Source: Candidatus Falkowbacteria bacterium
Lineage (GTDB): Bacteria > Patescibacteriota > Patescibacteriia > UBA11705
Length of the DNA: 64,000 nt
Direction of reading: 5' to 3'
Assembly: GCA_003518055.1 (NCBI GenBank)
Contig: DOZJ01000006.1
Span: forward strand, 43,837 to 107,836
Part shown: one piece after another, positions 1-64,000 of the stretch
How positions within the stretch are numbered: the stretch's first letter is position 1
Layout of the letters: every line of letters starts with the position of its first letter
Notes under the pieces: model-generated
Seen by the model: the letters and a program-made list of their open reading frames with translations, nothing else
Databases searched by the model: none
What the model was told of the DNA's origin: nothing
Position numbers and translations under genes: made by a program

Positions 1-103
1 ACTTCTTCCAGTTGTTATAGCTAATAATATTTTCATGATAATCGATTTAATATACAATATTTATATATTTATTGTCACTATTTTTTGTTAATACCAAATA
101 TTT

Positions 104-727
104 TTATCTCGTTAAGTATTTCCCCGCTTCTTTTATTTTTTTAAAAAAATCTTCTTCAGTATTAACAAAATCAAAACCATATTTTTTTGATTCTTTGAAA
201 AAATATTCACCATAAACACTAACCATCTCCGATGCCCTCACTAACGATATTAGCTTTTTAACATGCCCAGTAATCCAATCTTGTTTGTCTTTATTAAGAT
301 TTAGACCGTTTAGTATTTTTCTTCGGTTAATTTTTCCCAGATATAGCACCCTATGTTTATTGGCCGACAATTTACAATCTTTTATATATCGAGGCAACAA
401 ATGAACACCTTCAACTATATAATCGTTATCTTTTTGCAAATTATATTTCATAAAATCACAAACCTCTTTGATCAAATATCTGGCCTCTGTTTTGTCGGCT
501 TTCAAAAAATCTTCTGGTTTATATATCCTAAAGCATTCATCCACCTTATCACCATTAAACATTCGTTCAAAAGGAAACACGGAATCTATTTTATTCGCTG
601 GAGTTTCTTTTGCCCTCCGAAACCTTAATTTATCAGTAGAATAGATGGGCACATTCAACTTTCTAGAAAGCATTTTTGCCAATTTAGTTTTACCACTTCT
701 TGGCGCACCGCCAATTATATAAAGCAT
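104..727 (-). CDS. P-loop NTPase / predicted kinase (Walker A GAPRSGKT); visibly more AT-rich than surroundings
   Basis: Walker A motif GGAPRSGKTKLAK near N-terminus; no further family assignment possible by eye. Confidence 0.5.
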   Translation of the reverse strand: MLYIIGGAPRSGKTKLAKMLSRKLNVPIYSTDKLRFRRAKETPANKIDSVFPFERMFNGDKVDECFRIYKPEDFLKADKTEARYLIKEVCDFMKYNLQKDNDYIVEGVHLLPRYIKDCKLSANKHRVLYLGKINRRKILNGLNLNKDKQDWITGHVKKLISLVRASEMVSVYGEYFFKESKKYGFDFVNTEEDFFKKIKEAGKYLTR

Positions 728-983
728 AATATTTTTAAAAATAGATTTAGTATAAATAAATCATTTTCGGAGCGGAGAAAACACCATATACCCCTCTTTA
801 ATTAATGAAAAATAAATTTTAAAATTTTTTAAAACAATTGGGCGATAGCCCAAAAAAGAAAAGGAATATTTCAGATCAACTGGTTTCTATCCGAACTTTT
901 GCCGGTTTAACACGTATAATTTGCTGGTTATACGAACTTATGTTATTCTAATTATAGAATTATTATATCATTCGAGTATATTT

Positions 984-1799
984 ATGCAAAATTACCTTCA
1001 ACAGGTGGATGACGAGCTGAAATTGCGTCATTACAGTCTCAAAACCAGAGTGTCCTATTTGCGTTGTGTTCGTGATTATCTAGCTGTCTGCACTATAACA
1101 AAATCGGCTGGAGATATTGAATTAATTAGACAGTTTCTATTAACTAAATACGATAAAAATTACGCCTCTCAGACGGTTAATTTATATCTTAATGCCATAA
1201 AGTTTTTATATCGTGACGTCTTGAAATTACCATTCAAAATTGATATAAAATTCGCCAAGCGGGAGAAGCGTTTGCCGGTGGTTTTAACTCTGGCAGAAAT
1301 ACGATTGATTTTAGATAATATCGTGAATAATAAGCATCGGCTGATGATAGCGATCGCATATGGCGCCGGGCTTCGCGTGAGTGAAGTTCAGAAATTACAA
1401 ATAAAAGATGTGTTGTTTGATGAAATGCTGATCAAAGTCAATTTAGGGAAGGGTAATAAGGATCGATTTACTTTGCTGCCGGAAAAATTGATTGATGAGC
1501 TAAAATCTTTAGTCAGCGGAAAAGAATCTGGTGATTATGTTTTTGATAGTAATCGTGGAGGGAAATTATCAACCCGGTCCCTTGAAAAGGTGTTTTCCAA
1601 TGCCTTGAAGAAAGCAAACATTGCCAAAGATGCTACTTTTCATAGTTTGCGTCACAGCTTTGCCACCCATTTGCTCGAAGACGGGGTTGATATTCGGTAT
1701 GTGCAGGAATTATTGGGACATCAGAATATTCGCACGACGCAAATTTATACGCATGTGACTAATCCCAAGTTGAAAAATATTAGAAGTCCTTATGTCTAG
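984..1799 (+). CDS. tyrosine site-specific recombinase (XerC/XerD / phage-integrase family)
   Basis: C-terminal HSLRHSFATHLLEDGVDIRYVQELLGHQNIRTTQIYTHV (R..H..R..Y catalytic signature); N-terminal SAM-like domain; track ORF 921 trimmed to first ATG at 984. Confidence 0.8.
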   Translation: MQNYLQQVDDELKLRHYSLKTRVSYLRCVRDYLAVCTITKSAGDIELIRQFLLTKYDKNYASQTVNLYLNAIKFLYRDVLKLPFKIDIKFAKREKRLPVVLTLAEIRLILDNIVNNKHRLMIAIAYGAGLRVSEVQKLQIKDVLFDEMLIKVNLGKGNKDRFTLLPEKLIDELKSLVSGKESGDYVFDSNRGGKLSTRSLEKVFSNALKKANIAKDATFHSLRHSFATHLLEDGVDIRYVQELLGHQNIRTTQIYTHVTNPKLKNIRSPYV

Positions 1800-2050
1800 G
1801 GGTAACTGGAACTACCCATGCACCACGGGGGTGCAGCCTGCCTGCCGGTAGGCAGGGGCGCAGCGGAAGTTTGGCTGGTTGGGTTAGCTTTTACAAAAGT
1901 TTGGCGGGTGTAACCGGAAAAACGGAAGTTAGGCAGTCATGAGTTGGTTTTTACTCGCCAGAGGACGAGTCTTCGCCAAAGGACGCACGCCAGAGGACGT
2001 GTCTTCGCCAAAGGACGAATGCGTCCTATGGCGCACGTCCTAAGGCGGAC
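1800..2050. repeat. GC-rich composite dispersed repeat (contains 20-bp palindrome CCTGCCTGCCGGTAGGCAGG at 1837-1856 plus GGCGCAGCGGAAGTTTGGC and CGCCAAAGGACG subrepeats)
   Basis: near-identical blocks recur at 7392-7411, 35860-35879, 61878-61897, 62081-62100. Confidence 0.7.
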
Positions 2051-2076
2051 AAAAGTTTGACGGGGAATAATTTATT

Positions 2077-3243
2077 ATGAAAAAAAAGAAAGTCATCGTC
2101 GTTGTCGGGCCGACCGCTTCCGGTAAGTCAAAGCTGGCTCATGAAATAGCCAAAAAATATGGCGGGTTTTTGGTTTCGGCGGATTCGAGGCAGGTTTATA
2201 GGGGGATGGATATTGGGACGAACAAAGATAGGGGTGTTACGAAATTACCCACCTACGCTCTTCGAGCTACGGCGGGCAGGCGAAAAATTACGAAACGTTA
2301 CGAAAACAAGGTAACTTTAACTACTGAAAATAGGAATATAGAATCTCAAATAACAAATCACAAATCTGTCCTGTCTCAAATTATAAATTACTTGCTACGA
2401 TTTACGAATTACGTATTACGAATCGCGAATCTCGAATCACGAATTACGAATAAACATTTTCTAATCGTTAACGGTGTTGAAGAATACATGGTTAATGTGG
2501 TGAAGCCGAATAAAAAGTTTAATCTGGATGATTGGCTGCGCGAAAGCAAGAAGATAATCCGCAATGATGACCGGTTGGCGGTGGTGGTGGGTGGGACGAT
2601 GTTGTATACCTCAGCGCTTGTTGATGGTTATGAGCTTCAGGGTGGATTTGATAAACTGTATCGTCGTGTATTGGAAAAACAGCTTGAAGCCGATGGTTTG
2701 CCGTCTTTGGTAAAAAGATTGATTGAGATTGATCCGGACGCGGACAAAAAAATTGATTTGAATAATTCACGACGAGTGATCAGAGCGCTTGAGTGGCACA
2801 AGCATGGCGGCAAAATTAAAAATAATCAACAAATTGAACCGGAATTTGAATTTTTGGTGTTGGGGAAATCTTTGCCGCGCGAAGAATTATACTTTAAGAT
2901 CGATAATCGAGTCAGGGAAATGATTGATGAAGGTTTGGTTGATGAAGTAAAATTTTTGATTAAAAAAGGTTACGAAAAAAACTCTCCAGCCATGACGGGG
3001 ATAGGGTATAGACAAATTGTGGATTTTTTGGAGGGGAAATACGACTTGAATGAGGCGGTTAGATTGATTCAGCGCGATACGCGGCATTATGCCAAACAGC
3101 AGTTGACATGGTATCGCCGAGATGGTACGATCCGTTGGATCAGTTCATTTGATGAAGCTAGAGGGTTCATCGACGAATTTTTAACCTCAAGATCAGGAGA
3201 ACATCATGGCCAAGTCAATCACGATCGCCGGGGAAAATCGTGA
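2077..3243 (+). CDS. miaA: tRNA dimethylallyltransferase MiaA carrying a ~65-aa in-frame low-complexity insertion
   Basis: N-terminal VVVGPTASGKS...ADSRQVYRGMDIGTNK and downstream VVVGGTMLY, RRVIRALE motifs; 388 aa vs ~300 aa expected. Confidence 0.8.
   Translation: MKKKKVIVVVGPTASGKSKLAHEIAKKYGGFLVSADSRQVYRGMDIGTNKDRGVTKLPTYALRATAGRRKITKRYENKVTLTTENRNIESQITNHKSVLSQIINYLLRFTNYVLRIANLESRITNKHFLIVNGVEEYMVNVVKPNKKFNLDDWLRESKKIIRNDDRLAVVVGGTMLYTSALVDGYELQGGFDKLYRRVLEKQLEADGLPSLVKRLIEIDPDADKKIDLNNSRRVIRALEWHKHGGKIKNNQQIEPEFEFLVLGKSLPREELYFKIDNRVREMIDEGLVDEVKFLIKKGYEKNSPAMTGIGYRQIVDFLEGKYDLNEAVRLIQRDTRHYAKQQLTWYRRDGTIRWISSFDEARGFIDEFLTSRSGEHHGQVNHDRRGKS
2230..2450. repeat. in-frame insertion inside miaA composed of dispersed-repeat fragment (CCACCTACGCTCTTCGAGCTACGGCGGGCAGGCG) plus ATTACGAA direct repeats
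   Basis: sequence identity to intergenic repeat families; MiaA homology interrupted between DIGTNK and HFLIV. Confidence 0.6.
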
Positions 3244-3586
3244 AGTCGATTGTAAACCGGGCGGGAATCATTACAATCGGTATATGTTTGTGTCGACGGT
3301 TGAAGAGCTTGAAGCTGACGGCAGATTTGATCCGGATGGTTATGTTTGTTCATACGACGGATATTTGGTTCGAAAAGATGGGGATGAATTTATCGTCAGT
3401 GTCCGGCGGATGGATCAAGGTGGGGTGTGGGAAGATTTGACGTTTGACGTGTCGGTGCTGGCTGATAATCTGCGGTTTGGACGAGGAACAGATGTGATCG
3501 TGCATGTTGGCCTCAAGAATGGTCAGTGGGATGCTTACGTGGAAATGGTTTGTCCCGAACAAATGCGGGCGCCGATCGGGAGGTGA
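3206..3586 (+). CDS. hypothetical protein
   Basis: 126-aa ORF overlapping miaA 3' end; no recognisable motif. Confidence 0.35.
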   Translation: MAKSITIAGENREVDCKPGGNHYNRYMFVSTVEELEADGRFDPDGYVCSYDGYLVRKDGDEFIVSVRRMDQGGVWEDLTFDVSVLADNLRFGRGTDVIVHVGLKNGQWDAYVEMVCPEQMRAPIGR

Positions 3587-3951
3587 TGATGGACGCGCAG
3601 AAGAAGGTGGTCTTCTTGATTGAAGATGATGAATCTGTGGTTCGTTCGTTGAAGCGAAATTTGGAGGATCGCGGTTATGAAGTAATCGCGGCTTTGACTC
3701 AATTGGTGGCGATTGATTGGTTCGCTGTTCATCGTGACAGGCTTGATATTATCCTGCTCGATGCATGCGTGCCGGGGAATAGAATCAATACCATTCCATT
3801 GCTTAAACATTTTCGGACCAGTGGTTATGACGGCCGGGTAATCGCGGTTTCCAATGATCATGATTTTAATGTGGCATTGCTGCAGGCTGGGGCGACCGGT
3901 TGGTGTTATAAAAATGAAATTCTAAAACGCTGGGACTCTTTTTGGGGATGA
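3586..3951 (+). CDS. stand-alone response-regulator receiver (CheY-like) domain protein
   Basis: VVFLIEDDE...IILLDACVPG...VIAVS pattern matching receiver acidic pocket/phospho-Asp/Thr positions; RBS GGGAGGTG upstream. Confidence 0.5.
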   Translation: MMDAQKKVVFLIEDDESVVRSLKRNLEDRGYEVIAALTQLVAIDWFAVHRDRLDIILLDACVPGNRINTIPLLKHFRTSGYDGRVIAVSNDHDFNVALLQAGATGWCYKNEILKRWDSFWG

Positions 3952-3953
3952 GA

Positions 3954-3977
3954 AAAGACGCGAAAGACGTCTTTTTT
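3954..3977 (+). terminator. intrinsic terminator (7-bp stem AAAGACG/CGTCTTT + T-run)
   Basis: hand-folded hairpin followed by TTTTT. Confidence 0.6.
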
Positions 3978-4008
3978 GCTTAAAATTAGTTAAAATACGC
4001 AGTTATTT

Positions 4009-4037
4009 TTGACAGTTTTTAAATATTATGTTATAAT
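4009..4037 (+). promoter_or_regulatory. sigma70-type promoter TTGACA-17-TATAAT
   Basis: perfect consensus hexamers, 17-nt spacer. Confidence 0.65.
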
Positions 4038-4740
4038 TATTTGTCGTTCAGAAGTCAGTTCAACAACAGGGCTGGAGGTCAGCATGAGCGTTGGCTGGAT
4101 CATGACAATTGATGTGATTTTGGTGGTAGAGTTTTTGATTATGATTTTTAGCTCTTCAGCTCCACAGATTCTGAATGATTTGTGTCCCGGTCTGCCTTTG
4201 ACCAGGCCTAATCGGTTCTATTCATTTCGATGGTTGTTCCGGGTGGCATTTATTGTGTGTTTTGGACTGTTTGTTTTTTCGTCGTTGTATGTTGAGTACG
4301 ATTCGTCTTTGCAAACAGTATTGGTCAAGAATGACAACAGTGTAGTGGAAGCTGGTATTGCTTGGTGCGGTAACGACTGCGTCAACGTCTATGACGAATA
4401 TGAAATTGACAACTATGTTCAGTTTCATGATCGATGCGCTTTCCGTTTTACTGTCCAAGCGCAAATTTCTTTGAATCACTTGCAGGCTTTCGCTGGTTTG
4501 TTTGAGTTCGAGGGTAGACTAGCGCCGCAGACGAAGGCTGAATCATACTGGATTTTGCGCCCGAGCTTCTATCAGTCAATTGAAGCTACCGAGCAGATGC
4601 TAATTGGGCGGTATGGTAGTGTGCCTTGTGATCAATTGCCTATGATGGAGATTGCAGGTGCAATCTACGATCATTTGAATCGGCAGCTCCACACCTTTGG
4701 ATATAAGTTGAATGGTTTGCCAGTAATTAGCTGGGAATAA
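4009..4740 (+). CDS. hypothetical membrane protein
   Basis: hydrophobic N-terminal segments; preceded by perfect sigma70 promoter; alternative start near 4084. Confidence 0.4.
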   Translation: MTVFKYYVIIICRSEVSSTTGLEVSMSVGWIMTIDVILVVEFLIMIFSSSAPQILNDLCPGLPLTRPNRFYSFRWLFRVAFIVCFGLFVFSSLYVEYDSSLQTVLVKNDNSVVEAGIAWCGNDCVNVYDEYEIDNYVQFHDRCAFRFTVQAQISLNHLQAFAGLFEFEGRLAPQTKAESYWILRPSFYQSIEATEQMLIGRYGSVPCDQLPMMEIAGAIYDHLNRQLHTFGYKLNGLPVISWE

Positions 4741-4746
4741 AAAAAT

Positions 4747-4769
4747 AGACGTTAAAACGCGTCTTTTTT
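4747..4769. terminator. bidirectional intrinsic terminator between convergent genes (AGACG-8nt-CGTCT flanked by A6 and T6)
   Basis: hairpin with A-run upstream and T-run downstream. Confidence 0.55.
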
Positions 4770-4792
4770 GGTTGAGAATTTTGAAATTGATT

Positions 4793-6046
4793 TTATTCAT
4801 GCCGGAGAGCATCGATCGGATTCATCGCCGCAGCTTTTTTGGCCGGATACAAGCCAAAGACCAAGCCGACAATCGTACTCATGGCGGTGGCGAGAATAAT
4901 ACCGGAAACGGAAATGGAGAATTCCCAATCAAAACCCTGAGACTTGGCACCAACGGAAATCAAAGCGGATAAAAGCAAGCCGAAGATTATGCCGATGACT
5001 GCGCCGATCAGGGTAATGATTACGGCTTCGAATAAAAATTGCCAGAGAATATTACGGCTTTTGGCGCCGAGCGCTTTGCGCAGACCGATTTCAAAGGTTC
5101 TCTCGGTGACGGAAACATACATGATATTCATAATGCCCACTCCACCGACAACGAGTGAGATTGAACCGAGCATGACTAGCAGAAATTGCAATCCAACGAT
5201 AATGACGTCGATCATTTCCATGGCTTGATCCATGGTGGTGACGGCAAAATCATCACGGTCCGGATCAGTAATGTCATGCAATTCGCGCATGGTGAATTTA
5301 AAATCTTCAGCGGTTTCAGCGGCCAGAGAGTTATCAATCAGCTGGATAGTCATGAAACTGACATAATCAACACCGAGCAGCTTTTTTTGCAGGGTTCGAA
5401 CCGGGACGAAAATCATGTTATCCATATCAAAGGCGAATGAAGCACCGCGTTCTTTCATTGTCCCGATAACAATAAATTTTTCTTTGCCCACTTTAATCGA
5501 TTTGCCGATCGGATCATTGTCGCCAAAGAGGTTTGTTTTGACTTTTGACCCGAGAACCGCCACTTTGGCCAAGCCTTTGTTTTCATCCGAGTCAAAGAAT
5601 CGGCCGGCCTCAACCTGACCGGTATCAATTTTGACAAAATCAGCATTGGTACCAAAGAGAAATACTTTTTTAATTTCATTTTGATAATTAACGATTTCCT
5701 GGCCCATGATGGCGGTGTAATACGCGCTGACATTTGGGTGTTTGGCCAATTCTTCGGCGTCGCTTTCTTTCATCGTGGTGATCGTGGCGCCGCCAACCAT
5801 ACTGAAAGTGTTTTCCGTTGAGGTTTGCGAAGTTGATGGAGTTTTGACTTCAATTTGGATATAGTTTGAGCCAAACGCTTCAATTTCACCGATAATCAAT
5901 CCTTTGATCGCTTGACCGGCTGATAAAACGGTGATGACGGCGGTGATGCCGATCACGATTCCGATCACGGTCAAAAGAGTCCGCAGTTTATTGTGGAGCA
6001 GGCTTTGTTTGGCGATGCGCAGACTGGATGCAAATATGTTATTCAT
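4793..6046 (-). CDS. ABC transporter permease, MacB/FtsX family
   Basis: N-terminal TM, large periplasmic MacB-like domain, C-terminal FtsX 3-TM bundle (GLRKALGAKSRNILWQFLFEA...). Confidence 0.8.
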   Translation of the reverse strand: MNNIFASSLRIAKQSLLHNKLRTLLTVIGIVIGITAVITVLSAGQAIKGLIIGEIEAFGSNYIQIEVKTPSTSQTSTENTFSMVGGATITTMKESDAEELAKHPNVSAYYTAIMGQEIVNYQNEIKKVFLFGTNADFVKIDTGQVEAGRFFDSDENKGLAKVAVLGSKVKTNLFGDNDPIGKSIKVGKEKFIVIGTMKERGASFAFDMDNMIFVPVRTLQKKLLGVDYVSFMTIQLIDNSLAAETAEDFKFTMRELHDITDPDRDDFAVTTMDQAMEMIDVIIVGLQFLLVMLGSISLVVGGVGIMNIMYVSVTERTFEIGLRKALGAKSRNILWQFLFEAVIITLIGAVIGIIFGLLLSALISVGAKSQGFDWEFSISVSGIILATAMSTIVGLVFGLYPAKKAAAMNPIDALRHE

Positions 6047-7274
6047 ATCGAAGGGCGGTTATGGGGTCGTAGCCGGCGGCTTTGCGCGCGGGGTAAACGC
6101 CGAATGATAAGCCGATGATTAGGGCAAATAAGCTGGAGATGATAATGGAGGTCGGGGTAATGACAAAATCCCAGTCATAGTCAAAGCTGTTAACGCCAAG
6201 AGAGACAAGAAAAGCGAAAAAAATACCAATTAGCATTCCGATAATCGCGCCGAGGAAAGTGATGATGACGGTTTCAATCAGAAATTGGGTGGTGATATTA
6301 GCGCTGGTCGCGCCAACGGCTTTGCGCAGTCCGATTTCGCGGATTCTTTCGGTTACCGCCGCCAGCATGATATTCATAATACCAATACCGCCGACGATGA
6401 GAGAAATACCGGCGATCGCAACCAGAAATAAATTGAGCGCGCCTGTGACCGTGCCCAAGACTGCCAAGGCACTGTCGGTGCTGCTGACGGTAAAATCATC
6501 TTCTTTGGGGTTGCTGATGTCGTGGCGGTCTCGCAGCAATTCTTCGATGGCGCCAATTGTTTCGGCAATATTATCTTGGCTGTCAACTTTGAATCGGGCA
6601 AAACCGATATAGTCAATGCCGAGAATTCTCTTTTGAGTCGTGGTGATGGGAATAAAAACAGCATTATCCACGTTTTGGAAGCCGACCGTACCTTGGCTCT
6701 TCATGGTGCCGATAATGGTATATTGATCTTGGCGGATTTTAATTTTTTGGCCGATCGCGTTTTGGCCGTTGAATAAATCGTCGGCGGCCTGCGACCCGAG
6801 CACCGCCACTCTGGCAGCGGCGGCTTTGTCTTCGAGGGTTAGAAAATGACCGGAGTCGGTCGATGTCTCACTGATATCGGGATAGTCAGGATCAACGCCA
6901 AAAACAGACACCGTGGTTTTTTGGCTGCCGGTGGTGATGATTTCAGTTGAGGTTAAATAGGCGGAGCCGGCGGAGATGTGGGGAATTTGATCTTTGATCG
7001 CTTGAACATCCGCCTCTTTCAAAGTGGTGATAACCACACCAAAGACCGCGGCCGGCGGGCCGTCTTCTTCTGAGGCTCCGGGAAGGACGCCAATAATATT
7101 TGAGCCAATACCCTGAATTTGATTGACAATCAAACTCTCCGCTCCGGCCACCAGCGACGTAATTAAGATAACCGAAGATATCCCAATGATAATTCCCAGC
7201 ATGGTTAAAAAAGAGCGCATTTTGTTGACGCGCAGATTTTTGAGAGACATTTTTATGGTGTCGGTGATGAGCAT
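6039..7274 (-). CDS. ABC transporter permease, MacB/FtsX family (second copy)
   Basis: paralogous to 4793-6046 ([21 protein letters not shown]...). Confidence 0.8.
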
Positions 7275-7328
7275 AAGCGAAATCTTTTATTTTGTGAGCC
7301 CCGCGGATTATGGTCAAATACGAGCAGG

Positions 7329-7530
7329 TTGCTGCTGAGCTTGACGGCTTATAGAGGCTGCTTCGTCTGGCAGTTAATGGAGGCTGCCACGCCTGCCTGC
7401 CGGCAGGCAGGGAGTTACTGCGTTGAGGCGAAGATCGAAGCCGGGTGGAGGCTGCCGCGGCGTTACTGCGTTGAGGCGAAGATCGAAGCTGGGTGGAGGC
7501 TGCCGCGGCGTTACTGCGTACGCCTCGCAG
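7329..7530. repeat. GC-rich element between ABC ATPase and permease genes: 20-bp palindrome (7392-7411) followed by 2.3 tandem copies of a 48-bp unit (GTTACTGCGTTGAGGCGAAGATCGAAGCYGGGTGGAGGCTGCCGCGGC)
   Basis: direct inspection; spurious minus-strand ORF 6943-7533 is repeat-encoded. Confidence 0.75.
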
Positions 7531-7543
7531 CAAAAGAAAGAGA

Positions 7544-8266
7544 TTATTTTATCAGTTCATCGCCATCTTTTATCTCAATGTGGTTGGCGACTTGGAGATC
7601 TTCTTCGACCAAGCCATCTTTGATTTTGATAATACGGTGCGCGTGTTCGGCCGTGTATTTTTCGTGCGTGACGAGAATGATGGTTTTGCCTCGTTTGTTC
7701 AGGGTTTGGAGGATGCGCATGACTTGGCCGCCGGTTTTGGAGTCCAGGTTGCCGGTCGGTTCGTCGGCAAAAATCAAGGCCGGATCGTTCACCAAGGCGC
7801 GGGCGATTGCAACGCGCTGTTTTTCGCCGCCGGAGAGCTGGTTGGATAAATTATTTATTCGGTGGTTGAGGCCGACGGCGGCGATCGCTTGTTTGACTTT
7901 GGCGGTGATATCACCGGGGTTTTGGGCGTAGCTGAGGGGAAGTTTGACATTATCAAAGACTGAGGTTCGTGGCAGCAAATTGAAAGATTGAAAAACAAAT
8001 CCAATGTCAAAATTTCGATATTCCGCCATTTGATCATCTGATAGATTTGACGTGTCCACGCCTTTGAAAATATATTTGCCGGTGGTTAATTTATCAAGAA
8101 AACCCATAATGTGCATTAGCGTTGATTTACCGGAACCGGATGGACCCATGATGGCGACAAACTCGCCTTCGTCAATATTAAAAGAGACACCATGGAGAAC
8201 CTTGGTGACTATTTCGTCGTTTTCGTATTGTTTTTTTAGGTCGATTACTTTGAGCAATTCGGTCAT
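7544..8266 (-). CDS. ABC transporter ATP-binding protein (MacB/LolD type)
   Basis: Walker [11 protein letters not shown], signature [15 protein letters not shown], Walker [13 protein letters not shown]. Confidence 0.85.
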
Positions 8267-8268
8267 AA

Positions 8269-10113
8269 TTACTCTTCTTTTATAAAGGTGACGATGGTTT
8301 CGCCTTCTTCCAGACCGCTGATGATTTCAATCAAACCATTGTCGGCGCGGAGACCGGTTTGCACCTCTACCTCATGAATTTTTTCGCCGTCAAGAACACG
8401 GACGATTTTTTTGTCGTCTTGGTCAATGATGGCGCGTCTGGGGATAAACAAAATATTATTTTTGCTGGCTGTGCGAATGGTGACGTTGGCGGTCATGCCG
8501 GGTTTGATGTCTTGATCAAATTTATCGAATAAAATGGTGACGCGGTAATAAATTACGTCCTGAATGACGGTTTCGGCCGGTTCAATTTCAGACACCGAAC
8601 CGGTGAATAAAACATCTTCACCGTAGGCGTCGAGGGTGATGTCCACTTGGTTATCGACGTGAATTTTGGTAATGTCGGTTTCGGAAATATCAACGGTGAT
8701 TTTGTAGCCATTGTCATTGATGAGCGAGACAGCGGTTTCGGTGGCAGAGATATTTTCTCCCGGATCAAAGTTGATTTTGCTGATGAGGCCGTCAATCGGT
8801 GCTTTGAGCATGGTATCTTCGTAATTTTCAGCGGCTAAATTATAGGCGGCGGCCAGATTTTCCATCTGCGCTTGATAGGCTTTGACATCATAAGATCGGG
8901 CAGGTGCGGTTTTGAACTCAAGCTGGGCTTTGGTCAGCTCCCACGAGGCTTTGGCGCTGTTGACCTGATTCTCAGCTGCGAGAAGGGAGGAATCTCGCGT
9001 GGCGGCAGCTGAATTGTAATTGGCTTCGGCGATCGCGACGGCCTGCTCAGATGTGACAACACTGGCGTCGTAAGAATTGAGATTGCTGACCCGATCGAGT
9101 CGAGCGTCAAGGAGATTTTGTCGGGCAGTTTCAAGGGTTGAAAGATCGGCGGCAACAGTTGAAAGCTGGGTTGCCACGGCGGTTTTGTAGGCGGAAATAT
9201 CAGATGAAGTCAGATTGCTTGAGGGATAAGTGTTGACCAAAACTTGATATAAATTGCTCATTTCAGAATGAGTGGCGGAAACGGCATTAACCGCGGCGTT
9301 GATGGTCGTCAAAATGGTTTCGGCCGGAGAGTCGATGGTGGTGGTGGCCGCGGCGTTTAGTGCTTGGTTGACTAGATTTTTGGCCAAGGTGTAAGAAAGT
9401 GATTCATCGTTCAAAGCTTGAGGATCGGCCAAGCCAAAATAGCCGGAGTTGGCGTCTTCTTTGATTTCTTTGGCTTTGCCAAGTGCCACTTCGGAGTTAG
9501 CCAAAGCGATGGCGGTTTTGGCAAGAGCAATATTGGTGTAGTTTATCACCGCTTGTTCCTGATTGTTTGTGGTATCACCCAAACTTTGTCTCGCTTCATC
9601 TAGGTCGGCTTGGGCTTTGACCAATGATTCATATGAAGCGGTCAGGTCGCTCGCGGTTTTTTGTTGGACGATTAACAAATTTCTTTCCGCGTTTTGGAAT
9701 TCAATATAGGCTTGATCAACGGTTTTTTGGGATACGTTGATATCTTCAGGACTGGCGCCGGCAATAATTTTTTGAAGATTGGCTTCAGCCTGCTTCAAGC
9801 TAGCGGCCGCTTGGGACTTTTGAAAACCGTTTTTGCTGCCGTTGAGGATAGCCAAGATGTCGCCGCGTTTTACTAAGTCACCGACGCGAACTTTGTTCTC
9901 CACCAGTTGCCCGCCTGTTTGGAAGTGCAGATCGATATCAACGGCGGCTTCAACCGAGCCGGTAGCATCAACCGTTTGTTCGAGCGTGCCTTTGGCCACG
10001 ATGGCGGTTGAGTATTCAATTTTCGGCTGGCCGGACATGGACGCAAAAACGATTATAACCACGATGATTACAATTAGGATCAGCCACCAGAGTTTTTTGA
10101 GAAGAAATTTCAT
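8269..10113 (-). CDS. HlyD/MacA-family periplasmic adaptor (membrane fusion protein) with very long coiled-coil hairpin
   Basis: N-terminal TM anchor, biotin-lipoyl-like VRVGDLVKRGDILAIL, ~350 aa Ala/Gln-rich coiled coil, C-terminal beta-barrel; heads ATPase+2 permease operon. Confidence 0.7.
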   Translation of the reverse strand: MKFLLKKLWWLILIVIIVVIIVFASMSGQPKIEYSTAIVAKGTLEQTVDATGSVEAAVDIDLHFQTGGQLVENKVRVGDLVKRGDILAILNGSKNGFQKSQAAASLKQAEANLQKIIAGASPEDINVSQKTVDQAYIEFQNAERNLLIVQQKTASDLTASYESLVKAQADLDEARQSLGDTTNNQEQAVINYTNIALAKTAIALANSEVALGKAKEIKEDANSGYFGLADPQALNDESLSYTLAKNLVNQALNAAATTTIDSPAETILTTINAAVNAVSATHSEMSNLYQVLVNTYPSSNLTSSDISAYKTAVATQLSTVAADLSTLETARQNLLDARLDRVSNLNSYDASVVTSEQAVAIAEANYNSAAATRDSSLLAAENQVNSAKASWELTKAQLEFKTAPARSYDVKAYQAQMENLAAAYNLAAENYEDTMLKAPIDGLISKINFDPGENISATETAVSLINDNGYKITVDISETDITKIHVDNQVDITLDAYGEDVLFTGSVSEIEPAETVIQDVIYYRVTILFDKFDQDIKPGMTANVTIRTASKNNILFIPRRAIIDQDDKKIVRVLDGEKIHEVEVQTGLRADNGLIEIISGLEEGETIVTFIKEE

Positions 10114-10160
10114 AATTACAAATCTACGAATATTACAAATACTGCAAATACATGGAAGAA
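10114..10160 (-). promoter_or_regulatory. T(T/C)GTAAT direct-repeat array directly 5' of efflux MFP start codon (no SD)
   Basis: minus-sense reads TTTGTAATATTCGTAGATTTGTAATT-ATG. Confidence 0.5.
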
Positions 10161-10192
10161 GAGTCTGAAATCGTATCCAAAAGTTAATAATA

Positions 10193-10435
10193 TTATTTTT
10201 TCTTTTTTTTGATAGTCTTATTCAGCGTGTTGAGTTTTTCAGATAGGGTGCTGATAAAACTTTCCAAACCGGATAGCTTGACGAGGGCAATCATTTCGTC
10301 GTGGGGACCAAAAACCAAGAGTTGGTCTCCTTTGGTCAGTTTCATTTTTTTTCTGGCGGCGTTTGGAATGACTATTTGGCCTTTCTCACCGATTGTAGCC
10401 GTGCCATAAAATTTTTTTGATGAATCGTTTGTCAT
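10193..10435 (-). CDS. AbrB/MazE/SpoVT-family swapped-hairpin DNA-binding protein
   Basis: GTATIGEKGQIVIPNAARKKMKLTKGDQLLVF resembles AbrB N-domain; immediately upstream of efflux operon. Confidence 0.55.
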   Translation of the reverse strand: MTNDSSKKFYGTATIGEKGQIVIPNAARKKMKLTKGDQLLVFGPHDEMIALVKLSGLESFISTLSEKLNTLNKTIKKKKK

Positions 10436-10498
10436 ATTCTTACAAGTAGGAAAAGTATAACTTATCTAATTGTAAATGTTGAATTAAAAAATGTCAAG

Positions 10499-12019
10499 TT
10501 AATTTTTTAGGGCTTTTTTTAGAGATGCCTCGGCTTTTTGGGGGTTGACTTTGCCGCCTGATTGTTTCATGACTTGACCGACAAGAAATTTGATAATCGG
10601 CTCTTTGCCGGCGCGATAGTCAGCCACCTGTTCAGGAAAAGCTTTGATGACAGAGGTGATTACGGTCATGATTTCAGTGTCGTCGTCAATTTGTTCCAGA
10701 CCATATTCCTGCAATATTTGAGATGGATCAGCGCCTTTATCGATCATCACATTCAAAACTTTGACGGCGTTGGCGCTGCCGATTTTGTTTTGATGAAGCA
10801 GCGTGATGAATTCCGCGAAGTTTTCCGCGGTCACTTTGGTGTCATCAAAGTTGAGGTTTTTTTCCGTCAGGGAGGTAATGAAATTATTGATGAGCCAGCT
10901 GGTGGCCAGCTTGATAAGTTTCTTTTTTTCTTGATTCCAATTTAAATCAGAACTGGTGATCCAAGCTTCGAGTTCGGAAATTATTTGTTCAAAATAGTCG
11001 GCCAGCCGGCGGTTTTGAGTCAGGATTTTGGCTTCTTCGCCGGTATGAGTGTATTCTTGGCTGAAACGGCGGCGTTTGGCTTGAGGCAGTTCGGGCAAAC
11101 TTAATTTTAACAATTCAAACAGCTCGGAGGAAAAGGTCATGGGTGGAATATCCGGTTCGGGGAAGTAGCGGTAATCAGCTGAGCCTTCTTTGGTGCGTTG
11201 AGATTTTGTCTCGCCGGTGGTGTCGTCATAGCCTCTGGTTTCTTGGACCGCCGGTGCTTTGTTATCCAGCCACAAAGCGGTTTGGCGTTTGATTTCAAAA
11301 GTCAGCGCCCGTTCGAGCGATCGAAAAGAATTGATGTTTTTAACTTCGGTTTTCGGATAGAGTTTGGTTTCACCTTCCGGTCTGAGGGAAATGTTGGCGT
11401 CGCAGCGCAGGTGGCCTTTTTCCATATCCGCGTTGGAAATATTGAGGTGGCGCATGAGCAGCTGTAATTCTTGGGCAAAGGTTTTAGCTTCGAGTGGGGT
11501 GGAGAAGTCGGGGTCGGTGACAATTTCAATCAGCGGCGCGCCGCCGCGGTTGTAGTCGACCAACGTGGCGTTTTGATCTTTGTCGTGAATGGATTTGGCA
11601 GCGTCTTCTTCGATGTGAAGACGAGTGATGCCGATCCGTTTGAGTTCAGAAGCATTTTCCAGACTGCCAGTTAGACCATCAGCGGCGATAGAATTGATGA
11701 TAAATTCTCCATGTTCGGCCATTGGTTTGTCAAATTGAGAAATCTGGTAACCTTTGGGGAGATCAGGATAAAAATAATTTTTTCGGTCAAATTTGATATA
11801 TGAGTTTAAGGTGCAATTCAAAGCCAAGGCCGCGATTTGTGACATTTTAACCGCTTCTTGGTTGACCGTGGGCAAAGTGCCGGGATGACCAAGGCAGATG
11901 GGGCAGATATTGCTGTTTGGTTTGGCAAAATCAGCTTCGTTGGCGCAGGAACAAAACATTTTGCTTCTTGTTTTCATCTGGACGTGGAATTCCAGGCCGA
12001 TGAGGACTTCGTATTTCAT
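10499..12019 (-). CDS. gatB: aspartyl/glutamyl-tRNA(Asn/Gln) amidotransferase subunit B
   Basis: MKYEVLIGLEFHVQ start, CDANISLRP, C-terminal YqeY/GatB domain; track ORF trimmed to conserved Met at 12019. Confidence 0.85.
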   Translation of the reverse strand: MKYEVLIGLEFHVQMKTRSKMFCSCANEADFAKPNSNICPICLGHPGTLPTVNQEAVKMSQIAALALNCTLNSYIKFDRKNYFYPDLPKGYQISQFDKPMAEHGEFIINSIAADGLTGSLENASELKRIGITRLHIEEDAAKSIHDKDQNATLVDYNRGGAPLIEIVTDPDFSTPLEAKTFAQELQLLMRHLNISNADMEKGHLRCDANISLRPEGETKLYPKTEVKNINSFRSLERALTFEIKRQTALWLDNKAPAVQETRGYDDTTGETKSQRTKEGSADYRYFPEPDIPPMTFSSELFELLKLSLPELPQAKRRRFSQEYTHTGEEAKILTQNRRLADYFEQIISELEAWITSSDLNWNQEKKKLIKLATSWLINNFITSLTEKNLNFDDTKVTAENFAEFITLLHQNKIGSANAVKVLNVMIDKGADPSQILQEYGLEQIDDDTEIMTVITSVIKAFPEQVADYRAGKEPIIKFLVGQVMKQSGGKVNPQKAEASLKKALKN

Positions 12020-12203
12020 AGGAGAGAAATTGATCCCGCTCCTCGCGAGAAGCGGGATTGATAGAAATAAATTGAAATTGGTGGAAATTAATCGAAAAGG
12101 GGGGATTTGATTAGTCGTCGGATTACTCAAATAAGACAGTGGTATTTTAACATTAATTTAATGAAAAATAAAGTGGTATTTGAATTGGGGGATTGACAAA
12201 TTG

Positions 12204-12232
12204 TTGACTATTTTATCGCTTTGTGATAAGGT
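12204..12232 (+). promoter_or_regulatory. probable promoter TTGACT-17-TAAGGT feeding GC-rich structured leader
   Basis: good -35, acceptable -10. Confidence 0.4.
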
Positions 12233-12297
12233 GAGCTGTCAGGGCGAGAGCTCTGGCGCACCCATAAGGGCGGCCGAGAGGCCGTATAGAATCGGCT

Positions 12298-13074
12298 TTG
12301 GGAAAAGCCGGGCAATGGGAGGGCCCGATGGAAGAAGGGAAAATGGATAGAGATGGTCGAATTCTAGATAAGACATTGGAGTCATTTGTGAAATGGCTTG
12401 AGGCTCATCCAAGTTATCCCATGGGTTTTTGTTTGCGGGGGTTGTTTGAAATGAGTGAAGGGATGAAGCCCGCTTCAGGCATCGGCAAGGTTCAAGTATT
12501 GCTCACGGGGGCTGGGAGAGCTTTCTATGGGGATGAATCTTTTGATTTGGTTCAACAGTTTTTTAAAACCGCAGTTCTTATGTCTGACTCGTTTACTTCT
12601 GCGATTGATTTTGTCGTGTTTTTGAGGCAAATGATTGATCGGATTGATCAGCGGGAAGCCATTTTGCTGGGTAATAATTTTGAATGGCCGGTCAGGGAGA
12701 CGTTGTTGCTCGCTGTTTGTTCCGGAGTAATGAGAGCATGTGTGGAATTACTGAAGGAGAGAAAGAATGATTTTGATTTTTTGGTAGGTCCTTTCAACGC
12801 TTTGGTTCAACAGGTTATCGCCAGATCCACGTCGGATTCATGTCACAGATGGGTGATTGATGATCTCGGTAACGCGGTGAAAGAATTTTATCAAGTTCTA
12901 TGTCGAAGAGACAAGGCGGCGTATGTAAATATGCGGTCTCGCCTGAAGCAAATTGTTTTGGCTTGTCCTCAGCCAAATTATGGTGTCGTGGCTCAGGAAC
13001 TATTCAAGAGTGTTTTCTATACGTGGGTGACTGAGCAGAGAGGATCGGATCTGATTTTGCTAGTCAATGATTAA
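12298..13074 (+). CDS. hypothetical protein (probable true start ATG 12328) behind GC-rich structured leader
   Basis: 258-aa ORF, no recognisable motif; terminator follows. Confidence 0.4.
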   Translation: MGKAGQWEGPMEEGKMDRDGRILDKTLESFVKWLEAHPSYPMGFCLRGLFEMSEGMKPASGIGKVQVLLTGAGRAFYGDESFDLVQQFFKTAVLMSDSFTSAIDFVVFLRQMIDRIDQREAILLGNNFEWPVRETLLLAVCSGVMRACVELLKERKNDFDFLVGPFNALVQQVIARSTSDSCHRWVIDDLGNAVKEFYQVLCRRDKAAYVNMRSRLKQIVLACPQPNYGVVAQELFKSVFYTWVTEQRGSDLILLVND

Positions 13075-13081
13075 AATAAAT

Positions 13082-13106
13082 CACTGGGAATGAACCAGTG
13101 TTTTTT
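13082..13106 (+). terminator. intrinsic terminator (CACTGG-GAATGAA-CCAGTG-TTTTTT)
   Basis: hand-folded. Confidence 0.6.
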
Positions 13107-13211
13107 ATTTAGATACCCACGCACCAGAACAATGTTCAGTTCGGGGCAGGCAAATTACTAATATTTACGAATATTACAAATTAGATGTGACGGTTATTTT
13201 TGTTGGGTAAA

Positions 13212-14507
13212 CTAATCCTGCGTAGTGGTTTCATTTGTATTATTTGTAACAGATACGTAATTTGTATCTTCAACCTGATTGAAGCACTGGCGGCAAAGCG
13301 GCTCGTATTCACCGGCGCCGCCGATGCCGATTGTTTCCTGCACATCGGTTTTACGGCGGTTTCGAACCGCGTCAGTGCCGCAGCGTGAGCAAATGGCGCC
13401 GAGTTTGGTGACGGATTCCGCCAATGCCAATAGCTCCGGAATGGGGCCGAATGGACGGCTGTCAAAAGTGGTATCGAGGCCGGCCACGATAACTTTGAAC
13501 CCGGTATTGGCTAGATGGTCGCAAATCTGAGGCAGTTGATCATCAAAAAATTGAGCTTCATCGATACCGATAACATCGGTAGCGGTGTTTAAGTGTTTGA
13601 AAATATCTTCAGCGCGGTTGATAATGATTGATTCCATTTGATTTTTGTCATGACTGACGACATGAGTGGCGCTGAACCGCGTATCGAGCGACGGTTTGAA
13701 CAGTTTGACTTTTTTTTGCGCGATCAGGGAGCGTTTTAATCGGCGGATCAGTTCTTCGGTTTTGCCGGCAAACATGGAGCCACAGATGACTTCGAGGCTA
13801 CCGCCGGTTCTTGAGGCGGGAGGCAAAATGGGGGCATCAAGATGGCTAAAAGGCGTTCCGAGCTGCAACAGCGTGCCTACATGGCGCCAGATTTCAAGTG
13901 AAATATCATCGATCGGCTGAGCGGCGTTAATAATTTTCCAGGTATCATTATTTTGGGTTTGATTCAGAAATCCTTGGCGGACCTTGCGATGAAAATCCAA
14001 CTTTTCATTATCAAAGCGGTCATCGGCCAGCGCCCCGCGATCTTGGTTCTGGATAATGCGGTTCAAAGCGACTTCCGGGTCAATGTCGAATAGCAGGGTT
14101 AAATCGGGATCAAAGTCGCCGGTGGCAAAGCAGTTGATGTTTTTTACAGTTTCGAGATCAAATAAACCGCGAGCATAATGTTGGTAGGCTAGAGTTGAAG
14201 CTTGGTAGCGGTCGCAGATGACGATTTTACCCTCATTGATCGCCGGTTGAATGATTTGCCTTACGTGCTGGGCGCGGGAAGCTAGAAATAAAAATAATTC
14301 GGTTTCAGCGGTCATGGCTTTGTGCGCGGGATTTTTGAGAATGGCTCTGATTTCTTCGGCGATGGGGCAGCCGGTGCCTCCGGGTTCTCGGGTAACCAAA
14401 ATATCAAAGCCTTTTTCAGTTAGTTTTTTTTCAAGCACTTTGATTTGGGTGGTTTTGCCTGTGCCTTCGCCGCCTTCAAATACGATGAATTTGCCGTGTG
14501 AGGTCAT
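13212..14507 (-). CDS. tmk-tdk: thymidylate kinase - thymidine kinase fusion protein
   Basis: N-half FEGGEGTGKTTQ...REPGGT (Tmk P-loop/lid); C-half GSMFAGKTEELIRR...VIGIDEAQFF...CSRCG...CRQC (Tdk P-loop and zinc ribbon) in one 431-aa frame. Confidence 0.8.
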   Translation of the reverse strand: MTSHGKFIVFEGGEGTGKTTQIKVLEKKLTEKGFDILVTREPGGTGCPIAEEIRAILKNPAHKAMTAETELFLFLASRAQHVRQIIQPAINEGKIVICDRYQASTLAYQHYARGLFDLETVKNINCFATGDFDPDLTLLFDIDPEVALNRIIQNQDRGALADDRFDNEKLDFHRKVRQGFLNQTQNNDTWKIINAAQPIDDISLEIWRHVGTLLQLGTPFSHLDAPILPPASRTGGSLEVICGSMFAGKTEELIRRLKRSLIAQKKVKLFKPSLDTRFSATHVVSHDKNQMESIIINRAEDIFKHLNTATDVIGIDEAQFFDDQLPQICDHLANTGFKVIVAGLDTTFDSRPFGPIPELLALAESVTKLGAICSRCGTDAVRNRRKTDVQETIGIGGAGEYEPLCRQCFNQVEDTNYVSVTNNTNETTTQD

Positions 14508-14582
14508 AGTGGTGGTTGAACAAGTAATTACATTTTAAATAAAAAGAGAGCCTCAGCCCTCCTTGGTTGTTGCCGATGGGTC

Positions 14583-14894
14583 TTAATTCTCGATCACTTC
14601 CTCGAGAAAAATACGTTCGGAAAAACCGCCGCGTTCTTCCAGTTTGTTTTGGCGCAGGCGTTCGATATCGTTGATGGTCATTTGATGGTATTCTGACAGA
14701 GCGTGGATAACTTCGATAATATCGGCTAGTTCTTCCGGGTCGTCGTTTTCCAGGTAGTCCTCGACTTCTTCTTTGAGTTTGTCCTTTAGCGCTTCAAAAT
14801 ATTCTTCTTGTTCCAGGATTTTGGTTACGGCTTCGTCGCCGTTGTCTTCAATCATTTGGGGCACGAGATCGCGGACGAGTTTATTGGGGCGCAT
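14583..14894 (-). CDS. MazG-like nucleoside triphosphate pyrophosphohydrolase (small all-alpha type)
   Basis: KLVRD..P....E......EEY...L..KL.EE..E......EELADI.EV..AL pattern typical of MazG/PRA-PH-like proteins; trimmed to Met at 14894. Confidence 0.5.
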   Translation of the reverse strand: MRPNKLVRDLVPQMIEDNGDEAVTKILEQEEYFEALKDKLKEEVEDYLENDDPEELADIIEVIHALSEYHQMTINDIERLRQNKLEERGGFSERIFLEEVIEN

Positions 14895-15753
14895 AATTTT
14901 GTTTTGATTTTTGGAGGTTGTGATAAATCGTGGGCGTGGCGGTTTTGACCAGCGGCCACAAGTCAGCAACCACGGATGAATTTAAACCTAACAATTGATT
15001 TATATTTATAGTAAATATCACTTTGTGTTGAAATGCAAGAGGAAGAAGATAGCAGGCGTATGTGGATAAGTCTCCGGAAATTTTGGAGAAGGCGTCGAGG
15101 GAGCGTTTCATGGTCATAACATAGGTGCTGAGCAGGCCGGAATTGACGATTTTTTCGGGGGTGTGGTAGCCAAATGTTGGATTGACCGGCAGCGTGATAA
15201 AGGCTTGGAAGTTGTTGGTTTTCAATTGTTCCAGTTCGAGAAAATTGACGGCGGTTTCAAAAGTATACGATAGAAAATCAAGTTCGGGATAAGATTGATG
15301 GCCGGTAAAGTATTGATTCAAAATGTTTTCTTTTTGTTCCAAGGTCAACATTTTTTGGCGCTCAATAATTTTTTCGTATTTGAGTGGGGTGAATTTTTGA
15401 AACAGAATTCGGACCAAATCGGTTTCTTCTTCCGGGTGTTTAATTATTCGCGTTTCCGGCTTTGATGGCCGCTCAAGCGGGAAATATTGGCTCAGATAGG
15501 ATTCGTATTGCGCGTGATTGGCTGTTTCCGGGTCAATGATGAAATTCGGGTGATAGGCGTGGGGCAGCAGCAGGTCGGTTAGCGGATCGTCAGGAAGCTC
15601 ATTTGTGATCAGTTTGTGCTGCGCCAAAATAAAGTCGATTGTGTCGCGAAATAAAAATTCATATTCCGAATGTCGCAGGGCGGAGAGGTGGTCGGGGAAA
15701 TAATTATTTTTTATGGCTTCGATGGAAATCATGGGATTAGCCGGTTGAACCAA
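14881..15753 (-). CDS. hypothetical protein conserved inside dTTP cluster
   Basis: 290-aa ORF, not ThyX (no RHRxxSxxxxSxR), no P-loop; unknown function. Confidence 0.4.
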   Translation of the reverse strand: MVQPANPMISIEAIKNNYFPDHLSALRHSEYEFLFRDTIDFILAQHKLITNELPDDPLTDLLLPHAYHPNFIIDPETANHAQYESYLSQYFPLERPSKPETRIIKHPEEETDLVRILFQKFTPLKYEKIIERQKMLTLEQKENILNQYFTGHQSYPELDFLSYTFETAVNFLELEQLKTNNFQAFITLPVNPTFGYHTPEKIVNSGLLSTYVMTMKRSLDAFSKISGDLSTYACYLLPLAFQHKVIFTININQLLGLNSSVVADLWPLVKTATPTIYHNLQKSKQNYAPQ

Positions 15754-16165
15754 AGCCGCCGCGTGAGGCGGCTGATATTTGATCGGTTTCGATCAAAGCG
15801 GGTTTGGCAATTTTAACGAGTAAGGCTTGGCCGATCCGATCGCCGCGGGGAACAGTAACTGGTTCGGTAGTAAAATTATAGGCGGCGTAGCGGATTTCAT
15901 CGTCGTCGCCGCAAAAATCTTGATCAATAATTCCAATACCGTTGGCACACATGAGGCCTTTTTTGAGCGGTGTGCTGCTGCGCGAGGCGATTAGGATCAC
16001 GTAATCGTCTGGGACTTTGATAATTAAATTAACCGGAATCAAGGCAATGCTATGCGGATCGATGACGGTTTCAACCCGGGCGTAGAGATCAAAAGCAACC
16101 GAACCGGCGGTTTGATATTCGGGCAGGGGCAATGTTTGGTCGATGCGTTTGATTAGTAATTCCAT
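15737..16165 (-). CDS. dut: dUTP diphosphatase
   Basis: AGSVAFDL, GIIDQDFCGDDDE, C-terminal RGGFGSTG motifs. Confidence 0.85.
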   Translation of the reverse strand: MELLIKRIDQTLPLPEYQTAGSVAFDLYARVETVIDPHSIALIPVNLIIKVPDDYVILIASRSSTPLKKGLMCANGIGIIDQDFCGDDDEIRYAAYNFTTEPVTVPRGDRIGQALLVKIAKPALIETDQISAASRGGFGSTG

Positions 16166-16197
16166 GTAAAATCGGGGTTAACAAGGGAAGTCAAGGG

Positions 16198-16749
16198 TTA
16201 TTTTTGATATTTTTTAATTAGATTGTCCAATGCGGTTTGAAGGTCGGAAATCGTACCGTTGTTATCGAGTTGGATATCAGCTTTTTCGCTGACAACGGCA
16301 ATCAGTTTTTCGGCTTCCTTTTCATGATCAGCCAAAAATTGGTTGAAAGTTTTGTCTTTGTCATCGGTTTTTTCCGAGCGTTGAACTAATCGTTGGTAGC
16401 GGGTTTTGATATCAGCAAAAATGTGGATCAAGACAAAGCCATCAAGTGGTTGCAGCAGTTCAATGTCTTGCGGCCGCCGAATGCCGTCAACACAGATTAT
16501 GGCAGCGCGGTCGGTTTTTACATCGCTGGTCAGGACCTGCGCCAAAATGTCTTGGCCGAAAGTTTCTCTCAGCATTTGTGAGGTTTGTTGCAGGTGGTCG
16601 CGGTCAGCGGGCAGGTGGAGCCGATTAACAATATCAAAAAGTGGCGTGGAAAAACGATAGTATCCAGCCTGATATTTTTTTACGATATGATCGCAGGCGC
16701 TGCCTTTGCCGCTGGCGATCTGGCCGACAAAGCCGAGGATGAGTTTCAT
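16198..16749 (-). CDS. P-loop nucleotide/nucleoside kinase (dNMP-kinase-like, exact substrate unknown)
   Basis: Walker A GQIASGKGS at N-terminus, ~180 aa, embedded in deoxynucleotide cluster. Confidence 0.5.
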   Translation of the reverse strand: MKLILGFVGQIASGKGSACDHIVKKYQAGYYRFSTPLFDIVNRLHLPADRDHLQQTSQMLRETFGQDILAQVLTSDVKTDRAAIICVDGIRRPQDIELLQPLDGFVLIHIFADIKTRYQRLVQRSEKTDDKDKTFNQFLADHEKEAEKLIAVVSEKADIQLDNNGTISDLQTALDNLIKKYQK

Positions 16750-16800
16750 AGTAGATACAAATTACGAATATTTACAAATATTACAAATTACGAATTAATG
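16750..16800 (-). promoter_or_regulatory. T(T/C)GTAAT x4 array directly 5' of P-loop kinase start (no SD)
   Basis: minus-sense TTCGTAATTTGTAATATTTGTAAATATTCGTAATTTGTATCTACT-ATG. Confidence 0.5.
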
Positions 16801-16806
16801 GTAGGT

Positions 16807-17379
16807 TTATATAATCCATTTTATATCTTGTGGTCGGACGTTTTCTTGTTTGGCTAGTCGGAGTTCAATTTCTTTCATCAAGGCGATACGTTTTTCGCGG
16901 GTGAAAATCTGATCGGCGTTTTCTACCAGAAAGACACGTTTAAGGCCGAATTTAATTATATGATTCCAGCAGTTTTCACACGCCCACCAGTGGCCGAATA
17001 AATACAAGTCAGCGCCGGCCGGATCAGCGCCGAGCGCGATGGCGTCATCAATGGCCGCCACTTCGGCATGAGATGTCTGCTGGCATTCGTTCAGGCAAAG
17101 TTCATAGCCGGTGCCGGTCGGGCAGTTGTTTTTGTAGCGGGGGCATAATGGTACGAAGCGGCCGGCATTGGAACCGCGGCCAATGATTTTTTCTTCTTTG
17201 ACCAAAACCGCGCCGGTCGGCCACCATGAGCAGGCGACTTTGTCTTCGGCTGCTTGTTTGGCGGCAATCATAAAGGGATCGTCGAGCGGCACAAAGTGGA
17301 AAATTCGGCCGGTTGGTAAATATGGATATTCTACTGTTGCGGTGAACTTGGAGGGGGAATTTTGGTCAATAATTGCCAT
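16807..17379 (-). CDS. dCMP deaminase (cytidine/deoxycytidylate deaminase zinc-binding family)
   Basis: HAEVAAI ... WACENCW zinc-ligand motifs. Confidence 0.8.
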   Translation of the reverse strand: MAIIDQNSPSKFTATVEYPYLPTGRIFHFVPLDDPFMIAAKQAAEDKVACSWWPTGAVLVKEEKIIGRGSNAGRFVPLCPRYKNNCPTGTGYELCLNECQQTSHAEVAAIDDAIALGADPAGADLYLFGHWWACENCWNHIIKFGLKRVFLVENADQIFTREKRIALMKEIELRLAKQENVRPQDIKWII

Positions 17380-17414
17380 TGAGGTTGGAGAGGCTGTTAT
17401 TAGGGAGGTTGGAG

Positions 17415-18062
17415 TTAGGTTTTTTTTTTGAGTTGATCAAGATTACCGGATCGGAGAATATCAAGTTCAGCGTGCGAGTCCAGCTTGCTGGTTAGCCCGT
17501 ACGGCGTGGCGCTGTCATATTTTGAGGCGTCGAGTCCATGCATTTGGGCGTCTTCCGTGGACATATCGGTTTGCAGTTCGTGTAGAACCATTTGACACAG
17601 CCGTTCTCCGGGATAAATTTTCAAGACATGGTGAGATTGATTGGTAATCGGGATGGTCAGGTGGCCGGAGTAGTGGGGATTGACAACCCCGCTTTCAATC
17701 GCCAAGCCTCGGCGAGAGGCTGAACTTCTGGCGTGCAGGACGCCGCAGAGTTTGCCGCTCAGAGTGACCTTTTCCAAGCTGGAGGCGAGGATCATTTCGC
17801 CGGGGAGAATTTCAAAATATTGTTCGGGTTTTAATTTTACCAACTGGAAATTTTCGTGCGTAGTGGAATAATCCATATAATCGGCCACTACGGCGACGCG
17901 GCCTTTGTCGGTGAATTTCCAGATATAGGGAATGTAAAAACTCCAGCCGATGCGAAGATCGATGGACGCCGGCTGTAATTGATATTCATCCAATTCCGGT
18001 TCGATTTTCAGCTCTTGGGCGGTAATTTTTTGGAGAATGGCCGGCCGGGTTAAAATTGACAT
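17415..18062 (-). CDS. dcd: dCTP deaminase
   Basis: SIDLRIG, LHARSSASRRGL, GVVNPHYSGHLT motifs. Confidence 0.8.
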   Translation of the reverse strand: MSILTRPAILQKITAQELKIEPELDEYQLQPASIDLRIGWSFYIPYIWKFTDKGRVAVVADYMDYSTTHENFQLVKLKPEQYFEILPGEMILASSLEKVTLSGKLCGVLHARSSASRRGLAIESGVVNPHYSGHLTIPITNQSHHVLKIYPGERLCQMVLHELQTDMSTEDAQMHGLDASKYDSATPYGLTSKLDSHAELDILRSGNLDQLKKKT

Positions 18063-18141
18063 AATGGTTGGGGTTAATGTTTATAAAAAGTATACAGTAT
18101 ATGTGGGTGAACGGTAAAGGCGAAATTAGAGAGTGTAGTAT

Positions 18142-18170
18142 TTGACAATGTTTTTATTTCGTGTTATAAT
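18142..18170 (+). promoter_or_regulatory. sigma70-type promoter TTGACA-17-TATAAT
   Basis: perfect consensus. Confidence 0.65.
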
Positions 18171-18205
18171 TTTGGGGTTAATGTCCAAACAACAGGAGGG
18201 TGGCG

Positions 18206-18670
18206 GTGGCAAAGAAAGAGGTTGTTTTCGGTCCATGGCGAGGGGTTCTTTATCCGGATGAAGGGAAAAATTTGTCATCTGGGCGAGTTCAGGGGAATTT
18301 GCGCAAGGGATATGATTTTGTAGCTTTGACTTATTCGGAGAAATTGGATTTGACCAAAGGCTGGTCGCGCCGGATGTCATATCATAAGGGCTATGTCGGC
18401 CGGGTGACTTATGGCACAGTCTTCTATACCCGAAATCAAGATCTGAAGCGATTGCTGGCTCAGGTACGTTACCGTCATTACGGCGGATGTCCGGGACCGG
18501 AGACGGAGAATTTTTTCCGGCAGGACGGTCAGTACGGCGTTTCGACCTTCTGTTCATTTTCGAGAGATTATCAAGATTTGGTTCGCCAGATCATTCAGAT
18601 GTTTCCGGAGCTTCAGACTCCGGCTGCTGGCCAGACGGAACAAGCGTCGACGGCGACAACGGAAGCTTAA
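18206..18670 (+). CDS. hypothetical protein (GTG start)
   Basis: ORF behind perfect promoter 18142-18170 and AGGAGG RBS. Confidence 0.4.
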   Translation: MAKKEVVFGPWRGVLYPDEGKNLSSGRVQGNLRKGYDFVALTYSEKLDLTKGWSRRMSYHKGYVGRVTYGTVFYTRNQDLKRLLAQVRYRHYGGCPGPETENFFRQDGQYGVSTFCSFSRDYQDLVRQIIQMFPELQTPAAGQTEQASTATTEA

Positions 18671-18863
18671 TGAGCTTCTTTTTTATTTTTACTCGCCAAA
18701 GGACGAGTCTGTCCTATGGCAGACAAAATTAAGGGATTATTTTTTACAAAAATTCAACATCTGGTTTGTTTTTTTTGTAAATACTGATTATTGATAATAT
18801 TGATTTTACTGTTATACAGCTGGACAATAAATGGGAGATGTTGTTTATTGCTGGTCAGCTTAT

Positions 18864-19373
18864 TTATTTTTTTATGCGGTAAAGGACATTGATCGTGTGG
18901 TCGTTTAATTTTTCGCACGAAATTAATTCCAAAGCAAGATCCAAATTCAGTTGGTCAACAAAACGCAGTCCGGAGCCAAAAATTTTCGGTTCGATGGTGA
19001 TTTGGATTTCATCAACCAGACCCGCTTCCAGAAATTTTGAATTGACAAAAGTCCCGCCGCCGATGATGACGAATTCAAATCCGCGGTGTTCCAGGTCTTG
19101 GAGGATGGTTTTCAAGTCGCCGCGTTTGTATTCGAGTATTCCCGGTTGATCTTGGTGTGTTTCATCTCGGGTTAATACAATGTTCAGCCGGCCGGGTAAT
19201 GGCCGGCCGATGGCTTCGTACGTGCTTTGGCCAAAAATCATCACGCCGGCTTCGGTGGTGATTTTTTTGTATAATGCCTGATCTTCTTTTGAGGTCCATT
19301 CCACCGGATTGTGATTGGAGTTTTTGGCGATCACGCCGTCGAGGGACATGACCATGATAATTCTAGTTTTCAT
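18864..19373 (-). CDS. dihydrofolate reductase family protein (RibD C-terminal-like fold)
   Basis: MSLDGVIA...IFG..TYE...PLPGR..IVLTR...F..IIGGG pattern; adjacent to thyA. Confidence 0.6.
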   Translation of the reverse strand: MKTRIIMVMSLDGVIAKNSNHNPVEWTSKEDQALYKKITTEAGVMIFGQSTYEAIGRPLPGRLNIVLTRDETHQDQPGILEYKRGDLKTILQDLEHRGFEFVIIGGGTFVNSKFLEAGLVDEIQITIEPKIFGSGLRFVDQLNLDLALELISCEKLNDHTINVLYRIKK

Positions 19374-19420
19374 ATTGCGAATATACTAATGTTATGAATA
19401 CTACGAAAACAAAATAAAAC
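19374..19420 (-). promoter_or_regulatory. TTCGTA-type repeat leader 5' of DHFR-like gene (no SD)
   Basis: minus-sense TTTTCGTAGTATTCATAACATTAGTATATTCGCAAT-ATG. Confidence 0.4.
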
Positions 19421-19466
19421 GGGACGGGTTGTTTTTGTAAAATTAGTAATCATTCGTTAATTTGTA

Positions 19467-20297
19467 TCACAGAACGATTTTCATGCCTTTGATGGGCGGC
19501 ATGGGGGCGTATTGTTTTTCCAGTTTATCAACGATTTCATAGACCAGACTTTCATCACCTTGTTCCGCTCGGGCAAAATATTCCGGCTGGGCTTCGAAGT
19601 AAATCGGCGAGTGAGTGTTGTTCCGCTCAACCAATTCCCAAGCGTGTTCATAATGGATGTCGTAGATGTGCGCGTTGCTGATTGAGTGGGTTAATTTGCC
19701 GGGCTGGACGCCAAGCCGAGCGGCCAGAATACATTGGAGGAGAGCAAAGCCGGCCACATCATGAGGGCAGCCGAGCATCATATCATTGCTGCGAACAATG
19801 CTGTGTATATGGAGTTTGTTGCCGATAATGTTGGCGGTCCAGGTGTACGGGCAGGGGACATTTTTTTTGGTTTCCGGATTACCGAGTCCATCCTCGCGCG
19901 GATCCCAAGTAATTACAACTCCGTGGCGAGAGCCCGGGCTGTCTTCAAGATGTTTGATCAATAATCCCAGTTGATCGCGGCCAAAGGCGCTGCGCCACCG
20001 ATGGCCATAAGCGGCCGGAATGGTGCCGTCTTGTTCCGTAAAAGCATCCCAGATTTTGGTGAATTTGCCGACAAACTCATCGGGTTTTTGGCTGCCCATA
20101 ATATACCAAATTTGTTCAGCGACAAAAATTTTAATCGGAATTTTTCGCAGGGTTAACAATGGAAAACCTTGATCCAATTCAAAAGTCAATCCGGGAATGA
20201 TTTTGGTGCTATGGCCGGTTCTCTCATTATACTCCTCAAATCCCTGATTCATAATCCGGAGGATGGCGTCTTTGAATTGTTGGTCGAATTGAGTCAT
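19467..20297 (-). CDS. thyA: thymidylate synthase
   Basis: PLLT.RK, VPCPYTW (active-site Cys), HIHSIVRSNDMMLG.PHDV, ISNAHIY motifs. Confidence 0.85.
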   Translation of the reverse strand: MTQFDQQFKDAILRIMNQGFEEYNERTGHSTKIIPGLTFELDQGFPLLTLRKIPIKIFVAEQIWYIMGSQKPDEFVGKFTKIWDAFTEQDGTIPAAYGHRWRSAFGRDQLGLLIKHLEDSPGSRHGVVITWDPREDGLGNPETKKNVPCPYTWTANIIGNKLHIHSIVRSNDMMLGCPHDVAGFALLQCILAARLGVQPGKLTHSISNAHIYDIHYEHAWELVERNNTHSPIYFEAQPEYFARAEQGDESLVYEIVDKLEKQYAPMPPIKGMKIVL

Positions 20298-20303
20298 GAG
20301 GGG

Positions 20304-20342
20304 GAGAGATTGAGAGAATTAAGAGATTGAGAGAATTAAGAA
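20304..20342. repeat. microsatellite (GAGAGATTGAGAGAATTAA)x2 immediately upstream of thyA start
   Basis: direct inspection; related array at 61733-61787. Confidence 0.6.
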
Positions 20343-20520
20343 TAATCACTTAATCTCTAAATCAGCTTAATTTCTTTATTTCTTGTTTCTTCATTTTAGC
20401 AGATACAACCCAGCTGGCAAAATCGGGCTTGTGGATTGGAATTCTTTATAAATAAGACAAATTGACAACCATGTTTCTATGTGTTATTGTTTGCTGTTGC
20501 CACCAAAGGAGGGGAAGGAA

Positions 20521-20811
20521 ATGAAACAGGCATTGAAAGCTATTTTCCCATATATGTATAGTATGGGATATCAGGTAAATAATGGTGAGCCGTTTGAAGT
20601 TGAAGAACCGGTTTTGATTTTACAGTATGACGATGGTCTTCGATTGATGCTTAGAAAAAGCCAAAAAGGTGGTATGACGGTGGAAAAAATCGGCCGAGTG
20701 AAATTTGGCAAGCTGCGACGGAAGATTGAAGTTGAAGCGCCGGAATCCTTGTGGTTAATGGTTCGAGGATGGTTTGACGGTTCCTTTGAAATGTTTTTTC
20801 TTAGCGATTGA
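20521..20811 (+). CDS. hypothetical protein
   Basis: ORF with AAGGAGGGGAAGGAA RBS; no motif. Confidence 0.4.
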   Translation: MKQALKAIFPYMYSMGYQVNNGEPFEVEEPVLILQYDDGLRLMLRKSQKGGMTVEKIGRVKFGKLRRKIEVEAPESLWLMVRGWFDGSFEMFFLSD

Positions 20812-20867
20812 TTTTGGTGTCAAAAAATATCAGGGAAAGAGAGGCCACATGAAAGCCGTAACCGCGA

Positions 20868-21089
20868 GTGCTCATTTTACATCCAATACATGATCTTGGC
20901 AGAAAAGGAGAGTGGATTCAAGAAGAAGGGTTCAATGTGAGGTTTGAGGTCAAGAAACTGAAGCTCGTGGATTTTAAACAGTTTGAGGATATTCGTGAGG
21001 TGAATGTTCCTGCGTGGCTGTTTGAGATGGCCAAAGCCGCGGCAGAAGGATTCTTCGGAAGCATTGAGAAACAGTTGAAATTGGAATAA
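20868..21089 (+). CDS. hypothetical small protein
   Basis: 73-aa ORF followed by strong terminator. Confidence 0.3.
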   Translation: MLILHPIHDLGRKGEWIQEEGFNVRFEVKKLKLVDFKQFEDIREVNVPAWLFEMAKAAAEGFFGSIEKQLKLE

Positions 21090-21098
21090 TAAATCATA

Positions 21099-21123
21099 CC
21101 CAGTGAAATTCACTGGTTTTTTT
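21099..21123 (+). terminator. intrinsic terminator (CCAGTGA-AAT-TCACTGG-T8)
   Basis: hand-folded. Confidence 0.65.
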
Positions 21124-21170
21124 GTATAAAAAACACCAGCGAAACCGCCGGTATTTTTTATTGGTGAAAT

Positions 21171-21863
21171 TTAGATGTTTTTGAGATCAATTCTCAAGCC
21201 AGGTCCCATCGTTGTCGTTAGACTAATCGATTTGATGAATACTCCTTTTGACGTATCTGGTTTGGCTTTTTCAAGCGCTTCCATGAAAGCGCGGAAATTA
21301 TCAGCGATTTGAGCCGCGTCAAAAGAGACTTTGCCAATCACTTGATGAACATTGGCGGTATCATCGTTTTTGAAAGCGATTTTACCTTTTTTCAATTCTT
21401 CAACTGTTTTTTTCACGTTTGTAGTGATGGTTTCGTTTTTCGGTGACGGCATCAAGCCTTTTGGTCCGAGAATGCGGGCGATCACGGCCATTGGTTTCAT
21501 CATGTCCGGAGTGGCGACGGCGACATCGAAGTCGCACTTGCCGCTTTTTTTGATTTCTTCAATCAGGTCAACTTCGCCGACCAAATCAGCACCCGCTTCT
21601 TTGGCTTCTTTGGCTTTGTCGCCGGCCGCGAATACGGCTACGCGGACTTTTTTGCCGATACCATGAGGCAGAATGACGGTTGAGCGAATTTGCTGTTCAC
21701 CTTTTTTCGGGTCAATACCGATGCGGAAGTGAGCTTCAAAAGATTCATCGAATTTGGCGGTCGCGGTTTGCTTTAATATTTCCACCGCTTCGACCAGAGA
21801 ATAAACTTTGTTCTTGTCGACTTGAGTGGCAGCGGCTAGAAATCGCTTGGAATGTTTTGGCAT
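21171..21863 (-). CDS. rplA: 50S ribosomal protein L1
   Basis: MPKHSKRF...full-length L1 similarity; trimmed to Met 21863. Confidence 0.9.
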   Translation of the reverse strand: MPKHSKRFLAAATQVDKNKVYSLVEAVEILKQTATAKFDESFEAHFRIGIDPKKGEQQIRSTVILPHGIGKKVRVAVFAAGDKAKEAKEAGADLVGEVDLIEEIKKSGKCDFDVAVATPDMMKPMAVIARILGPKGLMPSPKNETITTNVKKTVEELKKGKIAFKNDDTANVHQVIGKVSFDAAQIADNFRAFMEALEKAKPDTSKGVFIKSISLTTTMGPGLRIDLKNI

Positions 21864-21881
21864 AGATTTTGGCTGAGTCAA

Positions 21882-22060
21882 CGGTAAAAATAAAGTGAAA
21901 CTAATTGAAATTGATGGAAACGGAGAAATTTATAGTTGCAAATTATTTTTTTGACTTAGCTTGTGGTGCGAGCGTTAGCCGGATCGCGGAACGCGAAGGC
22001 TGACTCCCACAGTTTAATTAAATTCAAAATTATAAATACTAAATAACAAATAACAAATCA
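21882..22060 (-). promoter_or_regulatory. candidate ribosomal protein L1 autoregulatory leader (structured GC-rich RNA between rplK and rplA)
   Basis: unusually long (179 nt) rplK-rplA spacer with GC-rich core GCTTGTGGTGCGAGCGTTAGCCGGATCGCGGAACGCGAAGGCTGACTCCCACAG. Confidence 0.35.
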
Positions 22061-22489
22061 TTAAACTTCTTCGGATTCGACGCCCATTTGACGCGCGGTG
22101 CCGGCAATGATTTTCATTGCTTGTTCGACATCCTTGGTGTTGAGATCAACCAATTTGGCTTCAGCAATACGGCGTAATTGGTCTCTGGTCAATTTTCCTA
22201 CTTTGTCGGTTAATGGTTTTTTTGATCCTTTTTTAAGACCGAGTTCCTTCATGATCAGAGATGAGGCCGGCGGAGTTTTGGTGATGAAGTCAAAAGTACG
22301 ATCTTCATAAACCGTGATGACGGTAGGAACCACGTCGCCAGCGCGATCTTTGGTGGCTTCATTGAATTTGGTGCAAAATTCTTGGATATTCAAGCCGTGT
22401 TGACCCAAAGCCGGTCCAACTGGAGGCGCCGGATTGGCGGCGGCGGCGTTGATTTGCAGTTTGATCTGCGTTAATATTTTTTTGGCCAT
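22061..22489 (-). CDS. rplK: 50S ribosomal protein L11
   Basis: MAKKI...[24 protein letters not shown] hallmark. Confidence 0.9.
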
Positions 22490-22560
22490 ATTATGTTACA
22501 AAATTACGAAAGGTTACCAAACATTACGAAAACTTTAAATCACTTGTAACGAATCGGAAT
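22490..22560 (-). promoter_or_regulatory. TTCGTAAT / TTTGTAAC repeat array 5' of rplK (no SD)
   Basis: minus-sense TTCGTTACAAGTGA...TTTCGTAATGTTTGGTAACCTTTCGTAATTTTGTAACATAAT-ATG. Confidence 0.5.
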
Positions 22561-22716
22561 TTTGAGTTAAAAAGTGTGTTAATTATATTTGAATGGTCTG
22601 ACTAGAAGCCACGACTGGGTCGTGAATCAGATTGTTTCATTTATATTAATAAATTAAAACTAATTAGAATAATGATTCTAACGTCTTGACAGCATGGTAA
22701 AAGACGTTCGAACTGA

Positions 22717-23262
22717 TTAGATCTGTCTGACTTGCAGGGGGTCCAGTTCAATCGGTGTTTCTCGTCCGAACATAGTCACCGCCACTTTGACTTTGCCTCT
22801 GGTCTGATCAACCTCGTCGATGCGGCCTTCATAATCTTTGAATGGGCCATCGGTAATTTTGACCGGAGTGCCGGGAGTCAGTTCAATCGCGACGGTCGGC
22901 TCTTGGACACCCATACGTTTTTGCAGGGCTTGAATTTCTTGGTCGGAAATCGGAGTCGGGATGGTGCCGGTGCCAATGAAACCGGTGACATTTGGCGTGT
23001 TGCGAACCACATACCAAGAATCATCGGTGACAATCATTTCAACAAAAACATAACCGGGGAAGATTTTTTCCGTGACGGTTTTGCGTTTGCCGTTTTTGAT
23101 GCGGATTTTTTTCTCGGTGGGGATCATGATACCAAAAATTTTGGTTTCCATGTCCATGGATTCAATTCGTTGTTTGAGGTTTTCCGCCACACTTTCTTCG
23201 TGGCCGGTTTGCGTATGAATCACATACCACAGTTTGCCGCGTTCAGAACTTTGTTTTGGCAT
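22717..23262 (-). CDS. nusG: transcription termination/antitermination factor NusG
   Basis: KLWYVIHTQTGHEE NGN domain and C-terminal KOW (KITDGPFKDYEGRI). Confidence 0.9.
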   Translation of the reverse strand: MPKQSSERGKLWYVIHTQTGHEESVAENLKQRIESMDMETKIFGIMIPTEKKIRIKNGKRKTVTEKIFPGYVFVEMIVTDDSWYVVRNTPNVTGFIGTGTIPTPISDQEIQALQKRMGVQEPTVAIELTPGTPVKITDGPFKDYEGRIDEVDQTRGKVKVAVTMFGRETPIELDPLQVRQI

Positions 23263-23287
23263 ATATAATTAGTGAATAGTATAAAAA

Positions 23288-23479
23288 TTAAACGACCAAG
23301 CTGAGCAGGTATTGGAACAGCAAGTCGAGGCCACCGAGAAAAACGGCGACGCCCACGGATACGCTGATGACAATCAAGGTGTACTTGGTGGTTTCCTTTT
23401 TGGTCGGCCAAGTAACTTTGGTCATTTCAACTTTTGCTTCTCGAAGATAATTGAACAAACGGTTGTTTAGTACATTCAT
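23288..23479 (-). CDS. secE: preprotein translocase subunit SecE
   Basis: 63 aa, REAKVEMTKVTWPTKKET then single TM; classic position upstream of nusG. Confidence 0.8.
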   Translation of the reverse strand: MNVLNNRLFNYLREAKVEMTKVTWPTKKETTKYTLIVISVSVGVAVFLGGLDLLFQYLLSLVV

Positions 23480-23683
23480 ATTAAATAGTATCCGCGTGAA
23501 CTAAATGTTCAGCGGAGAAGCAAAAATAACGAAAACCAATGGTTTTGTAATGTTATTTTTTGCTTAAAATTAGGGATAAAATTATCTTAAAAAGCCCCAA
23601 AGGGCTAGTTTCAATATAATTATAGCATAAAATTATTTTCCCGCAAGAGTAATGGATAAAAATTGGGGATTGACAATGTCGGA

Positions 23684-23754
23684 TAATTTTGGCATGCTAT
23701 AGGGTTCAGCTGATCAGGCGGGACAGACCCATGCAATACCAAGGAGGAAGCAAG
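23684..23754 (+). promoter_or_regulatory. conserved ~70-nt leader element, copy A (TTTTGGCATGCTATAGGGTTCAGCTGATCAGGCGGGACAGACCCATGCAA...AAGGAGGAAG)
   Basis: ~85% identical to copy B at 24981-25050 although downstream proteins are unrelated; contains palindrome CTGATCAG. Confidence 0.55.
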
Positions 23755-24426
23755 ATGAGCGAGAAAAAGGTGGCATTAATCATTGGCGGAACCAGTGATA
23801 TCGGACAAGCGATTATAAAAGTTTTGGAGGTTGAGTATCAGATTTATTTTACTTATTTCAGTAATGATGAATTGGCGAAGAGGACCTCGGGCGTGGGTAT
23901 GCATTGCGATATCCAGAACATCCGGTCGATTCGGATGGTGTTTCGACAGTTCCCTAAGCTGGATCTGATGGTTACTTGCGCTTTTCCCTTTATTGAAAAT
24001 GATGTTTTGGAGTTTTCGAGTTATTTGGAAACTGAGCCATATCTTCGTGGTCATGTGGTGGCGGTTTGCGAAGCCGCCAAGAAAATGAACAGCGGCGGCA
24101 AGGTAATCAATCTTCTCGGGCAATGTGTTGATCGAGGGTTGGCCGGTGCTCCGTATTATGCGGCCGCGTATGCATATCTGCGGAATTTGGCCATGAGTAT
24201 TAACGCGAGTCATGGGCGAGCGGGTAGACTGTCGGTTCACGATATTCTTCTCGGACCGGTAAATACAAAACTGTGGCGAGGCGTGAGTAAGGAAGTTATG
24301 ACTCGCTATCGCAATCTGGTGGCGCGATTTATCGAGCCAAGGGAAGTGGCAGAAGCGGTGCTTTATATTGCTCGGTCAGAAATCGGTCCGACAACATTTA
24401 AACTTGATGCTTTTTACAGTTTATAA
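23755..24426 (+). CDS. short-chain dehydrogenase/reductase family protein (atypical, YxxxR instead of YxxxK)
   Basis: ALIIGGTSDIGQAI Rossmann motif; ATG 23755 behind AAGGAGGAAG RBS. Confidence 0.6.
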   Translation: MSEKKVALIIGGTSDIGQAIIKVLEVEYQIYFTYFSNDELAKRTSGVGMHCDIQNIRSIRMVFRQFPKLDLMVTCAFPFIENDVLEFSSYLETEPYLRGHVVAVCEAAKKMNSGGKVINLLGQCVDRGLAGAPYYAAAYAYLRNLAMSINASHGRAGRLSVHDILLGPVNTKLWRGVSKEVMTRYRNLVARFIEPREVAEAVLYIARSEIGPTTFKLDAFYSL

Positions 24427-24452
24427 CACTACCAGAAACAGGGGGGAACAAA

Positions 24453-24944
24453 ATGAAAAAGAGAGTGGATTATACTAATGGCAAAGAGGTCGGGGCGGTT
24501 TTGGACAAAGATTCGGGTAAGCTCGGAGCAATTGAAAATTTGACGAGATTAAATGAAAAAGTTGTGGTCATGCTTGGGTGGTATGCAAAATTTCTTTGCT
24601 TTTGTTCGTATACGGTAGTGCAGAAAATGGTTGAATTTGCTCATGATGCAGAAAAGGATATCCCGTATATTCAGCTAGACTTGTTATTTGCATTTGAAGA
24701 ATTCCGCAGTCAAGAACCCATTTTAGCCTCATATACTCGTAGCGAATTATGTGATTGGGCAGGAGAGGAAAAGTTCGTTAATGATTTGACACAGGTATTA
24801 AACGAGAATTATTTGGCCGATACCAGATTTCGAGTGCGGGTAATCTCGTGGATTAATAATACTGGTGGTTTGCTGAGGGTAAGTATTACAAAATGGAACG
24901 CTGAATCGCCGCTGGATTATTTGTCGATTGGCAATGTTTTTTGA
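24453..24944 (+). CDS. hypothetical protein
   Basis: 163-aa ORF, GGGGAACAAA RBS-like, no motif. Confidence 0.4.
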   Translation: MKKRVDYTNGKEVGAVLDKDSGKLGAIENLTRLNEKVVVMLGWYAKFLCFCSYTVVQKMVEFAHDAEKDIPYIQLDLLFAFEEFRSQEPILASYTRSELCDWAGEEKFVNDLTQVLNENYLADTRFRVRVISWINNTGGLLRVSITKWNAESPLDYLSIGNVF

Positions 24945-24980
24945 AAATAGATAATGGATAAAAGTTGGAAATAAACAAGG

Positions 24981-25050
24981 CTGAATAATTTTGGCATAGT
25001 AAAGGGTTCAGCTGATCAGGCGGGGCAGACCCATACAACAACAGGGAGGA
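24981..25050 (+). promoter_or_regulatory. conserved ~70-nt leader element, copy B
   Basis: TTTTGGCATAGTAAAGGGTTCAGCTGATCAGGCGGGGCAGACCCATACAA...AGGGAGGA. Confidence 0.55.
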
Positions 25051-25425
25051 ATGATCGTGACTGAAAAGCGGTCAGAGGTGTTGAATGTGGCGGTAAAGAC
25101 TAAAGACGCGGATGGACGAGTTAGGTCGTCGAAAATTTTGGGTTTGATTATTTATGATGATCGGACGGTGCAAGTTTGTGCTCCGATGGCAAATGATTGG
25201 CGCGTCATTTTGGGATTGGTTGGTTTGGCTAGACGGTTGGAGGGGCGATTGTCAGAGTATTATCTTGAAAAAGGTGAAACACTGAATACCCGGATCGTGT
25301 TGGAGGAAATGAAGCTGGTTGTTCGATCGGTGATGGCTTTGAGTCTGTTTAGTCTGTACCGTTTACCTGATGATGGTACGGCTGAGTTGGTTTTTGGGTT
25401 AGCTGATTGGCCAAATTTGTTTTAG
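25051..25425 (+). CDS. hypothetical protein behind duplicated conserved leader
   Basis: 124-aa ORF, GGGAGGA RBS; C-terminal ADWPNLF. Confidence 0.4.
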   Translation: MIVTEKRSEVLNVAVKTKDADGRVRSSKILGLIIYDDRTVQVCAPMANDWRVILGLVGLARRLEGRLSEYYLEKGETLNTRIVLEEMKLVVRSVMALSLFSLYRLPDDGTAELVFGLADWPNLF

Positions 25426-25533
25426 GTTTGAATCAAGAAATCTAAACTGAGTGAACCAACTCAGTTTTTTGATCCTTGCGTCTTTGGTAAAAATAATTTA
25501 AGATAAATAATTCCCACCAAGGCGGAGGAATCA

Positions 25534-25914
25534 ATGTCTTATCGAGATGATAGTCAGCTGGTGACCATTGAAAATCAAAATAGAGTCTTGTTTGCCATAT
25601 ATGCGAAAAAGAATAAACGAAATCAGGCTGAAATCACTCATATTGAAATGGCGGAATTTGAATCGGTTGATTGGTTGACTTGGACATCTCTTACAGAATT
25701 TATTAATCGAGTGAAGTCGGCTTTGGAGACGCAGGTGGCGAGCGCAGATCTTAATTTGGCGCTTGTGGTTGATGATGTCCTTCGACGTGCAGGGTTGCAG
25801 TTTCGCGTGAAGCGAGAAAGTAACGGATACAATTCATTTAATTGCCGCAATGGTTCTTGGTGGAAGGTTTTTTATCCCAAAACAGGATCGGAGGATGCCA
25901 ATGAAAATGTTTGA
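25534..25914 (+). CDS. hypothetical protein (C-terminal NGSWWK)
   Basis: 126-aa ORF; GGCGGAGGAATCA RBS. Confidence 0.35.
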   Translation: MSYRDDSQLVTIENQNRVLFAIYAKKNKRNQAEITHIEMAEFESVDWLTWTSLTEFINRVKSALETQVASADLNLALVVDDVLRRAGLQFRVKRESNGYNSFNCRNGSWWKVFYPKTGSEDANENV

Positions 25915-26323
25915 TCATGAACGTGGCATTTATATTCACTATGGCCGGCCATATTGCGGCGCGTCCGGGGTATCGAAAATTGAAATCGCGGTTGATCTTG
26001 TGGCAAAAAAATTGAAAATCGTTAAGATTAATATGGAAGCTTGTAGTGATGAATGTCGATCGAGGGTGGATGCTTGGTTGGAAGAATTGGCGGTGGGGGT
26101 GGTTGATTGGAGATTTTCCGTGGTGGTTGAATCGCTTGTTCGGCGGTTGAAAGCGATTGAGGTGTATTTCAGCCATCAGTTTTGTACCTTGGGTAGTGTT
26201 TTGTATGTTAATGCGACAGACCGGACAGCTGAACCTGATGATGAACACGAATGTGTGATTATCCTCAATGATATGTTGAACGATCCCTGGTGGAAACGGC
26301 TGCCGGAAGGGGGTGATCAATGA
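25895..26323 (+). CDS. hypothetical Cys-rich protein with C-terminal HECVIILNDMLNDPWWKR motif
   Basis: start after GGAGG RBS; tandem paralog of next gene by shared C-terminus. Confidence 0.45.
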   Translation: MPMKMFDHERGIYIHYGRPYCGASGVSKIEIAVDLVAKKLKIVKINMEACSDECRSRVDAWLEELAVGVVDWRFSVVVESLVRRLKAIEVYFSHQFCTLGSVLYVNATDRTAEPDDEHECVIILNDMLNDPWWKRLPEGGDQ

Positions 26324-26751
26324 CACGGTGTGAAATTGTGATTTCATTTGGCGCTCAGGGCAAGCGGTTGGGGCAGGAGTTGTCGGTATTTGACTTTATC
26401 GTTACGCGCAGTGCGAAATTTTTCGTTGATGGAAATGGCTGGACATTTGTTGAACTTGACGCGAATACCGGCAGTCAAGATAGCCGCAAAGAGAATCAAC
26501 GGGCATTGGAAATTCTGGTGAGAAAGCTGAATGAAAAATTCGGAGTAAATCCCGATGTTGGATTTGAAAATTTGGTGAAGCAGATCTGTGAGGAGATTGA
26601 TGAACGGTTTAATCCGCGGGCGGTCTTCATGCCGAATGCGTGTCCGCCTTTGTTTTCGTCTCGCGTCACGCCGCCTGATAGATGTACGCATTGCCTGATC
26701 ATGCTTAGCGATACACTGGCTGACCCATGGTGGCGTCCGTGGGCTGAGTAA
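26320..26751 (+). CDS. hypothetical Cys-rich protein with C-terminal THCLIMLSDTLADPWWRPW motif
   Basis: start overlaps previous stop (ATGA); shared 15-aa C-terminal motif. Confidence 0.45.
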   Translation: MTRCEIVISFGAQGKRLGQELSVFDFIVTRSAKFFVDGNGWTFVELDANTGSQDSRKENQRALEILVRKLNEKFGVNPDVGFENLVKQICEEIDERFNPRAVFMPNACPPLFSSRVTPPDRCTHCLIMLSDTLADPWWRPWAE

Positions 26752-26755
26752 AATA

Positions 26756-26780
26756 AACTGCTTAAAAGAGCAGTTTTTTT
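26756..26780 (+). terminator. intrinsic terminator (AACTGCT-TAAAAG-AGCAGTT-T7)
   Basis: hand-folded. Confidence 0.65.
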
Positions 26781-26787
26781 GTTATAA

Positions 26788-26816
26788 TTGACAAAATTGG
26801 ATATTGCTGGTATTAT
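26788..26816 (+). promoter_or_regulatory. sigma70-type promoter TTGACA-17-TATTAT
   Basis: near-perfect consensus, downstream AGGAGG RBS. Confidence 0.6.
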
Positions 26817-26850
26817 TTGAAGTCAAAACCTCAAACAACTAGGAGGCGGC

Positions 26851-27417
26851 ATGAAACCGAATCGAGGTGAAAGAGTCTTGGCACTGGCGTATGAGCTTTG
26901 GAAGTTGATGAGTCGAGAGACGGATGTTTGGGCTGAGGCTATTTTTGATTGTGAGGAGCAGCTAGCTGTTTATTTGTCAGAGTGTCTGCATTTTCAAGAG
27001 TTTGGACCAAACGTGATTACGGCGGGCTGGAAGAAGGTGGCTCAGGATGCGGGCTCGAATTATCAAATCCCCGATGAGATTTATTGTGATCCTCGGTTGC
27101 AGAGCGCGCTGGATAGTGAGGCTTCGAATGATTTTTACAATATTACGGTGGTTGATATTGATGGCATCAAACGGATGTTCAACGGTGATATTCCTTTTTT
27201 GGCTATTCTTCCGCTTGATGATGAAATCATGACCAGCCTGTGGGGGCTTTATTCCGGGGCTGAAATGCATGATTGTCTATTGGCGGCTTTGACTGAGTTC
27301 AATAAAAAGAATTCGTGTCTCCGAATTGAATTTGCTGTTTTTCACGGAGAAATGGATGACCAAGGTTGTTTGATTCTGGCGTTCAATGATCAGGCTCGGT
27401 GGTTTTATAAGATTTGA
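26851..27417 (+). CDS. hypothetical protein
   Basis: 188 aa behind perfect promoter 26788-26816 and AGGAGG RBS; ends ARWFYKI. Confidence 0.45.
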   Translation: MKPNRGERVLALAYELWKLMSRETDVWAEAIFDCEEQLAVYLSECLHFQEFGPNVITAGWKKVAQDAGSNYQIPDEIYCDPRLQSALDSEASNDFYNITVVDIDGIKRMFNGDIPFLAILPLDDEIMTSLWGLYSGAEMHDCLLAALTEFNKKNSCLRIEFAVFHGEMDDQGCLILAFNDQARWFYKI

Positions 27418-27442
27418 GAAGACAAAAAGTCTTCTTTTTTTT
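27418..27442 (+). terminator. intrinsic terminator (GAAGAC-AAAAA-GTCTTC-T8)
   Basis: hand-folded. Confidence 0.65.
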
Positions 27443-27446
27443 ATAA

Positions 27447-27474
27447 CAAAACAGCAGGTTAAAACCTGCTGTTT
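27447..27474 (-). terminator. gyrB terminator (9-bp stem ACAGCAGGT/ACCTGCTGT, loop TAAA)
   Basis: hand-folded; T-run on minus strand. Confidence 0.55.
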
Positions 27475-27485
27475 GGATGTTTGGT

Positions 27486-29573
27486 TTAGATGTCGAGATT
27501 TTTCACAGTTTTGGCGTGCGTTTGGATAAAGCGTTTGCGGGGCGCAACTTCCGAGCCCATCAGGATGTCGAAAATTTGATCGGCTTTTTCGCCGTCTTCG
27601 ACGGTGACTTTTTTGAGCACGCGATTGGCCGGATCCATGGTGGTGTTCCAGAGCTGATCCGGATTCATTTCGCCGAGACCTTTGTAGCGCTGGATGTTGA
27701 CGCCTTTGAGCGCTTCATCATGAATTTCAATGTGTTCAACCACGGAGTCATCAGAAGTTTCGGTTTCCGGCTCAGTCTCGTCGGTTTCAACCGGTTTTTT
27801 GGCTGGTGTTTCGTCTTTGATTTTTTTGAATTTTTCCAGCACCTGCTCCAATTCTTCGTCAGAGTAAACATACTCGGCCACTTTGCCTTTTTTGACTTGG
27901 TAGAGAGGCGGTTGAGCAATGTATAGATTGCCATGGTAAATCAGTGGGCTGAAATATCGGAAGAATAAAGTTAATAGTAGGGTTCGAATGTGAGCGCCGT
28001 CAACGTCGGCATCAGTCATAATAATGACCTTGCCGTAGCGGAGGTTTTCAATGTTCATCTGCTCGCCAAAATTGGTGCCAAGAGCAATAATGAGCGATTT
28101 AACTTCATTGTTGGCCAACATTTTGTCGATGCGGGCTTTTTCAATGTTGATGATTTTACCTCGAAGCGGAAGGATGGCTTGAAATTCTCGGTTGCGGCCT
28201 TGTTTGGCTGAGCCGCCGGCCGAGTCGCCCTCGACGATATACAATTCACACTTGTCAGGTTCTCGTGATGAGCAGTCAGCCAGTTTACCGGGGAGAGATA
28301 AACTTTCGAGTACGCCTTTGCGCAGAACCGTATCACGGGCCGCTCGGGACGCTTTGCGGGCTTGGGCGGCGAGGAGCGATTTCCCGATGATGGCTTCGGC
28401 GTCTTTGGGGTGTTCTTCCAAAAATATTTCCAGCGATTCGGTTACCAGCTGGTCAACGACGGGTTTTACTTCGGCGTTGCCGAGTTTGGCTTTGGTTTGG
28501 CCTTCGAATTGAGGATCTTTGACTTTGATCGAGATGATTGACGTCAAACCCTCACGGACGTCGTCGCCGGAGAGATTTTCATCTTTTTCTTTGAGTAGAT
28601 TGTGTTTGCGTGCGTAGGAATTGAGCGTTCGGGTCAAGGCGGTGCGGAAACCGGCCACGTGCGTGCCGCCTTCGGGGTTGATGATATTGTTGGTGAAGGC
28701 GATGACGGTTTCAGTGAATTCTTGAATATAGCGAATGGCCACTTCGACTTGAATATCGTCGGCGGTTTTGTCAACATAAAAAATATTGTCATGGGCCGGT
28801 TTGTCTTGGCGGTTCAAATGACGAACATATGATCCAATACCGCCTTCGAAGAAGAACGAGAATTGTTTTCTGTTTTGGGGATCTCTCAGATCAAAAGCCA
28901 TAATCCGTATACCCTTGGTAAGATAGGCTTGCTGGCGCAAATAAGTTAAAACTTTGTCCCAGCTGAATTCAGTAACAGTGAAAATAGTTTTGTCAGGTAA
29001 AAATGATACCGAAGTTCCGTTGGTAAAAGATTCTTCCGGCGCCCATGGGTCGATTTTTTTCGGTTTAGTTACCGGTCCGACAAGTTTGACTTTTTTTTGC
29101 GGGATGCCGATGTGAAATTCCTGCTCATAAATATTGCCGTCGCGGCGGATGACGGCTCTGGTCCAAGTGGATAAAGCATTGACCACGGATACGCCGACAC
29201 CATGGAGGCCGCCGGAAACTTTGTAGCCGCCTTGACCGAATTTACCGCCGGCGTGAAGTTTGGTCATAACCGTTTCCAAGGCTGAAACGCCGGTCGCTTT
29301 GTGTTTTTCGACCGGAATGCCGCGGCCATTGTCAATGACCGTGACTGAATTGTCCGAATTGATTTTGACCACGATGTCAGTACAAAAACCGGCCATGGCT
29401 TCATCGATGGAATTGTTGACAACTTCCCAAATTAAATGGTGCAGACCTTCGCTTGCCGTATTGCCGATATACATACCGGGCCGTTTGCGCACCGGATCCA
29501 AACCTTCAAGTACGGTAATTTGTTCAGCGCCGTATTCGTCGGCGCCTTTTTGGACGGATTTTTTTGGTGACAT
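27486..29573 (-). CDS. gyrB: DNA gyrase subunit B (type IIA topoisomerase ATPase subunit)
   Basis: GHKL ATPase, EGDSAGG, PLRGKILN, acidic C-terminal insert then TOPRIM/tail. Confidence 0.8.
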   Translation of the reverse strand: MSPKKSVQKGADEYGAEQITVLEGLDPVRKRPGMYIGNTASEGLHHLIWEVVNNSIDEAMAGFCTDIVVKINSDNSVTVIDNGRGIPVEKHKATGVSALETVMTKLHAGGKFGQGGYKVSGGLHGVGVSVVNALSTWTRAVIRRDGNIYEQEFHIGIPQKKVKLVGPVTKPKKIDPWAPEESFTNGTSVSFLPDKTIFTVTEFSWDKVLTYLRQQAYLTKGIRIMAFDLRDPQNRKQFSFFFEGGIGSYVRHLNRQDKPAHDNIFYVDKTADDIQVEVAIRYIQEFTETVIAFTNNIINPEGGTHVAGFRTALTRTLNSYARKHNLLKEKDENLSGDDVREGLTSIISIKVKDPQFEGQTKAKLGNAEVKPVVDQLVTESLEIFLEEHPKDAEAIIGKSLLAAQARKASRAARDTVLRKGVLESLSLPGKLADCSSREPDKCELYIVEGDSAGGSAKQGRNREFQAILPLRGKIINIEKARIDKMLANNEVKSLIIALGTNFGEQMNIENLRYGKVIIMTDADVDGAHIRTLLLTLFFRYFSPLIYHGNLYIAQPPLYQVKKGKVAEYVYSDEELEQVLEKFKKIKDETPAKKPVETDETEPETETSDDSVVEHIEIHDEALKGVNIQRYKGLGEMNPDQLWNTTMDPANRVLKKVTVEDGEKADQIFDILMGSEVAPRKRFIQTHAKTVKNLDI

Positions 29574-29728
29574 ATTAAAAATAGCTTTTAGCCATTAGCT
29601 TGTAGCTTTTAGGGTAAATGATTGTTAAATATATAGCTATAATAGCAGAGAGAGTAAAATTTGTTAAGTAAAATTAGAAATAATATGTTCATAACATTTT
29701 GGCTGAATGGGAATAAAGTGGTATAATT

Positions 29729-30733
29729 TTGATAATTGGAATGGGTAAAATTAAGACAAGAAACGACCGAGTAGAGAGAGAGCCGTCATCAGCTGGGCGG
29801 CGCGCAGAAAAATTAAGCGGCTATATTGACATGTTTGGTCAAAACAAAACAACAACTCCGCCGAAAACCGAATATACGCCGACCGGGACTCAGTTGTCGG
29901 CGGACAAATTAAAGTTCGGTTATTGGTTTGTGAAACATCGATTAATGATTCGACGGATTTTTATTTTGACTCTCGTAGGGGTGGATGCAATTTTGGTCAT
30001 TGCGGTTTTATATGGTTTCTTGAATTTGTTTTTGTTGTCTCGAGCGACAGAGCAAAGGATGGAGCTCGAGTTGTCAGCGCCCAAACTGAGTTATGACACG
30101 TTGTGGCAAATCAACCAGCCAATAGCGTTAGTTGTATCCGGCTCCGGGGCGTTTGTGAATGGGGCGGGCAAGTATGATTTTTGGGCGGAAGTGGAAAATA
30201 CCAATGCCAACTGGTATGCCAAAGAAGTTAAATATCATTTTGAAGCCGGGGAGACGGTGACCGCCACTAAAATTGATTATATTTTACCGGCCTCGGTTCA
30301 TTATATTCTTGATTTGGGTGCTGAGACGCAGGCGGCTCCAAATGCGGTTTTGGTGCTTGAAGACGTGAAGTGGGAGAAGGTGGCGGATTATGAAAAATTA
30401 CGAGATAAAATTTTAAATATAGAAGTACTGGAACCGAGGTTTATTCCAAGCGGTCAAAGCACATTGTCCGGCAATACCGGCGTCAGTCGAGTGGAGTTCA
30501 AAGCGAAAAACAGCAGCGCATATAATTTTTGGCAAATAGATTTTGTGGTGATGTTGATTCGAGGTAATTCCGCTGTCTTTATCAACAAAGTTCCGGTACG
30601 GGATTTTCGATCAGGGCAGGAAAAGAATATTTCATTTAATATTTATCAAAATTTGTCCGGCACCGGCGAGGTCAGAGTGCTGCCGGCCGTGGACATATTA
30701 AATCCGGAGAGTTTTCGCGGGTTTGATTTGTGA
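29729..30733 (+). CDS. hypothetical membrane-anchored protein
   Basis: single TM (ILTLVGVDAILVIAVLYGFLNLFLL) then ~230-aa extracytoplasmic region. Confidence 0.45.
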   Translation: MIIGMGKIKTRNDRVEREPSSAGRRAEKLSGYIDMFGQNKTTTPPKTEYTPTGTQLSADKLKFGYWFVKHRLMIRRIFILTLVGVDAILVIAVLYGFLNLFLLSRATEQRMELELSAPKLSYDTLWQINQPIALVVSGSGAFVNGAGKYDFWAEVENTNANWYAKEVKYHFEAGETVTATKIDYILPASVHYILDLGAETQAAPNAVLVLEDVKWEKVADYEKLRDKILNIEVLEPRFIPSGQSTLSGNTGVSRVEFKAKNSSAYNFWQIDFVVMLIRGNSAVFINKVPVRDFRSGQEKNISFNIYQNLSGTGEVRVLPAVDILNPESFRGFDL

Positions 30734-30947
30734 CTTGATCAAAGTTTAAAGCCTTCGATCTTGTTTGTGTTTCCGGTTTGGCAAAGGGGAATGTTCATAT
30801 AAATTCGGCGAATTGAGTTTATACTGTGACTGCGGAGATTCCGCATTTTTTGTTAAATTGAATTTTGGGGATAAATGGGCTACAATTGGGGTACTTGTGA
30901 GGGAAGAAAAATAAATGGGTTATAGGTTATAACCAGAAAAATTATTT

Positions 30948-32045
30948 ATGGTGATTGGTTCGCTGTCGGAAAAACTAAGAAAATTTGATTGGGTGCTTTT
31001 TGGCGCTGTTTTTTTGATGTTGGTGATCGGTTTTACGGCGCTGTATTCGGTCAGTCTGGGACAAGAACCGTTGGATTTTTCCAATGTTAAAAAACAAATT
31101 ATTTTTGCTGTTGTGGGGATGTTGTTTTTGTTTGTCGCCAGTTTATTCAATTATTCCGCATTCAGATTATATAGCCGATATTTGTTCTTGCTCAGTTTGA
31201 TTCTATTAGTTGCGGTTTTATTGTTCGGGTCAACAATTCGCGGGACGACGGGCTGGCTGTCTATATTTGGCTGGCGGTTTCAACCGGTGGAATTGGTGAA
31301 AATCGCGTTGATATTATTTTTGGCCAGATTTTTCGCTCATCGATACCAGCAATTTCAGGAGCCTCGGCATCTTGTGGTCAGTTTTGTCGGTACAATTATT
31401 ATGGTTGGATTGGTTTTGCTTCAGCCGGATGTTGGATCGGCGGCGGTGTTGTTTGGCATCTGGTTGATTATGTTGATTCTTTCCGGCGTGCGGGTTCGGT
31501 ATTTATTGATGATGGGACTCATAATGCTGGTCGCAATTACATCCATGTGGGGTTTTGGGTTGAAGGATTATCAAAAGGATCGAGTTTTGACTTTTATTGA
31601 TCCCACGCTTGATCCCCTTGGCAGCGGTTATAATGTAACTCAAGCTATTATCGCGGTCGGTTCGGGCGGATTTTGGGGCCGGGGATTGGGTTTTGGCTCC
31701 CAGAGTCAGCTCAAATTTATTCCGGAAAGCCAGACTGACTTTGTGTTCGCGGTGGTGGCGGAGGAATTGGGATTTTTTGGCGTAACTTTGTTGCTCGGAT
31801 TGTGGGTGTTGATTTTTTACCGGTTAATCCGAATCGCCAAACGAGCCAGAGATGATTTCGGGATGTATATGGTGCTCGGGATCAGCGCGATGTTTTTTAT
31901 TCATTTAATGGTTAATGTGGGCATGAATATGGGCTTGCTGCCGGTTACCGGTATTTCTTTGCCGTTTGTCAGTCTCGGGGGCAGTTTTTTGCTGACCAGT
32001 CTGTTCACGATTGGGATGGCTCAGAGCGTGGCGGTGAATACGTGA
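30948..32045 (+). CDS. SEDS-family peptidoglycan glycosyltransferase FtsW/RodA
   Basis: 10 TM profile; GSGGFWGRGLGFGSQSQLKFIPESQTDFVFAVVAEELGFFG hallmark. Confidence 0.85.
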   Translation: MVIGSLSEKLRKFDWVLFGAVFLMLVIGFTALYSVSLGQEPLDFSNVKKQIIFAVVGMLFLFVASLFNYSAFRLYSRYLFLLSLILLVAVLLFGSTIRGTTGWLSIFGWRFQPVELVKIALILFLARFFAHRYQQFQEPRHLVVSFVGTIIMVGLVLLQPDVGSAAVLFGIWLIMLILSGVRVRYLLMMGLIMLVAITSMWGFGLKDYQKDRVLTFIDPTLDPLGSGYNVTQAIIAVGSGGFWGRGLGFGSQSQLKFIPESQTDFVFAVVAEELGFFGVTLLLGLWVLIFYRLIRIAKRARDDFGMYMVLGISAMFFIHLMVNVGMNMGLLPVTGISLPFVSLGGSFLLTSLFTIGMAQSVAVNT

Positions 32046-32087
32046 GTTAGGCGAAAGGCTAATTTGACCAAATAACCAACAACCGAT

Positions 32088-32600
32088 ATGAAACTGAAAG
32101 ATAAAAGCAACTTACTTCTGTTTATATTACCAATCTTATTCGTTGCACTTCATTATTTTGTTTACTTAGGAAATTATCAGTCACCTTTTGATGGTAACGA
32201 AGCATTTCCAGATTGGTTTATTCTAGTCAGTAATGATCCAGAGCCGCTGAATATAGAAAAAATAGTCCGATCAAAATCTGTCTATCCAAACTATTTTCAT
32301 CCATTCCAAAATTTTGAATATCACTATACAGAAAAATCAGGCAATGAAACTGTTATTATAGAACAAGGATCGATGTTTTCGACCGACATGAAAACTATCG
32401 CTGGTGATCCAGCTACTTACGACGAAGAAAATGTTGACGGAATGTTTTATCGGGGATTTGGAGTCGGAGATTATCCAAACGAACTATTTTTTCTAGTTCA
32501 GTACTTAATAATCGTTGTTTTTGTCTTAATTAATGTTAAGAAAATCATCAAATTTAAGAATCAAATTCGCCACCAAACTTCAGTTATTCATGGACGTTAA
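32088..32600 (+). CDS. hypothetical membrane protein (AT-rich gene)
   Basis: N- and C-terminal TM helices; no motif. Confidence 0.35.
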   Translation: MKLKDKSNLLLFILPILFVALHYFVYLGNYQSPFDGNEAFPDWFILVSNDPEPLNIEKIVRSKSVYPNYFHPFQNFEYHYTEKSGNETVIIEQGSMFSTDMKTIAGDPATYDEENVDGMFYRGFGVGDYPNELFFLVQYLIIVVFVLINVKKIIKFKNQIRHQTSVIHGR

Positions 32601-32707
32601 ATAAAAGTGGAAGTGGTGAAGTGGCAGAATTGACGCGTTTGAGTCGGTTTTTGACTTTGCCGCCGATAATAGCTATACTTAAATTATAAGCAGAAACGAG
32701 ATATAAT

Positions 32708-33028
32708 ATGATGAATAATCAAGATCAGCTGAAAATAATTTCCAATTGTCCGGTTTGCGACAGCCGAAACTTTCCGTCGCAGATCAAAATATTACAAGAA
32801 AGAGAAAATTCTCATTTGCTCTATGTCCAATGCCGCCGCTGCAAAAGCCGCGTGCTGGTGTTGATTACAGCGCATCCAAACGGGATCAGTTCAATCGGAC
32901 TGCTGACGGATTTGAGCAGCGACGAGGTGATCAAATTTTCAACTCAAGAGCCGATAAACCACGATGACGTTTTGGAGTTTTATGAGCAATTATATGCGGC
33001 CAAGAAGGATTTTTTTGAGGTAATTTAG
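32708..33028 (+). CDS. hypothetical small protein with CPVC...CRRC zinc-ribbon-like pairs
   Basis: two CxxC pairs 30 aa apart; terminator follows. Confidence 0.4.
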   Translation: MMNNQDQLKIISNCPVCDSRNFPSQIKILQERENSHLLYVQCRRCKSRVLVLITAHPNGISSIGLLTDLSSDEVIKFSTQEPINHDDVLEFYEQLYAAKKDFFEVI

Positions 33029-33047
33029 ATAAAAAATATTTAATTTG

Positions 33048-33076
33048 ATCTCTGCTTGGGGCAGAGATTTTTTTTC
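33048..33076 (+). terminator. intrinsic terminator (ATCTCTGC-TTGGG-GCAGAGAT-T8)
   Basis: hand-folded. Confidence 0.65.
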
Positions 33077-33081
33077 AAGAA

Positions 33082-33110
33082 TTGACAAAGACTGGAGATT
33101 GGTTTATAAT
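33082..33110 (+). promoter_or_regulatory. sigma70-type promoter TTGACA-17-TATAAT for rplY
   Basis: perfect consensus. Confidence 0.65.
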
Positions 33111-33140
33111 CGGGGATGTTTAATCAATAAATATTACTTT

Positions 33141-33827
33141 ATGCAAGTATTCAATGTGGCTGCGGCCAAACGATTGGAGATGGGCAAAAAAGTCAAAACG
33201 CTGCGAGCTGAAGGCCAGTGTCCGGCGGTGATTTACGGTCCGGAGTTAAAGGAAAATGTGTATATCAAGATGCGTGAAGCGGATATGCGCAAATTGTACA
33301 ATGAGGCCGGTGAGAGCAGCATTATCAACTTGACGGTTGAGGGTGCGAAAGAACCGATGGAGGTTTTGATCAAGGATGTTGAGTATGATCCGATTACACA
33401 GTTTGTGACCCATGTTGATTTTTATAAAATCAAGCGCGGTCAGAAAATTGAAGCTTCGGTTGAACTCAAATTCATTGGTGAAGCTCCGGCGGTTAAAATT
33501 TTGGGCGGTGTCTTGGTGGTGTCTATCGATGAAGTGACCATCAAGTGTTTGCCAAAAGATTTGATGTCGGAAATTCAAGTAGATTTGAGCGGATTGAAGA
33601 CGTTTGAAGATTCAATTCACATCAAGGATTTGAATTTGACTGAGGGCGTGGAAATCATGGCTGATGCCAATGAGACCGTAGCCGCCGTGTCTGAGATCAA
33701 GGAAGAAGTGATTGAAGATAAAGCGCCGGTGGTGGATATGCCAAAGCCTGAAGAAGGTAAAGAAGGAAAAGAGGGTGATGACAAAGCTAAAACCGAGGAA
33801 AAGCCAGCTGGAAATCAGAAAAAGTAA
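33141..33827 (+). CDS. rplY: 50S ribosomal protein L25 / general stress protein Ctc (long form)
   Basis: L25 beta-barrel (RAEGQCPAVIYG...) plus C-terminal extension and acidic/Lys tail; behind perfect promoter. Confidence 0.8.
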   Translation: MQVFNVAAAKRLEMGKKVKTLRAEGQCPAVIYGPELKENVYIKMREADMRKLYNEAGESSIINLTVEGAKEPMEVLIKDVEYDPITQFVTHVDFYKIKRGQKIEASVELKFIGEAPAVKILGGVLVVSIDEVTIKCLPKDLMSEIQVDLSGLKTFEDSIHIKDLNLTEGVEIMADANETVAAVSEIKEEVIEDKAPVVDMPKPEEGKEGKEGDDKAKTEEKPAGNQKK

Positions 33828-33948
33828 GAATTTAACGTTAAGTTGTTTCAGATAAAAGAATGCCGTATAATTGAGATGCGGCGTTCTTTGTTTTAAATTG
33901 ATGATTGGTGAATAGTTTGAAAACAAGATATATATAGTAAAATATTAA

Positions 33949-35049
33949 TTGATAATATCCATGACGAAAAAAAATGACCAGCAGAAATTTATGATTCCGG
34001 TTAAGTATATTTGGGCGGCGGGGATTGGTGTCGGGGGGGTGATAATAATCGCGGCCGTTTTTTGGTTTTGGCCGAGAAATCAGAATATTCAGCCGACAAA
34101 TAATAATGAATCAAACGAACAGGTTGCTGTGGAGTGTGATTTCCGCGGTAATTTGGATGGGTTGTGTCGGGAATTTGAGGACAAAGCCATACCGATAGCG
34201 GTGATGATTGATAATCACGCGGAGGCGCGGCCGCCGGTTGGAATTGATAAAGCGTCGGTGGTGTTTGAAGCGATTGCCGAGGGTACAATTACTCGGCTGG
34301 TAGCGGTGTTTGATTCAAATACCGTGCCAACCGATATTGGTCCGGTCAGATCGGCTCGGCCGTATTTTGTTGATTACGCGACCGAGTTTGGCGCGGTTTA
34401 TGTCCATGTCGGCGGCAGCGATGACGCCTTGGCGTTGCTCAGGAGTCGAGCATCGGTTTATGATTTGAATGAATTTTCGAATGGTCAATATTTTTGGCGT
34501 GATAATTCTCGGTACGCGCCGCACAACGTAATGACATCGAGTGAATTGGTGAAAAGAGCGATGACGGCCAAATCGTGGCCGACTGAGGGTGCGTTTGGGG
34601 TCTGGGTTTTCCGGCCGGAAGCGGAGTTGGATAATCGAGGCCGGATGACAAGCGCGTATATTGATTATCGCAGCCCAGCGCATAATGTGTTGTGGGAATA
34701 CAACCGAGACTTAAATGTTTATGAGCGCAGTCAAGGCGGACGTAAGCATAAAACTGCCGACGGTAGCCAACTCATGGCCAAAAATATCGCGGTGATTTAC
34801 TCGGAAAGTGCGCCAATTGATGATTACGGCCGGCGTGAAACCCAAACAATCGGTTCGGGCCGCGCCGTGGTGCTGCAAGAGGGGCTGGTGATCGAGGCTG
34901 AGTGGAGACGGGATAATTTGAATCAGCGAACTCGATTTTATCACAAACAAACACAGGCCGAGATCAGTTTTGTGCCGGGGCAGACGTGGATTGAAATTTT
35001 GCCGGATCATTTTCCGGATTTAACTATTGAATATCCTGATGAAGAATAA
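33949..35049 (+). CDS. DUF3048-like (YerB-like) membrane-anchored protein
   Basis: N-terminal TM then EARPPVGIDKASVVFEAIAEGTITRLVAVF, which I recall as DUF3048-type. Confidence 0.5.
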   Translation: MIISMTKKNDQQKFMIPVKYIWAAGIGVGGVIIIAAVFWFWPRNQNIQPTNNNESNEQVAVECDFRGNLDGLCREFEDKAIPIAVMIDNHAEARPPVGIDKASVVFEAIAEGTITRLVAVFDSNTVPTDIGPVRSARPYFVDYATEFGAVYVHVGGSDDALALLRSRASVYDLNEFSNGQYFWRDNSRYAPHNVMTSSELVKRAMTAKSWPTEGAFGVWVFRPEAELDNRGRMTSAYIDYRSPAHNVLWEYNRDLNVYERSQGGRKHKTADGSQLMAKNIAVIYSESAPIDDYGRRETQTIGSGRAVVLQEGLVIEAEWRRDNLNQRTRFYHKQTQAEISFVPGQTWIEILPDHFPDLTIEYPDEE

Positions 35050-35761
35050 TTTAAACAATTTGTGGTGGCTGATTTTGGTGGTAATATTCGGGTCGGCAGC
35101 CTTGATTTGGGTTTATAATTTGGTTCAAGGCCGAAATCTAGCCAAACCGCCGGTGTTTGATTTGTCGATATACTCTGAAATGAGGCTGCCGTCTCCGGAT
35201 GAGGTGTTCAAAGGCGCGTGGATTGAAGAGGATCAGCTGATTGAAAAACAACTTGAAACGGAGAGTGTGGTGCCGAATGATAAGGCGGATGATTTTGTGT
35301 ATCAGTTCAACAGCCTTTATTTTACTCGATATTTCACAGGTAAAACGCCGGACGAGACAAATAAAAATATCAAAAATTTTGTTAATGATTTTCCGTGGCT
35401 GGCATCATTTGAAATTAGAGATTTGGCGGCGCGGAAATGTTTCGTGGTGGTTCTAACTTTGGCGCCGGAGAAGCGAGGCGCGACGTTGTCATGGCTCAAA
35501 TCAGAGCCGTCGGTGGCGTCGGTTGAACCAAGTTCTAATGGAGCGCCGGAGTTTGATTTGTGTTTCAAGGCGGATCAGTATAGATTGATGGTGGAAGAAT
35601 TTTTGATTGACAATAACGTGACTTTGGTTGAACCGGAAAAGCCGATGGAGTATGCGGCTGTGATTAATCTCGGGGATGGGTTTGTAAAATATAAAACTGA
35701 GCTTGATCTATTGCAGAAAGAGTATTCGGATGTGGTGAAGGTGGTGGGGGGTGAACTGTAA
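35027..35761 (+). CDS. hypothetical membrane-anchored protein
   Basis: N-terminal TM (WWLILVVIFGSAALIWVY); 4-nt overlap with upstream gene (operon). Confidence 0.4.
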   Translation: MNILMKNNLNNLWWLILVVIFGSAALIWVYNLVQGRNLAKPPVFDLSIYSEMRLPSPDEVFKGAWIEEDQLIEKQLETESVVPNDKADDFVYQFNSLYFTRYFTGKTPDETNKNIKNFVNDFPWLASFEIRDLAARKCFVVVLTLAPEKRGATLSWLKSEPSVASVEPSSNGAPEFDLCFKADQYRLMVEEFLIDNNVTLVEPEKPMEYAAVINLGDGFVKYKTELDLLQKEYSDVVKVVGGEL

Positions 35762-35905
35762 CTACCCGCCTACGCTCTTACTTCCACCTACGCATAACGC
35801 TTATGCCTTCGCTAAAGCTATGGCATACAGGTCGGTGGACAGGGCGTAGAGCTACGGCGCCTGCCTGCCGGTAGGCAGGGGCGCGGCGGAAGTTTGGCGG
35901 GGTAA
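35762..35905. repeat. GC-rich dispersed repeat copy (CTACGCTCTTAC...GTAGAGCTACGGCGCCTGCCTGCCGGTAGGCAGGGGCGCGGCGGAAGTTTGGCGGGG)
   Basis: shares >40 nt with 1831-1880. Confidence 0.7.
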
Positions 35906-36005
35906 TGGCAAGTTTTAGTTAGGGTTATAGCAAGCAATCTTGACGAGGTTGTTTTTTGTTCATATGATTTGGTGGTGACAGTCACCATCAAGAGGAGGGC
36001 GGATA

Positions 36006-36332
36006 ATGACCAAAGCCAATGAGATGAGTTTTTGTGAGCTGGTTAATGATCAATTAAGTACTGATTTGGAAGTATGGTGGGAGTTTAGCCGTCGATTTAT
36101 GTGTTGTTATGTCGATTCACGTCTGCCGGAAGAAAAAAAATCCGGTTCGAGAGAAATGATTGAAATGATGAAGAATACGCGGCCGGTGTTGTATCACATG
36201 GCGATAGCTGTCAGTCAGCATTTTCATGTTGAATTGACCATGGCAGAAATTTTGGATGGGCAAAGAAGAGCTCAGGCTGAGAATGAAGACAGATATGCCC
36301 GAGGGCATATGGTGAGCGATCCGAGAGATTGA
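36006..36332 (+). CDS. hypothetical protein (Cys/Trp-rich, EVWWEF)
   Basis: strong RBS AAGAGGAGGG; no motif. Confidence 0.4.
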   Translation: MTKANEMSFCELVNDQLSTDLEVWWEFSRRFMCCYVDSRLPEEKKSGSREMIEMMKNTRPVLYHMAIAVSQHFHVELTMAEILDGQRRAQAENEDRYARGHMVSDPRD

Positions 36333-36396
36333 GTTAATTGAATTTGAATAAAAAAATCACGAAAAATCGTGATTTGTTTTTATATTATATTTCAGC

Positions 36397-37095
36397 TTAT
36401 TCTGTTAAAACCATGAGTGAGTAGCCGCCAAGCAGCCGGACGGTAAAATCAGGGTTAAGTTTGAATAATATTCGGCGGGGGAGGCGGAGTAGGCGGGAAC
36501 TCAGAGATTTGGCGGGCAGATCAATGGATCCGGCGGTATAAAAATAGTCAATGATTTTGTAGCCGGTCTCGGTCAAAGACGCGAGAGCCGTGTCTTTGGT
36601 GAAGTAGTGGAGATGACCAACATCGCGGCGCTGGTCGATTATCGGACGGCCGCGCAGGACTGATTGAGCTGATAGATCAAGCGGCAGATGAAAGATTTTA
36701 TATTTACCTTTGGTCCGAAGCTGCCGCAGGAAGGACAGATAGTCTTCAACATGTTCGACCACATCAATCGCTAGGACAAGATCGTAGCTGATATTCGGTT
36801 CGGTTAGAAGGTCTTTTAGGTGAAATTTCAGCCGGTCGTTTTGTTTTGGCCGGCACAACTCGATCGCTTGAGGCGATAGTTCATAACCGGTAAAGATGGT
36901 GGTGTCCGGCAGTTGTTGATAAAGCTGATTGAGAATTTCACCCGCGCCGCAGCCTATTTCCGCGATTGATAGGGAAGTTAGGTTGTTTTGGCGCATCATT
37001 TTGAGAATTTGGCCGGCTTTCCACGGAGAATCCTCGACATGCCAAGTGGGATTTTTTTCCAGGTATTCATTTGAGGTATACATCTGATCGCTCAT
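36397..37095 (-). CDS. class I SAM-dependent methyltransferase
   Basis: motif I IAEIGCGAGEIL, post-I acidic, LAIDVVEHVED motif. Confidence 0.7.
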   Translation of the reverse strand: MSDQMYTSNEYLEKNPTWHVEDSPWKAGQILKMMRQNNLTSLSIAEIGCGAGEILNQLYQQLPDTTIFTGYELSPQAIELCRPKQNDRLKFHLKDLLTEPNISYDLVLAIDVVEHVEDYLSFLRQLRTKGKYKIFHLPLDLSAQSVLRGRPIIDQRRDVGHLHYFTKDTALASLTETGYKIIDYFYTAGSIDLPAKSLSSRLLRLPRRILFKLNPDFTVRLLGGYSLMVLTE

Positions 37096-37113
37096 AAAAT
37101 TTAGGTTAGATGA

Positions 37114-37413
37114 TTAGCCCGCGATATTATCAGGATCAAGTTGTTTTAGGGGTTTGAGAGTTCTTTTAGTTATCAGTTTAAGCAGCAACAGAGATAGACT
37201 AAGGCTGGCTTCAACCGAGGTGAAAATCATAATCGGTTTGCTGCCGATGCCAAAACCATAAATGACAAAAACCACCAAGCCGACAAACAGCAGGGAATTC
37301 CAGACTAATGAAATATCGTCGGTGGATTTGGTTTTCCATGATTTAATTACTTGAGGCGCAAGGGCTGACGCGATGATAGCGGTACCGATGTGGCCGATAA
37401 TTTCGATCTCCAT
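37114..37413 (-). CDS. SemiSWEET / PQ-loop family small sugar transporter
   Basis: 99 aa, 3 predicted TM, APQVIKSWKTKSTDDISL PQ-loop motif, pattern matches bacterial SemiSWEETs. Confidence 0.65.
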   Translation of the reverse strand: MEIEIIGHIGTAIIASALAPQVIKSWKTKSTDDISLVWNSLLFVGLVVFVIYGFGIGSKPIMIFTSVEASLSLSLLLLKLITKRTLKPLKQLDPDNIAG

Positions 37414-37575
37414 GATAGTTTGATGTTTGATGACAAACGATTAAAAATAAATTGTAATTTTGATTATAGCAAATAGAGGTTGTTATGCAATACTAAGAGA
37501 GGATAACAATTGACAATTTTTGCGGCTTGTGATATTGTGTGTTGTTGTGGATTTGTTCACAAAGTGGAGGCGAAG

Positions 37576-37812
37576 ATGCGGACGATACGAGAGTTCAAGA
37601 CACAGGTGCAGGCATTGGCCGGAGTTAAAAGCACAGGTCAATTTTGCGGCCTGTCGGAGGCGCATCGAACTTTTTGGAAGGTATTGAATACCCTCGGGTG
37701 GCGGTTGAGAACTCAGGAGCCGGAGCAGACAACTGACGTGGATGCGACGGCGTTTCTGTCTGACACGGAGTGGCGTGAACTCGAGACCGAATTCTGGGCG
37801 CTCGGGAGGTGA
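37576..37812 (+). CDS. hypothetical small protein
   Basis: ATG after AAGTGGAGG RBS; GC-rich segment. Confidence 0.35.
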   Translation: MRTIREFKTQVQALAGVKSTGQFCGLSEAHRTFWKVLNTLGWRLRTQEPEQTTDVDATAFLSDTEWRELETEFWALGR

Positions 37813-37815
37813 AGG

Positions 37816-38091
37816 ATGAAGAAGTTTGTCATCGGCGGGGTCTTGATCATCGCGGCCGCGATTCTGTGTGTGGTATTGCGGTCGATGGGAGACTCGGTTG
37901 AATCAGCTTGGTTCGCGGTTCCGATTGCTCTCGGTGTGGCCGGGATTTGGTTAAAGGTTAGTTGGTTTGTCGAGGCGTATCGCGAGCGTAAGATGATGGT
38001 TCGGCAGTTCGACTCCAAGATGAAAGAGAATCGGTCATTTCAGTTGGCGTTGGCCATGCGTCGCCGTGATCATGAGACTCCGGAACAGTAA
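37816..38091 (+). CDS. small two-TM membrane protein
   Basis: RBS GGGAGGTGAAGG; two hydrophobic helices then basic tail. Confidence 0.4.
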   Translation: MKKFVIGGVLIIAAAILCVVLRSMGDSVESAWFAVPIALGVAGIWLKVSWFVEAYRERKMMVRQFDSKMKENRSFQLALAMRRRDHETPEQ

Positions 38092-38103
38092 TTGGAGGAG
38101 AGC

Positions 38104-38316
38104 ATGAAGAAGAAGCTGATTGCTGGTGGTGTGCTTTTGAGTCTGGCTGCCATTTTGTCTTTTATCTTTGATTTGGTTGATGTTGGGATCGATCGAATTT
38201 GGTATCTGGTTCCGATCGTGATGCTGGTGGTTTCGGGCGTACTGTTGATTGATGTCTCGGTGAATACGTGGTCTAGATTTTCAGCTAAAAAGAAACAGGG
38301 TAGGGGCAAGACATGA
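38104..38316 (+). CDS. small two-TM membrane protein (paralog-like of 37816-38091)
   Basis: same architecture (MKKK..IAGGVLL.LAAIL ... second TM ... basic tail); RBS GGAGGAG. Confidence 0.4.
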   Translation: MKKKLIAGGVLLSLAAILSFIFDLVDVGIDRIWYLVPIVMLVVSGVLLIDVSVNTWSRFSAKKKQGRGKT

Positions 38317-38640
38317 AAGGGTGAAACGTCAATAATAATTGGCGTTTTTTCTATTACAGAATGAAGTTATCAATAAAAGTAAGAATGATTTATAGATGTT
38401 TTAGGCAGCCAATTAAGAGAGGGACGATCTAATTTCAGCTAGCCGGCGCTGATCTGATTTGGCGGAGGCTTTGCCCTGCAATGTCTGCATTCTTTGTTTT
38501 AATAATTTTATTTCCCTTTGGATTTGTTCAATTTCAGCGGCTACATCAGCTGATTTTGGTTTAATTTGCATAATTATTTGAATGATTTATAATATTTGTA
38601 TCAATTATATAATATTGTATTTATTATAACATATAACTTT

Positions 38641-39579
38641 ATGGCTACAGAACTTGAAAATTATTTTTCTCAGGTAAATAAAAGAAGAGAAGAGTCAGGC
38701 GAAGCAGCCGCGGAAGCGGCTAGGGCAGCTGAAAATCCTTGGCAAAATTATCTAAAATCTCAGCAGGATTTAAGTGCCGCTAAGGTTCAGGCAGAGGCTT
38801 TGGCCGCTAAACTTGAACAATCTGACCCTGAAGGTGAAATGGCGGAAGAAATGGAATTGATCCAAACTGATTTGACGGCGCTTGAAACCAGATTAAGTCA
38901 GGTTGAGGGAGCTCAGACAGTTCGCGGGCCGCTTCATGACACTATGGCCGCTGACCTTAAAACTCTGACTGAAAAAATTGCTGATAATAAGGCTGAAGTG
39001 GATAAATTAACCAGTTTAATGACTGCGAATCCAGAAAATAGAGTCAAAGCCATCAATGAACTAACTGATAATCAGGTTGATCAGAGTCAGGAGTTTGATG
39101 GCCGTGTTCAGGCGGAGATTCTCAAGGCGCTTGATGTGGTGCTGCCGGACTGGAAACAAAAGCTGCTGGGTGAGCAAAGTGGTGATGATCAGGCTGCCGG
39201 TAAGAAGGCTATGGAATTGTTACCCGAGTTTATCGGTGCGTCCGGTTTTGAATATCAAGTCATGACTTTGAAACAAGGCAAGTTTGAATTACCCCGTATC
39301 AATGAATTGTCTCCCGAGCAGCGAGAAACAATGAGGCAGGCGGTGGCTCAAATTCTTGATGAAGCAATGAATGAGGCTGAGCGATTGGGTGAAATAAAGG
39401 TTAAGCAGGAAGCAGTGGATTATACGAGTCCGTTTATGGATCGGATTAGTAATAAAAAATCGGGTTTGAGTGCTGATGCTAGGGGCAAGCTGGACCAGAA
39501 TCTGCATTCAATGTTGTATTCATTTGGGGCCGGCGCGCTTGAGCGGATTAAGCAGCTTGAGGCCATGGAAAAAAAATAA
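38641..39579 (+). CDS. hypothetical coiled-coil protein
   Basis: Ala/Glu/Gln/Lys-rich heptad-like sequence; terminator follows. Confidence 0.45.
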   Translation: MATELENYFSQVNKRREESGEAAAEAARAAENPWQNYLKSQQDLSAAKVQAEALAAKLEQSDPEGEMAEEMELIQTDLTALETRLSQVEGAQTVRGPLHDTMAADLKTLTEKIADNKAEVDKLTSLMTANPENRVKAINELTDNQVDQSQEFDGRVQAEILKALDVVLPDWKQKLLGEQSGDDQAAGKKAMELLPEFIGASGFEYQVMTLKQGKFELPRINELSPEQRETMRQAVAQILDEAMNEAERLGEIKVKQEAVDYTSPFMDRISNKKSGLSADARGKLDQNLHSMLYSFGAGALERIKQLEAMEKK

Positions 39580-39595
39580 TTAAAGACAAAAATAG

Positions 39596-39620
39596 GAGCT
39601 CGATATGAGCTCTTTTTTTT
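39596..39620 (+). terminator. intrinsic terminator (GAGCTC-GATAT-GAGCTC-T8)
   Basis: hand-folded. Confidence 0.6.
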
Positions 39621-39687
39621 GAGCAAATTTTTGTGATCTGATATAAGTCGTTAGCTGATCTGCAGGCTTGAGTGGCTCAGAATGGAT

Positions 39688-40341
39688 TTAATTTTTGCCT
39701 TTCCATTCTTGAAAGAATTCAGCTAAAAAATTTTCCATTACTTTATGTCTTTTTCTCGCCATTCTTTTTGCTGTTTTGGTATTCATTAAATCTTTTAGGA
39801 GCAGCAGTTTTTCATAAAAATGGTTAATCGTGTGGCTTTGATTTTTTTTATATTGTTCAAACGACGCATGTTTTTCAGGTTTAATTTCCGGATTGTACAT
39901 TTCACGCCCCTTGGCACCGCCGTAGGCAAAAGTTCTGCCGATTCCAATGGCACCGATTGCGTCTAATCGATCAGCATCTTGGACCACCATACCTTCGATG
40001 GTTTTCATTTTGGTTGAGACGCCTGCGCCTTTGAACGAAGCGTCTTTGATGATTTGGCAAACATGGGAAATCACCTTTTCATCAACCGCTGATTTTTCGA
40101 GCCATTCTCTTGCCTTTCGTGGACCGACATTATCGTCACCATGATTAAATTTCCAGTCAGCAATATCATGAAGCAGGGCGGCAAGTTCAACTACGAACAA
40201 ATCAACACTCTCATGTTTGCCAATGTGGAGCGCATTTTTCCAGACGCGATAAACATGCCACCAGTCATGGCCGGAACCTTCGCCGGTGAGTTTAGATTTG
40301 ATGTGTTTAGCGGTTTTTTTGATGATTTGTTTCTTGGTCAT
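39688..40341 (-). CDS. HD-domain metal-dependent phosphohydrolase (YpgQ/YedJ-like)
   Basis: H...HD (SGHDWWHVYRV), LLHDIADWKF, DADRLDAIG motifs. Confidence 0.7.
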   Translation of the reverse strand: MTKKQIIKKTAKHIKSKLTGEGSGHDWWHVYRVWKNALHIGKHESVDLFVVELAALLHDIADWKFNHGDDNVGPRKAREWLEKSAVDEKVISHVCQIIKDASFKGAGVSTKMKTIEGMVVQDADRLDAIGAIGIGRTFAYGGAKGREMYNPEIKPEKHASFEQYKKNQSHTINHFYEKLLLLKDLMNTKTAKRMARKRHKVMENFLAEFFQEWKGKN

Positions 40342-40362
40342 TTTATAAAAAGTTATAATAGT

Positions 40363-40704
40363 TTATAAAGAGTTTATGGTGCAGTGATTGTTTTTACAGG
40401 CGCATGGCTGCTGCACGTTGAGCGGCGGTTCGCATTGATGGACAAAGCCCTCGGTAAAATCCGGTTCGTCCCGGACGCTATCGAGATAGCTGCTGTTCAT
40501 ACAGCCGCATTGGCCATATGTATCTGAAATCGGAGACACCCACTCACAATCAGCATCAACCGTGCAAGCATATTTATCATAGTTAACTTTTTCAATATCG
40601 TCGGGTTGATTGGTGATTTGCGGCCTGTCATTGGTTAATTCGCAGCCGACTAGGGTGAGTGAGAAGATGAAGATGATGATAAAATGAATTTTATTGGTGT
40701 GCAT
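40363..40704 (-). CDS. Cys-rich lipoprotein
   Basis: signal peptide with lipobox LTLVGC; 8 Cys in mature 90 aa; AT-rich gene. Confidence 0.5.
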   Translation of the reverse strand: MHTNKIHFIIIFIFSLTLVGCELTNDRPQITNQPDDIEKVNYDKYACTVDADCEWVSPISDTYGQCGCMNSSYLDSVRDEPDFTEGFVHQCEPPLNVQQPCACKNNHCTINSL

Positions 40705-40765
40705 AGGTTGGAGTTTATGGTTTTGGATAATGGATTGATGGTGGGGGTCTCAGAAGCCAAGACGC

Positions 40766-41347
40766 CTATTCTATTTTGTCTGATTTAGATAAATTGCATT
40801 TAGCACAAAGTAACCTTATATTTTTTGTTATCAAACTGGTGCCACCTCTAGAAAAAGGTAAATCATGGTCAAAATGTAAATTCTTTATTGAGCCACATAA
40901 TACACATTTACCACCATCTCTTTTCCAAACTTCTTTTTTTACTTCGCTTGGTATAAGCCGCGTATGTGCAAGATCAATGTGCTCATTTGTGATTAAATTT
41001 TGTTCATTTGATAATTTTAAGATGAATACAAATACCTGTCTTTTCCCATCGTTTTTTACTTTGTAATCAATCAAATCAAATAAGCCTTTTAGCGACCAAA
41101 CGCCTGATAAAATCTTCTCATATACTTTAACGACTTCGGATTTGGACGTTTTATTTTTAAATTTTTCTACCGCTTCAATAAATTTTCCATTTTGGGTTAA
41201 GGTGCCATTTCTTGTTTGTTGCGGTTGATCATGTTGTTTGGGATTCATTTCATATGATGTTTTTGGCTCATCGTGCCCCTGATATTCAATAGTAATTCCA
41301 TCATTGGAAATACTATCGGAATATGGCGCATTTGATCTGCGTGACAT
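40766..41347 (-). CDS. HNH endonuclease with N-terminal domain of unknown function
   Basis: C-terminal CVLCGS...HFDHDLPFSRGG...NIRLLCAKCNLSK (HNH/McrA-like) motif. Confidence 0.7.
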   Translation of the reverse strand: MSRRSNAPYSDSISNDGITIEYQGHDEPKTSYEMNPKQHDQPQQTRNGTLTQNGKFIEAVEKFKNKTSKSEVVKVYEKILSGVWSLKGLFDLIDYKVKNDGKRQVFVFILKLSNEQNLITNEHIDLAHTRLIPSEVKKEVWKRDGGKCVLCGSIKNLHFDHDLPFSRGGTSLITKNIRLLCAKCNLSKSDKIE

Positions 41348-41627
41348 TAAATAACGGAATATTTTGGGTTCATTCGAAAATTCATACCTCGCTGTAAGGT
41401 TTGGACGTTCTCAATGTCACACATTTCTCGGTATGAATATATCTGATCAATCATAGATAGTCTTCAATAAAATAAAGTGTATCAATTCTTTTGATTTCAT
41501 CGTTTGTAACTTTAGTATTATAGATCAAATTATTATATTTTAGCAATTTCTGCCAGGTGTTGATTGGGTCGTATTTTGAGTATATTTAAATCAACAAAAA
41601 AGAGGTAATGATTTACCTCAGAATAAA

Positions 41628-42005
41628 TTATGTTGTTTCGATTTCAACCAGATACGGGTCAATATCAGTTCCGTGTGATACGGTCTCGCCATAGAATTGC
41701 CATGACCGCGTGATTCTCGCCGAGATCTCGGCGATCAGCAGATGACGGTTGATCAGCTCGATGAGCTCTCTATCATTGTCTCTCAGCCGCAGGAGGAATG
41801 CCCGCTGGACAGCTTCAGGGACTTCAGCCAGAATTTCAGGCCGCCCGCAGATGACTGAGTGATGTCTGGGGACAGCCAAATCGTAGCCGAGTTGAATTTG
41901 TCTTACCTGGCTGGGCATAACCGGCGATCTTGAATTTTTGAGATTGAAACGAATGGCATTGACAAAGGAGGCAAGAATCAGAGAGAGGTGTTCAGCGGTC
42001 TTCAT
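41628..42005 (-). CDS. hypothetical protein (GC-rich gene in AT-rich context)
   Basis: 125-aa ORF, no motif recognised. Confidence 0.35.
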   Translation of the reverse strand: MKTAEHLSLILASFVNAIRFNLKNSRSPVMPSQVRQIQLGYDLAVPRHHSVICGRPEILAEVPEAVQRAFLLRLRDNDRELIELINRHLLIAEISARITRSWQFYGETVSHGTDIDPYLVEIETT

Positions 42006-42103
42006 CTGGAGCTCCTTTTCCCGTTGATGAATGCGGTGTGGGATTAAAAAGGCAACTTGGGATTATACCTTGTTTTGATTTTTTTGTCAATGGGTGGTGC
42101 TTA

Positions 42104-42859
42104 TTATATTTCTAATTTTACGATTACTGGAACATGGTCAGAGATTTTATTTATATCAATGGTAGGTGTTTCGTGTTTGATCTTTTCTGAAATAAATATG
42201 TAGTCTATTTTGAAATTGAGACCAGCTGGCACTTTCCAATCATGATATTTAAAATCATACATCGTCCATGTTTTGAGAGTATTTTTCTCATCCACATCCT
42301 TAAGGTATTGTTTGATTTTTTTGACTCCCTGGTTTTCAGGAGTTGAATTAAAATCACCCGTTAAAATAATGGGCAAGTCATTATTATTTTTTATCACCTC
42401 AATAACTTTTTCAATCTGCCGAAGCTTAATTTCGGTCGGTTGAAATTGTTTTGAATATCCTAAGTGCAGGGTCATAAAGCAGACAATTTTGTCATCAACG
42501 TTAATTTTTGTTTCCAAGAGAGTCCGTGGCTCAGTTATCGCAGTTCCATCCCATTCTTCTGGAAGACTGAGAAAATGTCTTTTATTATCGACGATTGGAA
42601 ATTTTGAAATAATACAATTCCCAAACTGACCTTCAGCAAAACTGCCTGTTTTTTGATTCTCAATACTCGGGCTATATGCAAAATTATAACCTAGTGACTG
42701 GGCGATTTTTTCTGTAATATTTATGAATTCTGTTTCTTCAAGATTATTATCTACTTCTTGAAAACCCATTAATTCAATTTTATTATCTTTCACAAAATTA
42801 ATAATTTGTTTCCAGTTTTTCCCTGACCAAATGTTCCAGCTCATCACTTTTATTTCCAT
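42104..42859 (-). CDS. endonuclease/exonuclease/phosphatase (EEP) family protein
   Basis: MSWNIWSG...GFQEV N-terminus, GDFNS, C-terminal SDHVPV motifs. Confidence 0.7.
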   Translation of the reverse strand: MEIKVMSWNIWSGKNWKQIINFVKDNKIELMGFQEVDNNLEETEFINITEKIAQSLGYNFAYSPSIENQKTGSFAEGQFGNCIISKFPIVDNKRHFLSLPEEWDGTAITEPRTLLETKINVDDKIVCFMTLHLGYSKQFQPTEIKLRQIEKVIEVIKNNNDLPIILTGDFNSTPENQGVKKIKQYLKDVDEKNTLKTWTMYDFKYHDWKVPAGLNFKIDYIFISEKIKHETPTIDINKISDHVPVIVKLEI

Positions 42860-43034
42860 AATAAAATTAGAATTAGTGTATCTTAATAAAGATTGCGGTG
42901 TGACATTGATTATTTGCTTAATGTTTGTCAGCCATACTAAGCTGCGGATTGGTGGCGGAGTCGTGCATTGCGGGACGAGAGTGCTTTTGCGGAGCTGGTA
43001 TCTAGCTATACTTTTACCATTTTAATTATACATC

Positions 43035-43062
43035 AAAAAAATGTAAAACCGCAATTTTACAC
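43035..43062 (-). terminator. prmC terminator (AU-rich 7-bp stem TGTAAAA/TTTTACA + T7 on minus strand)
   Basis: hand-folded. Confidence 0.45.
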
Positions 43063-43971
43063 AATTTTGACGATCATCACGCGGTCTAAGCCGCATAAAT
43101 CTTTTTTAACTTGAATTTTGGAAGTGGGGAAAATTGTTTTGATGATTTTTTTCAGGGTAGGTGTTTGCCGCGGGTCAAATTCGATCAGGATAAATTTTGG
43201 TTGATGTTTCAGCTTGGCGGCTTGATGAAAGAATTCGCGGTAAGCGTTTAGTCCATCGGGGCCGGAGTAGAGGGCGGTGTGGGGTTCGAATTTTAGGCCG
43301 ATGGTGTCGAATGACTTTTGTCGCCCTTCGACTGAGCTCAGGGTGACAAGTCCTTTAATGTTCGAGGTCGGCAGGTAGGGAAGATTGGCGATGAGAATAT
43401 CGATTTTTTGGTTTTTTAGAGGCTCCAATAAATTGCCATGCAGGAATTTTATTTTGGCGTGATGAAGGCGGGCGTTTTTTTGGGCGACGGTTAATGCTTT
43501 GGCGGATATGTCCGTAGCGAAGATGTTGGCGGCCGGCAGGGGTCGGGTATGCCCGACACTTACGGTTATTGCCACCGCGATGGCGCCCGATCCGGTGCCG
43601 ATCTCGGCGATATTGATATTTGTGGGTTGCCGGTCGCGACCGGCAGTTACCAGTTTTATGGTTTCGCTGACAAGGAGTTCAGTATCCGGTCGAGGGATAA
43701 GCACGGAGCGATTAACATAAAAGTCCAAACCGTAAAATTCTTTGTGGTGGGTAAGGTAGGCGATTGGGCGGCCGGCGGTTCTTTGTTTGATCAGGGTTTT
43801 AAATCGCGCGGCTTGATTTTTGGTCAAAGTTTTTTCCGGATAAGTAAAAAGATATTCTTTGGTTTTTTTTAACACAAAGGCCAGTAAAATTTGCGCGTCC
43901 AAAAGAGCAGAGTCTAGAGTCTGCTTTTTAAATATGGCTAAGGCTGATTTTAGCGCTTGGTTGATTGTCAT
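43057..43971 (-). CDS. prmC: release-factor glutamine N5-methyltransferase PrmC/HemK
   Basis: SAM motif AEIGTGSGAIAVA, NLPYLP (NPPY-like); trimmed so N-terminus does not read through tandem repeat. Confidence 0.8.
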   Translation of the reverse strand: MTINQALKSALAIFKKQTLDSALLDAQILLAFVLKKTKEYLFTYPEKTLTKNQAARFKTLIKQRTAGRPIAYLTHHKEFYGLDFYVNRSVLIPRPDTELLVSETIKLVTAGRDRQPTNINIAEIGTGSGAIAVAITVSVGHTRPLPAANIFATDISAKALTVAQKNARLHHAKIKFLHGNLLEPLKNQKIDILIANLPYLPTSNIKGLVTLSSVEGRQKSFDTIGLKFEPHTALYSGPDGLNAYREFFHQAAKLKHQPKFILIEFDPRQTPTLKKIIKTIFPTSKIQVKKDLCGLDRVMIVKIV

Positions 43972-43974
43972 ATG

Positions 43975-44337
43975 AATTATTTCCTGTCCTTTAGGGCGGG
44001 GAGTCGAGCTCAGCACCCGGGCTACTGCCTGCGCTGAAGCTTCGGCAGTCAAGAAAGCCGCGGGGAAGGGTGAATTTTCCCTGTCCTTTAGGGCGGGAAG
44101 CCGAGTTCAGTACCCGGGCTGAAGCCACGGGGAAGGGTGAATTTTCCCTGTCCTTTAGGGCGGGGAGTCGAGTTCAGCACCCGGGCTACTGCCTGCGCTG
44201 AAGCTTCGGCAGTCAAGAAAGCCGCGGGGAAGGGTGAATTTTCCCTGTCCTTTAGGGCGGGAAGTCGAGCTCAGTACCCGGGCTACTGCCTGCGCTGAAG
44301 CTTTGTCAGTCAAGAAAGCCGCGGGGAAGAGATTATT
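43975..44337. repeat. tandem array, 4 copies of ~100-bp GC-rich unit (one copy with ~33-bp internal deletion) in prfA-prmC intergenic region
   Basis: unit GAATTTTCCCTGTCCTTTAGGGCGGGGAGTCGAGCTCAGCACCCGGGCTACTGCCTGCGCTGAAGCTTCGGCAGTCAAGAAAGCCGCGGGGAAGGGT repeated head-to-tail. Confidence 0.85.
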
Positions 44338-44349
44338 ACCGGTTGATAT

Positions 44350-45411
44350 TTATTTTTCTTGCAGGCTAGTTTTCTCGGCGGCGGTTTTGAGGGCGGTGAT
44401 GATCGGTTCAATCTGGCCGTCCAGAATTATCGGGATGTTGTTCCAGCTTTCTTTGATGCGGTGGTCGGTGATGCGATCCTGAGGGAAATTATAGGTGCGG
44501 ATTTTTTCGCTGCGATCACCGGTGCCGATTTGAGATTTGCGGGCGGCGCCTAATTCTTTTTGGCGTTTTTCTTCCTGCAATTCAAATAGCCGCGTGCGCA
44601 GAACTTTCATGGCTTTGTCTTTGTTTTGAAGTTGAGAGCGTTCATCTTGGCATTGCACCACGAGACCGGAGGGTTCATGCGTAATGCGTACGGCGGATTT
44701 GGTGGTGTTTACGCTCTGGCCACCGTGGCCGCCGGCGCAAAAGGTGTCGATGCGCAGATCCTGAGGATCGATTTTGACATCGACGTCTTCGGCTTCAGGC
44801 AGTACCGCGACAGTCACGGTTGACGTGTGGACTCGGCCTTGTTTTTCCGTTTCCGGCACGCGTTGGACTCGATGGACGCCGCTCTCATATTTTAAATGGC
44901 TAAAAACTTTGTGACCGTTGATTTCAAAGATAATTTCCTTGAACCCGCCGATGCCGATTTGGTTTGAAGACAAGATAACCAATTTCCAGCCTTGGATTTC
45001 GGCGTAGCGGGAATACATTCGAAACAATTCAGCGGCAAACAACGCTGATTCATCGCCACCAGCGCCGGCGCGGATTTCCACGATGACATTTTTGGCGTCG
45101 CGGGGATCTTTGGGCAGGAGGGCGGATTTGATTTCGGCTTGGAGGGATTCGATTTTCGGCGTTAACTCATTGATTTCTTGTTCGGCTAATTCGATTAAAT
45201 CAGGGTCATCAGCTTCGAGGGTTTTTTCAGCGTCAACTAGGGCCGCTTGATATTTTTCAAGCAGAACAATTTGATCATAAGTGGGTTTGAGCTCAGCATG
45301 TTCGGTGGATACGGTGCGTAGTTTGGCTGGATCAGAAAGAACTTCGGTGGATTGAAGCTGAGTTTCCAGATTGAGAAATTTTTCTTTGAGTTGTTGGGTT
45401 TGGTTGGTCAT
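44350..45411 (-). CDS. prfA: peptide chain release factor 1
   Basis: [19 protein letters not shown] tripeptide (PxT), RF1-type. Confidence 0.9.
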
Positions 45412-45490
45412 GTAATACTAATTTACGAATAATACGAATATTACGAAAACATCACGGGATTGTTACGAATTTACGAATTACGAAAACATG
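45412..45490 (-). promoter_or_regulatory. TTCGTAA x6 array 5' of prfA (no SD)
   Basis: minus-sense TTCGTAATTCGTAAATTCGTAACAATCCCGTGATGTTTTCGTAATATTCGTATTATTCGTAAATTAGTATTAC-ATG. Confidence 0.55.
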
Positions 45491-45523
45491 AAAGCGAGAA
45501 AGTGATGTCGTCTAAAGCATAAC

Positions 45524-45560
45524 AAAAAACCAGCTGAAAAGATAGACGGGAATCAGCTGG
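45524..45560 (-). terminator. rpmE terminator (CCAGCTGA/TCAGCTGG stem, long loop, T-run on minus strand)
   Basis: hand-folded. Confidence 0.45.
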
Positions 45561-45572
45561 CTATATGAGTAG

Positions 45573-45857
45573 TTATTTGTCAGCAGTCGCTTTTTTGACT
45601 TTGCCTTTGGCTTGAAGTTTGGTGCGTTTGCTGCGATTTTTGTCCTTTTTTTCCGCGGATTTGGCCATGCGGGCTTTGAAGCGGTCAACCACACCGGCGG
45701 TATCTACCAATTTTTGTTGGCCGGTATAGAAAGGATGACACATATGACAAAGTTCGATATCGATTTTTTCTTTTGATGAGCCAACGACAAATTCATTACC
45801 GCAGGCGCAGGTAATTTTTGCTTGGTGGTGATATTTCGGGTGAAGATCGGTTTTCAT
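45573..45857 (-). CDS. rpmE: 50S ribosomal protein L31 (with Lys-rich C-terminal extension)
   Basis: MKTDLHPKYH...CxCG...CHMCHPFYTG zinc-ribbon L31. Confidence 0.85.
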   Translation of the reverse strand: MKTDLHPKYHHQAKITCACGNEFVVGSSKEKIDIELCHMCHPFYTGQQKLVDTAGVVDRFKARMAKSAEKKDKNRSKRTKLQAKGKVKKATADK

Positions 45858-46113
45858 AAAGATAAAATGAATGACACGGAACTAAAAGATGGAAACATTT
45901 TAGTCCGATAAATCAATAAGATTAAGTAAATTAACTGAAATAAAGTGTAGCACGAGACAAGAAATTTTGCAAGCGTGCGGTGGGTGATTTGGGGGTATTT
46001 TTCTTAATTTAGCCCAAAAATATGGGGGTGTGTGGATTCTTGGTTGGAGCTGGGGGATAAAGATTGTATAATATAAGGAAGAGACAACTAACAAATAAAC
46101 ATAGGAGAACATT

Positions 46114-46473
46114 ATGAAAGGAAAATTATTGCTCAAAGGAGCGGTTTGGGGAATCATTCTTGGGACCATCGGCGGTTATTTGTTTAACGCGAAAACCGGC
46201 AAGCAAAATCGGGGCAAATTGAAAACCGCGGCGGCGAAATTGGGAAAGCGATTGACTTCGGAATTGGATCAAGTGTCTGATGTAACGAAAAAGCATTATG
46301 ATGCCATGGTGAATAAAGTGGTTGATGATTTGAAAAAAGACAAGACGATGAGCCGTGAAGCGTGGGATGAAATTTCTAAAGAATTGAAAAGCCGATGGGC
46401 GATGGTGAATTCGGAAGTAAAAAGCGCGGTCGCGACCAAGGTTAAGAAATCAACGACAAAAAAGAAAAAATAA
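46114..46473 (+). CDS. YtxH-like small membrane-associated protein
   Basis: N-terminal GAVWGIILGTIGGYLFNAKTG helix then Lys-rich coiled region. Confidence 0.45.
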   Translation: MKGKLLLKGAVWGIILGTIGGYLFNAKTGKQNRGKLKTAAAKLGKRLTSELDQVSDVTKKHYDAMVNKVVDDLKKDKTMSREAWDEISKELKSRWAMVNSEVKSAVATKVKKSTTKKKK

Positions 46474-46537
46474 ATCCAATGACATTCCTTGGCTTTTGGC
46501 CGAGGATTTTGTTTGTTAGTGTTTTTTGAGAGCAAGT

Positions 46538-47341
46538 ATGAATTTTTTGCATAAATATATTCCGGAGCCAATAATATTTTCACTCGGTCCGATTGAAATC
46601 CATTGGTATGGATTGTTGATGGTGCTTGGCGGTTTGGCCGGGTTGTTTTTCGTTCGCAAATTATTTCAATTGTATCGGCTCAAGGAAAAAGATCTGACTG
46701 ATTTGGTTTTGGTCTGGGTACTGTTTGCTTTGATCGGAGCGAGGATCTATTACGTGATTTACGCTTGGGATTATTACCGAGAAAATTTGATTGACATAAT
46801 TAAGGTTTGGGAGGGCGGGCTGGCGGTTCACGGAGTGATGCTCGGTGTTTTTGGGGCGACTTATTGGTTTTGCCGGTGGAGAAAAATAAATTTTTGGCTG
46901 ATGGCTGATATTGCAGCGGTTGGTTTGGCCGGCGCCCAGATCATTGGCCGCTGGGGTAATTATTTTAATCAAGAAATTTTTGGTAAACCAACAGATTTGT
47001 CGTGGGGCATACCGATTGAAATGAAATTCCGCCCCAGCCAGTTTCGAGAACAAAATTATTTTCATCCAACGGTGTTGTATGAAAGTTTACTTAGTGCGGT
47101 GAATTTTATAATTTTGTGGGCGGCTCATCAATGGCGGGTGAAACGAAATAAATATTTGCCTGAGGGAGTAATTTTTGCGGTGTATATATTCATTTATTCA
47201 GTGATTCGGTTCGGGCTGGAATATTACCGCGTTGATTATAGTCCGATGGTGTTTGGACTGCGCTGGGCTCAACTATTGAGTATTTGGCTCGCAATGGCGG
47301 CGATTATTTTTGTGATGTATTTGTATAAAAAGAAAAAGTAA
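46538..47341 (+). CDS. lgt: prolipoprotein diacylglyceryl transferase
   Basis: IHWYGLLMVLG, GARIYYVIY, GRWGNYFNQE(I)FG signature. Confidence 0.85.
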   Translation: MNFLHKYIPEPIIFSLGPIEIHWYGLLMVLGGLAGLFFVRKLFQLYRLKEKDLTDLVLVWVLFALIGARIYYVIYAWDYYRENLIDIIKVWEGGLAVHGVMLGVFGATYWFCRWRKINFWLMADIAAVGLAGAQIIGRWGNYFNQEIFGKPTDLSWGIPIEMKFRPSQFREQNYFHPTVLYESLLSAVNFIILWAAHQWRVKRNKYLPEGVIFAVYIFIYSVIRFGLEYYRVDYSPMVFGLRWAQLLSIWLAMAAIIFVMYLYKKKK

Positions 47342-47443
47342 AAAAATGTTGACCAAATTGGGGATAAGCGGTTCGGTTTTGTAGCAAAATTTGGTATAAT
47401 AAGTGCAACTTAGTTTGATCAAAAGTTTACAGCCAAAGATATT

Positions 47444-50400
47444 ATGGTGAAGATGAAAAAAAGGTTGGTGATATTAACCGGAATATTATTTATTTTTGTT
47501 TTTGGCGTAAGCTTTTTTTTAATTGATCGGACGGAGGCGTTGGTAACAAATGGCGCGAACGCGGTCAATCTGGTTGGACAGTATAGTGACGCGGGTGCGG
47601 TTGATTATACAAAGTCGGGAATCAATAATGGTCCGAATAATGAGGGGGTGAACACGCCGAATTTTTCGATTTTGGATGAACAAAATGATATATTTTTTGT
47701 TATTGATCAGGCGAATAATCGAGTGCTCGGTTATCAAGTGGATGCGGGGAATAATTTTGTTGATTATCAAGCCGATTATGTTCTCGGTCAGACGGATTTT
47801 AGCTCGGCGGATGAAGCAGATTCAGCCACGCAAGCAAATTTTTCCAATCCGAGCGGCTTGGCGATCGATCAGGGTGGCAGTAGGTTATTCGTGGCTGACG
47901 CCGGATTTAATCGAATTTTGATTTTTAATACTGACAGCATCGCGACCAACATGAATGCCAGTTTTGTTTTGGGGCAGGCTAATTTTACCGCGTCTGAGGC
48001 GGCTACGACGCAGGCCGGTTTGAGTTCACCGGAAGGGATTCATTTTGATGAAACTGATAACTTGTTGTATGTCGCGGATAAGAGCAATAACCGCGTTTTG
48101 ATTTACAGCGTGGCGGTCGGGACGGTTTCTAATGGTATGACTGCGTCGTATGTTTTGGGGCAGGCTAATTTTGTAAGTTCAGGGGCAGCGACTACTGCGG
48201 TGGGCTTGTCTGGTCCGACTGATGTTGATTACGCGAGTGATAATGATCATTTGTTTATCGCTGATGAAGGTAATAACCGAGTGATTATTCATAGTATTAC
48301 TCTGGAAGCTCCAATTGCTGACGGCCGGACGGCTGACAAGGTGTTTGGCCAGAGCAATTTTACATCTGGTGGCACTGGTAATGGGGCGGATCAGTTCAGT
48401 TCGCCATTTAGTGTGGCGGTTGATATTGCGAATGATCGGTTGTTTGTGACTGATCATGGTAACACGAGAATTCAATCTTTTGAGATTGCCACGATTGACA
48501 ACACGGAGAACGCGGCTGCTTCTTTGACTAGCATGACATCAAAAGCTCTGTTTTACATGGGTGTCAATGAATCGTTGGTGGTTGGTGAGCTTGAAGAACA
48601 TCGGGTGGCGAGGTATGACGCGGTGGTTTTGACACCGGGAGAATCGCCGGTAGAGGTTATTGGTCGAGTTGATGGCAGCGGCGATGATATTATTTCGGCT
48701 GATAATAACGCTAACAACGGCGCGAATAAATTGGGTTTGAGTGTTATTGGTGGAAGCGCGATTGATACCACCAATCATAGATTATTTGTCAGCGACACCA
48801 GTCATGATCGAGTTTTGGTTTATAATTTGACCGCTGGTGATATTTTGGCTGATTATACGCCGGATAATATTTTGGGCAAGACGGATTTTTATGACGCCAG
48901 CCAGACTGTTGTGACAGGATTGAATCCAGAGCAAAAAATTACTCAGCCCGGAGCTTTGGTTTATGAACAAGATACAAATTATTTATATGTGGCTGATAAT
49001 CGGCGGATTTTAGTCTTTAACGCGGCCAGTATTACTGACGGCGAGGCGGCGATAAATGTTTTGTGTCAAACCGCGTTCGCGAATATGGTTGACTCAACGG
49101 GGCAGGCTGAATGTTCGTCAGTCTCGGGTTTGGCCATAGATGAAACCAATAATCGATTGTTTGCTTCAGACGCCAGTGTCAGCCGCGTGATGGTTTTTGA
49201 CGTGGCGGAAATCGTTGATGGTGAAAACGCCACATATGTTTTGGGTCAGGGGCATTTCGGTGGTAGCGGAGTGGCTACGACTCAAGCAGGTTTGTCGGCG
49301 CCGAAAGGGTTGGCGTATGATTCAACGCAGGAGTATTTATTTGCCGCTGACAGCGGCAATAACCGAGTTGTTGTATATGATGTGGATACGATTTCCAATG
49401 GCGAAGACGCAGCCGCGGTTTTGGGGCAGGTTAACTATACTTCGTCCGGGGCTGATACGGATCGTAATTCTTTGAGTAATCCTTCGGCCGTTAGTGTCGA
49501 TACTAGCAATGGGCTGCTTCATGTGGCTGATACCACTAATAATCGGGTATTGTTTTTTGATGTTAATACTATTGCCAATGGTGAGTCGGCTCAATATGTT
49601 TTGGGCCAAAGTGGTTTTACAACCGCTACGGCCGCGACCACCCGGGCCGGTTTGAATACGCCGACAACGATTACTTTTAACTCTGGTTCGGATCGGATTT
49701 TGGTTGGAGATTCAGTCAATTATCGGATTATGGCGTTTGACGCGTCAATGACGACGAATAATGATCCAGCAACTCCGACTTTGAGCTCTCCGGCTGATTC
49801 AGCTGCCAGTGTGGCGATCAGACCGACGTGGCAGTTCTCGGCCACCGACGCTGATTCTGACGCCTTGTATTATGAATTGGAATTATCGGATACTACGACA
49901 TTTTATAATGTATTGTATCGGTTTGATTTGCGTGAAGATTATAAAGGATGGTCTCAGGTGTCAGCGTATGATTCTGGGGCTAGCGCGTCATTTATTCTGC
50001 CGGTCGGGGCAGCGCTTTCAACCAACACGACTTATTACTGGCGAGTGAGGGTGATTGACGTTCAGGGCGGCGTGTCGAGCTACAGCTCAGTGCGCAGTTT
50101 TACCACGGTGGATAATAGTACCACGGTTGATTACGCGGACACATTTGACAGCTCGGCTTATTTGGATACAACGAATACTACCGCGAAATATTATGATAAG
50201 GAAAATATTTCTATCCCCGCCACCTTTACTATAGGTTCGGCCGCAGCTATGTTCGGGGCGGGGGAAACAGTCGCGATGGTGGCTTTTGACGCGGATAATG
50301 ACGGTGATATCGATGTGGCGGTAAAAAATGAAGCTGGCACTACTAGTACCGTTTATATGAATAACGGCTCCGGAGTTTTTAGCGGCGGTGATACGCTCAA

Positions 50401-53400
50401 CGATTCAGTGGAGTCGGACAGGGCTTATATGGAATTTTTGTTCGCGGCCGATGTGGAGCTTGATGGTGATTTGGATATATTGGATCGTGACGGTTATATA
50501 TATACAAATGACGGCAGCGGTAATTTTACGGCGACAGACGGTCCTGATACTGGCGCGATTGGTGATTTTAATAATGATGGCTATATTGACGTGGTGGAGC
50601 CGAAGGCTGGTGGTGAGACAAAATTCATTTATATTAATGACGGCGAGGGTAATTTTACGGCGCTGAGTCCCAATCCCTTCGCGGATATTTCGGCGGACGT
50701 GATAAGTGATGCGTATGTTTTTGATATTGATCGCGACGGTTGGCTTGATATTGTCACGAATAATCAGAGCGGAACCAGCCGATTGTTTTTGAATGATGGG
50801 GATTTGACTTTTACTCAGAGTACACCGTGGGCAGCGGCAAATCTTACAAGGGTGGAGTTTGCGGATTTTGACGGCGACGGAGACATTGATTTGTTTGGAT
50901 TGCATCAGGGAATTGGTAAGGGTGTGTGGTTTAATGATGGCACAGGGTTGTTTTCGTCAAGAAATGCGGTTTCGACTGATTGTTATTTCCAAAATTTACA
51001 TTCGGTGGACTTGGAGGGTGACGGTGATCAAGATGTTTTGTGCGCGAGCGGAACCGCTACGAATTATTATTTGAGAAACAAAGGAAATGGAACATTTGAA
51101 ACTCAGGTGGCGGCTTTTGGGTCCAGCGGCACCTCAACTATCATTACCGCAGACGTTGATGGCGACGGAGATCAGGATGTTTTGGTTGGTAATGGTGATG
51201 GTGGTGAGAACCCGGTGGTCAATATTCAAAATTATTTATACAAAACAAGCGCGAATAGAATAATCTCGGCGACAGCTTTGGATGCGGATACAAATGTCAG
51301 GGCGGCTTTTGATTCAGATAATGACGGTGATGTTGATTTGTTTGCGACCGAGACGGAAAATGATTCAGGGCGTTTGTGGATCAATGATGGCGACCAGTCG
51401 TATACCGAACAAACGGGGTTTTCGGATTATGTATCCACGTTAGAGGCCGCGGATGTGGATGGTGATGGAGATCTGGATATGGTAGAGGGGCTTAATGGTT
51501 TTAGTGATAAATTGTGGCTTAATAACGGCTCCAATTCATTTACCAATATGGGGACGTTGTTTGGCGCCAATGATTATAACGCCACAGTAATCAAATCCGG
51601 AGATGTGGATAATGATGATGATATTGATTTCCTCTTTGTGTATGAATCTCAAATTCCAGAGATTTGTTTAAATGATGGCACCGGGTTGGTTTATACTTGT
51701 TCTAACGTGGATACATCAAGTTCGGATACCCGGACAGGGGCGGATTTTGGCGATGTGAATAAAGACGGTGTATTGGATTTGGTTATTAATTATGAATCAA
51801 ATGTAGTTAAGGTCTATACCGGTGATGGTGATGGCACATTCACCAGTTCGGCGACAATTTCATCGGATAATGGTCGTCTGGATTTGGGTGATTTGGATAA
51901 TGACGGGGATTTGGATTTTTTGGTTGGCACCGGCACGCCCGGAATGACAGCGTATTTGAACAACGGCAGCGGTAGTTTTGAATCCGGAGTTTCGATCACA
52001 ACGTGCGGCAACCGCGGATATTCTTTGGTTGATATGAATCGTGATGGCAAATTGGACATCTTGATCGCGTGCAATTCGGGGAATTCTCAACTGTGGGAGA
52101 ACCACGGCTATATGAGTTTTGTGAAACAGGCGTCATTGCTGGCTGACGGCGGCACAGTTAAATATTTTGTCTCAGCTGATTATGATCTTGATGGGGATAT
52201 GGATGTTTGGTCGGTTCGAGATGAGGCGGGCGCGGAAAACGGCTATCGTTTTGATCAAAAACAAACATATACGGCCAGTACGGAGTATTTGGTTTATTCG
52301 GGGACGATTGACACGGCGGTGGCGGCGAATACGTTCAAATCTGCAATTTTGTCTTCTGATGATTATACTCCCAGCGGAGCGAGCATTTTGTATTATATGG
52401 CCACTCAAGGGGCTGATTATCAATGGCTTGTAAGAAACGTAGGGACGACAGCTAATTTGTACGCCACGGCAGTCTATGGCTCCGTTGATGAGGCGGCTTA
52501 TGGCGATGTGGTCGGATCATCAGGGGTTTATTACAGTACGGCGGATACCGGAGCGACTTGGTCGAATACGAATTTTGGGATTACTGAGACGATTTTTGAT
52601 ATTATTGCGGTAGTTGAGGATGCGCCTTTATTTGTCGGGGCGAGTGGTTTGGTTTATGACGCCGGTTCAGTCACGGAAACTTGTTTGTCTGGAGAAGTTC
52701 GGATTACTGGTAATAATTTAAATGATTTATCAAATTATGTGTCGGGTGAAACGACCAAGGCGTACGCGGTTGGATCCGCTGGCACGGCTATTGGAATCGA
52801 TTTGTCCGGTTATCCAACGATTGCGTGTTCGGCCCTGACTACCGGCGTGGCAACCAATTTGAACGGAGTCGATATTATTGCGGGTGATCAGACAGATATT
52901 GTGACTGTTGGTGATCGGGTTGATGGCGGCAATGGTTTGATTCTGACGTCGACTGATAATGGTGCCAATTGGACGGTCCGAGCCAGTGGAGTGGCTCAAA
53001 ATTTGAATGCAGTTACGGCCGATACGGCGTCCGGTTTGATGATTGCTGTTGGCGATGGTGGTACAATAATCCGATCCACCGATTCCGGAGTGAACTGGAC
53101 AGGCGTGACTTCTGGTACGGCAGAAAATATCAATGATGTTATATTTAAATTTGAAGATTCAACAGAAGTTTGGGCGGCCGCTGATAACGATAAAGTTTTA
53201 TTGAGTACTGATTCAGGCGTAACTTGGACTGTAATCAGCACCTTATCCGGCGTCGATTGGTATGCCGTGGCTGAAAAAGACGGAGCGGTGTTTGTGGCCG
53301 GAGAGGCCGGCAAGATGATTGTCTATGATGATTACGCTATTTCATGGGAGGGACCGATTGTGAACGGTAATAATTTGAATTTTGGCGATGCTGGAACCAT

Positions 53401-56400
53401 CTTGCAGTGGAAGGCGGTCATGACAACAACCAATGTGAATAATCCGCCGTTAATCAGGGCGATGACCATAGATTACAATACAACAGTGGTGGGCGGTTCA
53501 AGCCAGCCAGCCACACCGGATGAGGAACCGGTCCAAACAGCCCCGACCGCTCCGGCGGTTGGCAGCGCGGTGGTTCTGTCGGCTGATTCGATTCGATGGA
53601 CATTTACCGATACGTCAAATAATGAAACCGGGTTTCGACTCTATGATGAAAACGGAGTTTTGATCAATCAGGTGGCGACAGCGAATTTGAGTTTTATTTT
53701 GGAAGAAACTTTGACACCGAATACCAGATATAATCGGTTTGTCACTTCATATAATGATAGTGGGGAGAGCGAAAGGGTTGATTTGGGCGTGTTTTATACT
53801 CTATCAGCTCAACCGGTGATAAATAATATATACGTGACATCTGACACTTCGGTAGCGATGGAGCTCGGTGAAAACGGCAATTCGGCTGATACTTTATATG
53901 CGATTTATGAAACCGTTACCAATCAATGGGTGCAAATAAACGGCAAGTTAGGAACTGGACGATTTGATCGAACATATGCTTCTTGGGTGGATAATGGGGT
54001 TGTGCCGATTGTTGATCTGATGAATGGTCAGGAATATGTTTTTTCGGTGGTGGCCAAAAATAGCGCCAATCAAGATTCTCAATATTCAAATTCATTTACG
54101 ATAAAAGTGACCAGACCCATCGGGGCTAATGTGGTAGCAACGAAAAAGGTGGGTATAAACTCGGCGGACGGCGATAATTTTGCTCAGGGAATTTTCTTTG
54201 GTACGCCGGTATACGCTTACGGCGGCCGAGCGCAATTGATCAAGACGTTGCCGTTCTTTTCCGAGGTAGCCAATGGTTATTTGGTTGGGGCAATTATCTT
54301 TTTGATAATCTTTATTATCGGTTTGATTTTTAACTCAGCTGATAAATGTGCTTGGTCTGAACGGCTTAGCCGGTTTAGACATACGCCAAAAATTATTTTT
54401 AGCGATTGGCGGTCAAAGCGCGGCGATGATGTTTATGAAATATTAAACGGTCAGAGTGAACCAAAGCTTGGAGACAAATACAAGAAACATCATCGATTGT
54501 ATCGATATACTGGCTTGACGATGACCTGTCTTGTGGTGGGAGTGATTTTGAAAGTGGTGATTGCCGGTTTGATTTTGGTTTTGCTTTATACTAATTTCGG
54601 TGTTCAAGCTTTTACCAATCAAAGTGGAGAGCCGGTGTTTTCAGGTGATGAATTGGTGTATCACATTGAATATGTTAATAACGGTCAGGCGGCAGCGGAA
54701 AATTTGGTGATTACGGATAACCTGCCTCAAGGAACTTCATATATAGTTGGAAGCGTAAATCTTAACGGCCTAGGTCAAACTGATACTGTCGGTGATGATA
54801 GCTGTTCGGCGGTGGCGGGGCATATTGAGTGCCGGGTCGTTTCTCTCGGAGCCAGTGGATCCGGATATATGGAATTCAAGGCCTTGGTGACGGGTGCGAT
54901 TGATGAGGCGGTGATTAATTTCGCTTCAGTTAATTATACTGGATTAGCTTCGCCTCGATCGTCAAATTCAGTCACCAATGTAATTGCCGAGATGCCGATT
55001 GCCGAATGCGCGGATGGAGTTGATAATGACGGTGATAACTTGGTGGATTATCCCCTTGATTATGGTTGCGTGGATGAGAGTGACACCAGTGAGAATTCGG
55101 ATATATTTATTGATCAGGGTCAGGTGGTTGATGTCAGCCTTACCGGAGATTGGAGATATTTCAATATGATGGAAACGGCGACCGCCAGATTTATTCATCG
55201 AAGCGCTTCACACCAAGTAACTCTCATGAATGCCGATAAGGTTGGCAATAAAGTCACATTAATGGTTCAAAGTGCTCCGATAACTGTGAATGTGGCGACT
55301 GGAGGCAATGTTCAGGTCGATACCGATGCTAATGGGGTAAATGATCTTGGTTTGACAGTCTTGGCAGTGATTAGCGAGGATCAAGCGGTGGTTGGATTAC
55401 AAACCATTACCGAACAAGTGTATCAATGCAACGATGGATTGGATAATGATAGTGATGGATTGATTGATTTTGGTGCTGATCTCGGCTGCTCGTCCGCAAC
55501 AGATAATGTTGAATATACCGCCCCTGTGATTCCAGAAGATGTGCCGGAAGAAATACCGGAAGAAATTCCGGAAGAAATACCAGAGGAAACTCCGGATGAA
55601 ACCACGGATAGTACGACTGAGTCCAGCGGTGGTGTTTCTGAATGTAATGATTTGGTCGATAACGATGGTGATGGATTGATCGATTATCCGACTGACGGCG
55701 GCTGTTCAAACGCGTCTGATACCAGCGAGGTTGATGAATTAATTCCAGATAACGTAATTGATACAATTGAAGATTCCCTTGATGATATTAACACGCAGAT
55801 TGATGATTTGAATCGGAGACTTGAGGAGTCAGATTCAGTAACTGAAACAGTTGCTTTGAGTATTGAGAAAACGACAAAACAAATACAAATGATTTCGGTT
55901 GAGACAGCTCAAACCGTGGTGCAGTCAGTGCAGTTTGTCAATGAAAAAGTCTTGAATAATCCGGCGGTAGAATCCGCGACGGCCAAAGCGGCGGCGCCGA
56001 CCATGATAACTTTTACGGCTTTAGGTATAGCTAATGTGGCCACGGCGACTGCCACAGCCGGAGCTGGAGCAGCCAGCGGGTTTGGCGTTCTGACTTATTT
56101 GCAGTATTTTGCAGTTCAGCCGCTGCTCCTCTTCACGCGGAAAAAACGCGAGCGTTGGGGGGTCGTGTATGACGCGATTACCAAACGGCCGGTGCCTTTG
56201 GCGATTGTTAGAATATATGACAAGAATACAGGACGGATTATCGGTACCAAGGTGTCGGATCAGAGTGGTCGTTATCAGTTTATAGTTGATTCGGGTGAGT
56301 ATTATATTGAAATATCCAAAGATCAATATCGATTCCCGTCAGAAATTTTGTACGGGCAGGAGCAGGATGAGAAATATTACGGCTTGTATCACGGTCAAAC

Positions 56401-57064
56401 AATTGTGGCGGATGAAAAATTGGTGTTGAATTATAATGTTCCGATTGATCCGAATAAAAAAGCGCAGGCGCCGGCCAAGGAAATCAGATCAAAAGTATTC
56501 AAACAGACGCAATACGTCTTTTCAATGATTGGGCCGCTTGGGGCATTGTTCTCGTTATTTGTGGCGCCGACTTGGTGGGTGGCTGCTCTATTGGTTGTTC
56601 AATTGTTCTTGATATTCTCTTTCCGAAAGGCGGCGATTCCGGCCAAATTGAAGAATTGGGGCTTGGTTGTTGACAGCGACTCCGGCCAGCCGATAAATCG
56701 TGCGATCGTGAGAATCTTTGACTCCAAGTACAATAAATTATTGGAAAGTCAGGTTACAGGGAGAAAGGGGCGTTATGGCTTCCTTGTAACAAAGAATGAA
56801 TACTATTTGACTACGATCAAGGATGGTTACACTGGATACCGATCAGAAAATATTCCGGTAGTTGATGAAGATGGCGGTTTGATTACCAAGACGGTGGAAT
56901 TAAAGAAAGAATCAAATAGTGTGAAAGGGGATCGGTTGGGTACAGGGTCGTTAGAACAAATAAGATCAGTTGACACCGATCAAACCGAAAAGTTTTCGCA
57001 CGAAAATACTGGCGCAAAACCAAATGGTTTGGACTCGGAGAGTAAAACTGATTCGCAGGCTTAA
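47444..57064 (+). CDS. giant (3206 aa) multidomain cell-surface protein, with NHL, FG-GAP, BNR, FN3, DUF11, TSP3-like Ca-binding and CarbopepD_reg-like modules and internal TM helices
   Basis: single uninterrupted frame; N-terminal signal anchor; repeats NNRVL/NNRVI (NHL), DxDGDGDxD (14x FG-GAP), STD(N/S)G(A/V)NWT (BNR), C.DG.DNDGDGLIDYP.D.GC (3x), PEEI x4 linker. Confidence 0.8.
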   Translation: MVKMKKRLVILTGILFIFVFGVSFFLIDRTEALVTNGANAVNLVGQYSDAGAVDYTKSGINNGPNNEGVNTPNFSILDEQNDIFFVIDQANNRVLGYQVDAGNNFVDYQADYVLGQTDFSSADEADSATQANFSNPSGLAIDQGGSRLFVADAGFNRILIFNTDSIATNMNASFVLGQANFTASEAATTQAGLSSPEGIHFDETDNLLYVADKSNNRVLIYSVAVGTVSNGMTASYVLGQANFVSSGAATTAVGLSGPTDVDYASDNDHLFIADEGNNRVIIHSITLEAPIADGRTADKVFGQSNFTSGGTGNGADQFSSPFSVAVDIANDRLFVTDHGNTRIQSFEIATIDNTENAAASLTSMTSKALFYMGVNESLVVGELEEHRVARYDAVVLTPGESPVEVIGRVDGSGDDIISADNNANNGANKLGLSVIGGSAIDTTNHRLFVSDTSHDRVLVYNLTAGDILADYTPDNILGKTDFYDASQTVVTGLNPEQKITQPGALVYEQDTNYLYVADNRRILVFNAASITDGEAAINVLCQTAFANMVDSTGQAECSSVSGLAIDETNNRLFASDASVSRVMVFDVAEIVDGENATYVLGQGHFGGSGVATTQAGLSAPKGLAYDSTQEYLFAADSGNNRVVVYDVDTISNGEDAAAVLGQVNYTSSGADTDRNSLSNPSAVSVDTSNGLLHVADTTNNRVLFFDVNTIANGESAQYVLGQSGFTTATAATTRAGLNTPTTITFNSGSDRILVGDSVNYRIMAFDASMTTNNDPATPTLSSPADSAASVAIRPTWQFSATDADSDALYYELELSDTTTFYNVLYRFDLREDYKGWSQVSAYDSGASASFILPVGAALSTNTTYYWRVRVIDVQGGVSSYSSVRSFTTVDNSTTVDYADTFDSSAYLDTTNTTAKYYDKENISIPATFTIGSAAAMFGAGETVAMVAFDADNDGDIDVAVKNEAGTTSTVYMNNGSGVFSGGDTLNDSVESDRAYMEFLFAADVELDGDLDILDRDGYIYTNDGSGNFTATDGPDTGAIGDFNNDGYIDVVEPKAGGETKFIYINDGEGNFTALSPNPFADISADVISDAYVFDIDRDGWLDIVTNNQSGTSRLFLNDGDLTFTQSTPWAAANLTRVEFADFDGDGDIDLFGLHQGIGKGVWFNDGTGLFSSRNAVSTDCYFQNLHSVDLEGDGDQDVLCASGTATNYYLRNKGNGTFETQVAAFGSSGTSTIITADVDGDGDQDVLVGNGDGGENPVVNIQNYLYKTSANRIISATALDADTNVRAAFDSDNDGDVDLFATETENDSGRLWINDGDQSYTEQTGFSDYVSTLEAADVDGDGDLDMVEGLNGFSDKLWLNNGSNSFTNMGTLFGANDYNATVIKSGDVDNDDDIDFLFVYESQIPEICLNDGTGLVYTCSNVDTSSSDTRTGADFGDVNKDGVLDLVINYESNVVKVYTGDGDGTFTSSATISSDNGRLDLGDLDNDGDLDFLVGTGTPGMTAYLNNGSGSFESGVSITTCGNRGYSLVDMNRDGKLDILIACNSGNSQLWENHGYMSFVKQASLLADGGTVKYFVSADYDLDGDMDVWSVRDEAGAENGYRFDQKQTYTASTEYLVYSGTIDTAVAANTFKSAILSSDDYTPSGASILYYMATQGADYQWLVRNVGTTANLYATAVYGSVDEAAYGDVVGSSGVYYSTADTGATWSNTNFGITETIFDIIAVVEDAPLFVGASGLVYDAGSVTETCLSGEVRITGNNLNDLSNYVSGETTKAYAVGSAGTAIGIDLSGYPTIACSALTTGVATNLNGVDIIAGDQTDIVTVGDRVDGGNGLILTSTDNGANWTVRASGVAQNLNAVTADTASGLMIAVGDGGTIIRSTDSGVNWTGVTSGTAENINDVIFKFEDSTEVWAAADNDKVLLSTDSGVTWTVISTLSGVDWYAVAEKDGAVFVAGEAGKMIVYDDYAISWEGPIVNGNNLNFGDAGTILQWKAVMTTTNVNNPPLIRAMTIDYNTTVVGGSSQPATPDEEPVQTAPTAPAVGSAVVLSADSIRWTFTDTSNNETGFRLYDENGVLINQVATANLSFILEETLTPNTRYNRFVTSYNDSGESERVDLGVFYTLSAQPVINNIYVTSDTSVAMELGENGNSADTLYAIYETVTNQWVQINGKLGTGRFDRTYASWVDNGVVPIVDLMNGQEYVFSVVAKNSANQDSQYSNSFTIKVTRPIGANVVATKKVGINSADGDNFAQGIFFGTPVYAYGGRAQLIKTLPFFSEVANGYLVGAIIFLIIFIIGLIFNSADKCAWSERLSRFRHTPKIIFSDWRSKRGDDVYEILNGQSEPKLGDKYKKHHRLYRYTGLTMTCLVVGVILKVVIAGLILVLLYTNFGVQAFTNQSGEPVFSGDELVYHIEYVNNGQAAAENLVITDNLPQGTSYIVGSVNLNGLGQTDTVGDDSCSAVAGHIECRVVSLGASGSGYMEFKALVTGAIDEAVINFASVNYTGLASPRSSNSVTNVIAEMPIAECADGVDNDGDNLVDYPLDYGCVDESDTSENSDIFIDQGQVVDVSLTGDWRYFNMMETATARFIHRSASHQVTLMNADKVGNKVTLMVQSAPITVNVATGGNVQVDTDANGVNDLGLTVLAVISEDQAVVGLQTITEQVYQCNDGLDNDSDGLIDFGADLGCSSATDNVEYTAPVIPEDVPEEIPEEIPEEIPEETPDETTDSTTESSGGVSECNDLVDNDGDGLIDYPTDGGCSNASDTSEVDELIPDNVIDTIEDSLDDINTQIDDLNRRLEESDSVTETVALSIEKTTKQIQMISVETAQTVVQSVQFVNEKVLNNPAVESATAKAAAPTMITFTALGIANVATATATAGAGAASGFGVLTYLQYFAVQPLLLFTRKKRERWGVVYDAITKRPVPLAIVRIYDKNTGRIIGTKVSDQSGRYQFIVDSGEYYIEISKDQYRFPSEILYGQEQDEKYYGLYHGQTIVADEKLVLNYNVPIDPNKKAQAPAKEIRSKVFKQTQYVFSMIGPLGALFSLFVAPTWWVAALLVVQLFLIFSFRKAAIPAKLKNWGLVVDSDSGQPINRAIVRIFDSKYNKLLESQVTGRKGRYGFLVTKNEYYLTTIKDGYTGYRSENIPVVDEDGGLITKTVELKKESNSVKGDRLGTGSLEQIRSVDTDQTEKFSHENTGAKPNGLDSESKTDSQA

Positions 57065-57084
57065 CCATTATCAGGTAAAGATAA

Positions 57085-57111
57085 AATCACCGGCTATAAC
57101 CGGTGATTTTT
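57085..57111 (+). terminator. terminator of giant-protein gene (AATCACCGG-CTATAA-CCGGTGATT-TTTT)
   Basis: hand-folded. Confidence 0.65.
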
Positions 57112-57399
57112 GCATTATCTGAAAACACGTGAAGCAATGGGTCTAAGTGATGTTAAAGCAGATTGAGTTTTGGTGTAAGGCCATGGTTGACAGGGGTTTT
57201 TTTTCAAAGTAAGATATTTGATATACGAAAAATTATGATATTTTTCTCAAACAATCAATCTTTCATGATGGGTATGATGATGAACATGCCGGGTTTTTGT
57301 TTGGGAATTGAGATGTGAAATCTAAGGGTGTTTTAACTGATGGATTCACATCAACTTCCCAGACGTCTGGGATGTTTTTTTATAAATAATATAAAGAAT

Positions 57400-58155
57400 A
57401 TGAAATCGATTATTGCGATAGTGTCTGATTTTGGTGATGATTTTGCCGTGGCTCAGCTTGTTGGTGTGATTAAAAAAATAAATCATGAAGCAGAAGTAGT
57501 AATTTTAGCTAATGATATTTCGCCCTTTAATATCGGAGAGGGGGCTTTTGTTTTGGCTGAAGGGAGTAAATATTTCCCACAGGGGACTATCTTTGTCGGG
57601 GTGATTGACCCCGGGGTCGGAACGAGTCGTCGGAGTCTTGTTTTGGAAACAGATAGTGGGTGGTATGTGGGGCCTGATAACGGATTGTTTACCCTGATAA
57701 TCAAGGATCAAAGAATTAAGCGGGTGACCGTGATTCACGAAGACAAAATAAATGAAACTCGAACTGCGACATTTCATGGCAGGGATGTTTTTGCCCATGT
57801 AGCGGCCAAGTTATCTTTGGGGCAGAATCAAAATGATTGGGGGGCAAGTATTCAGATAGGTGAACTGAATCAATTAAAGTTTCGAGACAATGAAATTATA
57901 TATTTTGATTGTTATGGAAATGCTAAGATCAATCAAAATTGTGATCGGTTTAGCTTTGGTGATAAATTGAAAATATCGTGTAAGTCAAAATCGATTGAGG
58001 TTATTTTTGGTAAAACTTTTGGTGACGTGACGGTCGGGGATTTTGTGGCTTATAAAGGGTCAAACAATTGTTTGGAGTTGGCAATTAATCAGGATTCAGT
58101 GCGAGAAAAATTGGGTTTGCGGCTGGGACAGATTTTACAGATTGATAAAGAGTAA
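57400..58155 (+). CDS. SAM hydroxide adenosyltransferase (DUF62 / SalL-FlA chlorinase-fluorinase fold)
   Basis: IIAIVSDFGDDFAVAQ, VGVIDPGVGTSRRS, GPDNGLFT, TFHGRDVFAHVAA motifs matching DUF62. Confidence 0.75.
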   Translation: MKSIIAIVSDFGDDFAVAQLVGVIKKINHEAEVVILANDISPFNIGEGAFVLAEGSKYFPQGTIFVGVIDPGVGTSRRSLVLETDSGWYVGPDNGLFTLIIKDQRIKRVTVIHEDKINETRTATFHGRDVFAHVAAKLSLGQNQNDWGASIQIGELNQLKFRDNEIIYFDCYGNAKINQNCDRFSFGDKLKISCKSKSIEVIFGKTFGDVTVGDFVAYKGSNNCLELAINQDSVREKLGLRLGQILQIDKE

Positions 58156-58160
58156 TTTTA

Positions 58161-58193
58161 AAAAATGAAAAAAGACTGTAGGTTTACAGTCTT
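58161..58193 (-). terminator. terminator between convergent DUF62 and helicase genes (AAGACTGTA-GGTT-TACAGTCTT; strong T-run on minus strand)
   Basis: hand-folded. Confidence 0.6.
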
Positions 58194-58225
58194 CGGTTTG
58201 GGCCCTGAGGCGGGCGTTGAGGTCG

Positions 58226-61200
58226 CTAATAATTCATTACCGCTAGGAATGGTGTCGCGTGGACGTATTTCGTACCCTGATGGGACGCGAATGGACCGCG
58301 CGCGGTTTCACAGAAAAATTCAGGTTGATTATCGGACGGGATCAATTCCGAGTCGGGTTTGACGACATAAATAGTATTGCTGCCATTGCGGCACTGCCAC
58401 TCGAGGCCGCGCGGTGTATTGACCGGTCTGAATTGAAGTTTTTTGGCCGTGCCTTTGTCGACGCGGCGTTCAGCTTGGGTTTTGTCTTTCAAATAGGCCG
58501 CGATTTCCGCCGCGTGTTCATAGCGATACAGCTCTTCGGCGGTTGGTGGTGCGAACTCTTCAATTTCGATGTCATCCAATTGATTACTGTCAGTAAGCGT
58601 GGCCGTTCCGGGAGTGTGTAATTGGATTTTGATGGTTGAACCGGTGCAGTCGGCTACGAGTTCAGCCACCATGTGACCATTGAGCGTAGAATACAGAATT
58701 ACCACATGGTCCTGCTGCTTGGCGCGGTACTGGGCCGTGAATTTTTCGTCTTCGCAAGCGCAGGGTGTGAGTCCATTCTGGGCTTTGGTCAAATCGATTT
58801 CATGATTACAAACCGGACAGAGCGTGTACCAGTCGTGAAGGTGTCGAGCCAGCAGTTGACGATGAGTTTCTTCGCGTTTCTTAGCGGTTTTTTTCGCTTC
58901 GGCGATTCGTCTCAGACGATTGATGGTGGCTGCGGCCGAATCAAGTTCACGAAGAACAAACCAACGGGAGGCGGCATCCAGAAATTCGTCCAGTGGTCTA
59001 AAGGCGTATTGTTCCAGGCGGCGAAAATCGTCCTGATCTTTGAATTGGTCGAGATAAGCACCCAGAAGCGTGATAATTTCCGGCGTCAACATTTCTTTGA
59101 GCCGCCGCTGCTTATTTTCAATCTCGGCGCGTTCTCGGGCATATTCTTCGGCGCGGCGCACGCGGTCAGCTTCCTGCCGCGCTTGCACAACTTCAAGCGC
59201 CGGTCCGAGTTGACGCTGAGTTTCCGCTGCACAACCCAAGATCAGTCGCTGGTTGTGGTCGGTCTTGAGAGGGGAATAGATTTTATCACCGAACAATTGA
59301 TTATAGACAGTCTGGTAAATTATGTCAGCTCTTCGTTCATTGGTCCAGTTAAAACGATCCACGCTATCCAACTGAGATGTGATCCAAGCGATGAGCGCTC
59401 GACGGCAAACTGTATTGAGCATCAAGCGTTCTTCGAGTGACAAATATGAAGCAGCGTCTGCAAGAGACAGCGTGTCATCTTCAAGACCGATGGAGATCAC
59501 GCCATTGAAACGGTATTTGACCATAATCGCAAAGTCATGAGTACTGAGATTGACCTCGAGATTAGCCAGATTAATTTGCGGCCGAATCAGATGCGGTGCG
59601 ACTTCTTCGATCCATTCGAGCTTGAATGGCGCCACATGGTCCATGTAGGTTCGCTGTTCGCCATAGACTTCTTTGCCTTTTTTACCGATTCCGGCAGCGA
59701 TCACATATTGGGTGTTGGTTCGGTACATGACCGATCCGCGGTGGATGTGAACGGTACCGGCGGCCGGATGAAGATATTCGCTTCGACCGGTGCTTTTCAT
59801 GGCGTTGTGGGCGAAGGCGGCCAACACGCACTTGTGGATGGCTGTAGCGTCCGGATTGGAGATCACGCTGTCGCTATCAGCCGGCGGTTCAACTTCAATG
59901 CCAATGTCGCGCAGCAAGTCACAGATTTGGTCGGAAATCATATCCACTTCAACCAGCGCGCGATGAAGCAGGAAATGGTTGAAACACCAATTCTTTTGGC
60001 TGACTTCGTCAGGTTCGAGGTCCCACAACCGAAAGATTTTGAGATACGACATGTAGTCAGATTGGCGATCCCGAACCAAATCCCAGGCTCGTTCCGCTTC
60101 TTCCCGATTTTCGTCTTTAGCGTAGATATAGACACTACGATTGGTCGAGAGAAAGGCCGCGAGAATGGTGGCTTCCATCAAACAATTGTACTTTTGAGCT
60201 GTCAGGACCAGTTTGGCAATGCGCGGATCAAGCGGCAAAGCCGCCATTTGAGCGCCGAGTGGCGTCAGATGGCGTTCCTTGTCGATGGCGCCAAGCTCAA
60301 ATAGTAGTTCGAGGGTGTCGCGCACGCGGTTAAAGTCCGGCGGATCCAAGAAGGGGAAATGTTCGATATCGCCTTCACCGATGGCGATCAGATGCAGTAG
60401 GGTGTTTTCAATCGGCGTCCGGTGGATTTCCGGTTCAGTGTATTTGGGCCGAGATTTGAAACTGCTTTCAGTGAATAGCCGATAGCACTCACCCGGGGCG
60501 GTTCGTCCGGCCCGGCCGGCTCGCTGATCGCACCCGGCCTGCGAGTGTTCGACCACTTTGAGGGCGGCAACCTGATGACCGTTCCAGGTGTTTTCCAACT
60601 CTTCTTGTTTGACTAAGCCGGAATCGATGATCACCGTCAAGCCATCGGGCGTGACCGAGGTCTCGGCTACGTTGGTGGCGATAATGATTTTTCGGGCTGA
60701 GCATGGTTCGAGCGCTTCGTTCTGCTTCTCAACCGGGAGGTTGCCATGCATGTGAAAAATACGAATGTTTGGAATTCTTAGCTCGGTAATGCCGGCCTCT
60801 ACCCAATTGATTTCTTTGACTCCGGGAACAAAGATGAGAATATCACCTTCCCGGCTGCTGTCGCAGACATACTGAACACGGCGGACAATGACATCGATGT
60901 ATTCGGGTGGTCTGGATTCCCAGCGTCCGTCTACTCGGTGTTCGACCGGTTCGGTATTATAGTTGGTCGGACTGTAATGAATTTTGACCGGGAAATTGAA
61001 GCCTTCGACTTCGACGATGGGCGCGCCACCGAAAAAGGTTGAAAACTTGTTGGCGTCGATTGTCGCCGAAGCCACAACCACCTTCAAAGTCGGATCTTGA
61101 TCGAGTACTTTTTTTAAACAACCAAGCAACAGGTCGGAATCGAGCGAGCGCTCGTGAGCTTCGTCCACAAAGATGATTTGATAACGGCGCAGCTGAGGGT

Positions 61201-61549
61201 CTTCGAGCATCTCACGCAGCATGATGCCCGTGGTCATATAAACGATATTATCATCGTCGCGGCGATCGACAACATGGCGAATCTGAAAACCGAAGTTGGT
61301 TGAGTGGCCGAATTGCTGGCGAACGAATTTAGTTGCGCTAGTCACGGCCACGCGGCGCGGTTCGGTGACTGCGATTTGACCACGAGGCGCGAGACCGGCT
61401 TCATGCAGCATTTTGGGGCCGAGGATGGTTTTGCCGGATCCGGTTTTGCCGACGAGAATGGTTACTTGATTATTTCGGACGGTGGATACAAAGCGTTCTC
61501 GGGCCGCAACCATAGGTAGCGTGTTGAGATTCATGAGAACTCCTTCCAT
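58226..61549 (-). CDS. DEAH-box ATP-dependent helicase, HrpA/HrpB-like, with C-terminal Cys4 zinc-ribbon region
   Basis: GKTGSGKT, DEAHERS, TNVAETSVT, QRAGRAGR, HA2/OB region, then CPVCNHE...CACEDE. Confidence 0.75.
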   Translation of the reverse strand: MEGVLMNLNTLPMVAARERFVSTVRNNQVTILVGKTGSGKTILGPKMLHEAGLAPRGQIAVTEPRRVAVTSATKFVRQQFGHSTNFGFQIRHVVDRRDDDNIVYMTTGIMLREMLEDPQLRRYQIIFVDEAHERSLDSDLLLGCLKKVLDQDPTLKVVVASATIDANKFSTFFGGAPIVEVEGFNFPVKIHYSPTNYNTEPVEHRVDGRWESRPPEYIDVIVRRVQYVCDSSREGDILIFVPGVKEINWVEAGITELRIPNIRIFHMHGNLPVEKQNEALEPCSARKIIIATNVAETSVTPDGLTVIIDSGLVKQEELENTWNGHQVAALKVVEHSQAGCDQRAGRAGRTAPGECYRLFTESSFKSRPKYTEPEIHRTPIENTLLHLIAIGEGDIEHFPFLDPPDFNRVRDTLELLFELGAIDKERHLTPLGAQMAALPLDPRIAKLVLTAQKYNCLMEATILAAFLSTNRSVYIYAKDENREEAERAWDLVRDRQSDYMSYLKIFRLWDLEPDEVSQKNWCFNHFLLHRALVEVDMISDQICDLLRDIGIEVEPPADSDSVISNPDATAIHKCVLAAFAHNAMKSTGRSEYLHPAAGTVHIHRGSVMYRTNTQYVIAAGIGKKGKEVYGEQRTYMDHVAPFKLEWIEEVAPHLIRPQINLANLEVNLSTHDFAIMVKYRFNGVISIGLEDDTLSLADAASYLSLEERLMLNTVCRRALIAWITSQLDSVDRFNWTNERRADIIYQTVYNQLFGDKIYSPLKTDHNQRLILGCAAETQRQLGPALEVVQARQEADRVRRAEEYARERAEIENKQRRLKEMLTPEIITLLGAYLDQFKDQDDFRRLEQYAFRPLDEFLDAASRWFVLRELDSAAATINRLRRIAEAKKTAKKREETHRQLLARHLHDWYTLCPVCNHEIDLTKAQNGLTPCACEDEKFTAQYRAKQQDHVVILYSTLNGHMVAELVADCTGSTIKIQLHTPGTATLTDSNQLDDIEIEEFAPPTAEELYRYEHAAEIAAYLKDKTQAERRVDKGTAKKLQFRPVNTPRGLEWQCRNGSNTIYVVKPDSELIPSDNQPEFFCETARGPFASHQGTKYVHATPFLAVMNY

Positions 61550-61677
61550 TTTTTGTATGTCAAAGGGCTGATGCCCGGTTTGGGTATGCTATGGGCAACG
61601 TACAATTATAGCACGGAAAGATAAAATTGTCAATATTTGTTCTAGTTTTACTTAAATTTTACTATTAACAGGTTTTA

Positions 61678-61706
61678 TTGACTTATTTTACGAAGTTAAG
61701 TATAAT
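61678..61706 (+). promoter_or_regulatory. sigma70-type promoter TTGACT-17-TATAAT ~220 nt upstream of tRNA-Asp
   Basis: near-perfect consensus. Confidence 0.55.
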
Positions 61707-61732
61707 CTGGGCAGGCGTTTTGAAAAAGATAG

Positions 61733-61787
61733 TGAGAGAGAATTGAGAGATTGAGAGAATTGAGAGATTGAGAGAAGTAAGAGAATT
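61733..61787. repeat. microsatellite ATTGAGAGA x ~6 in the long leader between promoter 61678-61706 and tRNA-Asp
   Basis: direct inspection. Confidence 0.6.
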
Positions 61788-61849
61788 GATACGGCTGTTC
61801 GTGAACGGCGGGATGGATTCTAGCGTTTCTCATGACTCAAATTTCGAGT

Positions 61850-62110
61850 TTTGGATTTATGCGCCATAGGACGCATCCCTGCCTACCGGCAGGCAGGTGT
61901 CCTTTGGCAGAGAATTTAAAATTTAATGTGGATCGGTGGTGTAGTTGGTTAACACACCTCCCTGTCACGGAGGAGATCACGGGTTCGAGTCCCGTCCGGT
62001 CCGCCAGCCTACGCTCTTACTGCGTAGAGCTTCGGCTGGCGAGCCAAAGTTAGCGATTCATTTTACTTTGTAGAGCTTCGTCTGCCTGCCGGCAGGCAGG
62101 GTTGGAAAGT
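61850..62110. repeat. GC-rich dispersed repeat copies flanking tRNA-Asp (palindromes at 61878-61897 and 62081-62100; CTACGCTCTTACTGCGTAGAGCTTCGG at 62010-62036)
   Basis: same family as 1800-2050, 35762-35905. Confidence 0.65.
61930..62006 (+). tRNA. tRNA-Asp (anticodon GTC), CCA encoded
   Basis: hand-folded cloverleaf: acceptor GGATCGG/CCGGTCC, anticodon arm CCTCC-CTGTCAC-GGAGG, T-arm ACGGGTTCGAGTCCCGT, discriminator G + CCA. Confidence 0.85.
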
Positions 62111-62224
62111 CACCTAGAGATGGGTGTTTTTTTGTTTTAAGTAAAAATTAATTTACATTTTTTGTGATTGGTCATTGTTTATTTGTTATTAGTTATCTTA
62201 TGCACAAAGGGACTAAAATTAGTT

Positions 62225-62253
62225 TTGCGCCAAGCGGATAAAAATGTTATAAT
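62225..62253 (+). promoter_or_regulatory. promoter TTGCGC-17-TATAAT for open-ended ORF 62305
   Basis: good -10, fair -35. Confidence 0.45.
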
Positions 62254-62304
62254 TTAGAAGAATAAAATTACATATATTAAATCAAAGAATAAATTCCTAA
62301 TATT

Positions 62305-64000
62305 ATGGCGTTAGCAGAACAATTTTCACAACCAACTCCAATCAAAAAAGATCGGCCCAAGCTTGAAGCGGTGCCGGTTGGAGAAAAATCAGCAAAAAAG
62401 ATTGAATTGTTTCAGGAAGAACCGGGCATGGCGCGTAAATTTAAGGAATTATTGGAGCGGAAAAAACAGGCAATCCAAAATATTATTGATCAATATTTGA
62501 AAAAATTGGATACTGGCGCCAAGGCGACAGAATTTTCTGATTTGATCAATTCATTACCAGTGTCGGTCAGACGACAGATGAAAGTAGATGGGATGCTTGA
62601 ACTGATGCTCAATCCCAAGAAGAATACGGCTGAAGTCAAAGAGCATTTGGAGCTGCATGGCGCAGATATGATTAGAAGATTTGACAAGCAAGCAGGGGAT
62701 CAGAGGACGATGCTTCATCGGGAGTTGGTGGATGAAGCTCGTAAAACTTCTCGAGAAGATCGTGAATCGAAAATCAATAAATACCGCGACGATTTGGCTC
62801 GAGTGCGAGAAAAAATCACGGCCCTCAGAGAAGCGGCGGATCAAAAGAAAACGGTTGTTAAGGAACAAGCAGGTCGAGAAGAAGACGCAGCGCTTGCAGC
62901 GGTGAGTGAAAGTGCGGATGAATATCGGCGAAAAAAAGATCAAGCTGATTCTGCGGAAGCAGACCAGCTGATAGAACAAGTTGGAGCAACAACCGATCGG
63001 CAGCGAGAACGGGCGGCGGCGTTTGAGAAAAAGCTGGACAAAGTCAAAGATTTTTCCGGTTTGTACAAGATGATCGCGAAGGAATTCAAGGCGATGACTC
63101 GAACTGAAATTGTTGACGGCAAGAAAAAGAAAATCAAAGAAATCGTGGTCGGTACCAATAAATATGATTTGGGCGAAATTAAACAGATTTTAGACGCGTT
63201 TTCCAAGCATAAGGATTTTACCCCCAAGACACCGCTTTTGGCATTTTTGCCGTATGAAGGGGGAATTGCCAATAAAGCTAAGGAATTATTGCTCGATAGA
63301 CAATTAAAAGGCATTTCGCGCACCGAATTGGAAGATATCCGCTATCGAATGGAAGGCAAGGGTGAAGCTTTTGATAAGGCGTATGACAAGCGCGGGGAAT
63401 TAGCGGCCGATAAAACAAAAGCAGAAATCGAGGCGGCGGGACTGGACGACGCGGGCGAAGGTAATATTGAGGCGGAAAAGCAGGAAAGGGTCTATAAAAC
63501 GCAAAAGAAAGCGGAACAAGTTGAAACCAAAAAAATGAAAAAATTGGCTAACACAGACATGCCAGATTATGAAAATGATATTTACGAGTTGATGAAGGTG
63601 GAAGGATCGTCGGAGCAGGAAGCCATGCAGCGGGTAGCTGGACTACATGGACTGAAATACAAGGAGTTGAAAAAAATAATGAAAGGCAAAGATTTTTCTT
63701 CAATGGAAAGAAAAGGGACGAAAGCCATAGAATCCAGAGCAGAACAACGTCAGCAGTATGAACAGCGGGTTGAGGCGTTGGAAAAAATGGAAAATCGGAT
63801 TGTCAGTGGCCAAGGATTTTTGACGGAAAAAGAACAAACTGTGCTTGAAGACAAGGGTTTTGAGGCTTTTGCCGGAATGCATAAAAACAAGATCAGCCGC
63901 TGGCCACTTAATCGTGAGCGCCGTGTGTTTATGGAGCAAGTCAAACAATGGCAGAAATTAAAACGCGAAGTGGATACGTTGTGGAATCCTGATTTTGAAG
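62305..64000 (+). CDS. hypothetical charged/coiled-coil protein, 3'-truncated by window end (not in supplied ORF track)
   Basis: ATG 62305 opens a frame with no stop through position 64000 (>560 codons); promoter TTGCGC-17-TATAAT at 62225-62253. Confidence 0.5.
   Translation, partial: MALAEQFSQPTPIKKDRPKLEAVPVGEKSAKKIELFQEEPGMARKFKELLERKKQAIQNIIDQYLKKLDTGAKATEFSDLINSLPVSVRRQMKVDGMLELMLNPKKNTAEVKEHLELHGADMIRRFDKQAGDQRTMLHRELVDEARKTSREDRESKINKYRDDLARVREKITALREAADQKKTVVKEQAGREEDAALAAVSESADEYRRKKDQADSAEADQLIEQVGATTDRQRERAAAFEKKLDKVKDFSGLYKMIAKEFKAMTRTEIVDGKKKKIKEIVVGTNKYDLGEIKQILDAFSKHKDFTPKTPLLAFLPYEGGIANKAKELLLDRQLKGISRTELEDIRYRMEGKGEAFDKAYDKRGELAADKTKAEIEAAGLDDAGEGNIEAEKQERVYKTQKKAEQVETKKMKKLANTDMPDYENDIYELMKVEGSSEQEAMQRVAGLHGLKYKELKKIMKGKDFSSMERKGTKAIESRAEQRQQYEQRVEALEKMENRIVSGQGFLTEKEQTVLEDKGFEAFAGMHKNKISRWPLNRERRVFMEQVKQWQKLKREVDTLWNPDFE

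Follow-up and report, generated by a model that had tools for sequence, protein, structure and literature searches.

The nucleotide-precursor set of bacteriophage T4 comprises gp56 (dCTPase), gp42 (dCMP hydroxymethylase), gp1 (dNMP kinase), cd, td, frd, and tk, and phage thymidine hypermodification begins with a dUMP hydroxymethylase. In Xp12 and PaMx74-type phages, whose DNA contains 5-methylcytosine in place of all cytosine, a module combines a ThyA homolog with Asp177 that is a dCMP methyltransferase, a 5-methylcytosine-selective deaminase of the CDA family, a dihydrofolate reductase (DHFR), and an upstream pyrophosphohydrolase or HAD hydrolase. Thymidylate synthase (TS) becomes a dCMP methylase upon the substitution N177D or N229D, and ThyA homologs found on cytosine-modified contigs are best separated by the residues at positions 177 and 147 (PMC8670742). 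In a preprint, the Xp12 enzyme and five of seven metagenomic ThyA homologs predicted to do so from the residue at position 177 made 5mdCMP from dCMP, whereas the other two gave no 5mdC.

We examined a 64-kb stretch of DNA (the window) from an ultra-small Candidatus Falkowbacteria bacterium (Patescibacteria/CPR), in which one operon can be compared with known systems. The true phage parallel is the Xp12-type 5-methylcytosine module, with which the operon has the triad of Asp177 ThyA, deaminase, and DHFR in common. In contrast to the phage module, it lies on a cellular chromosome and is conserved across many Patescibacteria classes, adds Dut, a Dcd-like protein lacking the catalytic Glu, a dNMP-kinase-like protein, a degenerate ThyX, and Tmk-Tdk, and likely serves thymidylate supply rather than DNA modification. 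As in T4, deoxycytidine nucleotides would be diverted by a ThyA-family enzyme whose specificity site carries Asp (gp42 in T4), alongside a dNMP kinase, a deaminase, a DHFR, and a thymidine kinase; the window enzyme, however, is predicted to methylate rather than hydroxymethylate, there is no glucosyltransferase, and the system is cellular, not viral. Compared with the canonical ThyA/DHFR cycle fed by dCMP deaminase or by Dcd and Dut, the families, the folate logic, and the end product, dTMP, are the same, but other residues stand in place of N177, H147, and Q165 in ThyA and of the catalytic Glu in Dcd, and the order of methylation and deamination would be inverted.

A pyrimidine deoxynucleotide operon on a Patescibacteria chromosome

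NusG-L11-L1, GatB, GyrB, FtsW, and RF1 genes mark the window as CPR chromosome, and the operon occupies a housekeeping locus conserved across Patescibacteria. Between positions 13212 and 20297 lie nine minus-strand genes and one plus-strand ORF (18200-18670), the latter between the DHFR-like gene and dcd.

20393..20420, minus strand: promoter-like site upstream of the ThyA homolog, a possible operon promoter (TTGCCA-16-TAAAAT with extended TG, 10/12 matches; consensus match only)
19467..20297, minus strand: ThyA-family enzyme, 276 aa, Asp177/Pro147/Val165 type, predicted dCMP C5-methyltransferase (5-methyl-dCMP synthase) (Pfam Thymidylat_synt, E=1.5e-48)
18864..19373, minus strand: DHFR of the RibD_C/DHFR type, 169 aa (Pfam RibD_C 9e-19, DHFR_1 8.9e-16)
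18200..18670, plus strand: conserved divergent ORF, about 154 aa, interrupting the operon (52% identical ortholog at the same place in lineage L005)
17415..18062, minus strand: Dcd-family protein, 215 aa, without the deaminase catalytic Glu (Pfam DCD 2.7e-27, TIGR02274 103 bits)
16807..17379, minus strand: CDA/dCMP-deaminase-family zinc deaminase, 190 aa, predicted 5-methyl-dC nucleotide deaminase (Pfam dCMP_cyt_deam_1 2.6e-12, MafB19-deam 1.2e-8)
16198..16749, minus strand: P-loop nucleoside-monophosphate-kinase-like protein, 183 aa (phrog_139 deoxynucleoside monophosphate kinase, 3.8e-16)
15737..16165, minus strand: canonical trimeric dUTPase, 142 aa (TIGR00576 106.8 bits, cut-off 102.55; PRK00601 105.3, cut-off 103; Pfam dUTPase 4.2e-21)
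14881..15732, minus strand: degenerate ThyX-fold protein, 283 aa (without the RHR motif and further conserved arginines)
14583..14894, minus strand: MazG-like all-alpha NTP pyrophosphohydrolase, 103 aa (tblastn identities; EEVE...EELAD acidic motifs)
13890..14498, minus strand: thymidylate kinase domain of the Tmk-Tdk fusion, residues about 4-206 (TIGR00041 187 bits, cut-off 83)
13269..13811, minus strand: thymidine kinase domain of the fusion, residues about 233-413 (NF003296 242 bits, cut-off 183)

The nine-gene pyrimidine deoxynucleotide cluster described by an earlier, sequence-only reading is real: its families hold at the Pfam/NCBIfam level (Thymidylat_synt, DHFR_1/RibD_C, DCD, dCMP_cyt_deam_1, P-loop kinase, dUTPase, and Thymidylate_kin plus TK in one 431-aa ORF), and all operon genes are under purifying selection. 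That reading also saw almost the whole dUMP/dTMP pathway here, which is true at the family level only, because "thyA" and "dcd" deviate at specificity or catalytic residues. The divergent ORF, which gave no Pfam, NCBIfam, or PHROG match, is accompanied by a perfect TTGACA-17-TATAAT promoter match (18142-18170) and a terminator-like hairpin (18661-18679).

Specificity residues of the ThyA homolog

At the level of sequence, "thyA" carries the active-site signature of dCMP-methylating phage enzymes. HMMER alignments to solved ThyA chains place Asp opposite E. coli Asn177 and Pro opposite His147, Gln165 is replaced by Val, and the signature is also present in MAFFT alignments. Asp177 is found in all 120 nearest protein clusters and in 80/80 loci of GTDB species-representative Patescibacteria, and PCP in 119/120 and 76/80, respectively; across the 80 species-level homologs, Asp177, Pro147, and the absence of Gln at position 165 hold without exception or almost so. 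Against the Xp12 enzyme, the window protein reaches 37% identity (E=9e-46), versus 26% against E. coli ThyA, and it also shares an EDGLG insertion with the phage type. In a neighbor-joining tree, the CPR ThyA proteins form the sister clade of the Xp12-type phage enzymes, with which they have F83, P147, D177, and a hydrophobic residue at 165 in common. None of the 80 loci has a canonical ThyA or ThyX gene within ±10 kb. The sole ThyX-like gene nearby is the one without the RHR motif. Our substrate assignments draw on residues and homology; a preference of the ThyA homolog for dCMP is suggested by three residues and one characterized homolog, the 37% identical enzyme.

The alternative that survives best is the ordinary dUMP route, which the earlier reading had assumed. 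Here, dCMP deaminase and/or Dcd with Dut would yield dUMP, the ThyA homolog, its Asp177 notwithstanding, would be a normal thymidylate synthase, and folate would be recycled by DHFR. The cluster would then be no more than a compact operon of housekeeping genes that includes two decaying relics and a Tmk-Tdk fusion specific to the lineage. Every family of the canonical pathway is indeed present, including a canonical Dut, the ThyA homolog retains Cys146, Glu58, Arg21, Arg166, Ser167, Asp169, Tyr94, His207, Tyr209, and a TS C-terminal tail (PIKGMKIVL), and the gene is treated as thyA in the Patescibacteria literature (PMC12455944). However, the three (near-)invariant positions are those that separate dCMP- from dUMP-specific enzymes, by experiment and by metagenomic association, and a clade with proven dCMP methylase activity is the nearest outgroup. 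The protein also scores just under the NCBIfam ThyA cut-off (107.1 versus 108.35 bits), and the Dcd homolog lacks its catalytic Glu. We regard the ordinary route as rather unlikely, though deserving serious consideration.

Partner proteins in the operon

Among Patescibacteria loci with enough flank, a DHFR gene lies within 3 kb of the ThyA homolog in 53/54 and a CDA-family deaminase gene in 48/54. The window DHFR is of the same RibD_C type as that of Xp12 and 27% identical to it (E=2e-10). The HAE and CxxC motifs of the deaminase are intact, and its best solved relative is the S. mutans dCMP deaminase 2hvv (E=1e-6); no BLAST similarity to the Xp12 deaminase or any phage deaminase was detectable, a difference from the Xp12 module that counts against a route through 5-methyl-dCMP. 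In the Dcd-like protein, Pro stands at the position of E. coli Glu138, as it does in 38/39 cluster homologs, and, in the window and two other Falkowbacteria, Asn at that of Asp128; in L005, the protein is fused to a CDA-type deaminase. It is probably not a dCTP deaminase, and a dCTP-to-dUTP branch is doubtful because Glu138 is missing from 38/39 cluster homologs.

The extra kinase is similar to phage dNMP kinases, as its phrog_139 match shows; it also matches NF006226 (5.9e-19), the N-terminal half of NF041025 (3.9e-8), and the AdkA-like PDB entry 3lw7 (2.7e-7). The MazG-like gene encodes 103 aa (14583-14894), not 128 aa. Pfam and PDB sequence searches gave no match. Its label is backed by tblastn identities of 41-49% to PGAP-named "nucleoside triphosphate pyrophosphohydrolase" genes, and tblastn also matched a "house-cleaning noncanonical NTP pyrophosphatase" of a Vibrio phage.

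Both proteins figure in a second alternative, an Xp12-like genome chemistry in which the operon and the P-loop kinase make 5-methyl-dCTP, chromosomal 5-methylcytosine replaces part or all of the cytosine, the deaminase diverts part of the pool to thymidine, and pyrophosphatases deplete dCTP. The same module of Asp177 ThyA, deaminase, DHFR, and pyrophosphohydrolase occurs in phages with complete replacement, the Glu-less Dcd-like and MazG-like proteins could be dCTPases, and replaced cytosine would be invisible to Illumina sequencing. A dNMP-kinase-like gene is present in 21/80 clusters but missing from most, and there is no sequence sign of dCTP exclusion. Our literature search found no report of global 5-methylcytosine in Patescibacteria, and no cellular organism is known to replace its cytosine fully. 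Such a chemistry appears improbable.

Still less probable is a dCMP hydroxymethylase like T4 gp42 making 5-hydroxymethyl-dC nucleotides, to which the Asp shared with T4 dCH at position 177/179 would point. The ThyA homolog is much nearer the Xp12 methylase than gp42 and, whereas T4 dCH has no TS C-terminal tail, it retains one. Unlike T4 dCH, it has Ala at position 93, and Ala and Asn take the place of the water-handling Ser94 and Asp145 of dCH (PMC6400193). A hydroxymethylase releases THF and would therefore leave the near-universal DHFR neighbor unexplained. The tail, Ala93, and this neighbor together predict methylation.

The protein between the MazG-like and dut genes had been read as an unassigned 290-aa member of the cluster. 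It is an odd member locked inside the operon, but neither the lack of assignment nor the length stands: the ORF most likely begins at Met8, giving 283 aa in agreement with orthologs and most gene calls, and the protein is a very divergent ThyX-fold homolog under purifying selection (pN 0.18 versus pS 0.76 against an ortholog). Although it scores below the Pfam Thy1 cut-off (17.6 versus 24.8 bits), its family profile matches true Thy1 proteins at E=2e-14 to 1e-11, and hhalign against a ThyX alignment gives a probability of 99.8% (E=1e-27). The best Foldseek match of its AlphaFold model (pLDDT 77.6) is T. maritima ThyX (E=3e-6, probability 1.0). In a set of 1.84 billion proteins, the close family counts only 7 representatives. 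The window protein retains the GY-x-x-P and Y-x-x-P-x-A...FT-x-N segments of ThyX but has lost the RHR motif, the NLRE arginine, and, through a 12-residue deletion, the HF-x-x-LR...RR segment. The novel nucleotide-processing activity once thought conceivable gives way to a ThyX relative minus its substrate-binding residues, with no obvious new fold or candidate new activity. Phage-like thymidine hypermodification, in which this protein, MazG, and the extra kinase would process 5-hydroxymethyl-dU derivatives, is scarcely credible: the joint presence of MazG-like and additional P-loop kinase genes is superficial; a dUMP-type (Asn177) hydroxymethylase is missing, the ThyA homolog being of the cytosine type (Asp177) with a TS-like tail and a DHFR neighbor; the supposed unknown has proved a degenerate ThyX in a conserved housekeeping locus; and Pfam, PHROG, and NCBIfam scans detected no hypermodification enzyme families.

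The Tmk-Tdk fusion claimed from the sequence is genuine and rare. Its Tmk domain has the P-loop GEGTGKT and a DRY motif, its Tdk domain has the P-loop GSMFAGKT, DEAQFF, and two CxxC zinc motifs, and both halves exceed NCBIfam equivalog cut-offs. A sequencing artifact is ruled out because 7 contigs, drawn from at least 4 independent samples, encode the identical 431-aa protein and fused orthologs occur in four other Patescibacteria lineages (L005, L010, L016, and L017). Both domains are found in only 2 of the best-scoring 120 protein clusters (of 2533 matches), and the fusion is present in 3/80 species-level loci.

A proposed route to thymidine nucleotides by way of 5-methyl-dCMP

We propose that the operon supplies thymidine nucleotides via cytosine nucleotides, not via dUMP, and give this proposal roughly even chances. 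In this model, dCMP would come from salvage or from pyrophosphatase action on dCTP by the MazG-like and/or the Glu-less Dcd-like protein. The ThyA-family enzyme, as its residues and Xp12 homology suggest, would use methylene-tetrahydrofolate to convert dCMP to 5-methyl-dCMP and dihydrofolate, and the adjacent DHFR would regenerate tetrahydrofolate. The CDA-family deaminase would then convert the 5-methylcytosine nucleotide to a thymine nucleotide, either as the monophosphate or, after action of the P-loop kinase, as the triphosphate. The Tmk domain would phosphorylate dTMP, and the fused Tdk domain would feed salvaged thymidine into the same step; the two domains belong to the Tmk and Tdk families, and channeling between them may occur. 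Dut would remove dUTP and, with the MazG-like protein, clean the pool. The ThyX-fold and Dcd-like proteins, kept by selection after loss of their canonical catalytic residues, are probably noncatalytic partners or repurposed nucleotide binders.

Several considerations weigh against this 5-methyl-dCMP route. The order of steps is not readable from gene order, because adjacency of dCMP deaminase, ThyA, and DHFR is equally expected from the canonical dCMP-to-dUMP-to-dTMP route. The dUMP produced by the canonical Dut would have no consumer, and 5-methyl-dCTP would have to be excluded from DNA or tolerated in it. A canonical ThyA or ThyX may also be encoded elsewhere in the genome, of which the analysis covered 64 kb. 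Nevertheless, since the ThyA homolog has the signature of phage dCMP-methylating enzymes, the cell would probably make its thymidine nucleotides by methylation of deoxycytidine nucleotides followed by deamination, which to date has been demonstrated in phages alone.

The nucleotide gene cluster and its surroundings

The pyrimidine deoxynucleotide cluster is real: nine minus-strand genes occupy 13212-20297 with short gaps or overlaps between them, and the DHFR gene is separated from the Dcd homologue by a single ORF on the plus strand. The sequence-only reading had seen almost the whole dUMP/dTMP pathway here, and its observation was largely right. Scans against Pfam, NCBIfam and PHROG upheld the family labels, but the ThyA, Dcd and ThyX relatives deviate where the dUMP route needs them. 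The starts of the MazG-like and ThyX-like genes are given as corrected, in agreement with orthologues and most gene calls.

Features of the window
921-1799, plus strand, tyrosine recombinase (phage integrase family) adjoining miaA, near the window start
12298-13074, plus strand, 258-aa ORF between the fusion gene and gatB, with no Pfam match
13212-14507, minus strand, Tmk-Tdk fusion, 431 aa
14543-14564, minus strand, terminator-like hairpin with T-run inside the 75-bp gap from the MazG-like gene to the Tmk-Tdk gene
14583-14894, minus strand, MazG-like protein, 103 aa
14881-15732, minus strand, ThyX-like protein, 283 aa
16807-17379, minus strand, CDA-family deaminase
17415-18062, minus strand, Dcd homologue
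18142-18679 including its signals, plus strand, conserved ORF of ~154 aa, antisense inside the operon, without a family match
19467-20297, minus strand, ThyA homologue
47444-57064, plus strand, 3206-aa ORF with FG-GAP, NHL, DUF11 and Ig-like repeats

The cluster is flanked by SecE/NusG/L11/L1 on one side and by GatB on the other, and GyrB, FtsW, RF1, PrmC, Lgt, L25 and MiaA are also encoded around it. Because these surroundings are housekeeping genes, the cluster is chromosomal in a CPR bacterium and not part of a prophage. An origin as a prophage or genomic island was rejected, since NusG-L11-L1 and GatB bracket the cluster in diverged relatives. Consensus matching alone marks a promoter-like site upstream of the ThyA homologue and terminator-like hairpins 3' of the MazG-like gene and of the Tmk-Tdk fusion; given the hairpin that precedes it, the Tmk-Tdk gene may be transcribed or attenuated apart from the other genes of the operon. 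A search of 12900-20900 detected no Rfam family and no riboswitch, even at E<=1. The 800-bp gap contains a protein-coding ORF, and no RNA gene accounts for it.

Several further ORFs were characterized. The ~154-aa antisense ORF is closely preceded by a perfect TTGACA-17-TATAAT promoter sequence (with TG), and its stop codon is directly followed by a hairpin with a T-run. An orthologue with 52% identity lies at the same place in L005, the locus of the closest relative; phmmer found no match in any of 80 loci, including L010 from Falkowbacteria. The 258-aa ORF is called as a gene of 243-248 aa in all independent assemblies. At its place L005 carries different unannotated genes and a bAvd/23S_rRNA_IVP-type gene (15997-16353), which hints at a diversity-generating retroelement nearby. 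The 3206-aa ORF probably encodes a giant surface protein like those known from episymbiotic CPR bacteria.

Among the smaller members of the cluster, Dut scores above equivalog cut-offs, and the P-loop kinase most resembles phage dNMP kinases and archaeal AdkA-like proteins. The MazG-like protein shares 41-49% identity with plasmid genes that PGAP names nucleoside triphosphate pyrophosphohydrolase, and paired acidic EExxE and ExxD motifs are visible in it. Searches with Pfam, NCBIfam, phmmer against the PDB and a 3-sequence profile returned only noise for this protein, and when all fetched loci were searched iteratively, it appeared in three Falkowbacteria lineages only.

A ThyA homologue of the Asp177 type

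The ThyA homologue has the TS fold (Pfam PF00303, E=1.5e-48) and, in a residue table whose row CPR_L058 stems from a wrong ORF and is to be disregarded, retains Cys146, Glu58, Arg166, Ser167, Asp169 and Tyr94. In HMMER alignments with solved ThyA chains, 'RSNDMMLGCPHDVAGF' aligns with 'RSADIFLGVPFNIASY', which places Asp at E. coli Asn177, and 'VPCP' aligns with 'PPCH', which places Pro at His147; in MAFFT alignments, Gln165 is matched by Val and Trp83 by Phe. The canonical set for dUMP specificity, in which Asn177 stands with the hydrogen-bond network of Gln165 and His147, is therefore replaced by Asp, Val and Pro. The protein scores 107.1 bits against NCBIfam TIGR03284, just under the cut-off of 108.35, and falls far under the cut-offs of the remaining NCBIfam ThyA models.

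The meaning of these positions comes from two studies. In the eLife MetaGPA study, 177 and 147 were the two positions that best told the ThyA homologues of cytosine-modified viral contigs apart from those of unmodified ones, and PRA-PH and dCMP-deaminase/MafB19 were the domains that accompanied them; the study states that N177D turns TS from dUMP to dCMP (PMC8670742). According to a 2024 preprint, 5-methyl-dC is made by the enzyme of phage Xp12 and by 5 of 7 metagenomic ThyA homologues whose use of dCMP had been predicted from residue 177, and the deaminases encoded beside such homologues convert 5-methyl-dCTP to dTTP (bioRxiv 10.1101/2024.12.05.627091). The window homologue shares 37% identity with the Xp12 enzyme (E=9e-46) versus 26% with E. 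coli ThyA, and, like the Xp12-type dCMP C5-methyltransferase, it has Asp177 and lacks His at 147 (Pro instead). The CDA-family deaminase and DHFR that neighbour the enzyme in the Xp12-type module are also both present in the window. Among phages, the ThyA homologue finds its best matches in siphoviruses; there the gene belongs to a module that comprises a pyrophosphohydrolase or HAD hydrolase, ThyA, dCMP deaminase and DHFR. The ZQG1 protein shares 69% identity with the Xp12 homologue and 74% with that of phage PaMx74. In a neighbor-joining tree, a simple distance tree without support values, the CPR clade is the sister of the Xp12-type clade, with canonical ThyA and td outside and T4 gp42 further out. 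The search patterns used on IMG/VR returned no close relative of the CPR ThyA.

The same residues recur widely in the radiation. Asp177 is present in all 120 of the nearest protein clusters and the PCP motif in 119 of them (66-97% identical; Falkow-, Kuenen-, Uhr-, Parcubacteria and others). Across 80 GTDB species-representative loci (54-88% identical), Asp177 is present in 80/80 and PCP in 76/80. Our literature search found no paper noting Asp177 in a Patescibacteria ThyA, and a recent study lists the gene simply as thyA (PMC12455944). Many GTDB records with this operon, which is typical of Patescibacteria, bear the title 'uncultured Gammaproteobacteria' or 'Candidatus Saccharibacteria' (L012, L014-L016, L023, L024 and others among the relatives' loci); these titles look unreliable and unfit for taxonomic conclusions.

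Neighbours encoded within 3 kb of the ThyA homologue, counted in the 54 Patescibacteria loci that extend 3 kb or more to either side of it
DHFR: 53/54 loci
CDA-family deaminase: 48/54 loci
Dcd-like gene: 24/54 loci
Tmk: 16/54 loci
P-loop kinase: 15/54 loci
Dut: 14/54 loci

The DHFR linkage fits a reaction that produces DHF. The deaminase linkage is compatible with either order of steps, so alone it does not decide between readings. In the window deaminase the HAE and CxxC motifs are intact; among solved structures, its best match is a dCMP deaminase. BLAST detected no similarity between it and the Xp12 deaminase, tblastn gave no match in 50,697 phage records, and no link to published 5mC-selective deaminases was found. 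Deaminases of this family can be triphosphate-specific (PMC12697855; also bioRxiv 10.1101/2024.12.05.627091).

Dcd-like, ThyX-like and fused kinase proteins

The Dcd homologue scores above family thresholds (Pfam DCD, 96 bits; TIGR02274, 103.2 bits against a cut-off of 92.8), and among solved structures it comes nearest to bifunctional dCTP deaminase-dUTPases. It keeps Ser111, Ser112 and Arg115 and the motif D-x-x-Y-x-G as in dUTPases, and Asp128 is replaced by Asn in the window protein and in two other Falkowbacteria. At the position of E. coli Glu138, which we take to be the catalytic Glu of Dcd, the window protein and 38 of 39 cluster homologues have Pro; the same segment reads 'ITLELSN' or 'VLEFYN' in solved Dcd enzymes. 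It is thus unlikely that the protein deaminates dCTP, and it may instead be a dNTP hydrolase or a nucleotide-binding partner of the zinc deaminase. In L005 (7764-8972), and also in the relatives' loci L006 and L007, the Glu-less protein is fused to a CDA-family deaminase in a single chain of 402 aa, which suggests that the two proteins cooperate physically. With 85% identity to its orthologue, the Dcd homologue is as conserved as ribosomal protein L11. Pseudogene status was rejected for both the Dcd-like and the ThyX-like gene in pN/pS comparisons with orthologues.

The 283-aa protein, which NCBI lists under Candidatus Falkowbacteria as a 'hypothetical protein', had been described as an unassigned 290-aa member lacking ThyX motifs. 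The RHR motif is indeed absent, but the protein can now be placed as derived from ThyX. A word-indexed protein search retrieved only 2 clusters; an exhaustive profile search retrieved seven full-length representatives, followed by genuine ThyX at E=2e-14 to 1e-11. One family member exceeds the Pfam Thy1 cut-off of 24.8 bits, and the window protein itself scores 17.6 bits, under it. Profile-profile comparison (hhalign) with 15 ThyX sequences gave a probability of 99.8% (E=1e-27) over residues 84-278. The family profile matched no solved structure by sequence. AlphaFold, which reached a pLDDT of 31 with a 2-sequence alignment, gave a usable model only with the 8-member family (pLDDT 77.6), and the top PDB match of this model in Foldseek is T. 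maritima ThyX (1o27; E=3e-6, probability 1.0, TM 0.50/0.63). The RHR position is a non-conserved 'TNN', the NLRE arginine is gone, and a 12-residue deletion takes out the HF-x-x-LR segment; in ThyX, RHR and the other conserved arginines serve to bind dUMP/FAD. Against the L005 orthologue, pN is 0.18 and pS 0.76, a saturated value that yields no true dN/dS; the protein is maintained by selection. Judged from these features, it is best described as a ThyX derivative that would no longer bind dUMP canonically, and its present role is most likely that of a non-catalytic partner or a nucleotide or folate binder.

Even more divergent ThyX-like ORFs of 330-376 aa, also without RHR, occupy the corresponding position, directly ahead of tmk, in genomes of Kuenenbacteria and of the Parcubacteria type (L013 12286-13413, L014 6987-8027, L016 13048-14049 and L017 13067-14059). 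Degenerate ThyX therefore predates the 283-aa family and has a wider distribution.

The Tmk-Tdk fusion proved genuine, on the evidence of independent assemblies and of fused orthologues in relatives. Residues 4-206 score as dTMP kinase (187 bits, cut-off 83) and residues 233-413 as thymidine kinase (242 bits, cut-off 183); both domains are full length in an uninterrupted ORF, with intact P-loops, DRY motif, DEAQFF and two CxxC pairs (Zn-ribbon cysteines). An assembly artefact was rejected because the identical protein occurs in independent assemblies, on 7 contigs from at least 4 independent samples, the longest of 353 kb. The fusion is rare: among the best 120 of 2533 cluster matches, both domains were present only in the fusion itself and in one 50%-identical relative, and the 80 species-level Patescibacteria loci hold three more, L010, L016 and L017. 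In L013, L014 and L022, tmk and tdk are unfused neighbours, and the fusion therefore arose from neighbouring genes.

Relative to the fusion gene of L005 (11198-12478), the window protein is a mosaic, with a Tdk half ~85% identical and a Tmk half that belongs to another Tmk type and is ~25% identical; relative to that of L010 (14863-16122) the pattern is opposite, the Tmk half being similar and the Tdk half diverged. More generally, close relatives of the fusion have one half 75-85% identical and the other only 25-50%, with two Tmk types at the N-terminal position. One module was swapped while the fused architecture stayed, and this speaks for selection on the fusion itself.

Possible routes to thymidylate

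Thymidylate formation from dUMP, which ThyA or ThyX catalyses, is an important target of drugs and, to our knowledge, is treated as universal in cells; we know of the alternative, methylation of dCMP and deamination of the 5-methyl-dC nucleotide to a dT nucleotide, as demonstrated in phages only. The cluster combines a ThyA with a cytosine-type site, a Dcd without Glu and a ThyX without RHR. Because of these three deviant enzymes, and because the ThyA clade is sister to that of a proven dCMP methylase, the best supported model is one in which the ThyA homologue, with DHFR, would convert dCMP to 5-methyl-dCMP, the 5-methyl-dC nucleotide would be deaminated to a thymine nucleotide, and Tmk would phosphorylate the product. 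Tdk would serve salvage, and Dut and the MazG-like protein sanitation. We regard this whole scheme as plausible, with even chances of being right.

The canonical reading, in which the operon makes thymidylate from dUMP, is unlikely in view of the three deviations, yet it keeps appreciable weight because the model rests on 64 kb of genome. Phage Xp12 has 5-methylcytosine in place of genomic cytosine. It is conceivable, if improbable, that Patescibacteria with this module likewise make 5-methyl-dCTP and put it into their chromosomes, so that part or all of their genomic C is 5mC. If true, they would be the first cells in which a base is exchanged ahead of replication, a trait that short-read sequencing would have concealed, since it reports 5mC as C.

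We give very little credence to a T4-type dCMP hydroxymethylase. The hallmarks of that enzyme in the T4 dCH structure are the lack of a C-terminal tail and water handling by Ser94/Asp145 (PMC6400193), whereas the CPR enzyme has a TS-like tail (PIKGMKIVL versus HPGIKAPVAI) and, as in Xp12, Ala and Asn at the two positions. Methylation with release of dihydrofolate is therefore predicted, with 5-methyl-dCMP as the putative second product. Phage-like thymidine hypermodification, which the sequence-only reading had raised, is essentially excluded, as the ThyA homologue is of the Asp177 type and not an Asn177 dUMP hydroxymethylase, and Pfam, PHROG and NCBIfam scans of the window found no families of post-replicative 5-hmdU-modifying enzymes.

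The methylate-then-deaminate model would explain the tight linkage of deaminase and DHFR to the ThyA homologue, and would raise the question of how, or whether, cells keep 5-methyl-dCTP out of DNA. The ThyX-like and Dcd-like proteins are two clear cases in which catalytic residues are gone and selection persists, and the Tmk-Tdk fusion persisted through the exchange of one module. The main interest of the cluster is a probable non-canonical, phage-like thymidylate route that is seemingly the rule across a large bacterial radiation. The Asp177 module occurs in at least 80 species-level Patescibacteria lineages from many candidate classes. If it works as in phages, this very large radiation makes thymidine without dUMP, and metabolic reconstructions of CPR bacteria, in which these genes are now annotated plainly as 'thyA' and 'dcd', would change.

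Follow-up and report, generated by a model that had tools for sequence, protein, structure and literature searches.

Why is nearly the same non-coding sequence found in front of two genes whose products are unrelated? The question is raised by a locus between secE and gyrB in an uncultured groundwater bacterium, a Falkowbacteria-like member of the Patescibacteria (CPR). An earlier note on this DNA had described a shared leader of about 70 nt and about 85% identity, and had proposed that it is either a cis-regulatory RNA (riboswitch or attenuator) or a common operator for a repressor. We have analysed the locus within a 64-kb stretch of DNA (here called the window) and in related genomes. The features discussed below are listed in Table 1.

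Table 1. Features of the two repeat copies and the adjoining genes (positions are those of the window)
Feature	Position	Strand	Basis or remark
Repeat copy 1: promoter, 5′ UTR and SD, before the SDR-like gene	23650..23749	+	putative ancestral position
−35 box TTGACA, copy 1	23670..23675	+	aligned with TTGACA of L027 and L031
Extended −10 TGgCATGCT, copy 1	23690..23698	+	predicted transcription start ~23704–23706
Double palindrome TCAGCTGATCAG (TCAGCTGA overlapping CTGATCAG), copy 1, candidate operator	23706..23717	.	
SD AGGAGG, 7-nt spacer, ATG 23755 of SDR-like gene	23742..23757	+	sequence
Gene A, divergent SDR-like protein, 223 aa	23755..24426	+	Pfam adh_short / adh_short_C2
Gene B, orphan, 163 aa	24453..24944	+	no family match
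Repeat copy 2, 83% identical to copy 1, between genes B and C	24952..25051	+	
Degenerate −35 box TAAACA, copy 2	24972..24977	+	
Extended −10 TGgCATAGT, copy 2	24992..25000	+	predicted transcription start ~25006–25008
Double palindrome TCAGCTGATCAG, copy 2	25008..25019	.	
SD GGGAGG, 7-nt spacer, GTG 25057 of gene C	25044..25059	+	sequence, copy alignment
Gene C, orphan, 122 aa	25057..25425	+	no family match
Terminator-like hairpin closing the gene C unit	25444..25467	.	

Extent of the repeat

The similarity is real, is not due to chance, and extends further than first described. It is a direct repeat of 100 nt, the copies of which lie 1302 nt apart, align without gaps and are identical at 83 of 100 positions; the part seen at first (23683–23749) differs from the second copy by 8 mismatches in 67 nt (88% identity). 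The shared leader of the earlier note is thus genuine as a similarity, but its extent was given too small, and about half of the full 100 nt is promoter. Searching the window for a 29-nt core gives exactly two occurrences, and 100 shuffles give none. Identity inside the repeat is 14–19 per 20-nt bin, and directly 5′ of it falls to background (1–8 of 20), where the flank of copy 2 is gene B coding sequence. The bins 3′ of the Shine-Dalgarno site stand at 9/20 and then 7/20, and from about 15 nt beyond the start codons the two copies are at background. The first 11 coding nucleotides of genes A and C match at 8 positions (MSEKK versus VTEKR), which may be chance.

A segmental duplication that included coding sequence was considered and rejected: the similarity ends about 15 nt past the starts, and BLASTP between proteins A and C finds none. 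The lack of similarity accords with the earlier statement that the two proteins are non-homologous, and a cis element shared by unrelated genes, lying outside any larger coding duplication, is what the locus contains.

The core had also been called conserved. Its two occurrences are not due to chance, and its conservation does not significantly exceed that of the other repeat positions (p about 0.1–0.2). The longest perfect block is 22 nt (p = 0.17 in an expected-length test with 17 mismatches placed at random over 100 nt), a stretch of 32 nt with at most 1 mismatch has p = 0.11, and the distribution of mismatches along the repeat is consistent with uniform decay.

Probable promoter and 5′ leader

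In both copies an A-rich stretch comes first and is followed by a −35 box and, across a 17-nt spacer, an extended −10; a 5′ UTR of ~50 nt then leads to a Shine-Dalgarno site. The best promoter common in register to both is TTGACA-17-TGgCATGCT in copy 1 and TAAACA-17-TGgCATAGT in copy 2, from which transcription is predicted to start at ~23705 and ~25007. Copy 1 lies at the promoter position of the first gene in the variable secE–gyrB island, and its TTGACA aligns with that of TTGACA-17-TATAAT and TTGACA-17-TAATCT at the loci of two relatives (L027 and L031, respectively). A GTTCA motif, conserved at the position of the start site, is equally distant from all three −35 boxes, and the alignment holds the distance from the conserved secE-side flank as well. 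This upstream flank (23560–23649) is conserved in relatives at 55/67 and 49/67 ungapped positions and includes the divergent secE promoter; the island promoter and the secE promoter stand back to back.

Since copy 1 occupies the position of the relatives' canonical island promoter, the repeat is best read as a whole expression module. It shares with the relatives' sigma-70 island promoter the TTGACA, the 17-nt spacer and the −10 register, with a TGn before the −10 here. It differs in its weak −10 hexamers (CATGCT and CATAGT), in being present twice, and in a leader that is ~20 nt longer and carries a double palindrome. The −10 hexamers match the consensus at 3/6 and 4/6 positions and the −35 of copy 2 at 4/6, so copy 2 may be a poor promoter, and the real start may lie elsewhere than predicted.

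Gene C had been given a start at ATG 25051, a codon only 1 nt past the Shine-Dalgarno site of copy 2. GTG 25057 aligns with ATG 23755 and gives both copies the same 7-nt spacing, and is most likely the true start; one public gene call (122 aa) also begins there.

Genes behind the repeat and the secE–gyrB island

Gene A has only five homologous clusters, itself aside, at E ≤ 1e-10. Gene B finds itself alone among 1.84 billion representative proteins, the homology search with gene C likewise returns only gene C, and neither has a family match. No terminator-like site was found between genes A and B and copy 2. Gene B is probably co-transcribed with gene A, and with no terminator in between, read-through from the copy 1 unit into copy 2 is probable too. 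Three SDR homologues elsewhere (43–54% identical) were examined and have no such element upstream. These three adjoin an NrtR-like regulator or NadE.

The island itself is highly variable. The set of genes at this site differs among relatives, whose islands contain counterparts of genes E, F and G and none of genes A to D. Where NusG is 84–93% identical, island orthologues are only 23–41% identical. Terminator modules have been duplicated locally in the relatives' islands, and in one assembly of the same species an IS6-family transposase gene abuts position 23586. Copy 1 is identical to the orthologous promoter of a relative with 93% identical NusG at 20 of 39 positions, most of which belong to the −35 box and the start-site motif. 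The repeat element is absent at the loci of relatives with 79–93% identical NusG.

Search for further copies

No third copy was found in the window plus a further 10 kb of the same genome (together ~74 kb, out of a contig that is at least 354 kb long), and a search for a degenerate one upstream of genes D or G gave only SD-like or marginal similarity (p about 0.04–0.09). Beyond these ~74 kb a dispersed regulon is conceivable. A covariance model (R1) was built from both copies and searched over the window, the 10-kb extension and 15 related loci (310 kb in all). It returned the two known copies and one match of 14.5 bits (E = 0.26), which lies inside a 62-aa DsrE-like ORF remnant and was judged to be chance. 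Further or covarying copies, for which the earlier note had advised such a search, are thus absent from these ~74 kb and from the relatives' loci. An exact 19-mer, scanned against 596 Gb of genomes and JGI metagenomes, gave chance matches only, with unrelated flanks or in high-GC contexts, and these scans are uninformative on other copies in this genome since the source organism's own copies were also not returned. Two patterns searched against viral contigs and a blastn search of phage records came back empty, and a literature search on Falkowbacteria promoters found nothing relevant.

Proposed origin and function

We consider it probable that the repeat is a duplicated sigma-70-type promoter/leader module, with a strong Shine-Dalgarno site, in a hypervariable island of mostly orphan genes. 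RNA polymerase would recognise the −35 and then the extended −10 located 17 nt downstream, and the short leaders would present AGGAGG and GGGAGG 7 nt before ATG 23755 and GTG 25057, respectively. Copy 1 would drive the SDR-like gene together with gene B, and copy 2 would give gene C a start of its own in a unit that the terminator-like hairpin would close. Copy 1 would be the ancestral island promoter, and copy 2 would derive from it through local duplication or recombination, an event recent enough to postdate the separation from the closest relative sampled; this order of events is our reconstruction from the sequences. Such a duplication would have put lineage-specific genes behind the same promoter. 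The duplication appears to be young, given 83% identity between the copies against 20/39 between copy 1 and its orthologue in the relative whose NusG is 93% identical. The 83% identity would be most simply explained as common descent that has yet to decay, possibly with gene conversion as well, and not as constraint on an RNA structure.

Promoter-bearing intergenic repeats of several types are known in bacteria (Correia, BOX, RUP, REP, MITE). Like these and like integron attC sites, the present repeat is a short non-coding unit beside varied genes in a variable region; unlike the intergenic repeats, it has two adjacent copies only and neither terminal inverted repeats nor target duplications, and unlike attC it is placed 5′ of the genes, whose promoter it contains, with no integrase found in the island. 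A MITE/REP/Correia-type element or an attC site was rejected on the missing terminal inverted repeats, the presence of only two copies, 1.3 kb apart, in the ~74 kb searched, and the lack of an integrase domain in the island proteins.

The double palindrome

The earlier note had pointed to a perfect palindrome, CTGATCAG, in the core, and it is indeed present in both copies. It overlaps a second 8-bp palindrome, TCAGCTGA, to give the 12-mer TCAGCTGATCAG, at about +2 to +13 relative to the predicted start. The 64 kb contain a single further overlap of two 8-bp palindromes. The 12-mer is found nowhere in the window beyond the two leaders, nor at the relatives' loci even with 1 mismatch allowed. 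It falls within the ~20 nt that are missing from the relatives' leaders, and this extra stretch hints at an added function beyond that of a plain promoter.

Alternative explanations

A regulatory RNA, whether riboswitch, attenuator or RNA thermometer, would have the leader fold (for example as GGGUU...GACCC) and control both genes. Like the riboswitches and leader RNAs of Rfam, the repeat is a conserved non-coding stretch that precedes unrelated genes and ends at a Shine-Dalgarno site; its 3′ half is the better conserved (5 mismatches in 49 nt), one CCC run could be contested by two GGG runs, and the two copies allow a consensus stem of 5 + 3 pairs. It differs from those RNAs in family match, stable or covarying structure, expression platform and phylogenetic spread, none of which it has. 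The gathering-threshold scan of the window with Rfam 15 found tRNA only, and a permissive scan (E ≤ 10) of 23400–25700 gave no match over either copy. Several intervals were folded, among them the predicted UTRs and the leaders of the relatives; the folding energies were no better than those of shuffles (z from −0.84 to +1.27), and the minimum-energy folds differ between the copies. RNAalifold predicts 8 pairs, none of which varies between the copies, and the covariation term is 0 (low power with two sequences). The GGGT...ACCC stem noticed earlier can thus be drawn, but its pairs do not vary and the predicted transcription start lies within its 5′ arm. The palindromes cannot form intramolecular hairpins since the loop would be <3 nt, no terminator separates the element from the start codons, and there is no conserved helix that would sequester the Shine-Dalgarno site. 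Model R1 finds no copies in relatives, and the SDR homologues elsewhere do without the element. The earlier note had itself held that the absence of further copies and of covariation would count against its proposals; both were found to be absent, so the riboswitch or attenuator is refuted to the extent that the data allow, and we regard an RNA switch of any kind as very improbable. A coding function on the minus strand is harder still to credit. ORFs at 23620–23742 (40 aa) and 24886–25041 (51 aa) share the motif PPDQLNP..CQNY, the frame is open in both copies, and on the minus strand a hairpin and a T-run come after the copy 1 ORF, so a small protein might be imagined. The mismatches fall 8/3/6 at codon positions 1/2/3; with third positions not enriched and most changes altering the amino acid, this pattern is not coding-like. 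Both ORFs begin with TTG and have no Shine-Dalgarno site, their lengths and C-termini differ, the second overlaps gene B, and the hairpin is part of the conserved secE leader. We therefore think a minus-strand protein extremely improbable.

The double palindrome bears on a different proposal, that TCAGCTGATCAG binds a dimeric repressor or a roadblock protein which co-regulates the two lineage-specific transcription units. Repressor operators such as lacO1 and the LexA boxes overlap the transcription start or sit just downstream of it, and the dyad at both promoters, which spans about +2 to +13 from the predicted start, has this classical position. Its perfect dyad symmetry, in two overlapping palindromes of a kind with one other example in 64 kb, and its location in leader sequence missing in relatives also speak for an operator; the site is identical in both copies, although this identity is not independent evidence since the copies are related by descent. 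Here the likeness to the lacO1/LexA type ends, with no cognate regulator found nearby and no independent third site in the window or at the relatives' loci. The core shows no significant excess of conservation over the remaining repeat, a DNA-binding domain was found in none of the seven island proteins, and the single-sequence structure models of B and C, of low confidence (pLDDT about 61) and too poor to assign a fold, yield no significant fold match. The 12-mer is missing from the relatives' loci, six other TCAGCTGA sites in the window have no common promoter context, and the spacerless overlap of 8-bp palindromes is closer to restriction/methylation sites (CAGCTG, TGATCA/GATC) than to operators of 14–20 bp. 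On balance a shared operator is rather unlikely. An operator would be compatible with the duplication origin, to which it would add a regulatory layer. The two copies could also be a recombination scar, direct repeats left when circular DNA integrated by a single crossover (Campbell-type); besides the SDR gene and gene B, the circle would have brought a homologous, ~17% diverged copy of the island's promoter-leader, and the leader would serve as a homology patch for gene gain. The layout of repeat, insert (SDR gene and gene B, 1.2 kb), repeat and resident gene is what such integration would give, the genes in the insert are lineage-specific, the island content of close relatives differs, and in another assembly the IS6-family element abuts the locus. 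Yet no recombinase, att-like site, terminal inverted repeats or target duplication was found, the composition of the insert is that of its surroundings, no contig bearing these genes has a donor or excised arrangement, and a simple tandem duplication with subsequent gene replacement is just as possible. Integration of this kind thus seems distinctly improbable. More generally, we hold it quite unlikely that the promoter-leader is anything beyond a passive duplicate, be it the operator of a regulator that would turn on the lineage-specific orphan genes or a homology patch for cassettes.

Implications

Read as a promoter/leader duplication, the locus records an ordinary event: one promoter and its leader were probably copied once, which left two unrelated, lineage-specific genes with common expression signals. 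It is a worked example that non-coding sequence shared in front of unrelated genes need not be a riboswitch, and that alignment of orthologous flanks can tell promoter from leader. If the palindrome were an operator, it would be a first handle on regulation in organisms with almost no known regulatory sites, and if the homology patch were true, newcomers to the island would arrive with, or land behind, a ready-made expression signal. The secE–gyrB interval of Falkowbacteria-like Patescibacteria is a fast-evolving island with quick turnover of genes and regulatory modules, and it may interest researchers who study gene birth and accessory functions in CPR bacteria.

The duplicated unit

The leader similarity belongs to a 100-nt direct repeat, whose two copies are identical at 83/100 positions without gaps and are spaced 1302 nt apart. 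Identity is 14–19/20 in the 20-nt bins of the interior and at background on either flank, and a 29-nt core occurs exactly twice in the 64 kb and never in shuffled sequence. The leader of ~70 nt described in the earlier note is real (88% identity) but covers only the 3′ two-thirds of this unit. ATG 23755 of gene A (SDR-like), which follows copy 1, aligns with GTG 25057 after copy 2, each lying 7 nt past a Shine-Dalgarno (SD) site (AGGAGG and GGGAGG). Given the aligned starts and equal spacing, gene C most likely starts at 25057, as in one public gene call, and not at 25051 as first assigned. The first 11 coding nt of A and C agree at 8 positions (MSEKK and VTEKR), which may be chance; SDR homologs elsewhere also have Lys-rich N-termini. 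Beyond these nucleotides the genes and their proteins are unrelated, as had been claimed, and no repeat similarity was found further into either coding sequence.

For 17 mismatches placed at random in 100 nt, 22 or more consecutive matches are expected with p = 0.17, and a 32-nt stretch with at most one mismatch with p = 0.11. Neither is extreme, so a recent duplicate decaying uniformly, or a gene-conversion tract, could account for the uneven identity. The duplication is more recent than the divergence from the relative whose NusG is 93% identical and in which the orthologous promoter has become near-random.

Promoter and leader

When the secE-proximal intergenic region was aligned to its counterparts in relatives, positions 23560–23649 were found to be kept (55/67 and 49/67 identical, ungapped), and the repeat starts exactly where this block ends. 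In copy 1, TTGACA aligns with TTGACA-17-TATAAT and TTGACA-17-TAATCT in the relatives' loci L027 and L031, and in all three the same distance separates TTGACA from GTTCA, which is conserved at the position of the start site. Between these landmarks the orthologous promoters are essentially randomized (20/39 identical, landmarks included). When −35/−10 combinations held in register by both copies were scanned for without bias, the same promoter was chosen, TTGACA-17-TGgCATGCT in copy 1 and TAAACA-17-TGgCATAGT in copy 2. Together, the orthologous alignment and the scan therefore identify the unit as a promoter, start and 5′ UTR with SD. The promoter would occupy roughly the first 49 nt, followed from the predicted start by a 5′ UTR of ~50 nt with the SD at its end. 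That start would put the 5′ arm of the GGGT...ACCC stem at or before +1 and the double palindrome TCAGCTGATCAG at about +2 to +13.

Two neighboring promoters deserve mention. Within ~20 nt of the predicted secE start lies a 5-bp hairpin, AGCCC-UUUG-GGGCU, followed by a U-run; the block is kept in relatives, with a compensatory change from AGCCC/GGGCT to AGGCC/GGCCT in two of their loci (L031 and L036), and it is possibly an attenuator or 5′ stabilizer of the secE-nusG-rplK-rplA cluster. Preceding and overlapping the gene G promoter, TAATTGACAAAATTGGATATTG is similar to the 23 nt that open the repeat, TAATGGATAAAAATTGGGGATTG (p about 0.05); this could reflect an older, partial kinship with the repeat's upstream promoter sequence, or chance.

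Features of the window and of related loci
Feature	Position	Strand	Remark
Direct repeat, copies 1 and 2	23650–23749; 24952–25051		
−35 box TTGACA, copy 1	23670–23675	+	aligns with relatives' promoters
Predicted starts, copies 1 and 2	near 23705; near 25007		
Divergent secE promoter (TTGCGG, 16 nt, TGcTATAAT) and hairpin	23586–23646	−	conserved in relatives
Gene A	23755–24426		
Gene G promoter	26785–26816		TTGACA-17-TATTAT with TG
E, F, G and orthologs	25901–27417; L027 4788–8805; L031 7802–9146		
Hairpin pairs	L027 4744–4779, 5407–5442; L031 7458–7493, 7768–7803		
CCTGCCTGCCGGYAGGCAGG copies	1828–1878; 7383–7412; 35851–35901; 61869–61898; 62072–62122		families D4, D9
141-nt unit	43980–44381		family D1
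17-nt tandem unit	20287–20341; 61728–61782		family D5
tRNA gene	61930–62003		
3206-aa ORF	47444–57064		

RNA and operator readings

The earlier note proposed that the leader is either a riboswitch or attenuator or a common repressor operator. Every runnable test (Rfam, folding, covariation, terminator or SD helix, further copies) speaks against the RNA reading. No Rfam match over the repeat was obtained even at E ≤ 10; stability is not unusual, the energies equaling those of shuffles; the folds of the two copies differ; and all 8 pairs of the consensus fold are invariant, with zero covariation. Neither a terminator nor a conserved SD-sequestering helix was found in the leaders, and the palindromes cannot form hairpins because their loops are too short. 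The suggested covariance model, built from both copies, found no further site in the relatives' loci or across 74 kb of the same genome save one chance-level site inside an ORF. Searches with the exact core in genome, metagenome and viral collections gave only chance matches with unrelated flanks; as the source locus itself was not among the sequences returned, these scans bear on spread to other lineages and not on how many copies this genome has. The element is also absent near all three SDR homologs looked up.

An operator at the two leaders is possible. The overlapping palindrome pair is unusual, with one other such pair in 64 kb besides the leaders; it sits in ~20 nt of leader absent from relatives, at a position relative to the predicted start that is classical for operators. 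We nevertheless think it unlikely that the double palindrome acts in this way, since the two sites go back to a single one by copying, the island proteins show no DNA-binding domain, the 12-mer was not found in relatives' loci, and the remaining TCAGCTGA sites of the window have no promoter context. Predicted structure models of B and C were too poor for interpretation.

Other repeats in the window

The GC-rich perfect palindrome CCTGCCTGCCGGYAGGCAGG has five copies, some with a common 3′ extension, which have the appearance of a family of REP-like or terminator repeats. A 141-nt unit is present three times in the region where one minus-strand ORF ends and the following one begins; the copies are spaced 164 and 97 nt apart, and two of them match the reference copy at 97% and 72%. 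The 17-nt tandem unit GAGAGATTGAGAGAATT(A/G)AGA occurs at two distant sites, one close to a tRNA gene. The 3206-aa ORF, with internal repeats of ~180 and ~290 nt, is probably a giant surface protein.

A plastic island of orphan genes

The contig derives from groundwater metagenomes, and several assemblies contain identical DNA, among it a 354-kb contig. Among named organisms, NusG has its best relatives in Candidatus Falkowbacteria and other Patescibacteria. Four relatives, with NusG 93%, 84%, 82% and 79% identical, likewise have the order gyrB, variable island, secE-nusG-rplK-rplA, and island gene content is different in each of them. No counterparts of A, B, C or D were found in their islands, and B and C each match only themselves among billions of database proteins. 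Protein A has few homologs: at E ≤ 1e-10, 5.8 billion proteins contain five clusters besides its own, and in all members of this very small family (A, P0002–P0006) the canonical Lys of YxxxK is Tyr or Phe; two homologs adjoin NAD-related genes, an NrtR-like Nudix regulator (L005) and NadE (L008). E, F and G have orthologs in relatives' islands at only 23–41% identity, versus 84–93% for NusG next door; E and F are paralogs that share a C-terminal DPWW motif, and the family is evolving very fast.

Lineage-specific content, duplicated terminator modules in relatives and an IS6 junction show that this locus is plastic. Terminator-like hairpins of 36 nt occur in pairs (97% identical) in the relatives' islands, the pair in L027 flanking its two G-like paralogs, which shows that sister lineages also undergo local duplication of regulatory modules. 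On a contig of the same species from another assembly (L034, JGI 3300009285), 99.9% identical to window 22633–23586, an IS6/IS240-family DDE transposase gene (1–508) abuts 23586 in place of the island. The junction marks an insertion at strain level or else a break in the assembly at the island edge. The layout is repeat, SDR gene and B, repeat, C; tandem duplication with gene replacement would give such an arrangement, as would, equally, single-crossover integration through leader homology. Neither a recombinase nor inverted termini were found at the locus, nor an alternative arrangement in contigs carrying these genes, and composition is uniform across the insert and its surroundings. The feature is real but ordinary, a duplicated promoter and leader in a hypervariable orphan-gene island, and we infer that both units share transcriptional control through the same promoter.

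What the first reader, a model, noticed from the sequence alone, without database searches (positions are those of the whole stretch)
23689..27450. Accessory island of seven small hypothetical genes inserted between secE-nusG-rplKA and gyrB
Candidate for an undescribed functional module.

Directly after the secE promoter region, a 3.8-kb plus-strand block interrupts otherwise housekeeping context. It contains an atypical SDR (YxxxR), six hypothetical proteins of 120-190 aa (none with signal peptides, several Cys-rich) and two copies of the conserved leader.

The block has its own perfect promoters and terminators. No transposase is present.

The combination of co-regulated small proteins with a shared C-terminal motif and a dedicated oxidoreductase makes this a candidate toxin/immunity-like cassette or small biosynthetic cassette.
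Basis: inference. Interest (0 to 1): 0.6.

Follow-up and report, generated by a model that had tools for sequence, protein, structure and literature searches.

The report
Fast-evolving orphan-gene islet in Falkowbacteria
A real 3.8-kb block of seven small genes sits inside an otherwise conserved gyrB-secE gene junction of a groundwater Candidatus Falkowbacteria genome; three of its genes belong to families found only at this spot in three sister species, nothing supports the proposed toxin/immunity or biosynthetic role, and its function remains unknown.

Summary
Seven plus-strand genes with native codon usage, strong ribosome-binding sites, three terminators and a duplicated 100-nt leader lie between secE and gyrB.

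In 55 of 80 related Patescibacteria loci, gyrB, secE, nusG, rplK and rplA lie on one strand. In 25 of those the gyrB-secE gap is under 300 nt, so the block is an insertion at a conserved junction.

The block is composite.
- **Older core (E, F, G):** E and F are full-length paralogues with a C-terminal D..WW tail. G is an acidic 188-aa protein. Both families recur at the same junction in two sister Falkowbacteria species, at 23-41% identity, while flanking genes are 59-93% identical.
- **Species-specific front (A, B, C):** A is a rare SDR-like protein in which Gly and Tyr replace the catalytic Ser and Lys. B and C are orphans. The two leader copies drive A-B and C.
- **D:** found in this species only, possibly related to the sister gene t110.

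B-G match no Pfam, NCBIfam, PADLOC, PHROG, PDB or viral family. A full HMMER search of 1.84 billion proteins found the E/F family in these three species only. There is no toxin, integrase or biosynthetic core, and the leader matches no Rfam family.

Function is unknown. My low-confidence guess is conflict-related binding or immunity-like proteins. Interest is modest.

The parts
23288..23479 (-). secE, left flank of the islet (conserved core gene)
   Evidence: ORF. SecE Pfam call on the same gene (L003). 70% and 59% identical in the sister species.
23593..23606 (-). Terminator-like hairpin with a T-run on the minus strand, in the conserved region upstream of secE. It marks the old gyrB|secE intergenic DNA.
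   Evidence: Sequence. Conserved in all three species.
23650..23754 (+). Leader copy 1: promoter-like region (TTGACA at 23670), C/A-rich 5' UTR containing the palindrome CTGATCAG, and a GGAGG ribosome-binding site ending at the ATG of gene A
   Evidence: No Rfam match. Fold z-score +0.2 to +0.4.
23755..24426 (+). Gene A: divergent SDR-like NAD(P)-binding protein, 223 aa. It keeps GGTSDIG and Y135; the catalytic Ser is Gly122 and the Lys is Tyr139.
   Evidence: Pfam adh_short_C2 4e-11. Family alignment. FabG alignment. Only five orthologue clusters among 5.8 billion proteins.
24453..24944 (+). Gene B: 163-aa orphan, co-transcribed with A (26-nt gap, no terminator between them)
   Evidence: (no homologue)
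24952..25056 (+). Leader copy 2, in register with copy 1 up to the start codon (the GTG at 25057 corresponds to the ATG at 23755)
25057..25425 (+). Gene C: 122-aa orphan (124 aa if the ATG at 25051 is used)
25444..25470 (+). Intrinsic terminator after C
25534..25914 (+). Gene D: 126-aa orphan ending ...FNCRNGSWWK. It may be the counterpart of L107 t110, which ends ...FNADWWK.
   Evidence: hhalign P about 0.02-0.06, weak
25901..26323 (+). Gene E: 140 aa (142 aa from 25895), the E-type member of the E/F 'WW-tail' family. Its start overlaps the end of D.
26320..26751 (+). Gene F: 143 aa, the F-type member of the E/F family. It overlaps E's stop by ATGA. Conserved C-terminus CxxC..D..PWW.
26755..26780 (+). 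Intrinsic terminator after F
26788..26816 (+). Near-consensus sigma-70 promoter for G (TTGACA-17-TATTAT with TG)
26851..27417 (+). Gene G: 188 aa, acidic (net charge -16). The family has two copies in sister species L103.
27416..27442 (+). Intrinsic terminator after G. It is followed by the gyrB terminator hairpin at 27450-27473, which belongs to the minus strand.
27486..29573 (-). gyrB, right flank of the islet (conserved core gene)

Best explanation
The block is a genuine accessory locus restricted to a small clade. It belongs to a groundwater Candidatus Falkowbacteria (CPR/Patescibacteria) genome and occupies the ancestral gyrB-secE-nusG-rplK-rplA junction.

**It is composite.**
1. An older core is shared, at this same junction, with two sister species. 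It consists of a translationally coupled pair of paralogous ~140-aa alpha/beta proteins (E and F, the 'WW-tail' family) and an acidic ~180-aa family (G). D, the gene directly upstream of E, is seen in this species only and may be a third, very divergent E/F-family member.
2. A front module is found in this species only. It holds a rare, divergent SDR-like NAD(P)-binding protein lacking the catalytic Ser and Lys (A) and two orphans (B, C). Two copies of one 100-nt promoter/5'-UTR cassette drive A-B and C.

**Shown:**
- The genes are real.
- The site is an insertion point.
- The E/F and G families are conserved in position and diverge far faster than their neighbours.
- Nothing in public protein, structure, RNA, phage or plasmid collections resembles B-G.

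**Inferred, with low confidence:**
- The products are soluble cytoplasmic proteins.
- E and F act together as a heteromer.
- The fast-evolving core serves an interaction with another organism or a virus, as binding, neutralising or immunity-like proteins, rather than metabolism.
- The SDR-like protein is an NAD(P)(H)-binding accessory brought in separately.
- The duplicated leader is a promoter/operator cassette that co-regulates A-B and C.

The confidence of 0.45 is for the statement as a whole. The descriptive part would rate about 0.85 and the functional inference about 0.2.
For: **The genes are real.** Every gene has a ribosome-binding site. Codon-usage log-odds are positive only in frame. 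There are three terminators.

**The block is an insertion.** In 55 of 80 NusG-anchored Patescibacteria loci, gyrB is followed by secE on the same strand. In 25 of these the gap is under 300 nt. A-G give no hit in any of the 80 loci.

**A core is shared at the same site.** A profile of E plus F against 1.84 billion representative proteins finds only E, F, P0012 and P0013. P0012 and P0013 both lie between secE and gyrB in sister species.
- L103 has an E-like gene, an F-like gene (41% identical) and two G-like genes (31-32%).
- L107 has an E-like domain and an F-like gene (31%).
- E-type and F-type proteins are homologous along their whole length (hhalign 95.8%, 143 columns).

**The islet proteins diverge fast.** Flanking proteins are 59-93% identical between the species, against 23-41% for E, F and G.

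**The front module is found in this species only.** A, B, C and the leader are absent from both sister loci. B and F have no other homologue among 5.8 billion proteins.

**The SDR family is rare and sporadic.** Its few members lie next to NrtR, NadE or phage-like runs of small genes.
Against: - Nothing bears directly on function. There are no domain hits.
- The only usable structure model (F, pLDDT 66, pTM 0.60) has no significant structural neighbour. The model of E was useless (pLDDT 35).
- Fast divergence could reflect relaxed constraint rather than conflict. No population variation was available to test selection, because all contigs of each species are identical.
- In other Patescibacteria the same junction holds ordinary metabolic and envelope genes, so the site itself is not a defence or conflict hotspot.
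- B, C and D have no homologues, so their reality rests only on ribosome-binding sites and codon usage.
- The E-F heteromer and the operator role of the leader are untested.
Confidence: 0.45

Rival explanations
1. Toxin-immunity or toxin-antitoxin cassette. One or more small proteins are toxic and their neighbours neutralise them, or the array is a set of orphan immunity genes against toxins delivered by competitors.
For: - The genes are small, cytoplasmic, tandem and partly paralogous, with overlapping or coupled ORFs.
- The proteins diverge very fast.
- G is strongly acidic.
- One sub-threshold hint: the 588-aa protein of the sister islet touches PoNi_C (PoNe immunity) at E=0.089, below the cut-off.
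Against: - Pfam, NCBIfam, PADLOC and PHROGs contain no toxin, antitoxin or immunity family matching any of the 7 window proteins or the 9 sister-islet proteins.
- No secretion-linked toxin gene (LXG, Rhs, CdiA, WXG) lies in or next to the islet.
- E and F are homologous to each other, unlike a toxin-antidote pair.
- None of the proteins has a recognisable DNA-binding antitoxin domain.
Confidence: 0.15
2. Small biosynthetic or redox cassette built around a dedicated oxidoreductase (A), with the small proteins as accessory or carrier components.
For: - A is an SDR-fold protein with an intact nucleotide-binding motif.
- The A family has many invariant polar residues, which suggests a conserved, possibly non-canonical, active site.
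- F-type proteins keep a CxxC.
Against: - In the whole A family the catalytic Ser is Gly and the Lys is Tyr or Phe.
- A is missing from both sister islets.
- Elsewhere A occurs without any B-G relative.
- There is no other enzyme, transporter, precursor peptide or carrier-protein domain.
Confidence: 0.05
3. Decayed remnant or cargo of a mobile element or prophage that integrated at the gyrB|secE junction.
For: - The block is absent from most relatives.
- Relatives of A lie in phage-like runs of tiny genes (L096, L098, L092).
- The genes run opposite to the flanking genes.
Against: - There is no integrase, transposase, tRNA or flanking direct repeat.
- Composition and codon usage are native.
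- The DNA has no match in 50,697 phage or 72,556 plasmid records.
- E/F, G and the SDR have no relative in IMG/VR contigs. The single G188 hit was a chance seed match.
- The core has been vertically retained at one site in three species whose GyrB is 79-84% identical to the window's.
Confidence: 0.1
4. Clade-specific accessory factors of the neighbouring housekeeping machinery (gyrase, NusG/SecE, ribosomal L11/L1) that evolve quickly. The location would then be functional rather than accidental.
For: - The core is kept exactly between gyrB and secE in three species.
- G is very acidic, as are some DNA-mimic gyrase modulators (the comparison rests on my own knowledge).
Against: - Transcription is opposite to both neighbours, from the islet's own promoters and terminators.
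- Other lineages fill the same gap with unrelated ordinary genes or with nothing.
- There is no similarity to GyrI, YacG, Qnr/MfpA or any other known modulator.
Confidence: 0.1
5. The duplicated leader is a structured cis-regulatory RNA (a riboswitch-like element) that senses a ligand, for example an NAD-related one, and controls A-B and C.
For: - Two copies lie in register with the start codons of two unrelated genes and share a 31-nt stretch with one difference.
- Relatives of A are linked to NAD genes.
Against: - No Rfam family matches, even at E<=10.
- Predicted folding is no better than shuffled sequence, with z from -0.7 to +1.6.
- There is no anti-RBS segment and no leader terminator (read directly).
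- The clustering of identical positions is not significant (P about 0.1-0.2).
- No further copy exists in the window, in 110 loci or in viral contigs, so covariation cannot be tested.
Confidence: 0.08

Closest known systems
Species-variable islets of orphan genes between conserved core genes (insertion-prone junctions)
   Same: - The block sits in a junction that is conserved across the phylum.
- It is absent from most relatives.
- Gene content turns over even between sister species.
- It has no mobility genes.
- The same gap holds other cargo in other lineages.
   Different: - Part of the cargo (the E/F and G families) has been retained at the same site through speciation while diverging to 23-41% identity.
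- These families occur nowhere else in 1.84 billion representative proteins.
Tandem arrays of immunity proteins in polymorphic-toxin loci
   Same: - The proteins are small and soluble, partly paralogous, tandem and fast-diverging.
- One member is strongly acidic.
   Different: - There is no adjacent toxin gene.
- Nothing matches any Pfam immunity (Imm or SUKH) family.
- There are no secretion-system markers.
Classical SDR oxidoreductases such as FabG (best PDB matches 6wpr and 6t60), for gene A only
   Same: - Rossmann-type GGxSDIG motif.
- Full-length alignment to FabG.
- The catalytic Tyr is kept.
- Pfam adh_short_C2 scores above its cut-off.
   Different: - The catalytic Ser is replaced by an invariant Gly.
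- The Lys is replaced by Tyr or Phe throughout the family.
- Only about seven members are known, scattered in CPR-like, low-GC and phage-like contigs next to NrtR, NadE or Lrp-type genes.
Type II toxin-antitoxin operons
   Same: Two small adjacent ORFs (E and F) overlap by ATGA.
   Different: - E and F are homologous to each other.
- Neither carries a toxin or antitoxin domain.
- They form part of a three-gene unit, D-E-F.

Membership tests
Short-chain dehydrogenase/reductase (classical SDR), gene A | Family profile match above the curated cut-off, with an N-terminal glycine-rich nucleotide-binding motif | tested here: met
   PF13561 scores 43.4 bits against a cut-off of 27, and PF00106 scores 33.2 against 26.6. 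GGTSDIG is invariant as GGxSDIG in the family.
Short-chain dehydrogenase/reductase (classical SDR), gene A | Catalytic Ser-Tyr-Lys (YxxxK) residues | tested here: not met
   In the alignment to FabG 6wpr, the Ser position is Gly122 (invariant), the Tyr is Y135 (kept) and the Lys position is Tyr139 (Tyr or Phe in all six family members).
Type II toxin-antitoxin or polymorphic-toxin immunity cassette | At least one protein matching a known toxin, antitoxin or immunity family | tested here: not met
   Pfam, NCBIfam, PADLOC and PHROGs give nothing below E=0.01 for B-G or for the sister-islet proteins. The best hint, PoNi_C at E=0.089, falls below the cut-off.
Type II toxin-antitoxin or polymorphic-toxin immunity cassette | Toxicity of one component that is neutralised by its neighbour | not testable with these tools
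   This needs expression experiments.
Mobile genomic island or prophage remnant | Integrase or transposase, a tRNA or att site with flanking direct repeats, and foreign base composition | tested here: not met
   No such domains were found. The nearest tRNA is at 61930. No flanking direct repeats exist. GC content and codon usage are native. Phage, plasmid and IMG/VR collections give no match.
Known anti-phage defence systems (PADLOC) | A match to a model of a defence-system protein | tested here: not met
   The window proteins give no hit. The only sister-islet hit is REase_II at E=0.0022 and 14.6 bits, over 60 residues of a 585-position model, which I judge to be noise.
Biosynthetic gene cluster | Core biosynthetic enzymes, a precursor or carrier protein, and a transporter | tested here: not met
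   Only the non-canonical SDR is enzyme-like, and it is not conserved with the core genes.
Riboswitch or other described cis-regulatory RNA (the leader) | A match to a curated covariance model, or a thermodynamically unusual and covarying structure | tested here: not met
   Rfam 15 gives nothing at gathering threshold or at E<=10. Fold z-scores range from -0.7 to +1.6. Covariation cannot be tested with two near-identical copies.
Insertion at a conserved core-gene junction (accessory islet) | The flanking genes are adjacent in relatives and the cargo is absent from them | tested here: met
   gyrB is followed by secE on the same strand in 55 of 80 loci, and in 25 of them the gap is under 300 nt. 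A-G give no hit in any of the 80 loci.

The most novel reading that the evidence does not exclude
The E/F 'WW-tail' pair and the acidic G family would be components of a previously unseen conflict module confined to a small clade of Candidatus Falkowbacteria. They would act as neutralising or immunity-like proteins, or as factors for interaction with a host or a phage, and would have folds not yet represented in structure databases. The module has been kept at one chromosomal site while diversifying rapidly. In this species it would have recruited an NAD(P)-binding SDR-like sensor module under a duplicated operator.
Probability: 0.15. Interest if true: 0.6.

Novelty: new member of a known kind. 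Interest (0 to 1): 0.3.

Why it matters
CPR/Patescibacteria genomes are small and thought to belong to organisms that live on other cells. A large share of their genes has no known function. This locus gives a clean, well-delimited example: a junction conserved across the phylum, where one small clade keeps a set of proteins that diverge several times faster than their neighbours and exist nowhere else in about 15 billion public protein sequences.

If these proteins mediate interaction with hosts, competitors or phages, they would be a handle on the lifestyle of an uncultured lineage.

The rare SDR-like family, which lacks the catalytic Ser and Lys and recurs next to NAD-regulation and NAD-synthesis genes, is a separate small lead.

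As it stands, this is a descriptive result about orphan genes. No mechanism has been discovered.

Tried and rejected
- **Family searches.** Pfam, NCBIfam, PADLOC and PHROGs gave nothing for B-G or for the sister-islet proteins.
- **Word-index homology searches.** F and B matched only themselves.
- **PDB profile searches.** The E/F and G alignments gave nothing below E=0.02.
- **Structure prediction.**
  - E with E+F gave pLDDT 35 and was unusable.
  - F with four sequences gave pLDDT 66.
  - Foldseek of the F model against PDB and BFVD gave best E values of 0.04 and 0.14 with TM-scores of 0.33 or less. Several RNase-H-like and GNAT folds appear among the weak hits, but none is meaningful.
- **One superfamily for B-G.** This was not supported. 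Only E and F are significantly related, by single-sequence or three-species profile hhalign. The C-terminal regular expression that also matches C and G was built after the fact, and the Trp is missing in G's orthologues.
- **G188 hit in a viral contig (L102).** It was seeded by an exact 8-residue word picked from millions of contigs, and identity outside the seed is about 23%. I rejected it as chance.
- **Leader.**
  - It matches no Rfam family and has no unusual fold.
  - No further copy exists in the window, the loci or viral contigs.
  - The apparent conserved core is not statistically distinct from the rest of the repeat.
  - The NrtR-type palindrome next to an SDR orthologue (L089) does not resemble the leader, and the window encodes no NrtR.
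- **Selection test.** All contigs of each species are 100% identical apart from one nonsynonymous SNP in G, so no test from polymorphism was possible.
- **Inverted similarity.** The secE-upstream region and the D promoter region are 73-79% complementary and AT-rich. I did not treat this as evidence of an element boundary.
- **Literature.** Searches for NrtR with SDR, and for Falkowbacteria, found nothing relevant.

Full report
**1. What is there**

Seven plus-strand ORFs lie between secE (23288-23479, minus strand) and gyrB (27486-29573, minus strand):

| Gene | Coordinates | Size |
|---|---|---|
| A | 23755-24426 | 223 aa |
| B | 24453-24944 | 163 aa |
| C | 25057-25425 | 122 aa (124 aa from the ATG at 25051) |
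| D | 25534-25914 | 126 aa |
| E | 25901-26323 | 140 aa (142 aa from 25895) |
| F | 26320-26751 | 143 aa |
| G | 26851-27417 | 188 aa |

- Each gene has GGAGG or GGGGG 5-8 nt before its start.
- A codon-usage log-odds score trained on 23 long genes of the window is positive for all seven in the annotated frame (0.05-0.17). It is negative in all five other frames. Training genes score 0.18 +/- 0.055, and spurious overlapping ORFs average -0.016.
- GC content and the G-rich coding-strand skew match those of other plus-strand genes.
- Hairpins followed by T-runs come after C (25444-25470), F (26755-26780) and G (27416-27442).
- One promoter is near-consensus: 26788-26816, TTGACA-17-TATTAT with TG. 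The other candidates are ordinary. The number of promoter-like hits (11) does not exceed that in shuffled sequence (8.5 +/- 2.9).

The anatomy is four transcription units: leader-A-B, leader-C, D-E-F and G. E overlaps the end of D, and F overlaps the stop codon of E by ATGA.

**2. Source**

The proteins are annotated 'TPA: hypothetical protein DF272_05400 to DF272_05425 [Candidatus Falkowbacteria bacterium]'. The same DNA occurs, 100% identical, in several groundwater assemblies, including a 353-kb contig.

**3. The block is an insertion in a conserved junction**

- A NusG-anchored scan of one genome per species returned 80 Patescibacteria loci.
- In 55 of them gyrB lies upstream of secE-nusG-rplK-rplA on the same strand.
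- The gyrB-secE gap ranges from 30 nt to 6.3 kb, and 25 gaps are under 300 nt.
- None of A-G has a tblastn hit in any of these loci.
- Where other lineages have a longer gap, it holds unrelated and mostly ordinary genes: a GT2 glycosyltransferase, a TPR membrane protein, an ABC-2 transporter, peptidase M3, an FGGY kinase, and HD, CoA-binding and PGA_cap proteins.

The junction is therefore a recurrent insertion point, but it is not a dedicated defence hotspot.

**4. Sister islets show that the block is composite**

A profile of E plus F, searched by full HMMER against 1.84 billion representative proteins, found only four proteins: F, E, P0012 (E=2.7e-16) and P0013 (E=5.6e-4). Both new proteins are encoded between secE and gyrB in syntenic contigs of two sister species. 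P0013 comes from Candidatus Falkowbacteria RIFOXYA2_FULL_35_8 and related bins.

| Species | Islet genes, in order |
|---|---|
| L103 | s145; s144a (E-like); s144b (F-like, 41% identical to F); s588; s185 and s178 (both G-like, 31-32%) |
| L107 | t110 (ends FNADWWK); t253 (N-terminal 146 aa E-like); t144 (F-like, 31%) |

- Profiles of the E-type and F-type proteins align over 143 columns with 95.8% probability. E and F are therefore full-length paralogues, and their order E then F is kept in all three species.
- A, B, C and the leader are absent from both sister loci. D has no significant match there, although t110 shares its C-terminal FN..WWK (hhalign P about 0.02-0.06).
- Flanking proteins are 67-93% identical to L103 and 59-88% identical to L107. 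One flanking protein, H330, falls outside the L107 range at 37%. Examples for L103/L107: NusG 93/84, GyrB 84/79, ThyA 88/88.
- E, F and G are only 23-41% identical.

The core is old, fixed in position and diverging several times faster than its neighbourhood. The front module is found in this species only.

**5. Gene A**

- Pfam adh_short_C2 matches at 4e-11.
- Only five orthologue clusters (43-55% identity) exist among 5.8 billion proteins. Two further loci were found in JGI metagenomes.
- The family alignment has many invariant residues, including GGxSDIG, AFPFIE, LRxH, LGQ and Y135.
- Aligned to FabG (6wpr), the catalytic Ser corresponds to invariant Gly122. The Lys corresponds to Tyr139, which is Tyr or Phe in every member.
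R143 is not conserved either.
- The orthologues sit in varied contexts. None has a B-G relative or the leader:
  - divergent from NrtR (L089, and the P0006 contig);
  - upstream of NadE in a contig that also carries an ADP-ribosylglycohydrolase (L092/P0007);
  - within runs of tiny phage-like genes (L096, L098);
  - next to Lrp/AsnC-type regulators (L097, L099).

The link to NAD metabolism is a lead, not a result.

**6. Genes B-G**

- No family library matches them. The same holds for the sister-islet proteins.
- PDB profile searches are empty.
- IMG/VR holds no relative. The one G188 hit was a chance seed match.
- The islet DNA has no match among phage or plasmid records.
- AlphaFold2 of F with four sequences gave pLDDT 66 and pTM 0.60. 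The predicted order of elements is three strands, two helices and two strands.
- Foldseek of that model against PDB and BFVD found nothing significant.
- Conserved features of the E/F family are an invariant Asp and WW near the C-terminus. F-type proteins add CxxC.
- G is strongly acidic, with a net charge of -16. Its family keeps an N-terminal MxxNR...CLxxQEFG.
- A wider 'single superfamily' covering B-G is not supported.

**7. The leader**

- The two copies, 23650-23749 and 24952-25051, are 83% identical. They are in register with the start codons of A and C, and they are the only copies in the window.
- No Rfam family matches.
- Predicted folding is no better than that of shuffled sequence.
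- There is no anti-RBS segment and no leader terminator (read directly).
- The clustering of identical positions is not significant.
- The leader contains the 8-bp palindrome CTGATCAG just downstream of a TG-extended -10-like element.

The simplest reading is a duplicated promoter, operator and 5'-UTR cassette that co-regulates A-B and C. An RNA element cannot be excluded.

**8. Interpretation**

The structural and evolutionary description above is well supported. Function is not.

- The toxin/immunity reading has only generic support: small, tandem, fast-evolving proteins, one of them acidic. It fails every membership test I could run.
- The biosynthetic reading is weak. The only enzyme-like gene lacks canonical catalytic residues and does not travel with the core.
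- A mobile-element origin lacks every hallmark.

My best guess, at low confidence, is that E, F, G and perhaps D are soluble interaction proteins in some biotic conflict or host relationship. E and F would act together. The SDR-like module would have been added later in this species. Relaxed constraint on dispensable genes remains a serious alternative for the fast divergence.

**9. Verdict**

- The claim of an accessory island is correct.
- The functional interpretation is unsupported.
- The kind of thing is familiar: an orphan-gene islet at an insertion-prone junction of a CPR genome.
- The modest new points are the retention of the very narrow E/F and G families at one site, and the atypical SDR family.

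Noticed in passing
window 20479-21089 (+): A second slot of orphan genes lies between thyA and rplA (ORFs of 110 and 73 aa). The sister species carry unrelated ORFs at the same position: L103 5786-6265 (159 aa) and L107 5725-6069 (114 aa). Two further window-species ORFs seen on locus L001 (15769-16281, 170 aa; 19687-20013, 108 aa) also have no sister counterpart.
   Followed up: partly
window 20304-20341 and 61728-61782: An AG-rich tandem repeat with a 17-nt period (GAGAGATTGAGAGAATTRA) occurs at two distant sites. One lies directly upstream of the thyA start, where it reads as a CU-rich leader on the minus strand. The other lies upstream of the only tRNA gene.
   Followed up: no
window 1828, 7383, 35851, 61869, 62072: Five dispersed copies of a GC-rich perfect palindrome (CCTGCCTGCCGGCAGGCAGG and near variants). 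Two of them flank the tRNA at 61930-62003, so the element resembles a REP or a terminator.
   Followed up: no
window 23573-23662 versus 25467-25515: The conserved region upstream of secE and the region upstream of D are 73-79% complementary in inverted orientation, so the similarity brackets the species-specific A-B-C module. The sequence is AT-rich. The match may be chance or convergence between promoters.
   Followed up: partly
window 23593-23606 (minus strand); L103 and L107 equivalents: A terminator-like hairpin with a T-run lies about 110 nt upstream of the secE start and is conserved in all three species. It could be the old gyrB terminator or an attenuator in the secE-nusG leader. secE has no obvious Shine-Dalgarno sequence.
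   Followed up: no
L089 9129-10675; P0006 contig; L092 3503-6323: The rare SDR-like family lacking the catalytic Ser and Lys recurs next to NAD-related genes. These are an NrtR regulator with a TAGTGT-N7-ACACTA palindrome in the shared intergenic region, and glutamine-dependent NAD synthetase, with an ADP-ribosylglycohydrolase elsewhere on the same contig.
   Followed up: partly
window 43980-55046: Long internally repeated coding regions: units of about 141 and 180 nt, and repeated DNDGD-type motifs (GATAATGACGGTGAT...). They suggest very large repeat-domain surface proteins.
   Followed up: no
L103 10517-12283: The sister islet carries a 588-aa orphan protein that the window lacks. Its only matches are sub-threshold: DUF7086 at E=0.007 and the PoNe-immunity C-terminal domain at E=0.089.
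   Followed up: partly
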